From positions 23,560,001 to 23,624,000 of the forward strand of contig NC_086108.1 in assembly GCF_963921235.1 (NCBI RefSeq): a stretch of 64,000 bases of DNA. Reading direction: 5' to 3'. The number at the start of each line of letters is the position of its first letter. Position 1 is the stretch's first letter. Both the position numbers and the translations under genes were made by a program. This document shows positions 1-64,000 of the stretch, in pieces. This DNA is from Mobula hypostoma (lineage: Eukaryota). The notes beneath the pieces are model-generated. The model saw only the letters and a list, made by a program, of their open reading frames with translations, was not told the origin of the DNA and ran no database searches.

Positions 1-1484
1 AGTGCCTGTGACTCCCTCCAAAATATAGGAAGCCTATAGGCCAATTTTCCAAGAAAAGTGAGTGGGAGAACCTGGAGAAGTCACTTTTGGTGCTTTGTTC
101 ATATATCTATCCTCAGACATTTCTGATGGCAAAGGTGGAAAACAAAAAAACTCAATCCAAAAACCATCAACGCGCACATATAAGTAAGAAAGCTGCTTTG
201 CTCAAACTTTCAATAGAAACTGAAAATCTAGACCAGGTGGACCTGTGGTGATCCTCAGATTCTGATGGTAGTTCTTAGTAGGTAGATCTAAGTAGATGCA
301 GGTAGAACTTCATCTACATCACTGGGGTCACCACTGAAAGGCACCACACGGTTCACATCACCTCTCTCTTGCTGACTGGGACCCATTTTAAGTGGAAGAC
401 AGTCACACTGCATTGGTATAGACCTGGTGCATAGCACTCTCCAATGCACTCTTTTATGCTGCTGATTTTCTCTGTGATAAACTGGAACTCAATTCACTGC
501 TGAAAGATTTCTTTACTGATTGGATGGCTAATGAACATTGTACACGTCAAATATTTTAAGCATTTTTCTTTCAACGCTTGAGAAGCAGTCTTATGGTTTT
601 ATTCTGTGTATAAAATTATAAAAAAATAAAGTTATCCTCACAAATCAATGTTTTTTCCTACTTCTGATATATTATCCAAGCATCCAAGTGGTTTAAACAC
701 ATTAATTTTCCCCTTCCTGTGCCAATCTCTGTCATGAGAATTCTGTATCATGTAATTGAAATGTGGATTTAATCACCTCTGAGGAAATCATGACACTCTC
801 AGTAAGAGGTGAAGTTTATAGAAAGTTGAGACTGACCTATTGAAGCAAAATTCAAGATGCAGGAGGCAGCAACACGGAGTTACAAAAATAATACTGGCAG
901 CATATAAAAGGCCATCTTGTACCTGAAAGAGACTGATGGCCAGAGAGCTAGGGTAGCTGCAAAATTTGTGTGTGGATTTTTGACCAGAATTCATAACAAA
1001 CTTGTTTTGGGTATCTCCTAATACCCTGCTAGAAGCTTGCTAAAGAAGTATGAATCTCCTATTTTGCTTTCAGATAATGGAACAGCTGCCATCTTACTGG
1101 ACTAAAGAGGTCCAAGTTCAAATTCTACCATGGCAGCTGTGGAATTTAAAATCACTTAATAATTTGGAAATAAAGCAATTGCATAAACTGCTCGAAGGAA
1201 GGAAATATGCCCTTCCTTTCCAAATGAACCTTTGTTGACTCCAGATCCACCAATGATACTGACTGAAATGGCTAATCAGTTTAATAGCAATTATGGGATG
1301 TTTGCTTTACCAGCGATGCCCAGATAGAACTTTGAACGCCCCGAAACTAATCCCTCCTACCTACACAATATCCATATTCCCCTCCATCTTCCCTACAGCC
1401 ATGTGTCTATCTGAAAAACTCTTAAAAGCCTTCAAAGTATTTGTTTCTACCACTGTACCAAGCATGTGCCCTCTAAACCAGGCA

Positions 1485-4468
1485 CTACTACTACTACGTT
1501 GACTCAGGCCTAGGGGGCCAGCGTCGGGCACGATGACGGACTCTCCACTTCTCCCTCTCCCTCATCAGTGTGTTTAGTTCATCTACATTAGCCGCGCCAC
1601 TGTCTTCTAGGAGCATGTTGACCATAGTCTCGGGAGGGCGCCCAGGGTTCATCCTCCCATGCTTGGGCTCCCATATGATGACTAGGCTGAAAGGTAGCTC
1701 GGGGTGGTGTAGACAGTGCCCCGCTACTTGCAGTCTTCTCGCCTCGATTTTAGTGGTCAACATTGGTAGGTCGTTACAGAGCTTGACGTTCGACATGTGC
1801 TGTTGCCAACTCACGTCAAGAGCCAACTGGAGCATTTGTGTATAGCAACCATCTACAGACTTTCACATAGTCTTGGTGAGTGTCCAGGTCTCGCATCCAT
1901 AGGTGAGAATGAACTCTATGATTAGTTCCAAGGGTTTTGGGCGGGGCAGAGTTTGTTAAGTGTGTCCAGGACGGATTCCTGTCACAGTATGCTGACAGTC
2001 CGACTAGGGGGAATGCCATACTAGATCTAGTATTAGGTAACGAATCAGGTCAGGTCACAGATCTCTCAGCGGGTGAGCATCTGGGGGACAGTGACCACCG
2101 CTCCCTGGCTTTTAGCGTTATCATGGAAAAGGATAGAATCAGAGAGGACAGGAAAATTTTTAATTGGGGAAAGGCAAATTATGAGGCTATAAGGCTAGAA
2201 CTTGCGGGTGTGAATTGGGATGATGTTTTTGCAGGGAAATGTACTATGGACATGTGGTCGATGTTTAGGGACCTCCTGCAGGATGTTAGGGATAAATTTG
2301 TCCCAGTGAAGAAGATAAAGAATGGTAGGGTGAAGGAACCATGGGTGACAAGTGAGGTGGAAAATCTAGTCAGGTGCAAGAAGGCAGCATACATGAGGTT
2401 TAGGAAGCAAGGTTCAGATGGGTCTTTTGAGGAATATAGGGTAGCAAGTAAGGAGCTTAAGAAGGGGCTGAGAAGAGCAAGAAGGGGACATGAGAAGGCC
2501 TTGGTGAGTAGGGTAAAGGAAAACCCCAAGGCATTCTTCAATTATGTGAAGAACAAAAGGATGACAGGAGTGAAGGTAGGTCCGATTAGAGATAAAGGTG
2601 GGAAGATGTGCCTGGAGGCTGTGGAAGTGAGCGAGGTCCTCAATGAATACTTCTCTTCGGTATTCACCAATGAGAGGGAATTTGATGATGGTGAGGACAA
2701 TATGAGTGAGGTTTATGTTCTGGAGCATGTTGATATTAAGGGGGAGGAGGTGTTGGAGCTGTTAAAATACATTAGGACAGATAAATCTCCAGGGTCTGAC
2801 GGAATATTCCCCAGGCTACTCCACGAGGCGAGGGAAGAGATTGCTGAGCCTCTGGCTAGGATCTTTATGTCCTCATTGTCTACGGGAATGCTTGATTGGA
2901 GGGAGGTGAATATTGTCCCCTTGTTCAAAAAAGGTAGTAGGGATAGTCCGGGTAATTATAGACCAGTGAACCTTACGTCTGTGGTGGGAAAGCTGTTGGA
3001 GAAGATTCTTAGAGATAGGATCTATGGGCATTTAGAGAATCATGGTCTGATCAGGGACAGTCAGCATGGCTTTGTGAAGGGCATATCGTGTCTAACAAGC
3101 CTGGTAGAGTTCTTTGAGGAGGTGACCAGGCATATAGATGAGGGTAGTGCAGTGGATGTGATCTATATGGATTTTAGTAAGGCATTTGACAAGGTTCCAC
3201 ACAGTAGGCTTATTCAGAAAGTCAGAAGGCATGGGATCCAGGGAATTTTGGCTGGGTGGATTCAGAATTGGCTTGCCTGCAGAAGGCAGAGGGCGGTGGT
3301 GGAGGAGGGAGTACATTCAGATTGGAGGGTTGTGACTAGTGATGTCTCACAAGGATTGGTTCTGGGACCTCTACTTTTCATGATTTTTATAATGACCTGG
3401 ATGTGGGGGCAGAAGGGTGGGTTGGCAAGTTTGCAGTTTACACAAACGTTGGTGGTGTTGTAGATAGTGCAATGGATTGTCGAAGATTGCAGAGAGACAT
3501 TGATAGGATGCAGAAGTGGGCTGAGAAGTGGCAGATGGAGTTCAACCCGGAGAAGTGTGAGGTGGTACACTTTGGAAGGACAAACTCCAAGGCAGAGTAC
3601 AAAGTAAATGGCAGGATACTTGGTAGTGTGGAGGAGCAGAGGGATCTGGGGGTACATGTCCACAGATCCCTGAAAGTTGCCTCACAGGTAGATAGGGTAG
3701 TTAAGAAAGCTCATGTGGTGTTAGCTTTCATAAGTCCAGGGACAGAGTTTAAGAGTTGCGAGGTAATGATGCAGCTCTATAAAACTCTGGTTAGGCCACA
3801 CTTGGAGTACTGTGTCCAGTTCTGGTTGCCTCACTTCCTATAGTATTGGAAAGGGTACAGAGGAGATTTACCAGGATGCTGCCTGGTTTAGAGAGTATGG
3901 ATTATGATGAGAGATTAAGGGAGCTAGGGCTTTACTCTTTGGAGAGAAGGAGGATAAGAGGAGACATGATAGAGGTATACAAGATAGTAAGAGGAATAGA
4001 GTGGATAGCGAGCGCCTCTTCCCCAGGGCACCACTGCTCAATACAAGAGGACACGGCTTTAAGGTAAGGGGTGGGATGTTCAAAGGGAATACTAGAGGAA
4101 GGTTTTTTACTCAGAGAGTGGTTGGTGCGTGGAATGCACTGCCTGAGTCAGTGGTGGAGGCAGATACACTAGTGAAATTTAAGAGACTACTAGACAGGTA
4201 TATGGAGGAATTTAAGGTGGGGGGTTATATGGGAGGCAGGGTTTGAAGGTCGGCACAACATTGTGGGCTGAAGGGCCTGTACTGTGCTGTCCTATTCTAT
4301 GTTCTATGACTGCTATGAAAATCCTCTTTTTAAGCCCTCTGGTCAGGTTCGACTTCCAGATTTCCTTCATGTTTTTCATAGCCCTCCACGCCAGTGCCTT
4401 CCGTATCATTATGTCCTTCTCCGAACTCATCATTCTTGACCCAAGGTACTTGTAGTCAAAGACTTCCT
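1485..4468 (-). mobile_element. 5'-truncated RTE-clade (RTE/RTEX-like) LINE, split by a CR1
   Basis: 11-bp TSD taaaccaggca (1474-1484 / 4469-4479) and a (GTA)n 3' tail. The peptide KYLGS...SEKDIMIRKALAWRAMKNMKEIWKS...IE continues across the CR1 into FILTYGCETWTLTK...RRLQVAGHCLHH...GRP. Confidence 0.85.
1922..4302 (+). mobile_element. Young 5'-truncated CR1 LINE (frameshifted ORF2 RT)
   Basis: ORFs 1937-3463, 3403-3843 and 3846-4246 carry CR1 RT motifs (DKSPG.DG, PGNYRPV.LTSVVGKLLE, MDFSKAFDKVPH). CR1 3' UTR with ttctatg tail. TSD tctatga at 1915-1921 / 4303-4309. Confidence 0.92.
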
Positions 4469-6934
4469 TAAACCAGGCAGCTTCCTGGTAATCCTCTTTT
4501 GCACCCTCTCGAAAGCCTCAACATCCTTCCTACAGTGGGGTGAGCAGAACTATATGCAATAATCTAGATGTGACCTAAACATAGTTTTATAAAGTAGCAA
4601 TATGACCTCTTGACTTCTCAACTCAATGCCTCAACTAATAAAAGCTGGCATTCTATAAGCCTTCTAAACCACTCTATTGACCTGTGTAGCCACTTTCATG
4701 GAGCTATGAAATTGAACCCCAGGATCTTTCTGCACAGCAACACTCTTAAGGGTTTTCCTTTTAACAATGTACTGTATCCTTGCATTTGCCCTACTAAGGT
4801 ACAACACCTCACATTTATCTGGGTTAAACTTCATCTGCCATTTCTTAGCCCATGTCTGCAACTGATCTATATCAAGCTGTATTCTTTGTCAGTCTTCTAC
4901 ACTATCCGCAACTCCACCAATGTTGGTATCGTCTGCAAATTTACTAACCCATCCATCTACATTTTCATCCAGGTTATTTATATACATTATGAACAGCATA
5001 GGTCCCAGCACACATCCCTGTGGAACTCCACTAATTACATACCTCCAGCTCGTTTGTCTCTTCAACCACCTACTCTCTGTCTTCTATGTGCAAACCAGTT
5101 CTGAATCCAAACAGTCGATTTGCCATGGACCCCATGCATCTTAATTTTCTGGATGAGCCTCCCAGGAAGGACTTTGTCATACACCTTACTAAAATCCATG
5201 TAGGCAACATCCACTGCCCTTACCTCATCAATCTCACTCATCACCTTGTCCAAAAACTCAGTCAAGTTGGTAAAACACAGTCTGCCCAACACAAAGCCAG
5301 GCTGACTCTCCCTAATTAGGCCATGGGTTTCCAAATGCTCATGTATCCTATCCCTAAGAATTTTCTCATCAATTTCATTATAACTGGCCCGAGTCTCACC
5401 AATCAAAAGCTCCCAGGATTTTCCCTTGTTCCCTTCTTATAACATTAACCCCTCACCAGTCCTCTGTGACCTCTCCCTGTGCCTGCAGAGGACACAAAAA
5501 TACAGGTCAAGGCTCCAACAATCTCGTCTCTTGCCTCCTTCAATAAGCTGGAGTAAATCCCATCAGGCCCTGTGAACATACACCTTAATACTCATTAGGA
5601 GGCCCAACACTTCCTCCTCCTTGACTTCTAAACATCCTAACACACAGCACTGATCTCCTGGTCTTCCATATCCTTTTTCTTGGTAAATACTTAGTAAGTA
5701 CTTCAGTCACATTCTCCGCATCCAAGCAAATGCTCCCCTCTTTAACCTTGAGTGGTCCTACCCTCTTCCTAATTATCCTCTTGTTCTTGATGTATGTATC
5801 AAATGCCTTGGGATTCACCATAATCCTACTTGCCAGGGACTTTTCATGGCCCCTCCTGTCTTTCCTGTTCCCCTGCTTTAGTTCCTTTCTGGCTTATTCA
5901 TAGTTCTCATGTGCTCCATTTGATCCTAAGTTCCAAAGCTTTACATACTTCTCCTTCTTCTACCTGACTAAATCACCATTCTGAACATCCAAGGTTCTCT
6001 TATCTTCCCCTCCCCGTCCTTCCTTCTAACAGGAACATACCTTTCCTGTACTCTTTGCAATTGATCTTTAAACACCTTTCATATGTCTGATATGGACTTG
6101 CCAGAAAAAGGGTGTTTCCAATTAACTCTTTTTAGTTCCCGTACAGTACCCTTGTAACTTGTCCTACTCTAATTTAAGACTCACCTGCAAGGATCATACC
6201 TATCCTTATCTATGACTATCATGAAAGTTAAGGAGTTGTGGTCACTGTTCCCTAACTGCTCACTTGGTCAAACTCATTGCCCAACACCCATGACACTACG
6301 GCTCCTCTCATCCACATATTGATTTAATGAACCCTCCTGGATACACTTAACAAATTCTGCCCCATCTAAGACCCTTGCACTAAGAAGGTCCCAATTTATA
6401 CACATTTCCTTAATCTGTTCACCAACCTGTTCCTCAAAGTCTCAGTGGCTCTTTGGGGGTCTGTAGTACAATCCCATCAGTGTGACGGCATCTTTTCTAT
6501 TCCTGAGCTCTACCCAAATGGTTTCAGTTTTTGACCTGTCCATTTTTGTCTCCTTTGAGTGCAGCTGTGAAATTGTCTGTGGTCAGTAGTGCAACTCCCC
6601 ACACCCTTTTACCTCCTTCTCTATCTTTTCTAAAACTTTGAAAACCTGCTACATTGATCATCCATTCCCGCCCCTCTTTGAACCAAGTTTCTGTAATGAC
6701 CACACCATCCTAGTTCTATGTACTCAGCTTCTAAGTTCATTGCCTTTACTCTCACATGTACTGTCTTCAAAAGTCTCATCTATAATTCATTAACCTTGAT
6801 CAAATGAATACAAAAAAAAACAAGATTTTCCCTAGAGAGTGAAGGGTATACATTCCCCCAGCACCATTCATATTCTCAGATTGCCTGAAAGGACTTCCCA
6901 AACGAAGAAACATTTCAATTGAAGTCACTGTAGG

Positions 6935-7142
6935 AACCTGGTCCTGGTCATCCACTGCGCCTAGTCCCCTCTCCAACCGTCTCGACTCTGTCTTGCCACT
7001 GGATCCAGATGGGAATTGGGAAGAGAGAGTGAGGCTGACGCTGCGCAACTCTCCCTCACTTAAATCCAAATCATGCGCTTGTCTCGACACCATCATACTG
7101 GTGTCGAGGTCCTCATCGACGCCGACGATGGACGAACCACCG
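6935..7142 (+). mobile_element. RTE-derived non-autonomous element (SINE-like)
   Basis: Contains ccactggatccagatgg...gtgaggctgacg...tccctcacttaaatccaa, a 10-bp stem-loop (ctcgacacca/tggtgtcgag, 7083-7108) and a ...gacgatggacgaaccac end. Resembles RTE UTR-derived sequences as I recall them. Confidence 0.55.
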
Positions 7143-8065
7143 TAGGAAACATGACAAACATTTGCACACAACATGTAATACATTAGTAACCAGTGATGCT
7201 TCCTGAGGGACGAAAGCTTGTCGGGAAGAGTTTCCTGCTCAGGAGAGAATAACTACATCATCAATGCAGATTCCACAACCTTTCTAATAAACTTAGATGT
7301 TTCTGAAGTCGGGTCAGGATATTGGCAGAGGGCTCTTTTGTAGCTGTTGACTTGAAAAATCTTAAACACCCTAAAATTATAAGACTCATAGAGAAGCCAT
7401 TCAGCCTTTTATGTCTGTATCAACCTTTTGCAAATTATTTCCATGCACCTACTCAACAAGGTCAAGAAAGTCTTGTGAGTGAAGTGGAGTAGCTTCTGAT
7501 TGAAGTATAGTGGTAGTCATGAGTGGCAAACGTTTTGCATGAGAAGTCATACTTGTTTGACCGGAAAGATGTAAAGATCTGATTCCTTATAAAATAAAGG
7601 CAAAACCATTGAAATTCATTCCCTTTCAATTGTGTGCCCAGCTCCCAGGCACACAGTTCTGACCCAGCAGCAAACTGGAATTATAAACAGCACCCTGAAC
7701 AGCGAAAGTAGCACTCTGACATGTTGTGTGGGTTGTGTCCATTTTACTGATGTAGAATCTAAGAGCAGAACCCTTGTGCACCAAAATCGTCTCTTTCACT
7801 GAAAACACAATCTGTTATTCTGCAACTTTGGTCCGACCCAAAATATTGTCTGAACCATTTGTGGAAAAGTGTCCTTCAGACAGGGACTCACTCATGCACA
7901 CTCCACTCTTTCACACACATATATTGCATCTCTCATATTTATTGATGCTCACACACTCCGATCTTCTCTCTGCAATGTACTGATTCACACTCAATGGCTC
8001 TCCCTCACACCCATCAATTCTCTCACACATCTGTGTCATTCTTTCTCATATTCCAGTGCACAGTA

Positions 8066-8345
8066 GATCATAAGATATAGGAGCAGAATTAGACCATTCA
8101 GCCCATGGAGTCCGCTCCGCCATTCCATCATGGCTGAATCCAGATCCCACTCAACCTCACACACCTGCCCTCTCACCATATTCCCTGATGGTCTGACCAA
8201 TCAGGAATCTATCAACTTCCACTTTAAATATACCCACGGACTTGGCCTCCTCCGCAGTCTGTGGCGGAGCATTCCACAGATTCACCACTCTTTGGCTAAA
8301 CCTCTCTTTCGCCTGCATTTGAACACTCTCACAACTGAGTTGCAA
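8066..8345 (-). mobile_element. CR1 3' fragment
   Basis: Peptide FSQRVVNLWNAPPQTAEEAKSVGIFKVEVDRFL plus a CR1 3' UTR (reverse of gcagaattagaccattcagccc). Confidence 0.8.
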
Positions 8346-8349
8346 TGTT

Positions 8350-8757
8350 GAGCTAGGGAGCTAGGGCTTTACTCTTTGGAGAGAAGGAGGATGAGAGGAG
8401 ACATGATAGAGGTGTACAAGATAATAAGAGGAATAGATAGAGTGGATAGCCAGTGTCTCTTCCCCAGGGCACCACTGCTCAATGCAAGAGGACATGGATT
8501 TAAGGTAAGGGGTGGGAAGTTCAAGGGGGATATTAGAGGAAGGTTTTTTACTCAGAGAGTGTTGGTGCGTGGAATGCACTGCGTGAGTCAGTGATGGAAG
8601 CAGATACACTAGTGAAATTTAAGAGACTACTGGACAGGTATATGGAGGAATCTAAGGTGTGGGCTTATATGGGAGGCAGGGTTTGAGGGTCGGCACAACG
8701 TTATGGGCCGAAGGGCCTGTGCTGTGCTGTACTATTCTATATCTATATCTATGTTCT
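8350..8757 (+). mobile_element. CR1 3' fragment, same subfamily as 1922-4302
   Basis: Peptide ERRRMRGDMIEVYKIIRGIDRVDSQCLFP. Near-identical to 3920-4305, with a tctat tail. Confidence 0.9.
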
Positions 8758-8999
8758 GAAAGCTTGAAGGGTTTGGCCTTACTCACCTGAAAAATGAACG
8801 GTCTGCCTTGGGAAAATTCAGGAGCGTGGAATGAGTAGCTCTAATTTTCAAATCAAAATGAAACTCTGCTCTGCCCCTTGCAATTCCTACTCCACATTCA
8901 CATCAGGCACATTCCAATGGTTTGACACACGTGTAGCATGTTATATTATGATTGACAGCAAGGAAGAAGTTAGAGACTGGCCAATCTTGGAATCAATAC

Positions 9000-11900
9000 T
9001 TTATGTTGTAACAGCCAATGGATTCAAGGAGACAATGATCACTAGGTGTGCACAATACTAGATCACAAACTCTCATTTTACATCAGCACATATACCACTG
9101 CTGTTTTATCAAAACTCAGAGCATATATGTCTAACTACCACTTTAAGACCACTGTGTGTTGAGTGTAAATCTCAACACGTTCGCTCACAAGTTAAATGTT
9201 CAGAACAGACGTTGCATGTTTGAGAAAGAGGCAGGTCAACTGATCAATGAAAGCTTTCACTCTGCCCACTCTGCAGTGCAGTGCAAACAAAATACCGGCG
9301 AGACCGCCGTCTGGCGTCCCCCTGCTTGCTTCAGGTATACCTGTGTACAGTTCACACTGGATCCCTGTAATCCACATTCCTGCCAGTCCTCATTAATTGA
9401 ATGAAAATTTCAGTGCAAATTGATTTTGCCGCAGTGAAAATATTCCCTTATAAATAAAGGAAATCTTAGTCTTTTCAAGAGACTCAGAGTGAAATATATT
9501 GAAGCCATTTGCTGTATATGCTGTATAGTATCTTGATTTGCTATCTTTTCTACAAAGTGAAATGTAAATGCAGTCTTTGTTCTGGAATCTGTAAGTGGAT
9601 ATATGCAGTGGCAGAAGGTGATACTGCCAACTCATGGCTGCAAATAGTCCATGCCCACCCTTTATGTAGTACAGTTCACTCCATACACTATCTCACTGCT
9701 CAGTACAGTAAATGGTGGCCTCAGGTATCCCTCTGTTATTCCTGAGCAGTGAACCATTTCCAAGACAGTTTAAAGATTAGAATCAGATATACTATTGATC
9801 ATGTCACTCATAAATAGCAATACCTACTTTGATAACACAATGACATCAATAGACCACTTGCCTTTGCACACTTTGCTCTTCATGTGGGTGATGCAACATC
9901 TGTCATGTTGCTTACTGGAGGAGGAGAAGAGTATTGTCTAGAGCAGGGGTTCCAACCTTTTTTATGCCATGGACCAATACCGTTAAGCAAGGAGTCTATG
10001 GACCCCAGGTTGGGAACCCTTGGTCTCGAACGGCACCTACTCTATGCAGGAGCCTGTAGATTCCTGTCTACTCTACAAGACAACAACTTTTGGCTGGAAA
10101 AATACAGGATACTAGAAAGTGATGCACGGACAAAGAAGACTAGTGTAGACTCCATCTCCCTGGGAATGCTCTCCTCTGTATGTCTGCAAACACTAATGCT
10201 AGTGAAAGATGCTGGCCAATGTTTCTTTCTTAGTGTCACTTGTATATAGGGTAGGGTTGATTCAAGAACCTTTTATCTGAAAACTCAAACTACTAAAGTA
10301 CATGCAGGCCACATTTAGGCTGTGCTACTCTGGAAATCAAGAAAGGTCTACATTCTTCCTCTGAACTCACGTACTATCTGCTCATGCACTCTTTCTTGAT
10401 TGGGTGAAAGATCTGATCCCTAAATTACTATATGATTTGAGGAATGTGAGTCTTAGGAAAGAATAATCAAATAGTGGATCAAAACCAAGCTGGAAATATG
10501 GGTATCAATGGAGCTGCAAGAAATGTCTAGACTGACTAGTTAATCTCTACAAGGGGGCTGCAAACAGGCACATTATGGAACTATATCATAATCAATAGCC
10601 TTTCCTCACTTGACGAAACACTATGTTCAGCAATATTACAGTAATATTTCTCCAGTAATTAAAGTAATCATGCTGCAACAAAATTTATTGTGTGTGCAGA
10701 GTCAGAATCTGGGTGTCAGTGTTGTTTTAGCCAAAATATTTGACAGCAGATGACGAATCGCAGGCCTTGCTGTGAGTGAAGTTGTAATGCAGGTACCTGT
10801 GTGTTCCACATGAAATAGGGGCAGAGAGAGAAAAAGTGCAATTGAGTCCGCTTTCCCTAAGTGGAGTGTGTTCTGCTGTCTCCTGCCCCCTTAAATACTC
10901 AGTCATGAGACTAACACCTGGTGCAGAGCAAGTGGTCTTTTAGCAGGAACCAGGTTATTCACTTCTTGTTTGTTCTTTGATGGCTGGTAAAGTGTGAGCA
11001 GTTATGCTGTTTTAACAAAGAGCAGTGTGAAATGTAACTACACCACATTTTGAGCAAGTATATCTTTGCCACAGTAATCTTAAAAGTTGATCTTTTTCAA
11101 TATATATAATATATATAAAAAGGCTATACTTAATAAATATTAAAACACAATGGTTGACCATGCACCTGACTATCTGTGAGTGGATTTAAATCAGAAAGCT
11201 CTAACGTTGGCGGGGAATTCACTAATTCCATCTAACCTAATCTAATCAGCATGCTTGAAGAATGGTTTCATTGTGAATAAATAGCCAGGATGTGTTTGCA
11301 ATTATGTTAGGGTGAATGTGAAACACCATCTGACAGCTGGCAGCAGATTCAAAGTGTCAAACAAATATTGTAGACTGAAAAACTGAACAAGGGACTGGGA
11401 ACGGTGAAGGTGTGTGTCAGTACATGCTGCGGTTACGCAAAGATTGTCACTGCTGAACTAAAGTCTGGAAATGTTGCAAAACATAATTGGGACACTAGAA
11501 CATCACTAAATCTCACCATTCACTTTGCAGTCTCAAGGTTATGGGGACATCAATTCTAAACCCCTGTTAATTTTTATTAAAGGGGTTGTTATGAAGCATA
11601 ATCTTCTCGCTGATGGAGGGTGCCAGACGCCTTTGCTAAAATATCTCCATAGATCAGGCACTGTGCATCATTCTAATCTCCTTTACAATAAATTAGGCAC
11701 TTGGTAATTTGCCTCTTTGCATTAACCCTTTGTCATGCATTGACCACCTTCTGTAGGGAACCTCGTTCCTATTTTGACATTAGTGCTGTTAGCTATCCAG
11801 TTCAAAACACAAGGAGGCATCAAATTAACACGAGTGCACTTCCAAAACCCAACCTAAATCCACTGCCTGTGTGGTTTCAGACATGGCATTGACTGGCAGC

Positions 11901-12295
11901 CTAATGAACCAAATGCTGTTGAATGAAACTGCCTAATACATAACAGTGATAAAGCAATTGCAATACATTAGGAGCGATAAAATTAAGGAAGGGTCAGCAA
12001 TGGGAGAAGACTTGATGCAAGCACCATCATCACTGTCCAGTCTTCCCCATGATTCTTCCAGCTTCCAGTGAAGCTAAAATCAAATAACCCACATATTTGG
12101 CTGACACTATTCAAAACTGATTCAACGTTTTATCGCCAGACCAGGGTAAGCCTGAGTTTTAACAACCTCCACAAACAACTGCGAGCAGTCAAGCAATATT
12201 CTACCCAGAAGGCCATGTGGACTGCCCATAAAACAGCTGACTAAGGGGGGGGGAACGGGAAATGGGTGAAGATGGACACAAAGTACATTCCTCTG
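9000..12295 (-). other. ASTN1: Probable ASTN1 3' UTR (end uncertain)
   Basis: Repeat-poor unique sequence directly downstream of the stop codon. Minus-strand AATAAA at 11578-11573 and 10689-10684. The true poly(A) site cannot be determined from sequence. Confidence 0.45.
9944..10022. mobile_element. 79-bp hAT (Charlie-like) MITE
   Basis: TIRs caggggttcc(c)aacc...ggttgggaaccc(t)tg. Flanks gtctagag / gtctcgaa form a degenerate 8-bp NTCTAGAN-type TSD. Confidence 0.75.
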
Positions 12296-12533
12296 TCAGA
12301 AGTCTTTATGTTCTCCATAGTCATTGTACAGCACAGTCAGGAACTGTTCCTCACAGATCTTTTTGACCTCTGTGTTCAGCTCTTGCCAATTTATTCCTGA
12401 GGGCCGCATCTCACTGTATCGGCAGGACAGGTACTTCAAGGAGACTCGGCGAAGGGTGATTTTGGGCTCCCGAAGGAGGCTTCTGCACCAGCTGCTCAAC
12501 TCCTCCAACTTGGACAGGATCAGGCCAGCTTTC
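12296..12533 (-). CDS. ASTN1: Astrotactin-1, terminal coding exon
   Basis: The minus strand reads cctgcag|G AAA GCT GGC..., giving (R)[78 protein letters not shown]. This matches the recalled ASTN1 C-terminus (KAGLILSQLGDLSSWC...LKYLGCRYSEIKP...CEEQTLSIPYNDYGDSKEI). AG acceptor at 12535-12534, TGA at 12298-12296. Confidence 0.95.
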
Positions 12534-12535
12534 CT

Positions 12536-12908
12536 GCAGGTGATGAATAGGTGATGAGAGATGGAGATGAAAATCAGAGAGACAAAGGCAAGGGGGAGAG
12601 ATGACGGTAGAGGAATGAAAGAGATAAAAGCAAATGCAAAGATGCGTCATTGAGGGAGGGAGAGAGAGAAAGAGTCAGTAAGAAGGAGAACAAGAAGGCA
12701 GGTAGAGGAATGGTAAATAAAATGGAAATGGAATAAGGACAAGGAGAAAGATTCAAAGGAAGGAAGAAAGAAAGTAAAAAGGTAAATGAGGGGAAAACAA
12801 TAAACAGGAAAGGGGATCGAATGCAATAAAGGAACAATAAAGAGGAAGGGAGAGATGGAGTTGAAAATATGAAGGGAGAAGAAGAACAACAATTAGGTTA
12901 AAGTTGTG
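12536..12908 (-). promoter_or_regulatory. Extended polypyrimidine tract / AG-exclusion zone upstream of the ASTN1 terminal exon
   Basis: GA-rich on +, with no CT (minus-strand AG) between 12536 and 12908. Branch-point-like TACTGAC at 12680-12674 and TTTAAC/CCTAAT at 12902-12892. Confidence 0.6.
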
Positions 12909-13899
12909 CTGAAGTCACTTCTTTTTCATGTGAATGCTGAAAAAGAGAATTCATACCAAAGAGGATTCAACAAAATATTATTATTATGTTTCAGTTTACA
13001 AATTGAAATATTTTATAGATTCACTCTGTGAGCCACATTTGTTTTACTGATGACCAGTAAAATGTAAAAAAGGCAGGAACCATCTCCTTCCGACCTGTGT
13101 CCAGCGCCCCTGCATATCGTCAATGGCAGCACTAAGTTCAAAGTGTTGGGGGTTGCTCCTCTGCTGAAGTGAAGTATATATAATCCACTCTTCAGTGGAC
13201 TGCTGATGTAGAGCAATAATGCTTTGGCTCAAGCAGCTACACTGAGGTATCAAAAACCTGACTAAATAAAATAAGTTTATTATCACATCTACTGAAAAGG
13301 TTTTGTTTCGCATGTAGTGTCTTAGTACAAATAAACAATAATGGAATGGCAGCACTATTGGTAGAAAGAATTCCTGAGTGTAAGGTGAAAAGCAGTTTCA
13401 GGAATTATTAAGTCTTTCTTTGGTTTTCCAAGGCAAAAGAAACCAGGTTAAATCCAGAGCTAAGGCAGAGATTGTTGTATGATTCTTGGGGAACAAGGCC
13501 TATGGGATGTGCTAAGGTGAAGAATAACACATAGGGGGAATAAACAAGGGTCAGGAGTCAACCTCTGCTATTGGGGCTTCCAGTTAGTGGAGAGGGGTGG
13601 CTTTATTGCTGAGTTGGTAGGCAGTGGGCGTGGGGGTGAACTTTCAGAATGCCAGTTCAGCTTACATGTGCCCAGTGAGATTTCAGGAGTGGTGTGAGAG
13701 GATCTCAAGCCTTTCCACTATTGGAAACACCAAATGTAGTTCTGGTCTGGGAGTTTAACTAATCAGACTAAGGGGCAAGTTTAATGAAGCATCACAGGAA
13801 GCTAACCAGTTAGTTTGTACCACAGTTTCTTTCTGCTCTCTCAGTAAGATTAATTTGAGAAAACAAAACAAATTTTAGTTTTGTAATTTAAACCAAGTA

Positions 13900-14240
13900 G
13901 CAGTCCAGTGGCACAGCTGGTAGAACTGCTGCCTCACAGTCCATATGCCCGCTTTAATCCTGACCTTGGCTGTTTCGTGTGAGTAGAGTTTTCTTGTTCT
14001 CCTTGTGATTGCGTGTGTTCCCTCTGGATGCTCATCCCCAGTGTCGTGTGGGATGGCAGGTTAAATGTCCACTATCGATCGTCTTTAGTGTGTTGTTGAA
14101 TAGTAAAACATAGGGAGGTGGTTAGAGTTGCTGGCAATGTGGAGGGAATGAATGCGATTAGTGTAGTATTATTGTGAATGGGTACTTGATGGTTGATGTG
14201 AACTCAGTGGGCCGATATCTCCCGTTTCTGTGCTGTATGA
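13900..14240 (+). mobile_element. tRNA-derived V-SINE/HE1-like SINE
   Basis: tRNA-like head (gtggcacagctggtagaactgctgcctcacag), V-domain-like gagttt..tgttctcc.tgtga.tgcgtg, and a CR1-like tail (gaactcagtgggccga...tttctgtgctgtatga). Confidence 0.65.
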
Positions 14241-15081
14241 TACGCAAGTGAACCCATAAAACCAAAAGTAATTGCAGAAATAAATTTTGATTGGTTATAA
14301 TAAGAATAAGATGGGAGTCTCTGGATCTGAAGGTATGCAGGCCAGAGATAATTTTACAAAATGAAAGCATGACATAGCTCACAGTTTTCACTGAATGCAC
14401 ATTCTGCCCCATGTGGGAACTTCCGGTTGCTTGTCATTAAAGGCAGATATGTTCTTTCAGGCAGACTACAGGAAGCCAGAAAAAAATTACAAAGCAGCAC
14501 CTCAGAATTTGGTCTTCTGATTCTAACTCATCCTAGCCTTTTGGCAGTGACGAACTGTCCAGAGCAGGTGACTGGGCAGCAGAAAAGCTGGCATCCTAGA
14601 AGAAGAAAGCCTACCTTCTTATCAGCTGCACCTTCATTTGCACTTGACTTCTTCTATGTTCGGTTCTGAGGGTGGGGTATATTCAGGACAGAAATACCGC
14701 AACAGGGCTGTGGCCAACAGTCCAGAGGATACTGTGTGAATGGAGAGACTTGCTAGGACGGGGATGGAAAAGTGCAAATTGGGAGAAAACGTTTATAAAC
14801 TGAGGATGCAGATAGACAAGCAGCGCATGATAATGCTGTTCCTCTGTAAGCTCAGTATTTCTTCTTACAGAATTGCTCCTTAAAGAAAAAATTACAGCTG
14901 TGAGGAGTGTGGATCTCTTTGCAAGACCAACAAACAAGGCCATATGATTTCAACTGAAGAGCAAAAGCCTCACAGCAGTTAGAGCCCAGTCAGATGGACC
15001 AGTCTGGACTCTGAGTATATTCAGAAAGTCAAGTTGTAACTGTACAAAATTTTAGTTCTGTCACACTTGGAGTTCTGGTCA

Positions 15082-15790
15082 TAGTCACAGTCACAATCAT
15101 AGTCATACTTTATTGATCCCAAGGGAAATTGGGTTTTGTTACAGTTGCACCAACCAAGAATAGAGTATAGATATAGCAATATAAAACCATAAATAATTAA
15201 ATAATAATATGTAGCCAGGAAATAAGTCCAGGACCAGCCAATTGGCTCAGGGTGTCTGACCCTCCAAGGGAGGAGTTGTAAAGTTTGATGGCCACAGGCA
15301 GGAATGACTTCCTATGACGCTCAGTGCTGCATCTCGGTGGAATGAGTCTCTGGCTGAATGTACTCCTGTGCCCAACCAGTACATTATGTAGTGGATGGGA
15401 GACATTGACCAAGATGGCATGCAACTTTGACAGCATCCTCTTTTCAGACACCACCGCGAGAGAGTCCAGTTCCATCCCCACAACATCACTGGCCTTACGG
15501 ATGAGTTTGTTGATCCTGTTGGTGTCTGCTACCCTCAGCCTGTTGCCCCAGCACACAACAGCAAACATGATAGCACTGGCCACCACAGACTCGTAGAACA
15601 TCCTCAGCATCGTCCGGCAGATGTTAAAGGGCCTCAGTCTCCTCAGGAAATAGAGACGGCTCTGACCCTTCTTGTAGACAGCCTCAGTGTTCTTTGACCA
15701 GTCCAGTTTATTGTCAATTGGTATCCCCAGGTATCTGTAATCCTCCACCATGTCCACCCTGACCCCCTGGATGGAAACAGGGGATGTGGA
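15082..15790 (-). mobile_element. Young 5'-truncated Rex1/Babar LINE
   Basis: Intact 186-aa RT C-terminus at 15197-15757 (YRYLGIPIDNKLDWSKNT...KKGQSRLYFLRRLR...RKSFLPVAIKLYN). The 3' end has caataaag followed by a (TGACTA)-like tandem tail. Confidence 0.85.
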
Positions 15791-16044
15791 TCATCACCTT
15801 ACAGGAAGGATGTGGAGGCATTCAAGAAGGTGCAGAAATGATTCAGTTGGATGTTGCCTGGATTTGAAAGTATCAACATAAAGGATATGGACTGCTTTCT
15901 CTGAAGTGCTGGAAGCTGAGGGTCAACCTCATAAAAGTAAATAAAATAATGAGAAGATAATGTAGATAGACCGAATCTTTTCCCCACATAAATACCAGAG
16001 AGCATAGGTAAGGGGAGAAAGCTTAAAGAGAATAATGAGGCAAG

Positions 16045-16411
16045 TACCGCCAGCACCCAGGAAATGCCCTTTTCTCACTGTTACCACTAGGTAGGAGGTA
16101 CAGAAGCCTGAAGGCACACACTCAGCAATTCAGGAACGGCTTCTTCCCCTCTGCCATCCAATTGCTAAATGGACATTGAACCCTTGGACACTACCTCACT
16201 TTTTAAAAAATAGACAGTATTTCTTATTTTTGCACATATTTTAATCTATTCAATATACATGTACTGTTACTGATTTATGTATGTATGTATGTATTTATTT
16301 ATTATTTTATTTAATTATTTTTTCTCTTCTATATTATGTATTGCATTGAACTGCTGCTGCTAAGTTATCAAATTTCACGTCACATGCCGGTGATAATAAA
16401 CCTGATTCTGA
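16045..16411 (+). mobile_element. Rex1/Babar 3' end
   Basis: Contains aggaggtacagaagcctgaag...ttcttcccctctgccatc and a (TATG/TATT)n tract, ending gataataaacctgattctga, the same end as the element at ~44860. Confidence 0.75.
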
Positions 16412-17234
16412 CATAGGGCCTGGAACATGCTGCAAAGAGTGGTGGAAGAAGAAGATATGATAGGAATGTAAGAGGCATTTAAGAAGTTCCTGGACAGGCA
16501 GGGAATGGACGGATACACAGTACATGTACAGATTGAAATAATTATTTGGTATTAAGTTCAACTCAGACATTGTGGATTGAAGGGTCTCCTCCTGTGCTAT
16601 ACTGTACTGTTCTACATTCTAAGAACTAGTAGTTAGGCAAATTTCTGAGGAATTCAAATACAGTGAGGGGGATTTGACTAACGCTGGGACAGTAAGATTG
16701 AGAAAGGTAAGACAGCAAGGAAATCTGAAAATGGATGGAACAGGTTTCAGTGGGGAAAACATTTTGGCAGCATTGGTCAAAATCATATTGGATTCAGCAG
16801 AGCTATGGAAAGGGGACAAACATAGACAAAGAAGTAAAATTTACAATTGCAGAAATGTTCTTTTTATCCAGCTATTTAAATATGATCAGGAAAAAAACTT
16901 TAAAAATTTACTAGAAAAAGCTATTTACATTCAAACCATATGTAAAATCATTTAAAGTAAGGGGAAGGACATAGACTCTGATAACTTGTGTGTGAAGGAA
17001 GCAAACACAGGCATGTTTTTAAGCGAATGCTTTGCATTTGCCCTCATTGAAGATAAACAACACATTGGAGATAAGGATGTTGACTGTGAAATATTAGATT
17101 TGATGAAAAGAACAATATAATAAAAGAAGATAAGTCACTATGTGTTGACACAATGTACTCTGCATAGTTGAAGAAATAAGGAACAATATGAACTACGGTA
17201 AGTTTGCACGTACATACAAGGAAATAAGAACTGT

Positions 17235-17708
17235 TGAAAAGGTTTACCAGGACGCTGCCTGGATTAGAGGGTTTGAACTAGAAGGAAATGTTGGATTAAC
17301 TTGGGTTTGTTCTCCTTCCTGTGTAGGAGGCGAAGGAGAGTCTGGATAGGTTTTTAAAATTATGAAAGGCATAGATAGGGTAGACAGTGAGAATCTGTTC
17401 CCCAGAGTAGGAATGCCAAACACCAGATAACATGCTTTTAAGGTTAGAGGTGGGAAGTTTAAAAGCAATGTGAGGGGCAAGTTTTATTTTAGTGTAGAGA
17501 GTGCTAAGAGCTTGTAATGGGTTACCACGGTTAGGAGTGGAAATGGGTAGATTTGTGGAGTTTAAGAAGCTTCGAGATATGCGAGTGAATATAAAGGGAA
17601 GGGAGGGATAAGGGTTATAAGCAGGAGGACATCTAGTATAAATCGGCATCAAGATCAGTACAACATTATGGACTAAATGGCTTGTCCAGTACTGTACAGT
17701 TCTATGTC
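17235..17708 (+). mobile_element. Old CR1 3' fragment
   Basis: Degenerate tttaccagga.gctgcctgga...aaggttagaggtgggaagtttaa...tactgtacagttctatg. Confidence 0.7.
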
Positions 17709-19359
17709 TACAGTATGTGAGAACAGGAATTTATTGTAAGGGAAATGGCTCTCTCGGGAAGGATCCCAGTCAAGGGTCCTGCCACCACTGAATACTGAGG
17801 GATTGGGTCATGTATAGCAGTTTCCCAAGCTCTTTGTGGGTGTATTGTTGAAAGAGTAAACATGAGTGTTATTGAACGTCATAATTTGATAGAATATGGG
17901 AATAGGAAGAAAAAATATAGAGTGTTCTATTTCCAAAACATCCTGTTTTATGAATAGAGTCTAGTTTTGAAATTAAAAGAGAGAGGAGCACAAAAGAAAG
18001 GTGGTTTTGGGACACCTGCGGGGTGCATAGGTGAGACCACTCATACAGTACTGAGCACAGCTTGATTCTTAGAAAGGGCTGTTTTATTTAAAGAGGTAGG
18101 ATCTAACTACTGGAGATTAGGAAAAAGATTCCGGTCAGGCTTGACTAAACAGGTGCAAAGAAAGAGAACCCGAGGGCAGTGCTGGAACGCTGCTGACACT
18201 GTACCACTATTTAACCCCAGAACAGTGTAGTTAGAGCAGGTTCAATCCTGACCTGCGGTGCTCCCTGTGTGGAGTTTGTACATTCTCACTGTGACTGCAA
18301 GGCCTTCTGGTCTCCTTCCAAATGCCGATTACTTTCTCCCAGTGTACATACATAATGGGCAAATCATATGGGGAGGGGATGGAGAGTGGTTAATTGGGAT
18401 GGGGGAGACACAAGGTTACAAGGAAGTAAGTGAGGAATGGGATTTCTCAAGACTCAATGAGCTAACTGGCGTCCTACCAAAATATTACTTAGTCAGAAAT
18501 GAGAATTTCAGCCATTTCGACTAACACCTCTAGTGAATTATTTAAGGAAAGCACGTTTGAGAAGCACCATTCAACATTTTTGGGGACATATCAAGGTAGG
18601 TTAATACAGGTGAGGTAATTAGTGAGCTTACATTGATATTTGCATAAGGCAATGGTTAGGACTGATCGTGGCTTCAAAGATCAGGACATCTAATCAAAAT
18701 CTAAGCCAAAATGTACACACAGACTGAACGATGAGTTCCAAGAATGAACTTGTGACAGTTCCCTTGCGTGATACATAATGTACTCAATTGGACATCAAGG
18801 TATTTTAGATGGAGTCTTGAGCACTGATTCATGATTTGCTGATAATCTCACTTGGGAAGAGTGATAACCATAATGATGAAACTCCAGGATGAGCTTGAAA
18901 GTGAGAGACTCTACTCTACTTTCAAATTGTTTTCCTTAGTGGTAGTTGGCCTCTGGCTTGTTAGTATCATCATTCTTTTTTTTCATGAAAACAGAAATCT
19001 GTACTTCATGAAGATCTAGCAATATGATCAGCTTGTTCAACTTCACCACTAAGGTATACTTTTCAAATAACTTTGCCAAGTCAAATATTGAGCCTGGTTT
19101 TGATGAATTTTGAATCATTACCAGGTGTGAGAAACACCTGGATCAGAGACTTTTGAAATTGCTTGCAGAAATTCCATTAATTTTACAGAAGGTGAATTTC
19201 ACGGTCACATTACTTCATTTTGGGGATGTCCCATAAAAGCTTCTGCTCCATTTGTGTGTGTTGTAATTGTTAACTTTGGGTTGATCTAGAGAGCTGTACA
19301 CTGCTTATTTTGAACACACCTTATTTTGAAATGCACAAATAAACACTGGTTGAAACAGA

Positions 19360-19447
19360 AACTCAAGAGATCCTACAGATGCTGGAGATCCAAAGCAACA
19401 CAAACAAAATGCTGGAGTAACTCAGCAGGTCAGGCAGCATCTATGGA
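19360..19447 (-). mobile_element. Penelope terminal-repeat fragment
   Basis: The sequence cagatgctgga...caaaatgctggagtaactcagcaggtcaggcagcatctatgga is shared with the 3' end of the Penelope at 47422-47480. Confidence 0.65.
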
Positions 19448-21232
19448 AATAGAACATAGAATAGTACAGCACAGTAGCTTGGTGAACACTATGGGCCAAT
19501 GAGAATAGCTTGGAGAACACTATGATCAGGGTAGACTGCTGGACTGAAGGGCCTGTTGCAACGCCATTTTGCTCTGTGACTCTATAAAAGCAACATAACT
19601 TGTGAACATGTACAAAACATTTAAAGATTATGGGGCCAAAATCTTTCAAGAGCCATTGAAGTTTGGAGCAGGAAATCATGGGCTGAACTTGATGCTGACA
19701 CTTCAGTGATTTTTAAAAATTAATCTTTTTATAACAGTTCAGTGATCTTGTGTGCAAACGTTGAGATGCTCTTGGCATCAGTGAACATAGCTCATTTGAC
19801 CTGTCAAAGGAAACTTCCACCTTGTGCCTGAGGTTCAATTTAAGCCAGATTTAAGCTGCAAATCATCCTTCCTCAACTTTCTCTCTCCATTAGTACAGCC
19901 TGTTCTGCTGAGTATGTCCCAGCAACATTCAACACAGACAAAAAAGTGTGGTTGTTGCCTAACTTCCAATTATCCAATTTGATCTGATCTTACCCTGTAC
20001 AGTAAATCTCTCTGTCCTGTCCATCCCTTCATCTGCCTCCTCTGCAAATTAAAACTAACTACTTTTCCTCATTTTCCCAGATCTGATGTAAGTTCTTCCA
20101 CCTGAAATGTTAACTTTGTTTCTCCTATCATTTTGCAGACTTTCTACTGAGCGGTTCCAGTATCTTTTTGTTTTTGTTTCAGAATTTCAGCATCTGCAAG
20201 AACAAGGTCAGTAAATTCAATGGCACATCAACATGTCTAAGTCACACAGCATTCTGATTTGAAATTAGCTCACCACTCCTTAACAAATGCCATGTCTAAA
20301 TTGCTAATTTTTTCATCTAACAGAGCTGTGGAAGTTCCTTTATTTTATCGACTGCAAAGGTCCAAGGAGAAATCCACCAGAACTCAGGGCAATTAGGGAT
20401 ATTAATGTCTTGGTGTCAGCCCATAATTGATAAATAACTTTAAAGTTCATGTTTCCCATTCTTCACCCCATAAAAACATTTTCATAGGTTTGCTAGGATT
20501 ATCATATGTTTAGCTTGAACTTCAACAGGGAAACCTAAAGACATCGGAGATCAACCACAGTGACAGTGAAATCTCAAGTGTGGGGGCTTCTCTTATTTTC
20601 TGTCTCAGCGTTGAATTGTCAGTGATTACCACACTGAAGTCACCATTTTCTGGACATGAAATTCCTGTTGAGAGCCACTTGAAAAGTGGCAACCCACCTC
20701 GTACCACACCTGGTGTCCTCTTGAGGGAAATTTGTTCCACCCCATTGGGATTGTATTTTGAATACCATTGGAAGGTTGAAACTGCACCAGTAATTAAAAG
20801 CAAACTCCATGGTTAAGAGTACCCTACTGAGGAATGTAGTCTGCAAAGAAAAGTAAGAACCAAATGATTTACAGCTAATTAGTTCTGTTCAATAGTAAAT
20901 TCATTCTCAGAAATAATTTCAGTTCTTTATAATTTTAAAATAATCAGTGAATGGCCTTTCCTAATTACATAGACTAACAATCATAGTCAATCATGCATTT
21001 GTATAATTTCATCCCTGTGCTAGTCTATCATTTCATTAGTCTGTTCTCCCTGTGAATAAGTTTTTATTCTTGTAAGAGAAGGTAATGTTGAACTCTGAGC
21101 ACCGTGAATTATTATTGCATCACTATTGCCTCTAGGCATTATGAACCAGATTACCACAGCTTGAAATTGCCCCTGAACATGCCTGGAGCAATAAAGGTGA
21201 GTCTATCTTGTTAATAGTTGAAGTGGATGTAC

Positions 21233-21416
21233 CTTGGTCCCAACTCATCTTCGCAGCGCCAAGTAAATTCTCCAAAGTGCTCATAGTCCTGATTGTAGTG
21301 GTAATAGACTCGGTGTAGAGTAGACGAGCCCAGATCCATCAGCGTATTGTATGCAGTTTGTTGTTCCTTTCCACTTGTATAACCATTGAATAAGTTATAG
21401 ATTTTGTCGGCAATTT
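21233..21416 (-). CDS. ASTN1: Astrotactin-1, penultimate coding exon (184 bp)
   Basis: ttccacag|AA ATT GCC ... GGA CCA AG|gtac translates to (E)[60 protein letters not shown](R). Phases join both neighbouring exons (G|AA=E, AG|G=R). Confidence 0.96.
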
Positions 21417-22069
21417 CTGTGGAAGAAACTAAAGTAAATTAGTTTTTACTTTTTAGCCAGTTCAGGCAAACATTGTGGGCTGAATAGCCTGTTGCTGTGA
21501 TGTACTGTTCTGTGTTCTGTGTTCAGTGTTTAAAGGGGAGATGAAGAACTCAAAATCTCTTCAACATGTTAGTAAATGTCACGAAGCCCAAGTCTGACCA
21601 CAAAGTAAATGGAATAAAACAACAATTAATGTTTCAAATAAGTTTAATAGATTTGATGATATTGATTGGAAGTGTTCTTTCAAGTGGGGGTGTTTTGGGT
21701 AAGGGAGGATAATTCAGACATTAGGGTGATAACAGGAGGGGCAGAGCTAGATTTTACATAAAAACAGAGATTGTGAGGAATATCCAACAGGTTGGTCAGT
21801 GCTTGTGGGAGCAATACAGAATTAGTGTTTTAATATAATCTATAATGTCTATAATATCATCAGCACTGAAAATTCAGAGAAAATATTTTAAGTTGCACAG
21901 AGAGGGAGAGGAAGAGAGAGCAAGGGGATAGCTTATGATAAAGTGGAGCTCAAGGTTGTCCAGGTAACACAAATAATTTCAGTGCCATCTAGGAGAGAGA
22001 TCTGTCTGTGCAATTGGAGGAAGATGAAAAAAGGTAGTTAGAAACATACAGACTATGTTGGGACTGAGA

Positions 22070-23290
22070 GATGTAGATTACTGAAATCTGAAGTAAAAGA
22101 ATACTGGAAATATTCAGAGGGCCAGGTGGATTCTGTAGACAGTAAAAATTAGAGTTAACATTTCAGGTGGATAAGCTTATATCAGAAATGATAAGTTCTT
22201 AAAAAAAGCAGGAAAGACTGGTTACCTGACATTCATGAATTCAATAGAGTCCTGAGGACTGTAATGTGCTGAGACAGAAGATGAGACCCTGTTTCTCAGG
22301 TTCACACTGGGCTCTGTGCAACAGCGCAGGAAGTTAAAGGTAATGGCTGGAGTGAAAATTGAATTGGAAGCTCAGGCCCATAATAACGGACTGAAAAGAA
22401 GTCTTCTACAAAGTGTTACCTATTAATCGTCTGCTAGGTGCAGCGAAGGAACATGTGATGATCATTGTCTGCACTGCACAAAACTGGGAGAAGAGAAATT
22501 GAAGTTCTGTTTCTTCTCGAAGAATGGCTGGGAGACCCTGGAAGATGGTGAGATCCAGGAGCAGATGCTGTATCTTCTGGAGTTGCAAAGAAAAGTGCTA
22601 TGAGAAGTGGAGATGGAAGCAGGAAGCAGGCAATTATTGAGGAAATCATCCCTTTGGAATGCTAAAAGGGAAGTGGAGGGTAAGATTTGTCTAGTGATGG
22701 AACTTCATTGAAGTTAAAAATTACAGAGGTTAGGCTTAATACAGGGAATTGCAAGCTACCTGTATAACCTTTGGAACAATTTTGGACTTTGGCACACTTG
22801 CCTTGTTTCACTGGAAGGCTCCAATATGCTACAAGCACAAGATTTTGTATGGGTAAAATACAGTAGAATTTTTCTTCACAAACTTTCATATTCGTGGAAG
22901 TGGTGGAGGAAATGAGCTGGAGAAAAGATCATCTAAGAGGAGAACACCTTTGAGTGTTTAGTGGGTCTTAGTAGGTAGATAATAAAGTGACTGAGACAGA
23001 TGACAGACAGAGCTTGAAAAGCTGATGGTGGGGACGATCATGGTGGTGGGGTGGTCAGGAATGAGTTGGTGAGATTGGGTGCCTCAACAGCTGCTAGTAA
23101 AAGGATGGGGTAGTTGGGACGACTGGTCATGATAGGGCATTGACAGAAGGGCTGTAGGGCTGATAATGGATTGATGATGCATGGAGACATTGGCACTGTT
23201 AGTATGAGTGGTGTTAATTTGCAATGACTGTAAATTAGATATAGGACCTGGATGGCGATAGGTTCCTTGCTTTCATGCAATGGCCCAGGC
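22070..23290 (-). mobile_element. Old degraded Penelope-like element
   Basis: Remnant of the endonuclease C-terminus (EKQGLIFCLSTLQSSGL, ~22240-22300, cf. EEQNVIYHLGSLQPLGM at 47781+). Followed by a decayed hammerhead-like CTGAT...GAAATGTT and the terminal repeat. Confidence 0.55.
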
Positions 23291-23474
23291 ATGTTGGAGC
23301 ACTTAAATAATTTAAAAGCAAGTCTCAAATCTTTATTTCTGACCTCGATATTTGCACAAGCCTGGTGCCTGCTGTATGTTTTTGCACAGGTCACAAATTC
23401 AAACATTGCACTTCCTCTGACATCTCTGCACATGTCCAGGTGATGCATCACATACACAAAACTGCAAGCAACAG

Positions 23475-23728
23475 GAATTCTGCAGATGCTGGAAATTCAA
23501 GCAACACACATCAAAGTTGATCACCTGTCCAGCTGTTGGCTCCATCCTTCCCCCTCCTGTCTTCTCCTATCATTTTGGATCTCCCCCTCCCCCTCCCACT
23601 TTCAAATCTCTTACAAGCTCTTTTTTCAGTTAGTCCTGACAAAGAGTCTCGGCCTGAAACGTCGACTGTACCTCTTCCTAGAGATGCTGCCTGGCCTGCT
23701 GCGTTCACCAGCAACTCTGATGTGTGTT
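23475..23728 (+). mobile_element. Penelope terminal-repeat insertion with inverted end and mutated hammerhead
   Basis: Flanked by a 19-bp direct repeat acaaaactgcaagcaacag (23456-23474 / 23729-23747). Hammerhead-like agtcCTGACAAagagtctcggcctGAAACGTCgact at 23632-23667. Confidence 0.8.
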
Positions 23729-24499
23729 ACAAAACTGCAAGCAACAGTTTTAGGTGAAAACCTTCCTGCTCTAAATTGAGAATGAAACTGGAAACCCAGA
23801 TTGTTGGGCACCCCTAGAACACAGTGCCACTTCAGAGCAGCAGTGAGTATACCACTCTTGGGTGCCAGCCCAGATGTTGTAGCCAAGCCTCTGATGCGGG
23901 TTTGATCTACAAATACCTTACAAGTGTGCAAATCTCTGAGTCACAGTGGAAGTGCTTTGGACCGATCATTGGCAGGATCGTGAATGCTGATACATACACA
24001 AAAAAAAATCTGTTCCAAGCAGTTGCGACAACAAAGATAACAAATAACTAAGCAATGCATTAAAAGCTGCAATTACTGGCAGTAAGGATCAGCAGAGCAC
24101 AATGCAGAGGTTAAATCCACTGAATGAGATGCTTCTTCTTTGGACCAGATGGCAGATTTTTAGAGTTAGACAATAATTTTTTGCACTACATATTTTTTTC
24201 TGAGTTAGAGGGAAGTGTTTTGGGGTTAGTGGACAGTGCTTTCGGTTACAGAACAGATCTTTTCATCTGAAGGGTGTTCAGCATTCACAGAAATCCATCT
24301 CTATGAGAAAGAGTCTAAAAATCATACCAGTGAGAAAACTATTCCCCTTTACAGGATTCTACTGACAGAAGTCTGCATTCATTGTGATATATTGAAAGCA
24401 GTGACAGGAGCGTAATGTGTTTTAAATTTGGAGGCTGAACCTGGAGGCAAACTTTGCCAGATGGAAGCTGTGGCCAAGAAGCTTCTTTTTGAAGTCCAC

Positions 24500-27400
24500 A
24501 TTAAAGTGCAATTATGAAGAAAGCATGGCAGCGCCTCTACTTCCTTAGGTGTTTGTAAAGATTCAGCATGACATCTAAAACTTTGACAGACTTCTATAGA
24601 TATATGGTATGTTGACTGGCTGCATCATGGCCTGGTACGGAAACGCCAATGCCCTTGAACAGAAAATCCTACAAAAACATAGAAACATAGAAACATAGAA
24701 AATAGGTGCAGGAGTAGGCCATTCGGCCCTTCGAGCCTGCACCGCCATTTATTATGATCATGGCTGATCATCCAACTCAGAACCCAGCCTTCCCTCCATA
24801 CCCCGTGACCCCTGTAGCCACAAGGGCCATATCTAACTTCCTTTTAAACATAGCTAATGAACTGGCCTCAACAGTTTGCTGTGGCAGAGAATTCCACAGA
24901 TTCACCACTCTCTGTGTGAAGAAGTTTTTCCTAACGTCGGTCCTAAAAGGCTTCCCCTCTATCCTCAAACTGTGACCCCTCGTTCTAGACCTCCCCAACA
25001 TCGGGAACAATCTTCCCGCATCTAGCCTGTCCAATCCCTTTAGGATCTTATACGTTTCAATCAGATCCCCCCTCAATCTTCTAAATTCCAACGAGTACAA
25101 GCCCAGTTCATCCAGTCTTTCTTCATATGAAAGACCTGCCATCCCAGGAATCAATCTGGTGAACCTTCTTTGTACTCCCTCTATGGCAAGGATGTCTTTC
25201 CTCAGATTAGGGGACCAAAACTGCACACAATACTCCAGGTGTGGTCTCACCAAGGCCTTGTACAACTGCAGTAGTACCTCCCTGCTCCTGTACTCGAATC
25301 CTCTCGCTATAAATGCCAGCATACCGTTCGCCTTTTTCACCGCCTGCTGTACCTGCATGCCCACTTTCAATGACTGGTGTATAATGACACCCAGGTCTCG
25401 TTGCACCTCCCCTTTTCCTAATCGGCCACCATTCAGATAATAATCTGTTTTCCTATTTTTGCCACCAAAGTGGATAACTTCACATTTATCCACATTAAAT
25501 TGCATCTGCCATGAGTTTGCCCACTCACCCAACCTATCCAAGTCACCCTGCATCCTCTTAGCATCCTCCTCACTGCTAACACTGCCACCCAGCTTCGTGT
25601 CATCCGCAAACTTGGAGATGCTGCATTTAATTCCCTCATCCAAGTCATTAATATATATTGTAAACAACTGGGGTCCCAGCACTGAGCCTTGCGGTACCCC
25701 ACTAGTCACCGCCTGCCATTCTGAAAAGGTCCCGTTTATTCCCACTCTTTGCTTCCTGTCTGCTAACCAATTCTCCACCCACACCAATACCTTACCCCCA
25801 ATACCATGTGCTTTAAGTTTGCACACTAATCTCCTGTGTGGGACCTTGTCAAAAGCCTTTTGAAAATCCAAATATACCACATCCACTGGTTCTCCCCTAT
25901 CCACTCTACTAGTTACATCCTCAAAAAATTCTATGAGATTCGTCAGACATGATTTTCCTTTCACAAATCCATGCTGACTTTGTCCGATCATTTCACCGCT
26001 TTCCAAATGTGCTGTTATCACATCCTTGATAACTGACTCCAGCAGTTTCCCCACCACCGACGTTAGGCTAACCGGCCTATAATTCCCCGGTTTCTCTCTC
26101 CCTCCTTTTTTAAAAAGTGGGGTTACATTAGCCACCCTCCAATCCTCAGGAACTAGTCCAGAATCTATCGAGTTTTGAAAAATTATCACTAATGCATCCA
26201 CTATTTCTTGGGCCACTTCCTTAAGCACTCTGGGATGCAGACCATCTGGCCCTGGGGATTTATCTGCCTTCAATCCCTTCAATTTACCTAACACCACTTC
26301 CCTACTAACATGTATTTCGCTCAGTTCCTCCATCTCACTGGACCCTCTGTCCCTTACTATTTCTGGAAGATTATTTATTCCTCCTTAGTGAAGACAGAAC
26401 CAAAGTAATTATTCAATTGGTCTGCCATGTCCTTGCTCCCCATAATCAATTCACCTGTTTCTGTTTGCAGGGGACCTACATTTGTCTTTATCAGTCTTTT
26501 CCTTTTTACATATCTATAAAAGCTTTTACAGTCCGTTTTTATGTTCTCTGCCAGTTTTCTCTCATAATCTTTTTTCCCCTTCCTAATTAAGCCCTTTGTC
26601 CTCCTCTGCTGAACTCTGAATTTCTCCCAGTCCTCAGGTGAGCCACTTTCTCTGGCTAATTTGTATGCTACTTCTTTGGAATTGATACTATCCCTAATTT
26701 CTCTTGTCAGCCACGGGTGCACTACCTTCCTTGATTTATTCTTTTGCCAAACTGGGATGAACAATTGTTGTAGTTCATCCATGCAACCTTTAAATGCCTG
26801 CCATTGCATATCCACCGTCAATCCTTGAAGTGTCATTTGCCAGTCTATCTTAGCTAATTCATGTCTCATACCTTCAAAGTTACCCCTCTTTAAGTTCAGA
26901 ACCTTTGTTTCTGAATTAACTACGTCACTCTCCATGTTAATGAAGAATTCCACCATATTATGTTCACTCTTACCCAAGGGGCCTCTCACGACAAGATCGC
27001 TAATTAACCCTTCCTCATTGCTCAAAACCCAGTCCAGAATAGCCTGCTCTCTAGTCGGTTCCTCGACATGTTGGTTCAAAAAACCATCCCGCATACATTC
27101 CAAGAAATCCTCTTCCTCAGCACCTTTACCAATTTGGTTCACCCAGTCTACATGTAGATTGAAGTCACCCATTATAACTGCTGTTCCTTTATTGCACACA
27201 TTTCTAATTTCCTGTTTAATACCATCTCCGACCTCACTACTACTGTTAGGTGGCCTGTACACAACTCCCAGCAGCGTCTTCTGCCCCTTAGTGTTACGCA
27301 GCTCTACCCATATCGATTCCACATCTTCCCGGCTTATGTCCTTCCTTTCTATTGCGTTAATCTCTTTTTTAACCAGCAACGCCACCCCACCTCCCCTTTC

Positions 27401-28170
27401 TTCGTGTCTATCCCTCCTGAATATTGAATATCCCTGAACGTTGAGCTCCCATCCCTGGTCACCCTGGAGCCATGTCTCTGTGATCCCAACTATATCATAA
27501 TCATTAATAACAATCTGCACTTTCAATTCATCCACCTTATTACGAATGCTCCTTGCATTGACACATAAAGCCTTCAGGCGCTCTTTTACAACTCTCTTAG
27601 CCCTTTTTAATGCTTGCCCTGGATTTGTCGGCCTGCCACTTTTACTTTTCCCCTTTGTACTTTTTGCTTTTTTTAGCAAAAAAGTCGTGGATATGGTGCA
27701 GTCCATCATGGGAAAAGTGCTCCCCACTGTTGAGCACATGGAGCTCTATCGCAGGAAGGCAACGTCGATCCTCAGCGACCTCCACCACCTTTGTTGCTGC
27801 CATCAGGAAGAAGGTACAGGAGCATCAGGAGCGACACTACCAAGTTCAGGAACAGTTACGATCCCTCAATCACCAGGCTCTTGAACCGTAGGGAATAACT
27901 TCACTCAGCCCATCACTGAACTATGCCAATGGACTCACTTTTAAGGACGCTTCATCTCATGTTCTCAATATTTATTTATTAATTTTTTTCTTTTGCGTTT
28001 GCACAGTCTGTTGTCTTTTGCACTGTGGTTGTTTATCCATCCTGTTGGGTGTGGTCTTTAATTGATTCTATTGCGTTTCTTGGATTTTCTGTCTATGCCC
28101 GCATGAAAACGTATATGATAGTGTATATATGTAGTTTACCAATAAATTTAATTTGAATTTACTTTGAACT
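24500..28170 (+). mobile_element. Rex1/Babar 3' fragment split by a CR1
   Basis: cagcgcctctacttcctta...aaaatcctacaaaaa resumes at ~27678 (aaagtcgtggata...catcaggaagaaggtacaggagc) and ends aataaa...ttgaactttgaac. Confidence 0.75.
24678..27672 (-). mobile_element. Young CR1 LINE containing almost all of ORF2 (APE + RT), one frameshift
   Basis: ORF 26375-27739 carries APE motifs (CVNARSI, GITETWL, VYRPP, MGDFN) and ORF 24777-26333 carries RT motifs (GVPQGSVLGP, KFADDTKL). (TTTCTATG)n tail at 24678-24700. Confidence 0.95.
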
Positions 28171-28304
28171 TTGAACACTCAGAAGGAAAGGAATTTGCAT
28201 CTTTATTGTTCACCTTATCACCCCATGTACAGAAATGTGAATTGTTTTATGTTCTTTTCCTTCATTTATCTGTCCTCGACAACTTAAGTCATTTGCTTAT
28301 AGGG

Positions 28305-28865
28305 TATAGGAGCAGAATTAGGCCATTTGGCCCATCGAGTCTGCTCCGAGGTGTGTCCTCTGGACTTATACTCCATCAACGTAGGAAATACCATCTCCAA
28401 ATTCACTCTATTGAGGACTTTCAACATTTGATAGGATTCAATGAGATCCCCCTCATTCATCTGAATTCCAGCAAGTACAGACTCAGAGCTATCAAATGCT
28501 TTTATAAAAGCCTTTCAACCACAGAATAATTTTCATGAACCTTCTTTGAACCCTCTCCAATATCAGGACATCTTTTCTAACACTCCAAGTGAGGCTTCAT
28601 CAGTGTCTTATAAAGCCTCAACATGACATCCTTGTTTTTATATTCCAGTTCTCTTGAAATGAATGCTAACATTGTATTTGCCTTCCTCACCACCGACTCA
28701 ACCTGCAAATTAGTCTTTAGGGAAATTTTCACGAGTACTCCAAAGACCCTTTGCACTGCAGATTTTTGAATGTTCTCTCCATTTAGAAAATAGTCTACGC
28801 TTTTATTTCTTCTACCAATGTGCATGACCGTATACCTCCCAACCCTGTATTCCATCTGGTTTCTC
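28305..28865 (-). mobile_element. Degraded CR1 3' fragment
   Basis: ORF 28577-28915 (VRKANTMLAFISRELEYKNKDVMLRLYKTLMKPHLEC) plus a CR1 3' UTR. Confidence 0.8.
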
Positions 28866-29228
28866 TCTGGTGAGAGTTTCATTTGCTCTTCATAAAGAGA
28901 ATCATATGGTAACATTTGATACAGTATATTCCCATGGACAACTTGCAGACAATGTTATCCTACCCTTTAGCTAAAAATAAATTTCATTGAGGTTATTGCA
29001 TGTAATTTGAAAGCTGTGAGTGATCCTGTGTAAATGTCTCTCCAACAGTAAACATATCAACACAAAAGGACAAAATGTGGAGTACGGAGTAAATAATAAC
29101 ATGCATGATCATTGATTATGTAGAACAGACAGTAGATGATGTGGCTAGTACAGGTGGTAAGTACTCAGGGTCTAATGGATTTGTGGAATTGAGAAGCTGT
29201 TAAAAATGGTTGCAAGTAGGAAAGGTAC

Positions 29229-29329
29229 CTTTAGCCTTAACGTCATCCACGAGTGGACAGGGGACTTTGACGGTAACCGCACTTGGTCTAGAGCGCCTTC
29301 CAGTGTTGTCTACAGTCCACAAGGAAAAC
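29229..29329 (-). CDS. ASTN1: Astrotactin-1, third-last coding exon (101 bp, end of FN3-like domain)
   Basis: caaactag|G TTT TCC ... GCT AAA G|gtacc translates to [33 protein letters not shown](E), matching the astrotactin motif [32 protein letters not shown]. Confidence 0.95.
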
Positions 29330-29879
29330 CTAGTTTGAACACAAAGAATCCCTGAAGTTAGCATTGGCACTGTTAGATAACACAGTTACCCAATGAATCA
29401 TTGACGTTTGGGCAGAAGCACGTACTGGCACCTCTGAAGTGTGGCTGCTGCAGCATTTACAAGGTAGACTAAAACCATCTGTGATTCCAGCTGCAGCTTA
29501 CTTCAGAACAGAAATAGCACTGGACAACATCTAAGTAGAAGCAGACTCATGTTATATATTTAGCCACTTTGGCAGAACAGGTAGTCCTCGAGAATGAGCA
29601 GAGCATCAGACAACAGTCAGACCAGATGTGGCTGCTACTTGTGATACTTTGATTTCACATATAATCTCATCTTTTTATAATACTTTGGATTTTTACACTG
29701 TGTGTAGTAAAACAGAAGGTCCAAAAGTTCAATTTCAGAGAATGAGGCCATGTGGCAAAAGAGTAACTTTGAAGGAAGAATTTGATATGCGAAAGAGTTA
29801 AAGTGATTGGCTATGCTGACAGTGGTAGAGTGTGGGAAAGTTGGGGAGACTGATGGAACTTTGTGACTTCAAAGAGAAA

Positions 29880-30900
29880 TTAGTAAATTGGTTTATTATT
29901 GTCAGGTACCGAGGCACAGTGAAAAACTTGTACATACTTGTACATACAGATCAATTCATTACAACAGTGCACTGAGGTAGTACAAGGTAGAACAATAAGG
30001 GTGTAGAATAAAGTGTTACAGTTATAGAGAAAGTCCAAGTCAGGTGGAAAATAAGATATAAGATCATAACAAGGAAGATTGTGAGGGCTAGAGTGCATTT
30101 TTATCATACAAAGGAACCATTAAATTGCCTTATAATGACAGGATCGAAGCTTCCTTGAGCCTGGTGGTACATGTTTTCAGGCTTTCATATCTTCTGCCCA
30201 GCAGTGGGGGAGAAGAGGAGGGGGTGGTGGGGTCTTGATTATGCTGGTTACTTTACTGTAGCCACAGAGTTCCTGGAAAGGATGTTGGTTTCCATGATGT
30301 ACTGCCATGTGTTCACAAATCTGCAGTTTCTTGCAGATATGGGCAGAGTAGTTACCATATCAAATCACAATGCATCTTGATAGGTTGCTTTTGATGGTGC
30401 ATAAAAATTGGAAATGATCAGAGGGAATCATGCCAAACTTATTCAGTCTCCTGAGGAGGTACAGGCACTGATGAGTTTTCTTGGCTGTGATTACTGGTGA
30501 TGTTCACTCCTAAGAGCCTGAAGTTCTTTAGCCTCTCATCCTCAGCACTGTTGATGTAAAGAAGACCGTGTGCACCACTCCCATTCCTGAAGTCAATGAA
30601 CAACTCCTCTGTTTCAATGACATTTTGGGAAAGGCTGTTCTCATGACACTATTTCACTCTTTCTGTCTCGAGAGCTTGAAACTCTCCTTCTTTCCTGTAG
30701 CCGACTCAGCATTATCTGAGATACAACCCACTAGAGTGGCATCATTTACAAACTTGTAGATGGAGACAGAGCAGAATCTGGCCACACAGTTATGAGCGCT
30801 TAAGGAGTAAAATGCTGAAGATGCAGTCTTATGGGTCACCATTGTAGAGAATAATTGTGCTTAAGATGTTGTTCCTCTCCTTGATGATTGTGGTCTGTTG
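29880..30900 (-). mobile_element. Degraded Rex1/Babar fragment
   Basis: Peptide YSLSAHNCVARFCSVSIYKFVNDATLVGCISDNAES (30654-30842). The 3' end has aataataaacc near 29890. Confidence 0.7.
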
Positions 30901-31134
30901 GTCAGTGAAGTGTACATCATTTCATTAAGCCACCGTGGCTTCACACTAGCTTTAAAATTCCCTCCGCAAGCATCTCCCTCCTCCCAGAAGATGCTACTTG
31001 AAGTCCAATGTACCTAAGACTCTTTGAATTAAGCTCCCGTGAAGAATCTCAGGACATCTTGCAGCATAGTATATGAGGAACCAAACAGATGCAGTTTATT
31101 CTCATTTTATTAATGTCATCCTTTACAAGTTTAG

Positions 31135-34130
31135 TCATAGAATCACAGAACAATACACTATGGCTACAGGTCCTTTGGCCCAACAAGTCCATGCTGACCA
31201 TGGTGGCCACCCATCTAGTCCTAATTTTCTGCGTTTAGTCCATATCTCTCTGAGATCTCCCCTGCACGTACTTATCCAAGTGTATCTTAACTGACACTAA
31301 TGTATTACCTCAACCACTTCCTCTAGTAGCTCTTTCCCTATACTTACCACTCACTGTGTGAAAGAATTGTCTCTCAAGTTCTTTTTAAGTCTCTCCACTC
31401 TCACCTGAATCCATACGGCATCATTTGGACTCTCCTAATCTAAGGAAAGTGCTGCCATCATCCACCTTATATACACCTCTCATGGATCTTATAAACCTCT
31501 ATACAGGGGTTCCCAACCTGGGGTCCATGGACCCCTTGTTTAATGGTATTGGTCCATGGCATTGAAAGGCTGGGAACCCCTGCTTTACATTGTCATTCGT
31601 CATGGTCCTACAACTCGGGCAACCTCTCCTATAATTCAGGCCCTCTAGTCCTGGCAATATATCCTCATAAATACTTTCCCCATTCTTTTGAACCATGTCT
31701 TTCCTATAAAAGGCTAACCAAAACGATACTCTAAGTACAGCCTCACCAACAACAGCTATATAATGCTCCACTTCTGCACTTCTAATATTCAATGCACTGA
31801 GGGCCAGCGTACTAAACACATTAATCACTACCTTGTCTACTTATGACACTACATTCAATAAACTATGCTCTTGACCTCCATGGTCCTTCTGTTATATTAC
31901 ACTCCATAGTGCCCTGCCTTGCAGAGCATGTCCTATGCTGGTTTGACTTTCCAAAATGCGACACCTCACACTTACCTATATTGAAAACCTTTTTTTAATT
32001 CCTTGGTCCACTTCCCTAAGTGATTAAGACCCTCCTGTAATGTACACTAGTCTTCTTCACCATCAACATCACCTCCTCATTTTGTTGCATCTTCAAACCT
32101 ACTGACCAAGCCTTGTGCATTCACATACAATTTATTTATAGAAATAACAAAGGTTCCAACATCAACCTGTGTTGCACACCACTAGTTACTGGGCTCTATT
32201 CCAAAAAACAACCTTCAAGCACTACCCTCTGCTTCCTACCTCTCAGCCAATTTTGAGTCCATCTAGCTAGCTCTCTCTATTCCATGGGACCTGAAGTTCC
32301 CAACCAGCCAACCAAACAGGACTTTATCAAAAGCATTGCTCAAATCCAAAAAGACAATATTCATGACCCCACCCTCATCTACCTTTTCAGTTACCTCTTC
32401 AAGAAACTCTAAAAGATTCATCAAGCATAATTTTCCACACACAAACCCATGCTGATTCCTCCTGATCAGAGTCTGCCTGTACAAATGTTGGTAGATCTTG
32501 TCCCTCAGGATTCCCTCCACTAAGTTCCCCACTAATGATGTCAGGCTGACTGACCTGTAGTTCTCTGGCTTATCCTTGCTACCTGTCTTAAACTATGGAA
32601 CAACATAAACTGCCTTCCAATCTTTGGGTGGTTCACTAGTGCTAACAGTGAAGCAAGTATCTCCCCAAGGGCCACTGCAACATCTCCCCTAGAATCCAAC
32701 AAAATCCAAGGATGCACTTGGTCAGGCCACAGATATTTATCCAGCTTAATGTGCTGTATGGTTGCAAGTGCCTCCATACTGGTAATATAAATGTCCTCCA
32801 AAACATCTCCAATTGTTTCTCTTATCAATATTCTATGCATGTTCTATGTTCTATCTCTTGAACAACCTTAATTTTCTTCTCAGTAAACATCCAGGAGAAA
32901 TATTCAAGAAAAATTTCCTATGGCTCTGCAGATCTCCAAGTAGACCTACTGTCTCCCTACCCACCTTTTCACTTTTAATATAGTATCTTGTGATTTTCCT
33001 TAACCTTATCTATCAGATCTACTGTATCTCATACCCTATCTTTGCCTTCCTGGTTTCTCTCTTAAGATTATTCTTAATGTTTTTATAGTTACTAAAGAAT
33101 TAACCTCCATGACCTCCTTAAGACCAATGTATGTTGCCTTCTTTTTCTTGACTTGAGCCTGATATCTCTCATTTAAGTTCACTAAAATTGCTAGGTTTAC
33201 CCCTCATTGTTACAGGAAATCCTGCAGTCTTGATTTCACATTCTTAAAAGTCTCACCTTTCCTACCTATTACTTCTCTTTCAAACAGGCTCACCCAATGG
33301 GCCTCTGCTAAATCCTGTCTAATTCCCCCCCAAATTATCCCTGACCCATTTACTCCTGCCTTTCTCTTAGCCATATTACTGTTATGGAATACCATCGCAG
33401 TCCTCAGAGCCAATCCATGCATTGAGTTCACCTGTCTTACCCATTAAACAACGAGTATTGAAATAAATACTGTTTAACTGTGCGTTGATTTCCCAGTCTT
33501 TACTGTGCCCCTGGCTATCCTGATAGCTAGACTTGCTCTTGCTGGTTACTGCTTTATCTTATGACTTGCTCTTGCTCAGAGTCCCACATCCCTGCCAACC
33601 TAGTTCAACCCGTCCCATGTAACACTGGCAAATATCCCTGCAAGGATATTGGTCCCTCTCTTGTTCAAGTGCAACCCATCTCTCTACCCCAGAAGAGAGC
33701 CCAATCATCCAAGAATGTGTACTTCTGCCCTCTGCACCAGCGCCTCATCTGGCCTATCTTTCTATTTCTGACCTTGCTTGCATGTGGCAGCAGGAATAAT
33801 CTGGTAATCACTCCCCTAGAGGTCCTGTTTCTTAACTTCTTAACAAACTCCCTAAATTCAATCTACAGAATCTTACCCCTTGTTCTATCTATGTCATTTG
33901 TACCGACAAGTACAACTTTCAACCGTTCAGCCTCACACTCAAGAATTTTCTGTGGCCACTCAGAAACATCCTTGACTATGGCTCTGTCAACCTGACTGCT
34001 TTCTAATACTGGATTCCACGAGTAGTGATGGAACAAACAACTGCAGAAACTTCCCAGCGCTGGTGCTGGGAACCTGCTCAAGCCGTACCGTGCCAGATTA
34101 GAACTGCTGCAGGAACAGCATCTTGATACT
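31135..34130 (-). mobile_element. Old CR1, including ORF1 esterase remnant
   Basis: RT remnant FLDLSNAFDKV (32263-32532) and SGNH remnant VVLVGTNDID (33863-34081). The 3' UTR lies at ~31140. Confidence 0.75.
31504..31582. mobile_element. 79-bp hAT MITE, second copy (opposite orientation to 9944)
   Basis: TIRs caggggttccca / tgggaacccctg. The internal sequence is the reverse complement of 9944-10022. Confidence 0.78.
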
Positions 34131-34219
34131 TTGATGGAGAGGACTAGCTGTGAGAGCAGGTATTTTACATTATTTATGAATGGTTTCTATTACTTTTACT
34201 TTTTTGTTAGGAATGTACG

Positions 34220-34735
34220 GGCTGCCAAGGGAGGGGTGGCACCTCCCGTGAAGGAGTTTGTTCGGTCCATTCTGAAGCAGCTCACTCATCTTTGGTCCCC
34301 ACTTAGCTCTCACCTGTGGCTCCAGTTAGCTGTTTGCTTGTGACCATGGCCACATTCTCGTACACCGCCTCGACAGGTGGGCTAAACCAGATGAGGGTAG
34401 CCAGTGGGCCTCATTCTCCAGTGAGATAGGGAAATACCTGTCCTAGCACGTGAAGTCAGCTCCAGTGGACTGGACGGATGAGATCAACAGGGAGATCTAG
34501 TGGCTAGGAAGGTGGTTCTACATAACTCCATGAAGGGCAAAGGGAATGACGAGACACAGAAGAAGTCACGGTCCTGTACTGCAACCAAGGAAGTCCCCAG
34601 TTTGTGACGACTGCTTGTATTACTGGACCCAGATTTCTGAGGTTGAGAGTGGAACTGATCCAGTGCAACGGCTTTTCCACACTAAAAACTTTTCCGTACA
34701 AGTCCCCTGTGATTGTTAGATATGATGAACAATCT
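34220..34735 (+). mobile_element. RTE-derived non-autonomous element (5' UTR + 3' end)
   Basis: cacttagctctcacctgtggctcca...ggccaca...tgggctaaacca.atgagggta resembles RTE-clade 5' UTRs as recalled. No ORF. Confidence 0.55.
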
Positions 34736-34789
34736 ATCTAATATAACTATCTCAAAAGGTTCCTTAATATTTCTGTGCAGATTTCTGTG

Positions 34790-34920
34790 GAGAAAATGTG
34801 CAGATGCTGGAAATCCAAGCAACACACACAAAATGCTGGAGTAACTCAGCAGGCCAGGCAGCATCTATGGGGGAAAAAGTACAGCGGATGTTTCCGGCTG
34901 AGACCCTTCGTCAGGACTGT
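34790..34920 (-). mobile_element. Penelope terminal fragment with degenerate hammerhead
   Basis: The minus strand reads acagtcCTGACGAagggtctcagccgGAAACATCcgctgt, followed by the shared terminal repeat. Confidence 0.75.
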
Positions 34921-34939
34921 TTAATTATGCATTGGTTTC

Positions 34940-35430
34940 CCAAGCTGTGCTGCCACACACAGCTCCAATCTGCTGATCAAATTTGAAGATGACATGACTT
35001 TGATCGGCCTTATTTCTAGCAGTAATGAGACAGCCTATAGAGGCGAGTCTAACACCCTGACACAGTGGTGCCAGGATAACAACCTCTCCCTCAATGTCTT
35101 AAAAACAAAAGAGCTGATTGTGGATTATAGGAGTAATGGAGACAGGCTCGCCCCAATCAATATCAATGGGACTGTAGCTGAGAAGGTGAGTAGTTTCAAG
35201 TTTCTCAGTATACACATCACTGAAAATTTCACCTGGACTGTACACACCGGCTGTATGGCAAAAAAAAACACAACAGCGTCTGTTCCACTTCAGGTGACTG
35301 AAGGAGTTCGGCATGAACTCCCAAATCCTCAAGACCTTCTACAGGGGCACCTCTGAGAGCATACTGACTGGCTGTATGGGGACTGCACCAACCTTGATCG
35401 CTGGGCACTACAGAGAGCAGGCAGATGTAT
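34940..35430 (+). mobile_element. Rex1/Babar RT fragment
   Basis: Peptide KFEDDMTLIGLIS...WCQDNNLSLNVLKTKELIVDYR...FKFLSIHI. Confidence 0.8.
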
Positions 35431-37079
35431 TAAATAAATACAAGGTATCTACGCACTTGAGGATTCGTCATTGTGGATTATGACAGCATGGTAGAAAGCG
35501 GACACAGGGCACTAGGAATTTCGACCAAGGCCAGATTGAAGAAGTGTCTGACCAACTGCCATCGCCTGTGGAACCAGAGGAGCCAACACACTTCTCCACT
35601 ATTACAACACCAACAAGAACACTTACCACGCCATCCCACAACCACACTTTGGCAAGTCTGATCAGCTGGCTGTACTTCTACTCTCCACATACAGACAGAG
35701 ACTGAAGACCACAGCATCAGTGGTGAGGACCATAAAGATATGGTCAAGGAGCGCTGTGAGTTGATGGACTGGAGAATATTCAGGAATTCATTTTCAGATC
35801 TGAATGAATATGCCACAATTGTCACCAACCTCATCAAGACCTGCCTGGATGAATGTTTGCCTTTGAGAACATACCGAACATATTCAAACCAGAAGCCAAA
35901 GATGACTCAAAAGATTTGAAGCCTGCTGAGAGCTCGAACTGAGATTGGTGATCCAGAAGCATACAAGAAGTCCAGGTACAAACTATGGAAGGCTATTTTA
36001 AAAGTGAGAAAGTAATTCCAATTGAAGTTAAGAGGTGGAATCGGATGTTTGTTAGCTCTGGCAAAGTGTGCAGGCCATTATTTCCTACATGATAATACCT
36101 AACATCATAAGTGGCTGTGATGCTTCACTCTTAGATGAGCTCATCACCTTTTATGCATACTTTGAAAGGGGGAATAAAAACAACACCTCTGTGAATTACT
36201 GCAGCATCTGGTGATCCAGTCATCATTTCAGAGGCTAACATCAGTACATCGTTCAAGGGTGAAACCTCGCAAGGTGTTAGGCCCCATGGTGTATCTGCTG
36301 GTGCACTGAAAAGCTGTGCTAGCCAACTAGCATGAATGTTCACAGTTATCTTGGATCTCTCACTGCTGCAGCTGGAGATTCCCACCTGCTTCAAAAGGGC
36401 ATCAGCGCCCAGAAAGAGCAGGATGAGCTGTCTCAATGGACACGGCACAATGACACTCACATCTACGTTGAAGTCCTTTGAGAGACTGGAAATGGCCAGA
36501 AGTAACTGGCTGGAATTAACTTCTGCCTATGGATTCTAAATATTCCTGGATTTCAGTTCTTTAAAAGGGATAGAGAGGGGGGGAAAGGGGGAGAGGAGGG
36601 GTGGCATTACTGGTCAGGGATACTATTACAGCTACCGAAAGGGTGGGTAGTGTAGCGGGATCCTCTTTTGAGTCAGTATGGGTGGCAGTCAGGAACAGGA
36701 AGGGAGCAGTTACTCTATTGGGGGTATTCTATAGGCCCCCTGGTAGCAGCAGAGATACCGAGGAGCAGATTGGGAGGCAGATTTTGGAAAGGTGCAAAAA
36801 TAACAGGGTTGTTATCATGGGTGACTTTAACTTCCCGAATATTGATTGGCACCTGATTAGTTCCAAGGGTTTAGATGGGGCAGAATTTGTTAAGTGTGTC
36901 CAGGACGGATTCCTGTCACAGTACGTGAACAGACCGACTAGGGGAAATGCCATACTAGATCTAGAATTAGGTAATAGAAACATAGAAACATAGAAACATA
37001 GAAAATAGGTGCAGGAGTAGGCCATTCGGCCCTTCGAGCCTGCACCGCCATTTATTATGATCATGGCTGATCCTCCAAC

Positions 37080-40000
37080 TCAGAACCCCGCCCCAGACTT
37101 CCCTCCATACCCCCTGATCCCCGTAGCCACAAGGGCCATATCTAACTCCCTCTTAAATATAGCCAATGAACTGGCCTCAACAGTTTCCTGTGGCAGAGAA
37201 TTCCACAGCTTCACCACTCTCTGTGTGAAGAAGTTTTTCCTAATCTCGGTCCTAAAAGGCTTCCCCTCTATCCTCAAACTGTGGCCCCTCATTCTGGACT
37301 TCCCCAACATCGGGAACAATCTTCCTGCATCTAGCCTGTCCAATCCCTTTAGGATCTTATACGTTTCAATCAGATCCCCCCTCAATCTTCTAAATTCCAA
37401 CCAGTACAAGCCCAGTTCATCCAGTCTTTCTTCATATGAAAGTCCTGCCATCCCAGGAAACAATCTGGTGAACCTTCTTTGTACTCCCTCTATGGCAAGG
37501 ATGTCTTTCCTCAGATTAGGGGACCAAAACTGCACACAATACTCCAGGTGTGGTCTCACCAAGGCCTTGTACAACTGCAGTAGTACCTCCCTGCTCCTGT
37601 ACTCGAATCCTCTTGCTATAAATGCCAGCATACCATTCGCCTTTTTCACCGCCTGCTGTACCTGCATGCCCACTTTCAATGACTGGTGTATAATGACATC
37701 CAGGTCTCGTTGCACCTCCCTTTTTCCTAATCGGCCACCATTCAGATAATAATCTGTTTTCCTATTTTTGCCACCAAAGTGGATAACTTCACATTTATCC
37801 ACATTAAATTGCATCTGCCATGAATTTGCCCACTCACCCAACCTATCCAAGTCACCCTGCATCCTCTTAGCATCCTCCTCACAGCTAACACTGCCACCCA
37901 GCTTCGTGTCATCCGCAAACTTGGAGATGCTGCATTTAATTCCCTCATCCAAGTCATTAATATATATTGTAAACAACTGGGGTCCCAGCACTGAGCCTTG
38001 CGGTACCCCACTAGTCACCGCCTGCCATTCTGAAAAGGTCCCGTTTATTCCCACTCTTTGCTTCCTGTCTGCTAACCAATTCTCCACCCACACCAATACC
38101 TTACCCCCAATACCGTGTGCTTTAAGTTTGCACACTAATCTCCTGTGTGGGACCTTGTCAAAAGCCTTTTGAAAATCCAAATATACCACATCCACTGGTT
38201 CTCCCCTATCCACTCTACTAGTTACATCCTCAAAAAATGTTATGAGATTCGTCAGACATGATTTTCCTTTCACAAATCCATGCTGACTTTGTCCGATCAT
38301 TTCACCGCTTTCCAAATGTGCTGTTATCACATCCTTGATAACTGACTCCAGCAGTTTCCCCACCACCGACGTTAGGCTAACCGGTCTATAATTCCCCGGT
38401 TTCTCTCTCCCTCCTTTTTTAAAAAGTGGAGTTACATTAGCCACCCTCCAATCCTCAGGAAATAGTCCAGAATCTAATGAGTTTTGAAAAATTATCACTA
38501 ATGCATCCACTATTTCTTGGGCTACTTCCTTAAGCACTCTAGGATGCAGACCATCTGGCCCTGGGGATTTATCTGCCTTCAATCCTTTCAATTTACCTAA
38601 CACCACTTCCCTACTAACATGTATTTCGCTCAGTTCCTCCATCTCACTGGACCCTCTGTCCCCTACTATTTCTGGAAGATTATTTATGTCCTCCTTAGTG
38701 AAGACAGAACCAAAGTAATTATTCAATTGGTCTGCCATGTCCTTGCTCCCAATAATCAATTCACCTGTTTCTGTCTGCAGGGGACCTACATTTGTCTTTA
38801 CCAGTCTTTTCCTTTTTACATATCTATAAAAACTTTTACAGTCCGTTCTTATGTTCCCTGCCAGTTTTCTCTCATAATCTTTTTTCCCCTTCCTAATTAA
38901 GCCCTTTGTCCTCCTCTGCTGAACTCTGAATTTCTCCCAGTCCTCAGGTGAGCCACTTTCTCTGGCTAATTTGTATGCTTCTTCTTTGGAATTGATACTA
39001 TCCCTAATTTCTCTTGTCAGCCACGGGTGCACTACCTTCCTTGATTTATTCTTTTGTCAAACTGGGATGAACAATTGTTGTAGTTCATCCATGCAATCTT
39101 TAAATGCTTGCCATTGCATATCCACCATCAATCCTTTAAGTGTCATTTGCCAGTCTATCTTAGCTAATTCACGTCTCATACCTTCAAAGTTACCCCTCTT
39201 TAAGTTCAGAACCTTTGTTTCTGAATTAACTATGTCACTCTCCATCTTAATGAAGAATTCCACCATATTATGGTCACTCTTACCCAAGGGGCCTCTCACG
39301 ACAAGATTGCTAATTAACCCTTCCTCATTGCTCAAAACCCAGTCCAGAATAGCCTGCTCTCTAGTTGGTTCCTCGACATGTTGGTTCAAAAAACTATCCC
39401 GCATACACTCCAAAAAATCCTCTTCCTCAGCACCTTTACCAATTTGGTTCACCCAATCTACATGTAGATTGAAGTCACCCATTATAACTGCTGTTCCTTT
39501 ATTGCACACATTTCTAATTTCCTGTTTAATACTATCTCCGACCTCACTACTACTGTTAGGTGGCCTGTACACAACTCCCACCAGCGTCTTCTGCCCCTTA
39601 GTGTTACGCAGCTCTACCCATATCGATTCCACATCTTCCCGGCTTATGTCCTTCCTTTCTATTGCATTAATCTCTTCTTTAACCAGCAATGCCACCCCAC
39701 CTCCCCTTCCTTCATGTCTATCCCTCCTGAATATTGAATATCCCTGAACGTTGAGCTCACATCCCTGGTCACCCTGGAGCCATGTCTCTGTGATCCCAAC
39801 TATATCATAATCATTAATAACAATCTGCACTTTCAATTCATCCACCTTATTACGAATGCTCCTTGCATTGACACACAAAGCCTTCAGGCGCTCTTTTACA
39901 ACTCTCTTAGCCCTTATACAATTATGTTGAAAAGTGGCCCTTTTTAATGCTTGCCCTGGATTTGTCGGCCTGCCACTTTTACTTTTCTCCTTTGTACTTT

Positions 40001-40112
40001 TTGCTTCTACCCTCACTTTACACCCCTCTGTCTCTCTGCACTGGTTCCCATCCCTCTGTTGTGAACTAACCTCCTCACGCCTAGCCTCTTTAATTTGATT
40101 CCCACCCCCCAA
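37080..40112 (-). pseudogene. CR1 ORF2 (APE endonuclease + RT), one premature stop
   Basis: ORFs 39057-40112 and 37080-39032 are in the same frame, separated only by TGA at 39059-39057. The sister copy has TGG (Trp) at this position. Confidence 0.92.
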
Positions 40113-40117
40113 CCATT

Positions 40118-41048
40118 CTAGTTTAAAGTCACCTCAGTAGCCCCCGCTAATCTCCCTGCCAGGATATTGGACCCCCTAGGATTCAAGTGTAACCCGTCCT
40201 TTTTGTACAGGTCACGCCTGCACCAAAAGAGGTCCCAATGATCCAAAAACTTGAATCCCTGCCCCCTGCTTCAATCCCTCAGCCACGCATTTATCCTCCA
40301 CCTCATCGCATTCCTACTCTCACTGTTGCGTGGCACAGGCAGTAATCCCGAGATTACTACCTTTGCGGTCCTTTTTCTCAACTCCCTTCCCAGCTCCCTA
40401 TATTCTCCTTTCAGGACCTCATCCCTTTTCCTACCTATGTCATTGGTACCTATATGTACCACGACCTCTGGCTCCTCACCCTCCCACTTCAGGATATCTT
40501 GGCAACGATCAGAAATATCGGGACCCTGGCACCAGGGAGGCAAACTACCATCCGGGTCTCTGGACTGCGTCCACAGAATCGCCTATCTGACCCCCTTACT
40601 ATCGAGTCCCCTATCACAACTGCCCTCCTCTTCCTTGCCCTACCCTTCTGAGCTACAGGGCCAGACTCTGTGCCGGAGGCACGGCCACTGTCGCTTCCCC
40701 CGGGTAAGCTGTCCCCCCCAACAGTAAACAGGAGTACCTGTTGTTAAGGGGCACAGCCACCGGGGTACTCCCTGTTACCTGACTTTTCCCCTTCCCCCTC
40801 CTAACCGTGACCCACTTGTCTGCCTCCCGTGGCCCCGGCGTGACCACCTGCCTGCAACTCCTCTCTATCAACTCCTCACTTTCCCTGACCAGATGAAGGT
40901 CATCGAGCTGCTGCTCCAGTTCCGTAACGCGGTCCCTTAGGAGCTGCATCTCGATGCACTTGGCGCAGATGTAGACGTCCGGGAGGCTTGGAGACTCCAG
41001 GGCCTCCCACATCCGACACCGAGAACAGCAAACTGCCCTCACACTCAT
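40118..41048 (-). pseudogene. CR1 ORF1 (zinc finger/leucine zipper + SGNH esterase), frameshifted
   Basis: Peptide MSVRAVCCSRCRMWE...YICAKC..LLRDRVTELEQQLDDL. After a frameshift near 40727 it continues GDSIVRGSDRRFC and VVVHIGTNDIGRK. Confidence 0.85.
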
Positions 41049-44000
41049 AATGCCCCTCTCCTCAAATAGCAACAGAAAATGAACGTCAAACCTTCCTCGC
41101 CTCGCCCGCTTCCGCCTAAGCCCGGTGAGCCGAAGCCCTTAAGTTTTCACTCTGCTCCCGGCTCACTCCGCAGCCCGCAAACTACGCTGCCCGCTCTATG
41201 AGGCTTTGTTCCTTTTAAATCTGCTGCACTGCACTGCCCGACGTCACATGCCTGCGCAGTCCCGCCTCTCAGAAAGCCGTTGGAGAAAAAAAAATAACGA
41301 AAATTTCAAAAATGTCTTTCTCGGCACTCCCACTCAGACTCTCAGACTCCTTCTTCGAATCAAACCCGAAGCAGTAATGCACCGGGTCAGGTCACAGATC
41401 TCTCAGTGGGTGAGCATCTAGGGGACAGTGACCACCGCTCCCTGGCTTTTAGCATTTATCATGGAAAAGGATAGAATCAGAGAGGACAGGAAAATTTTTA
41501 ATTGGGGAAGGGCAAATTATGAGGCTATAAGGCTAGAACTTGCGGGTGTGAATTGGGTTGAGTTTTTGCAGGGAAATATACTATGAGCATGTGGTCGATG
41601 TTAGAGATCTCCTGCAGGATGTTAGGGATAAATTTGTCCCAGTGAGGAAGATAAAGAATGGTAGGGTGAAGGAACCATGGGTGACAAGTGAGGTAGAAAA
41701 TCTAGTCAGGTGGAAGAAGGCAGCATACATGAGGTTTAGGAAGCAAGGATCAGATGGGTCTATTGAGGAATATAGGGAAGCAAGAAAGGAGCTTAAGAAG
41801 GGGCTGAGAAGAGCAAGAAGGGGGCATGAGAAGGCCTTGGCGAGTAGCGTAAAGGAAAACCCCAAGGCATTCTTCAATTATGTGAAGAACAAAAGAATGA
41901 CAGGAGTGAAGGTAGGACTGATTAGAGATAAAGGTGGGAAGACGTGACTGGAGGCTGTGGAAGTCAGCGAGGTCCTCAATGAATACTTCTCTTCAGTATT
42001 CACCAATGAGAGGGAACTTGATGATGGTGAGGACAATATGAGTGAGGTTGATGTCTGGAGCATGTTGATATTATGGGAGAGGAGGTGTTGGATTTGTTAA
42101 AATACATTAGGACGGATAAGCCCCCGGGGCCAGACGGAATATTCCCCAGGCTGCTCCACGAGGGAAGGCAAGAGATTGCTGAGCCTATGGCTAGGACCTA
42201 AAGGTCCTCGTTGTCCACGGGAATGGTACCGGAGGATTGGAGGGAGGCGAATGTTGTTCCCTTGTTCAAAAAAGGTAGTAGGGATAGTCCGGGTAATTAT
42301 AGACCAGTGAGCCTTACATCTGTGGTGGGAAAGCTGTTGGAAAAGATTCTTAGAGATGGGATCTATGGGCATTTAGAGAATCATGGTCTGATCAGGGACA
42401 GTCAGCATGACTTTGTGAAGGGCATATCGTGTTTAACAAGCCTGATAGAGTTCTTTGAGGAGGTGACCAGGCATGTAGATGAGGGCAGTGCAGTGGATGT
42501 GATTGATATGGATTTTAGTAAGGCATTTGACAAGGTTCCACACGGTAGGCTTATTTAGAAAGTCAGAAGGCATGGGATCCAGGGAAGTTTGGCCAGGTGG
42601 ATTCAGAATTGGCTTGCCTGCAGAAGGCAGGGGGTCGTGGTGGAGGGAGTACATTCAGATTGGAGGATTGTGACTAGTGGTGTCCCACAAGGATCTGTTC
42701 TGGGACCTCTACTTTTCGTGATTTTTATTAACGACCTGGATGTGGGGGTAGAAGGGTGGGTTGGCAAGTTCGCAGACGACACAAAGGTTGGTTGTGTTGT
42801 AGATAGTGTCGAGGGTTGTCGAAGATCGCAGAGATACATTGATAGGATGCAGAAGTGGGCTGAAAAGTGGCAGATGGAGTTCAACCCGGAGAAGTGTGAG
42901 GTGGTACACTTTGGAATGACAAACTCCAAGGCAGAGTACAAAGTAAATGGCAGGATACTTGGTAGTGTGGAGGAGCAGAGGGATCTGGGGGTACATGTCC
43001 ACAGATCCCTGAAAGTTGCCTCACAGGTGCATAGGGTAGTTAAGAAAGCTTATGGAGTGTTAGCTTTCATAAGTCGAGGGATAGAGTTCAAGAGTCGCGA
43101 TGTAATGATGCAGCTCTATAAAACTCTGGTTAGGCCTCACTTGAAGTACTGTGTCCGGTTCTGGTTGCCTCACTATGGGAAGGATGTGGAAGCATTGGAA
43201 AGGATACAGAGGAGATTTACCAGGATGCTGCCTGGTTTAGAGAGTATGCATTATGATCAGAGATTAAGGGAGCTAGGGCTTTACTCTTTGGAGAGAAGGA
43301 GGATGAGAGGAGACATGATAGAGGTGTATAAGATAATAAGAGGAATAGATGGAGTGGATAGCCAGCGCCTCTTCCCCAGGGCACCACTGCTCAATACAAG
43401 AGGACATGGCTTTAAGGTAAGGGGTGGGAAGTTCAAGGGGGATATTAGAGGAAGGTTTTTCACTCAGAGAGTGGTTGGTGCGTGGAATGCACTGCCTGAG
43501 TCAGTGGTGGAGGCAGATACACTAGTGAAGTTTAAGAGACTGCTAGACAGGTATATGGAGGAATTTAAGTTGGGGAGTTATATGGGAGGCAGGGTTTAAG
43601 GGTAGGTCCAACATTGTGGGCCGAAGGGCCTGTACTGTGCTGTACTATTGTATGTTCTATGGTCTATGCAGGAACTTGGACCTGCTGCAATATGCTTACA
43701 ATAAGTCTACTGCAGACACAATCTCACTGCCTCTCCACTCAGCCTTGAACCAGGACATCAGCAATAACTATGTCAGGTTGCTGTTTATTGATTACAACTC
43801 AGCATTCAACACCATCATACCCTCAGTACTAATCAACAAGTTTCAAAACCTGGGCCTCGTACCTCCCTCTGCAACTGCATCCTTGGCCTCTTCATCAGGG
43901 AACTGCAGTCAGTGCGGATCAGAAGTAACATCTCCTCCTTGCTGACATTCAACGCTGGCGCACTTCAAGGGTGTATGCTTAGTCCACTGCTCTACTCCCT

Positions 44001-44934
44001 TTACATCAATAACTGTGTGGCTAGGCACAGCTCAAATGGTGTCTATAAATTTGCTGATGACACAACTATTGTTGGCAGAATCTCAGATGACGACGAGGAG
44101 GTGTACGGGAATGAGATAGATCAGCTGGTTAAGTGGTGTTGCAATAATAACTTTGCATTCAATGTCAGTAAGACCAAGAAATTGATTGTGGACTTCAGGA
44201 AGAGGAAGTCGAGGGAACACACACCAGTCCTCATAGAGGGTTCAGCAGTGGGAAGGGTGAGCAGTTTCAAGTTCCTGGGTTCAACACCTCTGAAGATCTA
44301 TCCTGGGCCCAATATATGGATGCCATTACAAAGAAGGCACCTCAGCAGTTATACATTAAGAGGTTGAGGAGATTTGCTGTGTCACCAAAAACTCAAGCAG
44401 ATTTCTACAGATGTACTATGGAGAGCATTGTAGCTGATTGCATCATCATGTGGTATGCAGAGGCCACTGCAGAGTTGCAGACCCTTCCAGCTCCATAATG
44501 GACACGAGCTTCCACAGCAACAAGAATATCTTCAAAAGGTGATGCATCAAAAAGTTTGCATTCATCATTAAGGATCCCCAACACCCAGGATCTGCCCTCT
44601 TCTCACTGCTACCATCAGGGAGGATGTACAGGAGCCTGAAGACACACACTCAATGTTTTAGGAACAGCTTCTTCCCCTCTGCCATCAGATTTCTGAACGG
44701 CCAATGAACCCATGTACACAACTTCACTGTTTTTGATTTCTATTTGCAATAGCTAAATGAATTTGTTTGTAGTTTATTGTTTTTTTATGTATTGCATTGT
44801 ACTGCTGCCACAAAGCAACACATCTCACAACACATGTTAATGATATTAAACCTGATTCTGAATTAAGAAAGAATGGAATAGCTCCCAGAAAGCAAGAGCC
44901 TCTGAGCTAATAATTCACAAGGCATGCATCATCC

Positions 44935-45235
44935 ATAATCCATACTCAATGGGCATACATTTAAGGTGAGAAGGGCAATTGAAAAGGAGATGTGAGGGGC
45001 AAGCTTTTTACACAGAAAGTGGTGGATGCCTGGAATGCACTGGGGTGGTGGTAGAGGGACTTCTAAGAGATGTTTAGATAGGCACATGAATGTGAGGAAA
45101 ATGGAGGGATGTGGACATTGTGTAGCTGGGATAGGTTAGTTTAGTTAGCAATTTGATTACTGATTTAATTGGTTCAGCACAATGTTGTGTGCTGTACAGC
45201 TTTTTCCTGTGCTGTACTGTTCTATATTCTATGTT
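44935..45235 (+). mobile_element. CR1 3' fragment
   Basis: gggcatacatttaaggtgaga...tttttacacagaaagtggtggatgcctggaatgcact...ctgtgctgtactgttctatattctatg. Confidence 0.75.
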
Positions 45236-45844
45236 GTATAATATACAGGATTATACCCTGCATTTTACGGATTTCACCCTGCAAATGTCATTTATAATTT
45301 GTAGAAATAAAGCTCTGTGAAAAAGACCGAGATACTTTGAATTCAGCCTTCCAGATTATACCATAAATATGTATTCATGAATGAGTCCTCATGATAATCA
45401 AATGCACAGAATGACTATTTTGGTGTTTGAACTTGTTTTGAAACTTTTACACCTATATGGATTTTTCTCTCTTTACAGCAAAGTGGGCCTGTATACAGAG
45501 AACCTCTCAAAGTTCTAAACACAAATTTTTACCCTTTGAACTTAGCGTTTTGTTTAAAAATAGTCTTGATTGGGAAACTCCCTTGTTGGATGGGGGAGCC
45601 TTCGCGCGTGGAGAGTAAAACCATTTCAGTTATCCACGTTGATTGCATTCCAAAAGTCTGATAGCAAAAGGAGGATATGCATTAATTAGATGTGAACAGA
45701 AGCAAACTGAGCTACATGATTCAATAAATAGACTTCCTTTGTACTCCTCACACAAAAACGTTTCAACTCAGTGTGAGAAGCTCATGGATACTTGGACTCG
45801 TCAACACGAATGAAGAATTGAGTGAGAATTCTGAGTTATTATTA

Positions 45845-45917
45845 AGCACCAGCACAGGTGCTTTGAACTTGGAGTAAGAATGCAGTTCTTACTCCAAGTC
45901 AAAACAGTGCTTGGTTT
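45845..45917. repeat. Inverted repeat / hairpin
   Basis: Perfect 14-bp stem acttggagtaagaa (45867-45880) / ttcttactccaagt (45886-45899) with a 5-nt loop and an imperfect outward extension. Confidence 0.85.
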
Positions 45918-46299
45918 GGACTTTTAATTCTACCTTTCACCAAATGGTAAGGAGACTTGTAAGATCACCTAAGGTAAAGTAATAAGACAGCAAAGGCTTT
46001 GAGCTTGCTGATGCACTGAAATATGCCAATCCTTTTCCAAGGACCATGGGTTAATGTATGGATTGTTCGTGATGCTCTTCTTGAGCATGGGCTCAACTGG
46101 ATAATACTGTACTCTGACCCTGGTGGTTTAGATAAGGCATAGAGTACATTTCATATGTGCTCAAGGAATGGAAGGCCTGCACTCAGTGCCAGGATTTTTA
46201 TTCTAAATTACAACGGGTACAATAATTAAATAATGTGGTGTTAATGGATAATAATCTCTGACTAGAGTCCGTTCTAACAACATGATTAAAAAAAAAGTG

Positions 46300-46510
46300 A
46301 CACATACACAAAATGCTGGAGCAACTCAGCAAGTAAGGCAGCTTCTATGGAGAAGAATAAACAGTTGACACCCTTCGTCAGGGCACAGTCCCGAAACCCA
46401 AACCATCAAACTGTTTATTCCCTCCATGGGTGCAGTTCAAACTGCAGACTTCCCCAAGCATCCTGTGTGTGTTGCTCAAGATTTTCAACATCTGCAGAAT
46501 CCTGTGTTTG
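46300..46510. mobile_element. Two Penelope terminal fragments in inverted orientation
   Basis: 46300-46382 is a minus copy (...acccttcgtcagg) and ~46400-46510 a plus copy (ctgtttattc...agcatcctgtgtgtgttgc...catctgcagaatc). Confidence 0.6.
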
Positions 46511-47421
46511 GGGTTCAAAAAGTGTTCTCTTTTTAATATTTTCTCTCATTGCATTAAAATCCAGATAACTATGTGCTTAGTAAACAATATTATGGTGCCT
46601 TGGTGAGAATTCTCTGAGATTTCATATCTCCAGTTCATACTTTATATTGACACAGGAGAAGATCAATCAGCCCAAAGAATTACTCTGGCCCTCAGAGCAA
46701 TCCATTTTTCCCCACCTATCTTCCTGTAGCCTATTTTCTCACATATCTCTTAACCCTAGAGACACAAAAGACTGCTATAACCAAGAGCAACAGACAATCT
46801 GCCGGTAGAATGGAATGGGGCAATCAGCATCTGTGGGAGGAAAGAAGTTGTAGTAATTTCAGGTTGACATCCAGTTGGGAATTAAAATCAACAGCTCTGA
46901 ACAATATGAGTCACACATGCCATCTCAGTTCAACTCTCATTCATTGAGCCTTGACAAACAATTTCAAAATTGGCAGAGTATTATATCACTTTTGGCATGT
47001 TTTTATCTGGGCTGGAACATTAAACTACTAATCCTAAACACTATGTTGTCCACTAAGGTTGGGTCCTTGGTACAGTTACATAGCTGTGAAAGTTTTGTCT
47101 TAAACAAACTGCTGGGAGTGGATGTGGACTAACTTCCGTATTTAATGTCCTAGAAAAATTCATGGAACTAAAAAGGACAATGAGAGAATCATCATACCAA
47201 CAATGATGAATCCGTAGCAACAACTATGCTAGATCCTCTTAGCTTTGGCTGCATGGGAGATGTGGTGATGTGCAGGTAACTTCCTGAAGAATGTATTTTG
47301 ACACAACAGGGTCAGGAAGTTCAGAATTCCCTCTGAGAGACCCAAACTCAGTCTGGAGAGGCCAAATCTTAGCCAGCCTAGTCATTGCTGGAATCAGGCA
47401 GGCCAGGAGGCGGTGCTCTCC

Positions 47422-48632
47422 AAATACACACAACACGCTGGAGGAACTCAGCAGGTCAGGCAGCATCCGTGGAAATGAACAGTCAACGTTTCGGGCCGAG
47501 ACCCTTCGTCAGGACTGAAGAGGGAGGGGGAAGGGGCCCTATAATGAAGGTGGGGGGAGGGTGGGAAGGAGAAGGCTGGTAGGTTCCAGGTGAAAAACCA
47601 GTAAGGGGAAAGATCAAGGGGTGGGGGAGGGGAAGCAGGGAGGGGATAGGCAGGAAAGGTGAAGAAGGAATAGGGGAAGCACAGTGGGTAGTAGAAAGAG
47701 GCGGAACCCTGAGGAAGGTGATAGGCAGCTGGGGGAGGGGGCAGAGTGAAACTGGGATGGGGGAAGGGAGGGGGAGGGAATTACTGGAAGTTGGAGAATT
47801 CAATGTTCATGCCAAGGGGCTGCAGACTACCCAGATGGTATATGACGTTTTGCTCCTCCAACCTGAGTTTGGCCTCATCATGGCAGTAGAGGAGGTCATG
47901 TATGGACATATCCGAATGGGAATGTGAAGCAGAGATGAAGTAGATGACAACCGGGAGATCCTGTCTGTTGTGGTGGACGGAGCAGAGGTGCTCGACGAAG
48001 TGGTCCTCCAATCTGCGGCGGGTCTCACAGATGTAGAGGAGGCCGCACCGGGAGCACTGGATGCAATAGATGACCCCAATAGACTCACAAGTGAAGTGTT
48101 GCCTCACCTGGAAGGACTGTTTGGGGCCCTGAATGGTGGCAAGATAGGAGGTGTAGGGACTGGTGTAGCAGTTACACTTACAGGGATAAGTGCCGGGTGG
48201 GAGATCCATGGGGAGGGACGTGAGGACCAGGGAGTCGCGGAGGGAACGATCCCTGCGGAAAGTGGAGAGAGGTGGAGAGGGAAAGATGTGTTTAGTGGTG
48301 GGGTCCTGTTGAGGGTGGCAGAAGTTGCGGAGGATAATGTACTGGATCCGGAGGCTGGTGGGGTGGTAGTTAAGGACAAGGGGATCTCTGTCCCTGTTGT
48401 GGTGATGGGACGATGGGGTGAGGGCCGAAGTGTGGGAAATGGAGGAGATGCAGGTGAGGGCATCATTGATGACAGCAGAAGGGAAACCACGATCCGTAAA
48501 GAAAGAGGACATTTGAGATGTCCTGGAACAGAAAGCCTCATCCTGGGAGCCGATGTGGTGGAGACAGAGGAACTGGGAATAGGGAATAGCATTTTTGCAT
48601 GTGGCAGCGTGGGAAGAGGTATAGTCCATGAT
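47422..48632 (-). mobile_element. 5'-truncated Penelope-like retroelement (RT C-terminus + GIY-YIG endonuclease + 3' terminal repeat)
   Basis: Open 282-aa frame at 47781-48629: DYTSSH..CKNAIPYSQFL...RGFP...HFTCESIGVIYCIQCSRCGLLYICETRRRLEDHFVEH...GMN. The YIGET motif is mutated to YICET. Confidence 0.92.
47480..47517 (-). ncRNA. Minimal type-I hammerhead ribozyme motif (Penelope-associated)
   Basis: RNA CAGUC-CUGACGA-A-GGGU-CUCG-GCCC-GAAA-CG-UU-GACUG: helix I CAGUC/GACUG, intact core, 4-bp helix II, loop-less palindromic helix III and a GUU cleavage triplet. Confidence 0.8.
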
Positions 48633-49532
48633 TATGCCCGTTAATGCAGAAAAATCTGGGGATCAAGTCAGGGAACTTGCTGTTCTAACGCTGAGTGAAT
48701 CAATACCCAAATGTATTAATTATCAAAGTGGTCAGAGACTTGTTCAATCATCTGTCCATCATAAACAGTAACAAGATGACCCCTCAGTATTCTCGCAACA
48801 TCATAATAACTTCTGAATTGCAAATCTACTGGCTTCCTCTATACCACAACTGCAGTTAAAGAATAGTTATATGGCTATATCCCAGCATCTGAATAAATGA
48901 TAAATTGTCAAAGCTGAAAAATCAGATGCCTGCATCAATATTATATAAAGGAGGGTCAAAGCCCCTCTTGCCTGAACAACATCAAAAACATTGAAGACAC
49001 TAATCTCACTGTATTTGCTACAGCTTGGTTCAGGGTGGTGTTGTTAGTATGGTTTTCCAGTTTAAATACATGCACATGTTTGCAGTTAGAGAGGCATAGT
49101 TTTTTGTATTGGATCCAAGTGATATGGCCCCAAAACAGCTGTGGGCACCGTGACCATCAGCTCACTTGGCACAAAGCCGATATTCAAAACATTACCCATT
49201 TGTGTACAGCCACCTTCTATCTTTGTAAACTCCATCTGCTCCAAATTATTCAAAACAGATGATCGAACCTGTGACTGCTTTCAAGTTTGGAAAGGATTAA
49301 CCCTCTCAAAACTGGCTACTTAAAGTGAATGTAATCTAATTGGGCATCAGCAAAGATCAACTCAGCCAGGGGTTCTCCTCTCAAGACAGCTGCAGTGTGG
49401 CTCAGCTCCATGTGAACATGCATGGAGACCTCAGAGCCAAGCACAACCAAATGCATCCTCAGAAAAGGCTGCCTTTCCCCCCATGTACCGTACTTCGAGC
49501 CACCAAGGATCGATTCTGAGCATTCTTCTTCC

Positions 49533-49820
49533 AGTGACACAGTGGCATCACTGATCGCTCTGCTGTCTCACATAAACACAGACCTAGGTGAATGCTGATC
49601 TTGAATGCATGTTCTCTCTGTGGCTACATGGCTTTCTATTGGATGGTCTAGTTTCCTCCCATAGCTCAAATATATATGGGTTAGTAGATGAACTAGCTAC
49701 TACACAGTAAATTGACCCTAGTGTGTATATTGAGGGATGAAGAGAATGTAGGGAGTATATAACCGGGATAAATGTTAATGGTTGGTTGATAGTGTCTGTT
49801 TCTATTGCTGAATGACTCCT
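49533..49820 (+). mobile_element. Degraded V-SINE/HE1-like SINE
   Basis: acagtggc...tgctgtctcaca...tgcatgttctc.ctgtg.ct.catgg...gtaaattgaccctagtgtgta, with similar organisation to 13900-14240. Confidence 0.55.
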
Positions 49821-49879
49821 AATCAATATGCTTCCTGTAAAACCAACCTTGTTGTGTATGTGGCCTGTTTACACAACTA

Positions 49880-50047
49880 TGTTATTAATAAAAACGCTGG
49901 AGACGGGAAGTAAGTTTCGTGGTTCTTTACTGGTAGAGTCCGAACTTGACACACACATACAGATCAATACCCGCCTAATAGAGCATGCAACGATGTGTTA
50001 CTAAAGCATAAAGTAGACCCTTATTATAATGTAGGCTATACAGTACA
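49880..50047 (-). repeat. 3' LTR of the Mag-like Gypsy (~168 bp)
   Basis: Starts TGTAC immediately after the PPT and ends TAACA. The end position is inferred from the TG...CA rule only. Confidence 0.65.
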
Positions 50048-52925
50048 CTCCTCCCCTTTTATTTTAATAGTGTATCAACTGTTTTTTTTTACTGGGGCAC
50101 TATGGTAAACAAATATGTTTACCCTTAACATACACATGCCTACTAGTTGTTTACAAATTATAACAAAGTAACTTAATAATATCAAATTATAACAAGCCTT
50201 CTTTTTCTTTTTTTAACTTTTGGTCTAAGACCCATTTATAACTCAAGAAACATCATTGCTGGAGTCTGATTAGTGGTTGCATGTCCTGCATTACAATAGG
50301 CAAGGAGGAAGTTGTCTATCTTGTGTTGCAGTGGTCGATTTTCACTGTCCATTGCCTTGATGGCTTTCTTGAATGTCTGCACAAATCTTTCTGCCAAGCC
50401 ACTTGTGGATGGATGGTAAGGGGCAGATGTAAAGTGCTTGATTCTATTGTTCTTCGCAAAACTTTGGAATTCTTCAGAGACAAATTGTTGTCCATTGTCT
50501 GTGCAGATTTGTTCTAGTATGCCATTCCTGGCAAGCATGGCTCTCAGAACTGTAATGATCTTTTCCAATGTGGTTGTCTTCATTTTGATGACCTCTGGCC
50601 ATTTGGAATGTGCATCGACAGCGATTAAAAAGATGGAGTCCATGAATGGTCCAGCAAAGTCGATGTGCACATGTGGTGATGAGGGCCATTTCCATGGATG
50701 GAGAGGGGCTTGTGGTGATGTGTTCTGGATCTTTTGACATCCAGAGCAGTTCTTGGTCAAGTCCTCAATCTGTTTATCAATTCCTGGCCACCACACATAG
50801 GCACGGGCAAGACTTTTCATTTTCACGGTACCCAGGTGCCCCTTGTGCTGTTCCTCCAGCACCCTGGTGCATAGCTTGGGAGGAATCACAACTTGTGAAC
50901 CTCACATTAGTGTTCCCCAACACACTGACGACCGCTCCTTCCTCACTGAGAAGGCTGGAAACAGTGTGTTACCACGCGCTGGCCATCCCTTTACTGTGAT
51001 GTCATATACTTTTGACAACATAGGGTCATTGCATGTTCCTCTTTCAATTAGGCTGTTTGTCACTGGTAATTGTTCAACTATTGTTGTGTGAAAGACCTCT
51101 TTTGAATCCATTTGTGTAGTTATCTCTGAAGCCGGCAGTGGTAAATGTGACAAACCATCTGCTTGGCCATATTGCTTGGTCCCCTTGTGTTCCATGTCAT
51201 GCATGTGACCTCCTAAGAAAAGAGACCATCGCTGCAGCCTTTGTGCTGTCATCACTGGAACACCTTTTCTTGGGTTGAAGATTGACACGAGAGGCTGATG
51301 GTCAGTCAACAGGGTAAACTTTTGACCATACAGGTAGTGACTGAATTTCTTGACTCCCCACACGAGGCTTAGGGTCTCTCTGTCAATCTGTGCGTAGTTG
51401 CATTCAGCTGAAGTTAGCGTTCTTGAGGCAAAGGCTATTGGTCTTTCTGAGCCATCTGAAAACTTGTGCAATAACACAGTTCCTATCCCATGGGGCGAGG
51501 CATCACAAGCCAGTCGGATTGGTAAGGAGGGGTCAAAGTGCGCGAGCACCCCTTCTCAAGTTATGAGTCTTTTAGTTTCTTGAAACACTCTTTCCCAGCT
51601 CTCAGTCCACTTCCATTGTGTCCCTGTCTGTAATAGTGCATTTAGTGGGTGTGGGACTGTGAATAGGTTAGGCAAGAACTTGTGGTAATAGTTCACTAGT
51701 CCCAAGATATGCTCTCAGCTGAGACACATTTTCAGGTGGTGGTGCATTAAGCACCGCTTCTATCTTGTCTTGAGACATGTGTAAGCCATCCTTGTTGATC
51801 ACATGCCCACAGTATGAGATTTCCTTTTTGAAAAACCCACATTTCCGGCGATTAGCTCTGAGCCCATATTCTCGTCACCTGGTGAGCACTTGTTCAAGGT
51901 TAGAAAGATGTTCGTCGTCATCTTGGCCAGTGACAATGATGTCATCCAGGTAACACTGAGTCCCTGAAATCCCCTGCAGGACCTGGTCCATTGCCCTTTG
52001 CCAGATTGCAGGAGCTGATGCTATCCCAAAAACCAACCTGTTTTACTGGTAAAGTCCTTTGTCTGTATTTATTGTCAGGTATTTCTTGGATGCTTCCTCG
52101 ATTTCCATTTGGAGATAAGCCTGGGCCAAATCAATTTTTGTGAATCGATTCCCTCCTGACAGGGAAGCAAAGATGTCCTCAATACAAGGTAGGGGACACT
52201 GTACTGTGCGGAGAACTGGGTTAACAGTCACTTTAAAGTCACCACATATGCGCACCTTGCTTGGTTTTCCTGGTTTCATGCTGGAGGTTTTCTTCATCAC
52301 TGGAACAATAGGTGTGGCCCATTCACTCCAATCCACCTTTGACAGGACCCCAGTCTGCTCCAGATTTTTCAGCTCTGCCTCTACTGTAGGATGGATTGCA
52401 TATGGCACTGGTCTGGCTTTGTGAAATTTTGGACATGCATTTTCCTCAATCTCCATCTTTGCCTTCATGCCCTGAAGTGTTCCTTTTCCTTTCATGAACA
52501 CTTTCTCAGAGTCAGCAAGTATTTGTGACAGTCTCTCAGATGTAGCCTTGCTGCCCTCCGTTGCTGACACACCTAGTGCCTTGATGGTGTACCAATCCAA
52601 CTGGATTTTCCTGAGCCATTCATGTCCCAGCAACAGTGGTCCTCCATTTTTCAGTACATAGAGGTTCAGCTGCTGTGTTTTATCTCCGTAGGTCACTGTC
52701 ACTTTAAGTTTACCTTTGGGACACACCCTCTGTCCTGTGTAAGTCTTTAGCAGCAGTTTAGATTGTTTCAGAGGTATGTGAGAAAACAGTCATTTGTAGT
52801 CGTGTACAGAGATCACCTTTAAAGCTGAGCCTGTGCCCAACTCCATTTTCAGTCTCATGCCTGCCACTTGTGGAGTGATCCACATTACTCTTCGATCATC
52901 GGTCACTATCACGCGGTGAAGTTGC
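49880..52925 (-). mobile_element. Gypsy LTR retrotransposon (Mag-like), 5' part missing
   Basis: Order protease (MELGTGSA), RT (WATPIVPV, RICGDFK, QCYLDD at 51958-51941), RNase H (LACDAS, LLTDHQPL), integrase (HKGHLG..WWPG..C..C, HIDFAGP, DNG, LAERFV). PPT aaaaggggaggag at 50060-50048. Confidence 0.92.
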
Positions 52926-55040
52926 AGACATATATTATTGGCCAGCTTACTTTTGTATTCCATCTTTACCTTCTTAATTACTTTTTTAGTTGCCTTCTGT
53001 TGGTTTTTAAAAGCTTCCCAATCCTCTAACTTCCCACTAGTTTTCACTCTATTATATGCCTTCTTTTTGGCTTTTATGTTGGTTTTCTTTGATTTCTCTT
53101 GTTAGCCAAGTTTGTGTCATTTTGCCTTTAGAATACTTCTTCCTTTTTGGAATGTATATATCCTGTGCCTTCAGAATTGCTTCCAGAAATTCCAATCACT
53201 TTTGCTCTGCCATCATCCCTGCCAGCATTCTTGTCCAATCAATTCTGGCCATCTCCTCTCTCTTGCCTCTGTAATTCCTTTTTACTCCATTGTAATACAG
53301 ATACATCTGACTTTGCCTTCTCAAATTTCAGGATGAATTCGATCATATGATGATACTTTCCCCTCAGGGTTATTTTTACCTTAAGTTTATTGCACAACAT
53401 CCAATCCAGAATATGTGATTTCCTAGTGGGCTCAATCACAACCTGCTCGAAAAAGCCATCTCACAGGCATTCTAGAAATTCCCCCTCCTGGAATCCAGCA
53501 CCAATCTGATTTTCCCAATCTACCTGCATATTGAAGCCCCCCATGACTATTGTAACATTGCCCTTCTGGCATGTATTTTCTATCTCCCATTATAACTTAT
53601 AGGCTACATCCTTACTACTGTTTGGAGGTCTATACATAACTCTCATCTGGGTCCTTTTACCCTTGCAGTTCCTTACATTGTGTATCCTTAGACATTAAGC
53701 TCCCAGCTACAATCTTCTTTCAGCCATGATTCAGTGATAGCTACAACATCATATCTGCCAATCTGCAACTGTGCAGCAGTTTCATCTACCTTATTCCGTA
53801 TACTGCATGCATTCACATTTAATAGCTTCAGTCCTGTATTCACCCCTTTTGATCTTGTCCACCTTTTACACTACAACTCATCCTGTTGATTGCAATCTTG
53901 CCCTATCAACATCTTCTCCTCACTACATATTGCATCTGTTTGTAAACTAGCCACCTCATCTTTAGCACTATCATCCACCTTTCCTATGATACTTGCATTG
54001 AAATATATGCAGCTCAGGACACTAATCACACCATGCTCAACCTTTTGATTCCTAACTTTGTCTGAGCTCTTACCAACATCTGCCTCCTCAGCCTCTCCAC
54101 TAACTGTTCTGCCACTCTGGTTCCCAGCCCCCTGCAACTCTTGTTTAAACCACACCACACAGCATTAACAAAAGTTCCTGCTAGGACATTAGTCCCCCTC
54201 CAGTTCAAGTGCAAAACGTCCCTTTTGTATAGGTTCCACCTTCCCTGGAAGAGAGCCCAATGATCCAAAAATTCTTATGCCCTCCCTCCTACACCAACTC
54301 CTTAGCCACGTATAAAACTGTATAATCTTCCCAGTTCAGGCCTCACTAGCATGTGGCATGGATAGCAACCCTGAGATCACAGCCCTGGAGGTCCTGCCCT
54401 TTAACTTAGCACCCAACTCCCTGAATTCCCTCTGCAGAACCTCATCATTGGTACCTACAAGGACCACAACTTCTGGCTGTTCACCCTCCCACTTAAGAAT
54501 GCTGAGGACTCGATCTGAGATATCCTGGACCCTTGCACCGGGGAGGCAACATATCATCCGGGAATCTCGTTCTTGCCCACAGCACCTCCTGTCCATTCCC
54601 TTGACTAATGAATCCCAAATCTTCTGAGTCTCAGTACCAGAGACTCGACCACTGTGACTTTCCTGTGATAGATCACCAACCCCCCCCCCGACAGTATCCG
54701 AAGCGATATACCTGTTGTTGAGGGAGGGGGGGACGGCCACAGGGGTACTCTACACTGGCTGTTTAACACCATTCCGCTTCCTGACCGTCACCCAGTTTCC
54801 TGTGCCCTGCACCTTGGGAGTAGCTACCTCTCAATGTGTCCTATCTATCACCCCCTCAGCCTCTAAACTGATCCTGAGTTCATCCAGTTCCAGCTTCTAC
54901 TATGTAACACGGTTTGTTAGAAGCTGCAGCTGGATGCACTTCTCACATTGTAGTCACCAGGGACACTGGAGGTCTCCCTGCCTTCCCACATCCCGCAAGA
55001 GGAGCATTTCACCATCCTGTCTGTCATCCCTACTGTCCTA
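52926..55040 (-). mobile_element. Old CR1 5' half (ORF1 esterase + APE), 3' half missing
   Basis: Peptides WDSLVKGMDRRCCG...CCLPGARVQDISDRV...VVLVGTND (54336-54740), DHWALFQGRWNLYKRDVLHLN and EPTRKSHILDW. Confidence 0.8.
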
Positions 55041-55289
55041 GCTGAGCAGAGATAAAGAAAGGATGCATATATAAGAAGATGCAAATGTGGAATTATTTAC
55101 AAATTTTGCATGGTCCCAATGGTTTAGCAGCCCTGGACTCACCCTTTCCTTTGCTTTTGAACTTTGAACTTAATGTGGGAGTATAAACAGCCCTTGCACA
55201 TCAGAAAGAGTGGCTTGAATTTACATAGCACCACTAATTAGGCAGGACATTCCAGAGTGTTTTACAGCTATTGAAGTGCTCTAATACTG

Positions 55290-57028
55290 TTAGGGTGGTG
55301 CGGTGGAGATATGTCTCTACCAAAGGAGGTGTAAGATGCTCCTTCCCCCCCACCAGCTCACAGGTTACCCTTGGGCAAGGTGTAATACCTGCTTAGCTCC
55401 CATCCACACCCCCCCACCCCCAGTCTGGGTCACATGAAGCCATGGGAGCAGGTATGTATGAGCAGCTGGTGCATATCATAAGTCCTGGTTATGCGACCAC
55501 TAATGCAAGGCAGACAATCTCTGAAGAGTATTGATAATGGCTCTTAGGATCTACGAGCACTGGGGGAAGTACAGTCTCCTCAAGGATAGTCAACATGGCT
55601 TTGTGAAGGGAAGGTCGTGCCTCACGAGAATAATTGAGTTTTTGAAGAGGTACCAAAAGAAATTGATGAAGGTAGGGCGGTAGATGTGGTCTACATGGAT
55701 TTTAGCAAGGCATTTGACAAGGTCCCCCATGAGAGACTCATCCAGAAAGTCATGAGGCATAGGATCAGTGGAACCTTGGCTGTTTGGATAAAAAAATTGG
55801 CTTACAGGAAGAAAGCAGAGGGTAGTAGTAGAAGGAAAGTATTCTTCCTGGAGGTCGGTGACTAGTGGAGTGCCGCAAGAATCTGTCCTGGGATTCCTGC
55901 TCTTTATGATTTTTATAAATGAGCTGGATGAAGAGGCGGAAGGATGGGTGAGTAAGTTTGCGGATGACACGAAGATTGGAGGAGTTGTGGATGGAGCTGT
56001 AGGTTGTTGAAGGTTACAAAAGGGTATAGATAGGATGCAGAGTTGGGCAGAAAAGTGGGAGATGGAGTTCAATCTGGATAAGTGTGAGGTGATGCATTTT
56101 GGCAGGACAAACCAGAAGGCTGAGTACAGGGTTAATGGTCGGTTACTTAAGAGTGTGGATGAACAGAGGGACCTTGGAGTTCAAATCTATACATCCCTCA
56201 AGGTCGTTGCACAGGTTGATAGGATAGTTAAGAAGGCCTATGGGATGCTAGGCTTCATTAATAGGGGATTGAGTTCAAGAGTAGGGAAGTGATGTTGCAA
56301 CTCTACAAATCACTGGTGAGACCACATTTAGAGTATTGTGTTCAGTTCTGGTCACCTCATTGTGGGAAGGATGTTGAAGCAATGGAGAGGGTGTAGAGGA
56401 GATTTACTAGGATGTTGCCTGGAATGGAAAACAAGTCTTATGAGGCAAGGTTAGCAGAGCTGGGACTTTTCTCTTTGGAGCGTAGAAGGATGAGAGGGGA
56501 TTTGATGGAGGTCTACAAGATTATGAGAGGTATAGATAGGGTGGATAGTCAGTACCTGTTTCCCAGGGCATGAATAGCAAACACCAGAGGGCATATGTAC
56601 AAAGTTAAGGGAGGGAAGTTTAGGGGAGATATTGAGGTAAGTTTTTTACACAGAGGGTTATGGGTGCCTGGAATGACTTGCCAGGGATGGAGTTGGAGGC
56701 TAAAACATTAGGAGTATTTAAGAGCCTCTTGGACAGGCACATGGATGAAAGAAAAATAAAAGGTTACGAGGTAGTGTTTGTTTAGAACTTTTTTTTAGGA
56801 ATATATGGGTTGGCACAACATCGAGGGCCAAAGGGCCTGTACTGTGCCGTAGTATTCTAGTGTCTAGGGTCTAGTGTTCTAGTGTCTAATGGCTGGGGTC
56901 ACCTGTCTTGTAAAGGCACTGCCCAGAAGAAGGAAATGTAGAAAAATTTGCCAAGAACAATCATGGCAATGGAAAGACTATGATTGCCTATGTCATATGA
57001 CATGGCACACAGTGAACGAATGAACAAA
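55290..57028 (+). mobile_element. RTE-derived SINE-like element split by a CR1
   Basis: 9-bp TSD ctaatactg (55281-55289 / 57029-57037). The body is interrupted at 55543-56886 and has a gaacgaatgaac-type 3' tail. Confidence 0.65.
55543..56886 (+). mobile_element. 5'-truncated CR1 (third subfamily)
   Basis: RT motifs ([23 protein letters not shown]), (TCTAGTG)-like tail, and 8-bp TSD taatggct at 55535-55542 / 56887-56894. Confidence 0.9.
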
Positions 57029-59159
57029 CTAATACTGCGGCCACTGCTGTAATCAGTGAAATGTTACCATATCAATGCTCTGCTATATTAGTATATATAC
57101 TGTAAATATATGGCACACATTTGTACATAATCAGGCCTATTAATGTCAGGATAGTAACGTTTTGAGTACAGGAATATAACAGACCTGCAGAAATCAAGAT
57201 AATTCTACTGTGCACTGAAACATAAATAGGCTTAGATGTATTAGCATAATCTAATCAACTTCTCAGAGCGTAACCTGAGAACTATATGACTTGATAGCTA
57301 TATGAGCACTGAGTTTACACATGGTAACTATCGAGTTTAGTTCTTTGATGATCACCATTGCCATAAATTAATGACAAGTAATCTTCCCCATGATAGATAG
57401 CAAAATGCAGGAATATTCTTCACCACATCAACGCTGCCTAATCATCGAACGTGAATACATCATGACCAATCAGTCCAACTGGACTCAGCAGTTATCTTGT
57501 TAAGATGCTTTGTCTTCATACCTATCTGATTATGGGTAAATGAGATCTGGTTGAACAATACATCCAGTTGAAGTTGGAAATTCTACAAAAAGGTTTCAAA
57601 TTTAAAACAAGTTGATATGAAATTGACAGTAGATATTTTTAATTGAAAGCGTTAGTTTACGAATTTAGAAATCTACAATAAGATTTGCCAGTTTGAATGT
57701 ATAATCTGCAGTTATTTTAATGGCAGTGTCAATCTAAAAAATGATATTTGAGTTGGATAATCAGATTCAGAATCAGGTTTAATATAACCAGCATGTCGCA
57801 AAATTTGTTGTTTTTGCGGCAGCAATGCAATATTAGAGAAGAAAACTGTGAATTATAGTAGTGTATATATTAAAGAGTTAAATGAAATAAGTAGTGCAAA
57901 AATAAAAATATAAATAAAAATGTAGTGAAATAGTGTTCATGGGTTCAATATTCTTTAAGAAACTGGATGGCATAGGCAGTTAGAAAGTACAACCATCAGA
58001 ACAGATGGGAGTCAATTCAGCACCAAAGCTGAAAATAATTGAAGTGAAGTAAATCAAAATGGGATTAATGGGGATTGGTGGAAATGGGTGATTGATGGTC
58101 AGTGTGAACTCAGTGGGCTGAAGGGCCTGCCTATGCTGTGACTCAATAGAAAAAGCAACAACTTTTTAATTTTGGGGGTTGAAATATCTACAAGTTGTGG
58201 GAGGAAGAGACAATGGAAGAAATGAAACATATCGGAGTTAGAGACTTGGTAGTCAACTCTATGCTTTGGATTGATGTCATGGGAATGTGATGAGGAGGTA
58301 GGACATGTTGGGCATCACCTTTGAAAGTGATTATTGCCTGGACCACAGATGCTAGCATGAATAAAACTATACAGGTGAGAGGATCAAAGCCAATATATGC
58401 AATGGACATACATAGAGAAGTTAATAATGCTTTGATGAAGGAGCCGGGATTTGTGTCCTAAAATGAACCTTGTTTCATAGAATATTAACTTTTGAGGGAG
58501 AAATTATTTTTCCTCATTGCACTGGGGAAGTTAGACATATAAGATAAAGAAGAAAGAAGAAAATGAAAATGATCGTATTGAAATGTTTAGCACAGCTGGA
58601 TTAGTAGAAGTTAGTACTACTGTATAACTTCACTTTACAGTTACCCATCTGACTTGGTGTTTTGATACAGATCTTATTAATAATTAAAGCAACATAATGA
58701 TTATAATTCATTTAAAACAATGATTGTTCACAATGTCAAAATGGAGGCTTGGCAGAGGTGAAATCAAACATCACAATTCTCTGTTGGGAATCAGAATCAG
58801 GTCCAACCCAAGAGTAAAATCAACTTCAAAGTTAACATGACCTTCGAAGATGATATCTATCCAATCTTCAATAAGCCATGCTTGATGAGATCATTTGTTG
58901 AAATCATCCCAAGCAATGCTACATTAATGAGATCAGAACAATGCATAAAATTTCTGCCTCAACATGAAAGCCTTTGATAATTGGATGGAACACACCCTTG
59001 CCATTGAAACTTTTGGTTCAAAGAGGCAGTCACAACACTATGACTGTTTTCAAAGAGGGATTTTCATATTTTTCAATCACACTGTTGTGTCAACAATTAA
59101 GTGAACATCAAAAATATATTGTCAGTAAAATAAACAAACAATGAAGAATCCTGCCGAAG

Positions 59160-59445
59160 GGTGGCATGATGAAGCGACTAGTAGAGTTGTTGTCTCAGGA
59201 TGTAATCCTGACCTCTGCTGCTGAATGTGTGGAGTTTTTTTTCCCCTGTGATAGTGTTAGTCCTCTAGTTTCCTTTCACATCACAAAGATATGCAGCAAG
59301 CTAATTTTCAACTGTAAGATACTCCATATGTGCAGGCAACTGATAGAATTGGTGAGAACATGGGGAGAGAACAGGTTACAGGGAACGGGCAGGGAAATAG
59401 GATTGCTTCGTGAGCCTGCATTGGCTTGATAGTCTGAATGGCCAC
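59160..59445 (+). mobile_element. Degraded V-SINE/HE1-like SINE
   Basis: aatcctgacctc.gctgctg..tgtgtggagttt...ccctgtga; similar to the copies at 13900 and ~18230. Confidence 0.5.
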
Positions 59446-59611
59446 ATTGCAGGTAATATGGAAGTATGAAATATTATGCTCATGTTCTCAATATTTATTG
59501 CTGATTTATTAATTTCTTTTCTTTCTTCTTGTATTTGCACAGCTTGTGTTTTTTGCACACTGGCTGTCTGCCCTGTTGAGTGTGGTTTTTCACTGATTGT
59601 ATTATGGTTAA

Positions 59612-59910
59612 TATAGTCCAGTCAGCTTCACGTCAGTGGTAGGGAAGCTACTGGGGAGAATACTGAGGGATAGGTTTTATGCATATTTGAAAGGGAAGGC
59701 CTGCTTAGGGACAGACAGCATGGCTTATTAAGTTTTCTTAGGAGATCATAAAGGGGCTTAATTAGGGTAAGGCAATGGACATTACCTACATGGACTTTAG
59801 TAAGGCATTTGATAAGGTTGCTCATGTTAGGTTGATTCAGAGGATAAATATGCATGGGTGAATTGCAAGTTTGTACTCAGTATTGGCTTGCCCATAGAAG
59901 ACAATGAGTG
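59612..59910 (+). mobile_element. CR1 RT fragment, cut by the LTR element
   Basis: agtcagcttcacgtcagtggtagggaagcta...tacatggactttagtaaggcatttgataaggtt. Confidence 0.75.
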
Positions 59911-61672
59911 TGTTATGCACCAAACCATGCCAGTTTAGATGCTCTGAATCTCCAGAGTGTGGATAGCTGGTGCAGTCCCTTTAAAGATTCTGGTCCACTT
60001 GGCTAGTTGGCAACCATGTTTTAACACCAAGGTTTCAATATTTAAAGAGCACCTAAACTCAGATTTGGTGCTCAATCATCAGTTCAACTTTTGTTCAGTC
60101 TGCTATTGCATTTAGGATTTGTCTCATTTGGATTCTCATCAAGTCTCATCAGGTTCTCATCTAGCATCTAGTCAGGAACCCTTTTCTCATCCAAGTCTTG
60201 AAATGATGTCTCGATTCTAGTCTCGGATAGTCCAGCACTTAGGTCCTAACCATCCTCACCTAGGCCTTTTGTCACAGTATGATTGAGCCAACATGGACCC
60301 AGTGGGTTATCTGAGTCTCTCATCAGCTATGGCCAGCCACTGTGAGCAGATCTCAAGACAGGGCCTGGGTATATATGACTTCCGGGTCACCATGCATTAT
60401 TGCCACTTGGTGAAGCCAGAACCTCTTGGGTGAGGCCGTTGGTAGCACTGTGGAGTCAATACATCGTTTGACCCCGGAGATGTCCGATGGTGACCCGGGT
60501 TCTTGCTGCGGCTTCCTCACACAGTGCTCGTTGGGAACTTCAACCGTCCTGGTTTTCAATGGAGTGTGGAAAGGTGGCCTTAGTAATTTCTTTCCTGACA
60601 GGGAGAACTCTGGCCTGGGTCACCATGCATTGAGAGTGGAGGTCAGTGATTTGCTCTGATTCGGAAAAATTCATGAACATCATGGAGTAGGCTTCGCGAA
60701 CCCCATGGAGAGTGTGTTCCACCATCCCATCGGAGCTAACAGATCCTTGGATCATCTGATGAAGTTACATCAAGGTAGTCAGTAAGCACCTAACTATGCA
60801 ATTGAATTTCGGTCTTTGGCCGAAGTGTGTGGCTGGAATGGGGAGACCTTGGCCACTCTGTACCGCCACAGACTCCGAGGCAAATTAAAGAATACCCTTT
60901 CTTCAGGAGAGCCGATAGAAGACTTAAAGGTTCTGATTGATCAGTCCATCCTCTTCGATAGCTGCCTGGCAGAGCCAAAGTGGGACTATCTCAAGAGGTC
61001 GAAGAAGACTAGCTCAAGCCCAGCTTCTTCACATCATAGTTCCACTTTCTGACCTTGGACAATGACCCCGTTGAGACAATGCAAATCGGCTGCACAAGAA
61101 TCTCCACTGATGTGAGGTCCTGGCATCAGAGTCAAGGTTGTTGCTATTACTGCAGAGAAACAGGCCACCTGTGGGCTGAATTTCTGAAGCTGCCGCCATC
61201 AGGGAACTGCTAAGACCATCCAGTGATGGGAGGACTGTAAAAGTAGCAGTCAATACTCCCAACCCTACAGATTCCGGTGTAATGCTGAAGACGGAGATCT
61301 CCTGGGGAAAGAACCTATGAAAGGCGAATGCCTTTGTGGACTCTGGGGCAGCTGGTAATTTCCTGGACTTGGGGACAGCCCATCAGCTCAACATACCCTT
61401 GCAGGAGCTGAGCCATCACATAACCGCAACTGCCCTGGAGAGATGTCCTCTTGGGTCGGGCAACAGACATCGGTTTTGCAAATGAGAAAAGGGGATATTT
61501 GTTTTCATATCACATACCCCTGATCCTTGGGCACACTTGGCTGACAAGCATAACCCTTCCATGAACTGGGAGGATGGAAGAATCATCGCATGGACAAGTC
61601 TTTATAAACAGGAATATTTTTGGTTTGGTATTCTGACTCCCAGACTCTCCCGAGACCAGCAGATTGAGGAGG

Positions 61673-61805
61673 GTCCTGACGAAGGGTCTCGGCCTGAAAC
61701 ATTGACTGCACCTCTTCCTAGAGATGCTGCCTGGCCTGCTGCGTTCACCAGCAACTTTGATGTGTGTTGCTTGAATTTCCAGCATCTGCAGAATTCCTCT
61801 TGTTT
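61673..61805 (+). mobile_element. 133-bp Penelope terminal insertion starting at a hammerhead motif
   Basis: 12-bp TSD agattgaggagg (61661-61672 / 61806-61817). Begins gtcCTGACGAagggtctcggcctGAAACATTgac. Confidence 0.85.
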
Positions 61806-62517
61806 AGATTGAGGAGGCATTCCTTTGCTCGGGGTAACCCGAAACCTTTGGGAGACACAAGGGCAGAAAAGCCTGTTCTAGTCAACAGGACCGTGTGAGC
61901 ACCGACCCAGTCTAGTCACAGGTGAGCTGGAACTGGAGAGAAAGGGTCTCTAGTTCAGGAAAAAGCCAAGAAGCCTGTCAAGGAGGTGTCCAAGAATTCT
62001 GGAGCCCCAGCAGCCAAGCCTAAGGGAACCAGTCGTCAGGTCCCGTCTAGGGGAAAGACTCCTAAATGTAAATCCTAGAGCCTCGTCCCAGGAGGATAAA
62101 GACCATCCGTAGCCATCATCCGAGAATACAGATGAAAACTTGGACTCTGCTTTGGTCAAGAATCTGGAGTCGGATAAAGATTCCAATTTGGATTTATTTC
62201 AACAAAGGACTCTAGTGAATATATGGAGGTGACTCTGAATTGGAGCATTAAGAAGGGTTTTGGCCCGAAATGTCAGCTGGACTCTTTTCCATAGATGCTG
62301 CCTAGACAGCTGAGTTCTTCCAGCATTTTGTGCATATTGTCTGGAATGACCGCGGACCCAAGGGTTGCCAGAACCCTTGAGTTCATTAAGAGGAGACACT
62401 GGTGTTGTGGAATGACTGAAGAAGACCAGCAATACGTGCAAGTATGCAACGTGTGCGTCTGGAACAAGGAATTCAACAACCAACCTCTGGGGTTCCGTCA
62501 CTCTCTACATGGGAGAG

Positions 62518-63305
62518 TGTCCCCGGTTGAATGTCAGTTTGGGTATTTGTATAGATAAGTGTATAGGTGAGATGTTTGGGTCTGAAAAATGGATACGCCA
62601 GGGAAACGGTTAACAGTTTGGAATTTGTGGGTCTGTCCTATTTTGAAGGGCTACCTGTGTGTTGGGCAAATTGACCCTTGATACTAGATAAGGGGAGAAC
62701 AATGTGACTCTGGTCTACCTGATAACATGGCCTGAAAACAAACTAAAAGTGCTGATTTGTGTAAAAGTAATAAATCACTTTGTCTCTAAAGAATGTTTTT
62801 TTACATTGTTTAGTCGTAAGATTAACCAAACTTTGTCCCTGAGGAGGCAGAGGCTGATTGTTGAAGGTCACCCAACCAAAAGGTTAGGGTCGTGTAAACG
62901 TCGGATTGGATACCTCGCCCCTACCAGCTGGACTAGGAGGTGGCAATAGTGCTATAAAAGGTGAGCAAGTTCTTCCTTGGGCAGACCACTCGCCTGGGTC
63001 CCACTTGCGGGCTGAGCAGCTGAACCAGCGCCAAGGACCTCCACCCTAGTCAGTCCACGGTCGATCGCCTGCTTCAGGGACCATGCAGATGTTGCTAAGT
63101 ATACTCGGCGGTGTAGACTACGAGGGGTTGCTTTAGTTAGCCTTCTCTATTAGTGGTGTAGGTAGTGTACAATATAAAGCATTTTTTCGCAAATCTCTAT
63201 TTTCTTCTCTGTATTAACAATAAAGTGAGTCTTGGAGGAACTACCGAGTCTGGGTCCATTTGTTCAAGCGAAACCAAATATTTGCAGCATCCACTTGTTA
63301 CGGTT
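62518..63305 (+). mobile_element. Possible solo LTR of another family nested in the sushi-like element
   Basis: A non-coding ~790-bp block interrupts the integrase. It starts TGT, has TATAAAA at 62953-62959 and AATAAA at 63219-63224. No clean CA end or TSD seen. Confidence 0.4.
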
Positions 63306-64000
63306 ATACTTATTTGATATCAGTTTTTGTGGAACAGTATTCTCCACATTCTTCCCTGGCTGAGGTTGGGTAGCTACTGCCGAAAATCTCATCAGGCACT
63401 GCAAACTGAACCTTCAAGGTCCTTAAGAAAGTGAACCTGGTAGCTTACACTTTGCAGCTCCCCAAGAACCTTGAGATTAATCCCACCTTCCATGTATCCA
63501 TGTTGAAACCTCTGAATGCTAGTCCTTTAGTCCTACCACCATCAGCCCAACCGCCACCCAGATTTGTTGATGGAGAACAGGTCTTGCCCATAAAGAAACT
63601 TCTGGATTCACTGTTTGGGGTGATCTGCAGTTCCTTGTTGACTGGGTAGAGTTTGGACCTGAGTAACAGTGCTGAGTTCCAGAAGGGGAAGTTGTGGAGC
63701 CGGCATTGATCCATGATTACCGAAAACATCACCCCGAGCAGCCAGCGCTGTCAGGAGCCAGCCACAGGGAGAGGTCCTGTTCCAGTACACACCTGAATGC
63801 ACCAGCCTCTGGGGTATAGACGCTCTGGTGAGTCTCCGAAGTGGAAATAACTGACACAATCTCTTTAAAGATTCTGGCCTGCTCCGCTAATTGGCAACCA
63901 TGTTTTGGCGCCAAGATCTGGAGATTTAAAGAGCACCTAAACTCAGGTTCAGTGCTCAATTGTCAGCTCATTCTTGGTTCAGTCTGCAATAGCGTTTAGG

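What the first reader, a model, noticed from the sequence alone, without database searches (positions are those of the whole stretch)
47480..47517. Complete minimal hammerhead ribozyme in a Penelope element, in the sense orientation of the ASTN1 pre-mRNA
Seen: the minus-strand RNA CAGUC-CUGACGA-A-GGGU-CUCG-GCCC-GAAA-CG-UU-GACUG has the conserved hammerhead core, a 5-bp helix I, a 4-bp helix II and a loop-less self-complementary helix III (AACGUU). It lies ~260 nt downstream of a GIY-YIG ORF. Established: Penelope-like elements carry such minimal type-I hammerheads, which are thought to cleave as dimers. Inference: this copy sits in an ASTN1 intron on the transcribed strand, so it could cleave the nascent transcript by pairing with another copy. 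Related motifs at 23632, 34881, 46370, 61673 and 62253, and very decayed ones at ~20080 and ~22150, suggest a very high-copy ribozyme family in this genome.
Basis: partly seen in the sequence, partly recalled or inferred. Interest (0 to 1): 0.75.

Follow-up and report, generated by a model that had tools for sequence, protein, structure and literature searches.

The report
Passenger hammerhead in dead Penelope copy
The 38-base motif is a real minimal hammerhead-ribozyme sequence at the end of a broken Penelope-like jumping gene inside an ASTN1 intron of a cartilaginous fish; it is one of more than 50,000 near-identical copies and is likely an inert passenger rather than a cutter of the host gene's RNA.

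Summary
Window 47480-47517 (minus strand) is a minimal type-I hammerhead, 264 nt behind the stop of a 5'-truncated Penelope-like element (47423-48628), on the transcribed strand of a 61-kb ASTN1 intron. This kind is described (Cervera and de la Peña 2014). Three exact 29-mer patterns match 52,736 places in the genome.

The proposed cutting of ASTN1 pre-mRNA is not supported:
- In 1.65 Mb of ASTN1, sense and antisense copies are equally common (126 vs 134; core intact 27 vs 20).
- The core decays about as fast as its flank.
- No other foldable sense copy lies in this intron.
- The predicted fold is an inactive hairpin.
- The insertion is absent at this site in 3 of 4 relatives' runs; the fourth is uninformative.

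Fossil copy ends show that uncut RNA was mostly copied. No copy of 68 ends at the cut site, and 5' ends pile up at the hammerhead's outer edge instead. No cleavage or RNA data were available. Verdict: a new member of a known kind, most likely a passenger.

The parts
47480..47517 (-). Minimal type-I hammerhead motif: helix I 47513-47517 with 47480-47484; core 47506-47512; extra A 47505; helix II 47501-47504 with 47493-47496; GAAA 47489-47492; C15.2-G16.2 47488-47487; U16.1 47486; U17 47485; predicted cut 47485|47484
47423..48628 (-). 5'-truncated Penelope-like element copy, about 1.2 kb, no inverted partner, no evident target-site duplication; about 90% identical to subfamily siblings
47781..48628 (-). 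ORF remnant: region after the RT active site, Cys linker and GIY-YIG nuclease. The RT core is missing. Changes against longer copies: YIG to YIC, RF to HF, CYTC to CYTS, THF to IYF
47518..47780 (-). Pyrimidine-rich 3' non-coding part of the pseudo-LTR, ending in a pyrimidine tract plus CAG and an Inr-like TCAGT at the start of helix I
   Evidence: motif labels recalled
47423..47479 (-). 3' end of the copy. It stops about 62 nt past the cut site, at the shorter of the family's two end classes, so without the optional ~35-nt tail
29227..29337 (-). ASTN1 exon bounding the host intron on its 3' side (next exon upstream is C50:23650749-23650898, outside the window)
21229..21429 (-). ASTN1 second-last coding exon
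12299..12535 (-). ASTN1 last coding exon
34801..34925 (-). Short sense copy in the same intron: 11 core bases intact, helices I and III broken
46302..46499 (.). Decayed head-to-head pair (46302-46386 minus, 46410-46499 plus); helix II and GAAA deleted in the sense arm
61669..61804 (+). Short antisense copy starting at the outer edge of helix I; core intact, helix III palindrome lost
62248..62350 (+). Decayed antisense copy
23593..23741 (+). Antisense copy in the next intron, G8 lost
19369..19455 (-).

Best explanation
This is a minimal hammerhead motif carried at the 3' end of a dead, 5'-truncated Penelope-like retrotransposon copy in an ASTN1 intron, and it is likely an inert passenger that does not cut the ASTN1 transcript to any extent that matters. 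SHOWN: the anatomy, the copy number, the equal orientation in ASTN1, and decay of the core at about the flank's rate. INFERRED: the element's RT starts inside its RNA, about 60-70 or 95-110 nt past the ribozyme, and copies uncut RNA, so almost every insertion carries one hammerhead. PREDICTED: alone, the motif folds G5-A6-C7-G8 onto C15.2-G16.2-U16.1-U17, which hides the cut site. INFERRED from literature: catalysis needs a second copy for helix III and probably the element's protein, so it acts, if at all, on transcripts of active tandem elements. Selection kept the motif in those parent elements, not in the inserted copies.
For: Copy number: 7,317 + 42,362 + 3,057 exact matches, reversed-pattern controls 0. 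Orientation in 1.65 Mb (58%) of ASTN1: 126 sense of 260; 67 of 142 without an inverted partner; 27 of 47 with all 11 core bases; 9 of 20 passing the full descriptor. Core vs flank mismatches in 43 young copies: A/T 2 of 300 vs 12 of 774, C/G 4 of 129 vs 35 of 903; G12 is changed in 49 of 111 older copies. No other foldable sense copy among the 8 profile hits in this intron. Folding: inactive hairpin -12.9 kcal/mol vs open form -10.5; active double hammerhead -19.3 vs two hairpins -25.8. 68 of 68 copies found by their upstream part run at least 40 nt past the cut site. Contigs of 3 of 4 other organisms carry unrelated sequence at the junction. Literature: weak dimer activity (PMC4209133); no cleavage without protein, uncut RNA the main substrate, no reads at the site (PMC11167929).
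Against: No cleavage assay and no raw RNA reads. The orientation test covers one gene and excludes only strong depletion (sense share 0.42-0.55 for all copies, 0.42-0.72 for intact cores). A cut intron may be harmless and so leave no orientation signal (recalled). Pooled core mismatch is slightly lower than flank (107 of 1385 vs 520 of 5510, p 0.047), though that flank includes subfamily differences. This copy's 38 nt match the sibling majority at every column while the rest differs by 4.4% at non-CpG and 23% at CpG sites; it was chosen for being intact. Copies starting exactly at the cut site are about 1.9 times those starting 2 nt later, which allows some cleavage in the family. Folding energies ignore Mg2+ and tertiary contacts.
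Confidence: 0.8

Rival explanations
1. The copy is cut occasionally, when the element's protein or a chaperone refolds it with a partner RNA from another locus, but the cut intron is still spliced and nothing follows for the host.
For: The core and both helices are intact. GUU is listed among active triplets (PMC3138052, passages). Protein-assisted cleavage was shown for the anole element. Potential partners are plentiful. There is a weak excess of copies starting at the cut site.
Against: The inactive hairpin and the A14-U17 mispaired dimer (-21.9) are both more stable than the active dimer (-19.3). About a third of the first 100 cut-site starts look like helix-I fold-back junctions (hand count). 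Antisense copies in the same intron could pair with it instead.
Confidence: 0.12
2. One reading: the copy cuts nascent ASTN1 RNA by pairing with another copy and thereby affects the gene.
For: It is sense, intronic and intact. Conserved intronic hammerheads exist in amniotes (PMC6155905, passages).
Against: No sense depletion or core-specific conservation. No foldable partner in this intron; the nearest full-descriptor sense copy is 328 kb away. The insertion is missing at this site in 3 of 4 relatives' runs, unlike domesticated intronic hammerheads.
Confidence: 0.06
3. In this family the motif is no longer kept as a catalyst but as a promoter, splice or protein-binding signal that happens to retain the hammerhead pattern.
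For: The most amplified subfamily has U instead of the conserved C at 11.1 (42,362 copies). This copy's subfamily carries GUU in 25 of 28 matches. 5' ends pile up at the start of helix I, where an Inr-like and acceptor-like signal lies. Naiad PLEs spread without hammerheads (PMC8557442).
Against: The core is the same in the majority of the main subfamily clusters while the upstream UTR breaks alignment between subfamilies. An older subfamily shows a C-G to U-A change in helix I (hand-picked rows).
Confidence: 0.1

Closest known systems
Minimal hammerheads (min-HHR) of metazoan Penelope-like elements (Cervera and de la Peña 2014, PMC4209133; parts 1-2 of 4 read, 2 of 3 supplements searched)
   Same: Type I; helix I 4-5 bp; unpaired base between A9 and G10.1; G10.1-C11.1; palindromic 15.2-16.2 with no loop 3; in the terminal repeat of a PLE; mostly single, dispersed copies.
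   Different: Helix II is 4 bp, not the 7-8 bp of the Schistosoma motifs. Copy number is well above the 4,000-9,000 given for coelacanth and Xenopus. No cartilaginous fish is named in the parts and supplements I saw.
PAc, the Poseidon element of Anolis carolinensis (Frangieh et al. 2024, PMC11167929; parts 1-2 of 4 read)
   Same: Two 3' end classes about 35 nt apart just past the hammerhead; uncut RNA is what gets inserted.
   Different: This family has the Cys linker that Penelope/Poseidon lacks. I found no start codon at the beginning of helix II. Nothing was tested biochemically here.
Neptune-type EN+ PLEs (Craig et al. 2021, PMC8557442; passages read)
   Same: RT, then a CX3CxxC linker, then a C-terminal GIY-YIG with CCHH; 5' truncation; head-to-head inverted partners; optional tail.
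   Different: Clade not tested by a tree. No full-length tandem copy was found among the 14 long loci I fetched.
Conserved intronic hammerheads of amniotes, e.g. RECK (PMC6155905; passages read)
   Same: Type-I hammerhead in a host intron.
   Different: Those are conserved across species. This one is minimal, still inside its element, and missing at the same site in relatives.
Non-LTR retrozymes (Li, Clavereau and Pollet 2026, 10.64898/2026.07.22.740005; part 1 of 5 and passages read)
   Same: PLE-derived type-I hammerheads, reported in one chondrichthyan genome.
   Different: Retrozymes are head-to-tail arrays. This is a single coding, truncated PLE copy. Their intron depletion (Xenopus) was not split by strand in the passages I saw.

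Membership tests
PLE minimal hammerhead (min-HHR) | Conserved core CUGANGA, GAAA, UH | tested here: met
PLE minimal hammerhead (min-HHR) | Type-I topology with helices I and II, extra base between A9 and G10.1, G10.1-C11.1 | tested here: met
PLE minimal hammerhead (min-HHR) | Palindromic 15.2-16.2, no loop 3 | tested here: met
   ACGU
PLE minimal hammerhead (min-HHR) | Located in the terminal repeat of a PLE | tested here: met
PLE minimal hammerhead (min-HHR) | Compensatory changes across families | tested here: inconclusive
   C-G to U-A at the innermost helix I pair in 6 of 12 rows. The 6 old rows were hand-picked from 20 fetched of 308 matches; 10 of those 20 have no helix I.
PLE minimal hammerhead (min-HHR) | Site-specific self-cleavage as a dimer | not testable with these tools
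   needs an assay
Rfam hammerhead families | Match to a curated covariance model | tested here: not met
   no hammerhead hit up to E 5; this does not count against the minimal form, which lacks helix III
EN+ Penelope-like element | One ORF with RT and C-terminal GIY-YIG | tested here: met
   RVT_1 and GIY-YIG in L230 and L231, both slightly under Pfam's cut-offs; the window remnant has no Pfam hit but is 81-86% identical to the family's copies
EN+ Penelope-like element | 5' truncation, inverted head-to-head partners, optional 30-40 nt tail | tested here: met
   59 head-to-head vs 25 tail-to-tail neighbours within 3 kb; inverted repeat in 39 of 73 loci and two 3' end classes
EN+ Penelope-like element | Partial tandem forming direct pseudo-LTRs around a full ORF | tested here: inconclusive
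   none seen directly upstream of the ORF in 14 long loci
Neptune clade | CX2-5CxxC linker plus CCHH in the nuclease | tested here: met
   L230 and L231; definition; Nematis shares a reduced form
Neptune clade | RT phylogeny | not tested
   no reference PLE set was at hand
Domesticated intronic hammerhead | Conserved at the same site across species | tested here: not met
   different sequence at the junction in 3 of 4 runs, fourth uninformative
Non-LTR retrozyme | Non-coding head-to-tail array | tested here: not met
   single copy behind an ORF remnant

The most novel reading that the evidence does not exclude
The family's hammerheads are latent switches. They rest in an inactive hairpin, and when the element's protein is expressed it refolds pairs of them. 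With roughly half a million relics and tens of thousands of intact cores, bursts of element activity would then cut thousands of host pre-mRNAs, ASTN1 among them, at a fixed site.
Probability: 0.06. Interest if true: 0.65.

Novelty: new member of a known kind. Interest (0 to 1): 0.2.

Why it matters
As a single site it matters little. The genome is useful as a natural experiment on an open question: what PLE hammerheads do in vivo. Two readouts came from it. Sense-strand copies are tolerated in a very long neural gene, and inserted copies mostly record uncut templates. Both agree with the in vitro result on the anole element. A genome-wide strand test and RNA end-mapping in a ray would test the question directly.

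Tried and rejected
Rfam scan: no hammerhead hit. Pfam on the window ORF remnant: no hit, even at E 1.

RNA evidence: no RNA holder listed. The runs laid were contigs, which cannot show ends or strand. I draw nothing on expression from them.

GUU as a private CpG decay of this copy: rejected, since 25 of 28 subfamily matches have it.

A fixed 5' end of the element at 48628: rejected as an artefact of using the window copy as query; longer copies extend further.

A cap-derived extra G before copies that start at -32: suggested by a handful of cases but not supported. About 37 of the first 100 genome matches have G (hand count) against 42% expected.

A shared upstream exon spliced onto helix I: no common upstream sequence among the short copies printed (by eye).

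The relatives' sequence at the empty site is not in the window or in 242 loci, so no target-site duplication could be defined; some flank was probably lost.

No full-length tandem element was found, so the ORF start and any intron are unmapped.

Lünse et al. 2017 (PMC5785218) is not held; I saw it only as cited in a review (PMC6765202, passages). Searches for a description in cartilaginous fishes found none beyond the one chondrichthyan in the retrozyme preprint. One supplement of PMC4209133 and the preprint's supplements could not be seen and may name such species. The first script timed out.

Full report
Observation. The minus strand at 47517-47480 has the hammerhead core, a 5-bp helix I, an extra A, a 4-bp helix II and a loop-less ACGU in place of helix III. 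My descriptor found this site and one other in the window and none in 40 local shuffles. Rfam has no matching model up to E 5.

Host. The frame at 12299-12535 is the last exon of astrotactin-1, 96% identical to the sawfish protein and 87-91% to skate and sharks, so the genome is probably a ray's (inference). With that protein, ASTN1 maps to C50:23.57-26.41 Mb on the minus strand; the weaker matches on C67 are presumably the paralogue. The motif lies in the 61-kb intron between window 29337 and C50:23650749, on the transcribed strand.

Element. The motif ends a 1.2-kb copy (47423-48628) about 90% identical to its subfamily. Its frame matches many genomic copies at 81-86%. [quoted passage not shown] The window copy lacks the RT core and has changes at conserved nuclease and linker residues, so it is very likely dead. 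Family hallmarks are present. Head-to-head neighbours outnumber tail-to-tail ones 59 to 25 within 3 kb. An inverted repeat sits in 39 of 73 loci, and 3' ends fall in two classes, about 57-75 and 94-115 nt past the cut site. This matches the optional tail and internal RT start shown for the anole element.

Copy number. Exact 29-mers number 7,317, 42,362 with U at 11.1 and 3,057 with another loop II; reversed controls gave 0. A profile finds 260 end segments in 1.65 Mb of ASTN1. That would extrapolate to about 550,000 in the genome if this gene is typical. The focal subfamily carries GUU in 25 of 28 matches, so the triplet was inherited from the parent element.

Orientation test. If sense copies cut the pre-mRNA harmfully they should be rarer than antisense ones. 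I read 58% of the gene's span. Sense copies were 126 of 260 overall (95% interval 0.42-0.55), 67 of 142 without an inverted partner, 27 of 47 with all 11 core bases among 156 copies spanning the motif, 13 of 28 in the young subfamily and 9 of 20 passing the full descriptor. Controls were also even: CR1-type LINE 17 vs 22, PLE ORF 22 vs 19. This excludes strong depletion in this gene only.

Conservation. In 43 young copies core and flank differ little (A/T 2 of 300 vs 12 of 774; C/G 4 of 129 vs 35 of 903). In the older group G12 is changed in 49 of 111 copies. Pooled over all copies the core is slightly better kept (7.7% vs 9.4%, p 0.047), but that flank includes subfamily differences. Between subfamilies the core stays the same while the upstream UTR does not align. 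An older subfamily shows a C-G to U-A change in helix I, from rows I hand-picked, so this is weak. The pattern fits selection in active parent elements and near-neutral decay after insertion. The focal motif matches its siblings at all 38 columns while the rest of the copy differs by 49 of 1114 non-CpG and 21 of 90 CpG sites; it was picked for being intact, so this is not evidence of selection.

Partners and folding. Of 8 profile hits in this intron, the two other sense ones are broken. The nearest sense copy passing the full descriptor is 328 kb away. The monomer's best fold pairs G5-A6-C7-G8 with C15.2-G16.2-U16.1-U17 (-12.9 vs -10.5 kcal/mol for the open form). The active dimer scores -19.3, against -25.8 for two such hairpins and -21.9 with A14-U17 mispairing. 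The hairpin is not unusual against shuffles (z -1.64), and in longer context helix I forms with probability about 0.4. These are secondary-structure estimates without Mg2+.

Orthologous site. Contigs from four unnamed organisms align to the left flank at about 87-96%. In three (X19, X21, X24) the sequence at the junction is not the element; X20 is uninformative. One X19 contig also starts matching at 48628 with 11 letters that do not fit. The insertion therefore looks lineage-restricted, unlike the conserved intronic hammerheads of amniotes.

What the copy ends record. None of 68 copies found by their upstream part ends at the cut site. Among 71 young copies found by their tail in the ASTN1 region, 21 of 52 that reach helix I stop between -39 and -26, about 15 times the upstream rate; 1 of 66 starts within 5 nt of the cut (arms of inverted pairs are not independent). 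Genome-wide, 1,302 copies start at -32 against 322 at -33. Starts at the cut site (272) exceed starts 2 nt later (100) by about 1.9-fold after normalising, and about a third of the listed ones look like fold-back junctions. So templates were mostly uncut, with a preferred 5' edge at helix I. A transcription start at the Inr-like TCAGT is my leading guess (about 45%). The cap-G test failed, and RT or junction effects of the hairpin (about 30%) or the acceptor-like site (about 25%) remain. In Drosophila Penelope the intron's 3' end maps to helix I and the start lies further upstream. Earlier scan notes on this genome, read only after these calculations, report the same pile-up; they are not independent support.

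Comparison and verdict. It works like, and meets the sequence-level definition of, the PLE minimal hammerheads of Cervera and de la Peña, whose dimers cut weakly in vitro. The anole motif cut only with its protein, and cutting was not needed for insertion. Catalysis is untested here. My searches found no description for a ray genome, but the kind is known. New member of a known kind; passenger reading 0.8; interest 0.2.

Noticed in passing
family-wide; e.g. window 61669-61804: About 40% of young copies that reach helix I begin at its outer edge (-39 to -26 from the cut site), giving insertions of roughly 100-140 nt that are little more than hammerhead plus tail. Cause unresolved.
   Followed up: partly
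G000, 42,362 exact matches: The most amplified subfamily has U at position 11.1, so the conserved G10.1-C11.1 pair becomes a wobble. This also removes the CpG that destroys G12 in other subfamilies.
   Followed up: partly
window 47515-47545 (minus); L003-L005 upstream of the core: A pyrimidine tract plus CAG sits at the start of helix I, preceded in some subfamily-A copies by a branch-point-like TACTAAC. In sense copies this could act as a cryptic splice acceptor in host introns.
   Followed up: no
G000:C50:23572296-26407622: ASTN1 spans 2.84 Mb in this genome; the weaker-matching paralogue on C67 spans about 1.76 Mb.
   Followed up: no
window 47425 and 48628: Relatives carry other sequence at the insertion site (255 letters of loose end shown in two runs) that was not found in the window, suggesting flank loss at or after insertion.
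   Followed up: partly
L229:3825-4331: A PLE copy holds a tandem expansion of a 27-nt coding unit (repeats of a 9-residue ITALISRT-like peptide) in frame before the RT.
   Followed up: no
window 50236-52789 (minus): Fragmented LTR-retrotransposon-like pol remnants (integrase domains by Pfam) in the same intron.
   Followed up: no
window 24777-27745 and 37080-41138 (minus); 1922-3843 and 41552-43599 (plus): Several long CR1/L2-type LINE copies with large open frames (RVT_1 confirmed for 24780-26384).
   Followed up: no
L239 and L240 (C30:7000-15000 and 38500-46500): Two nearly identical PLE copies in opposite orientation about 30 kb apart on a 710-kb contig, probably a segmental inverted duplication.
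   Followed up: no
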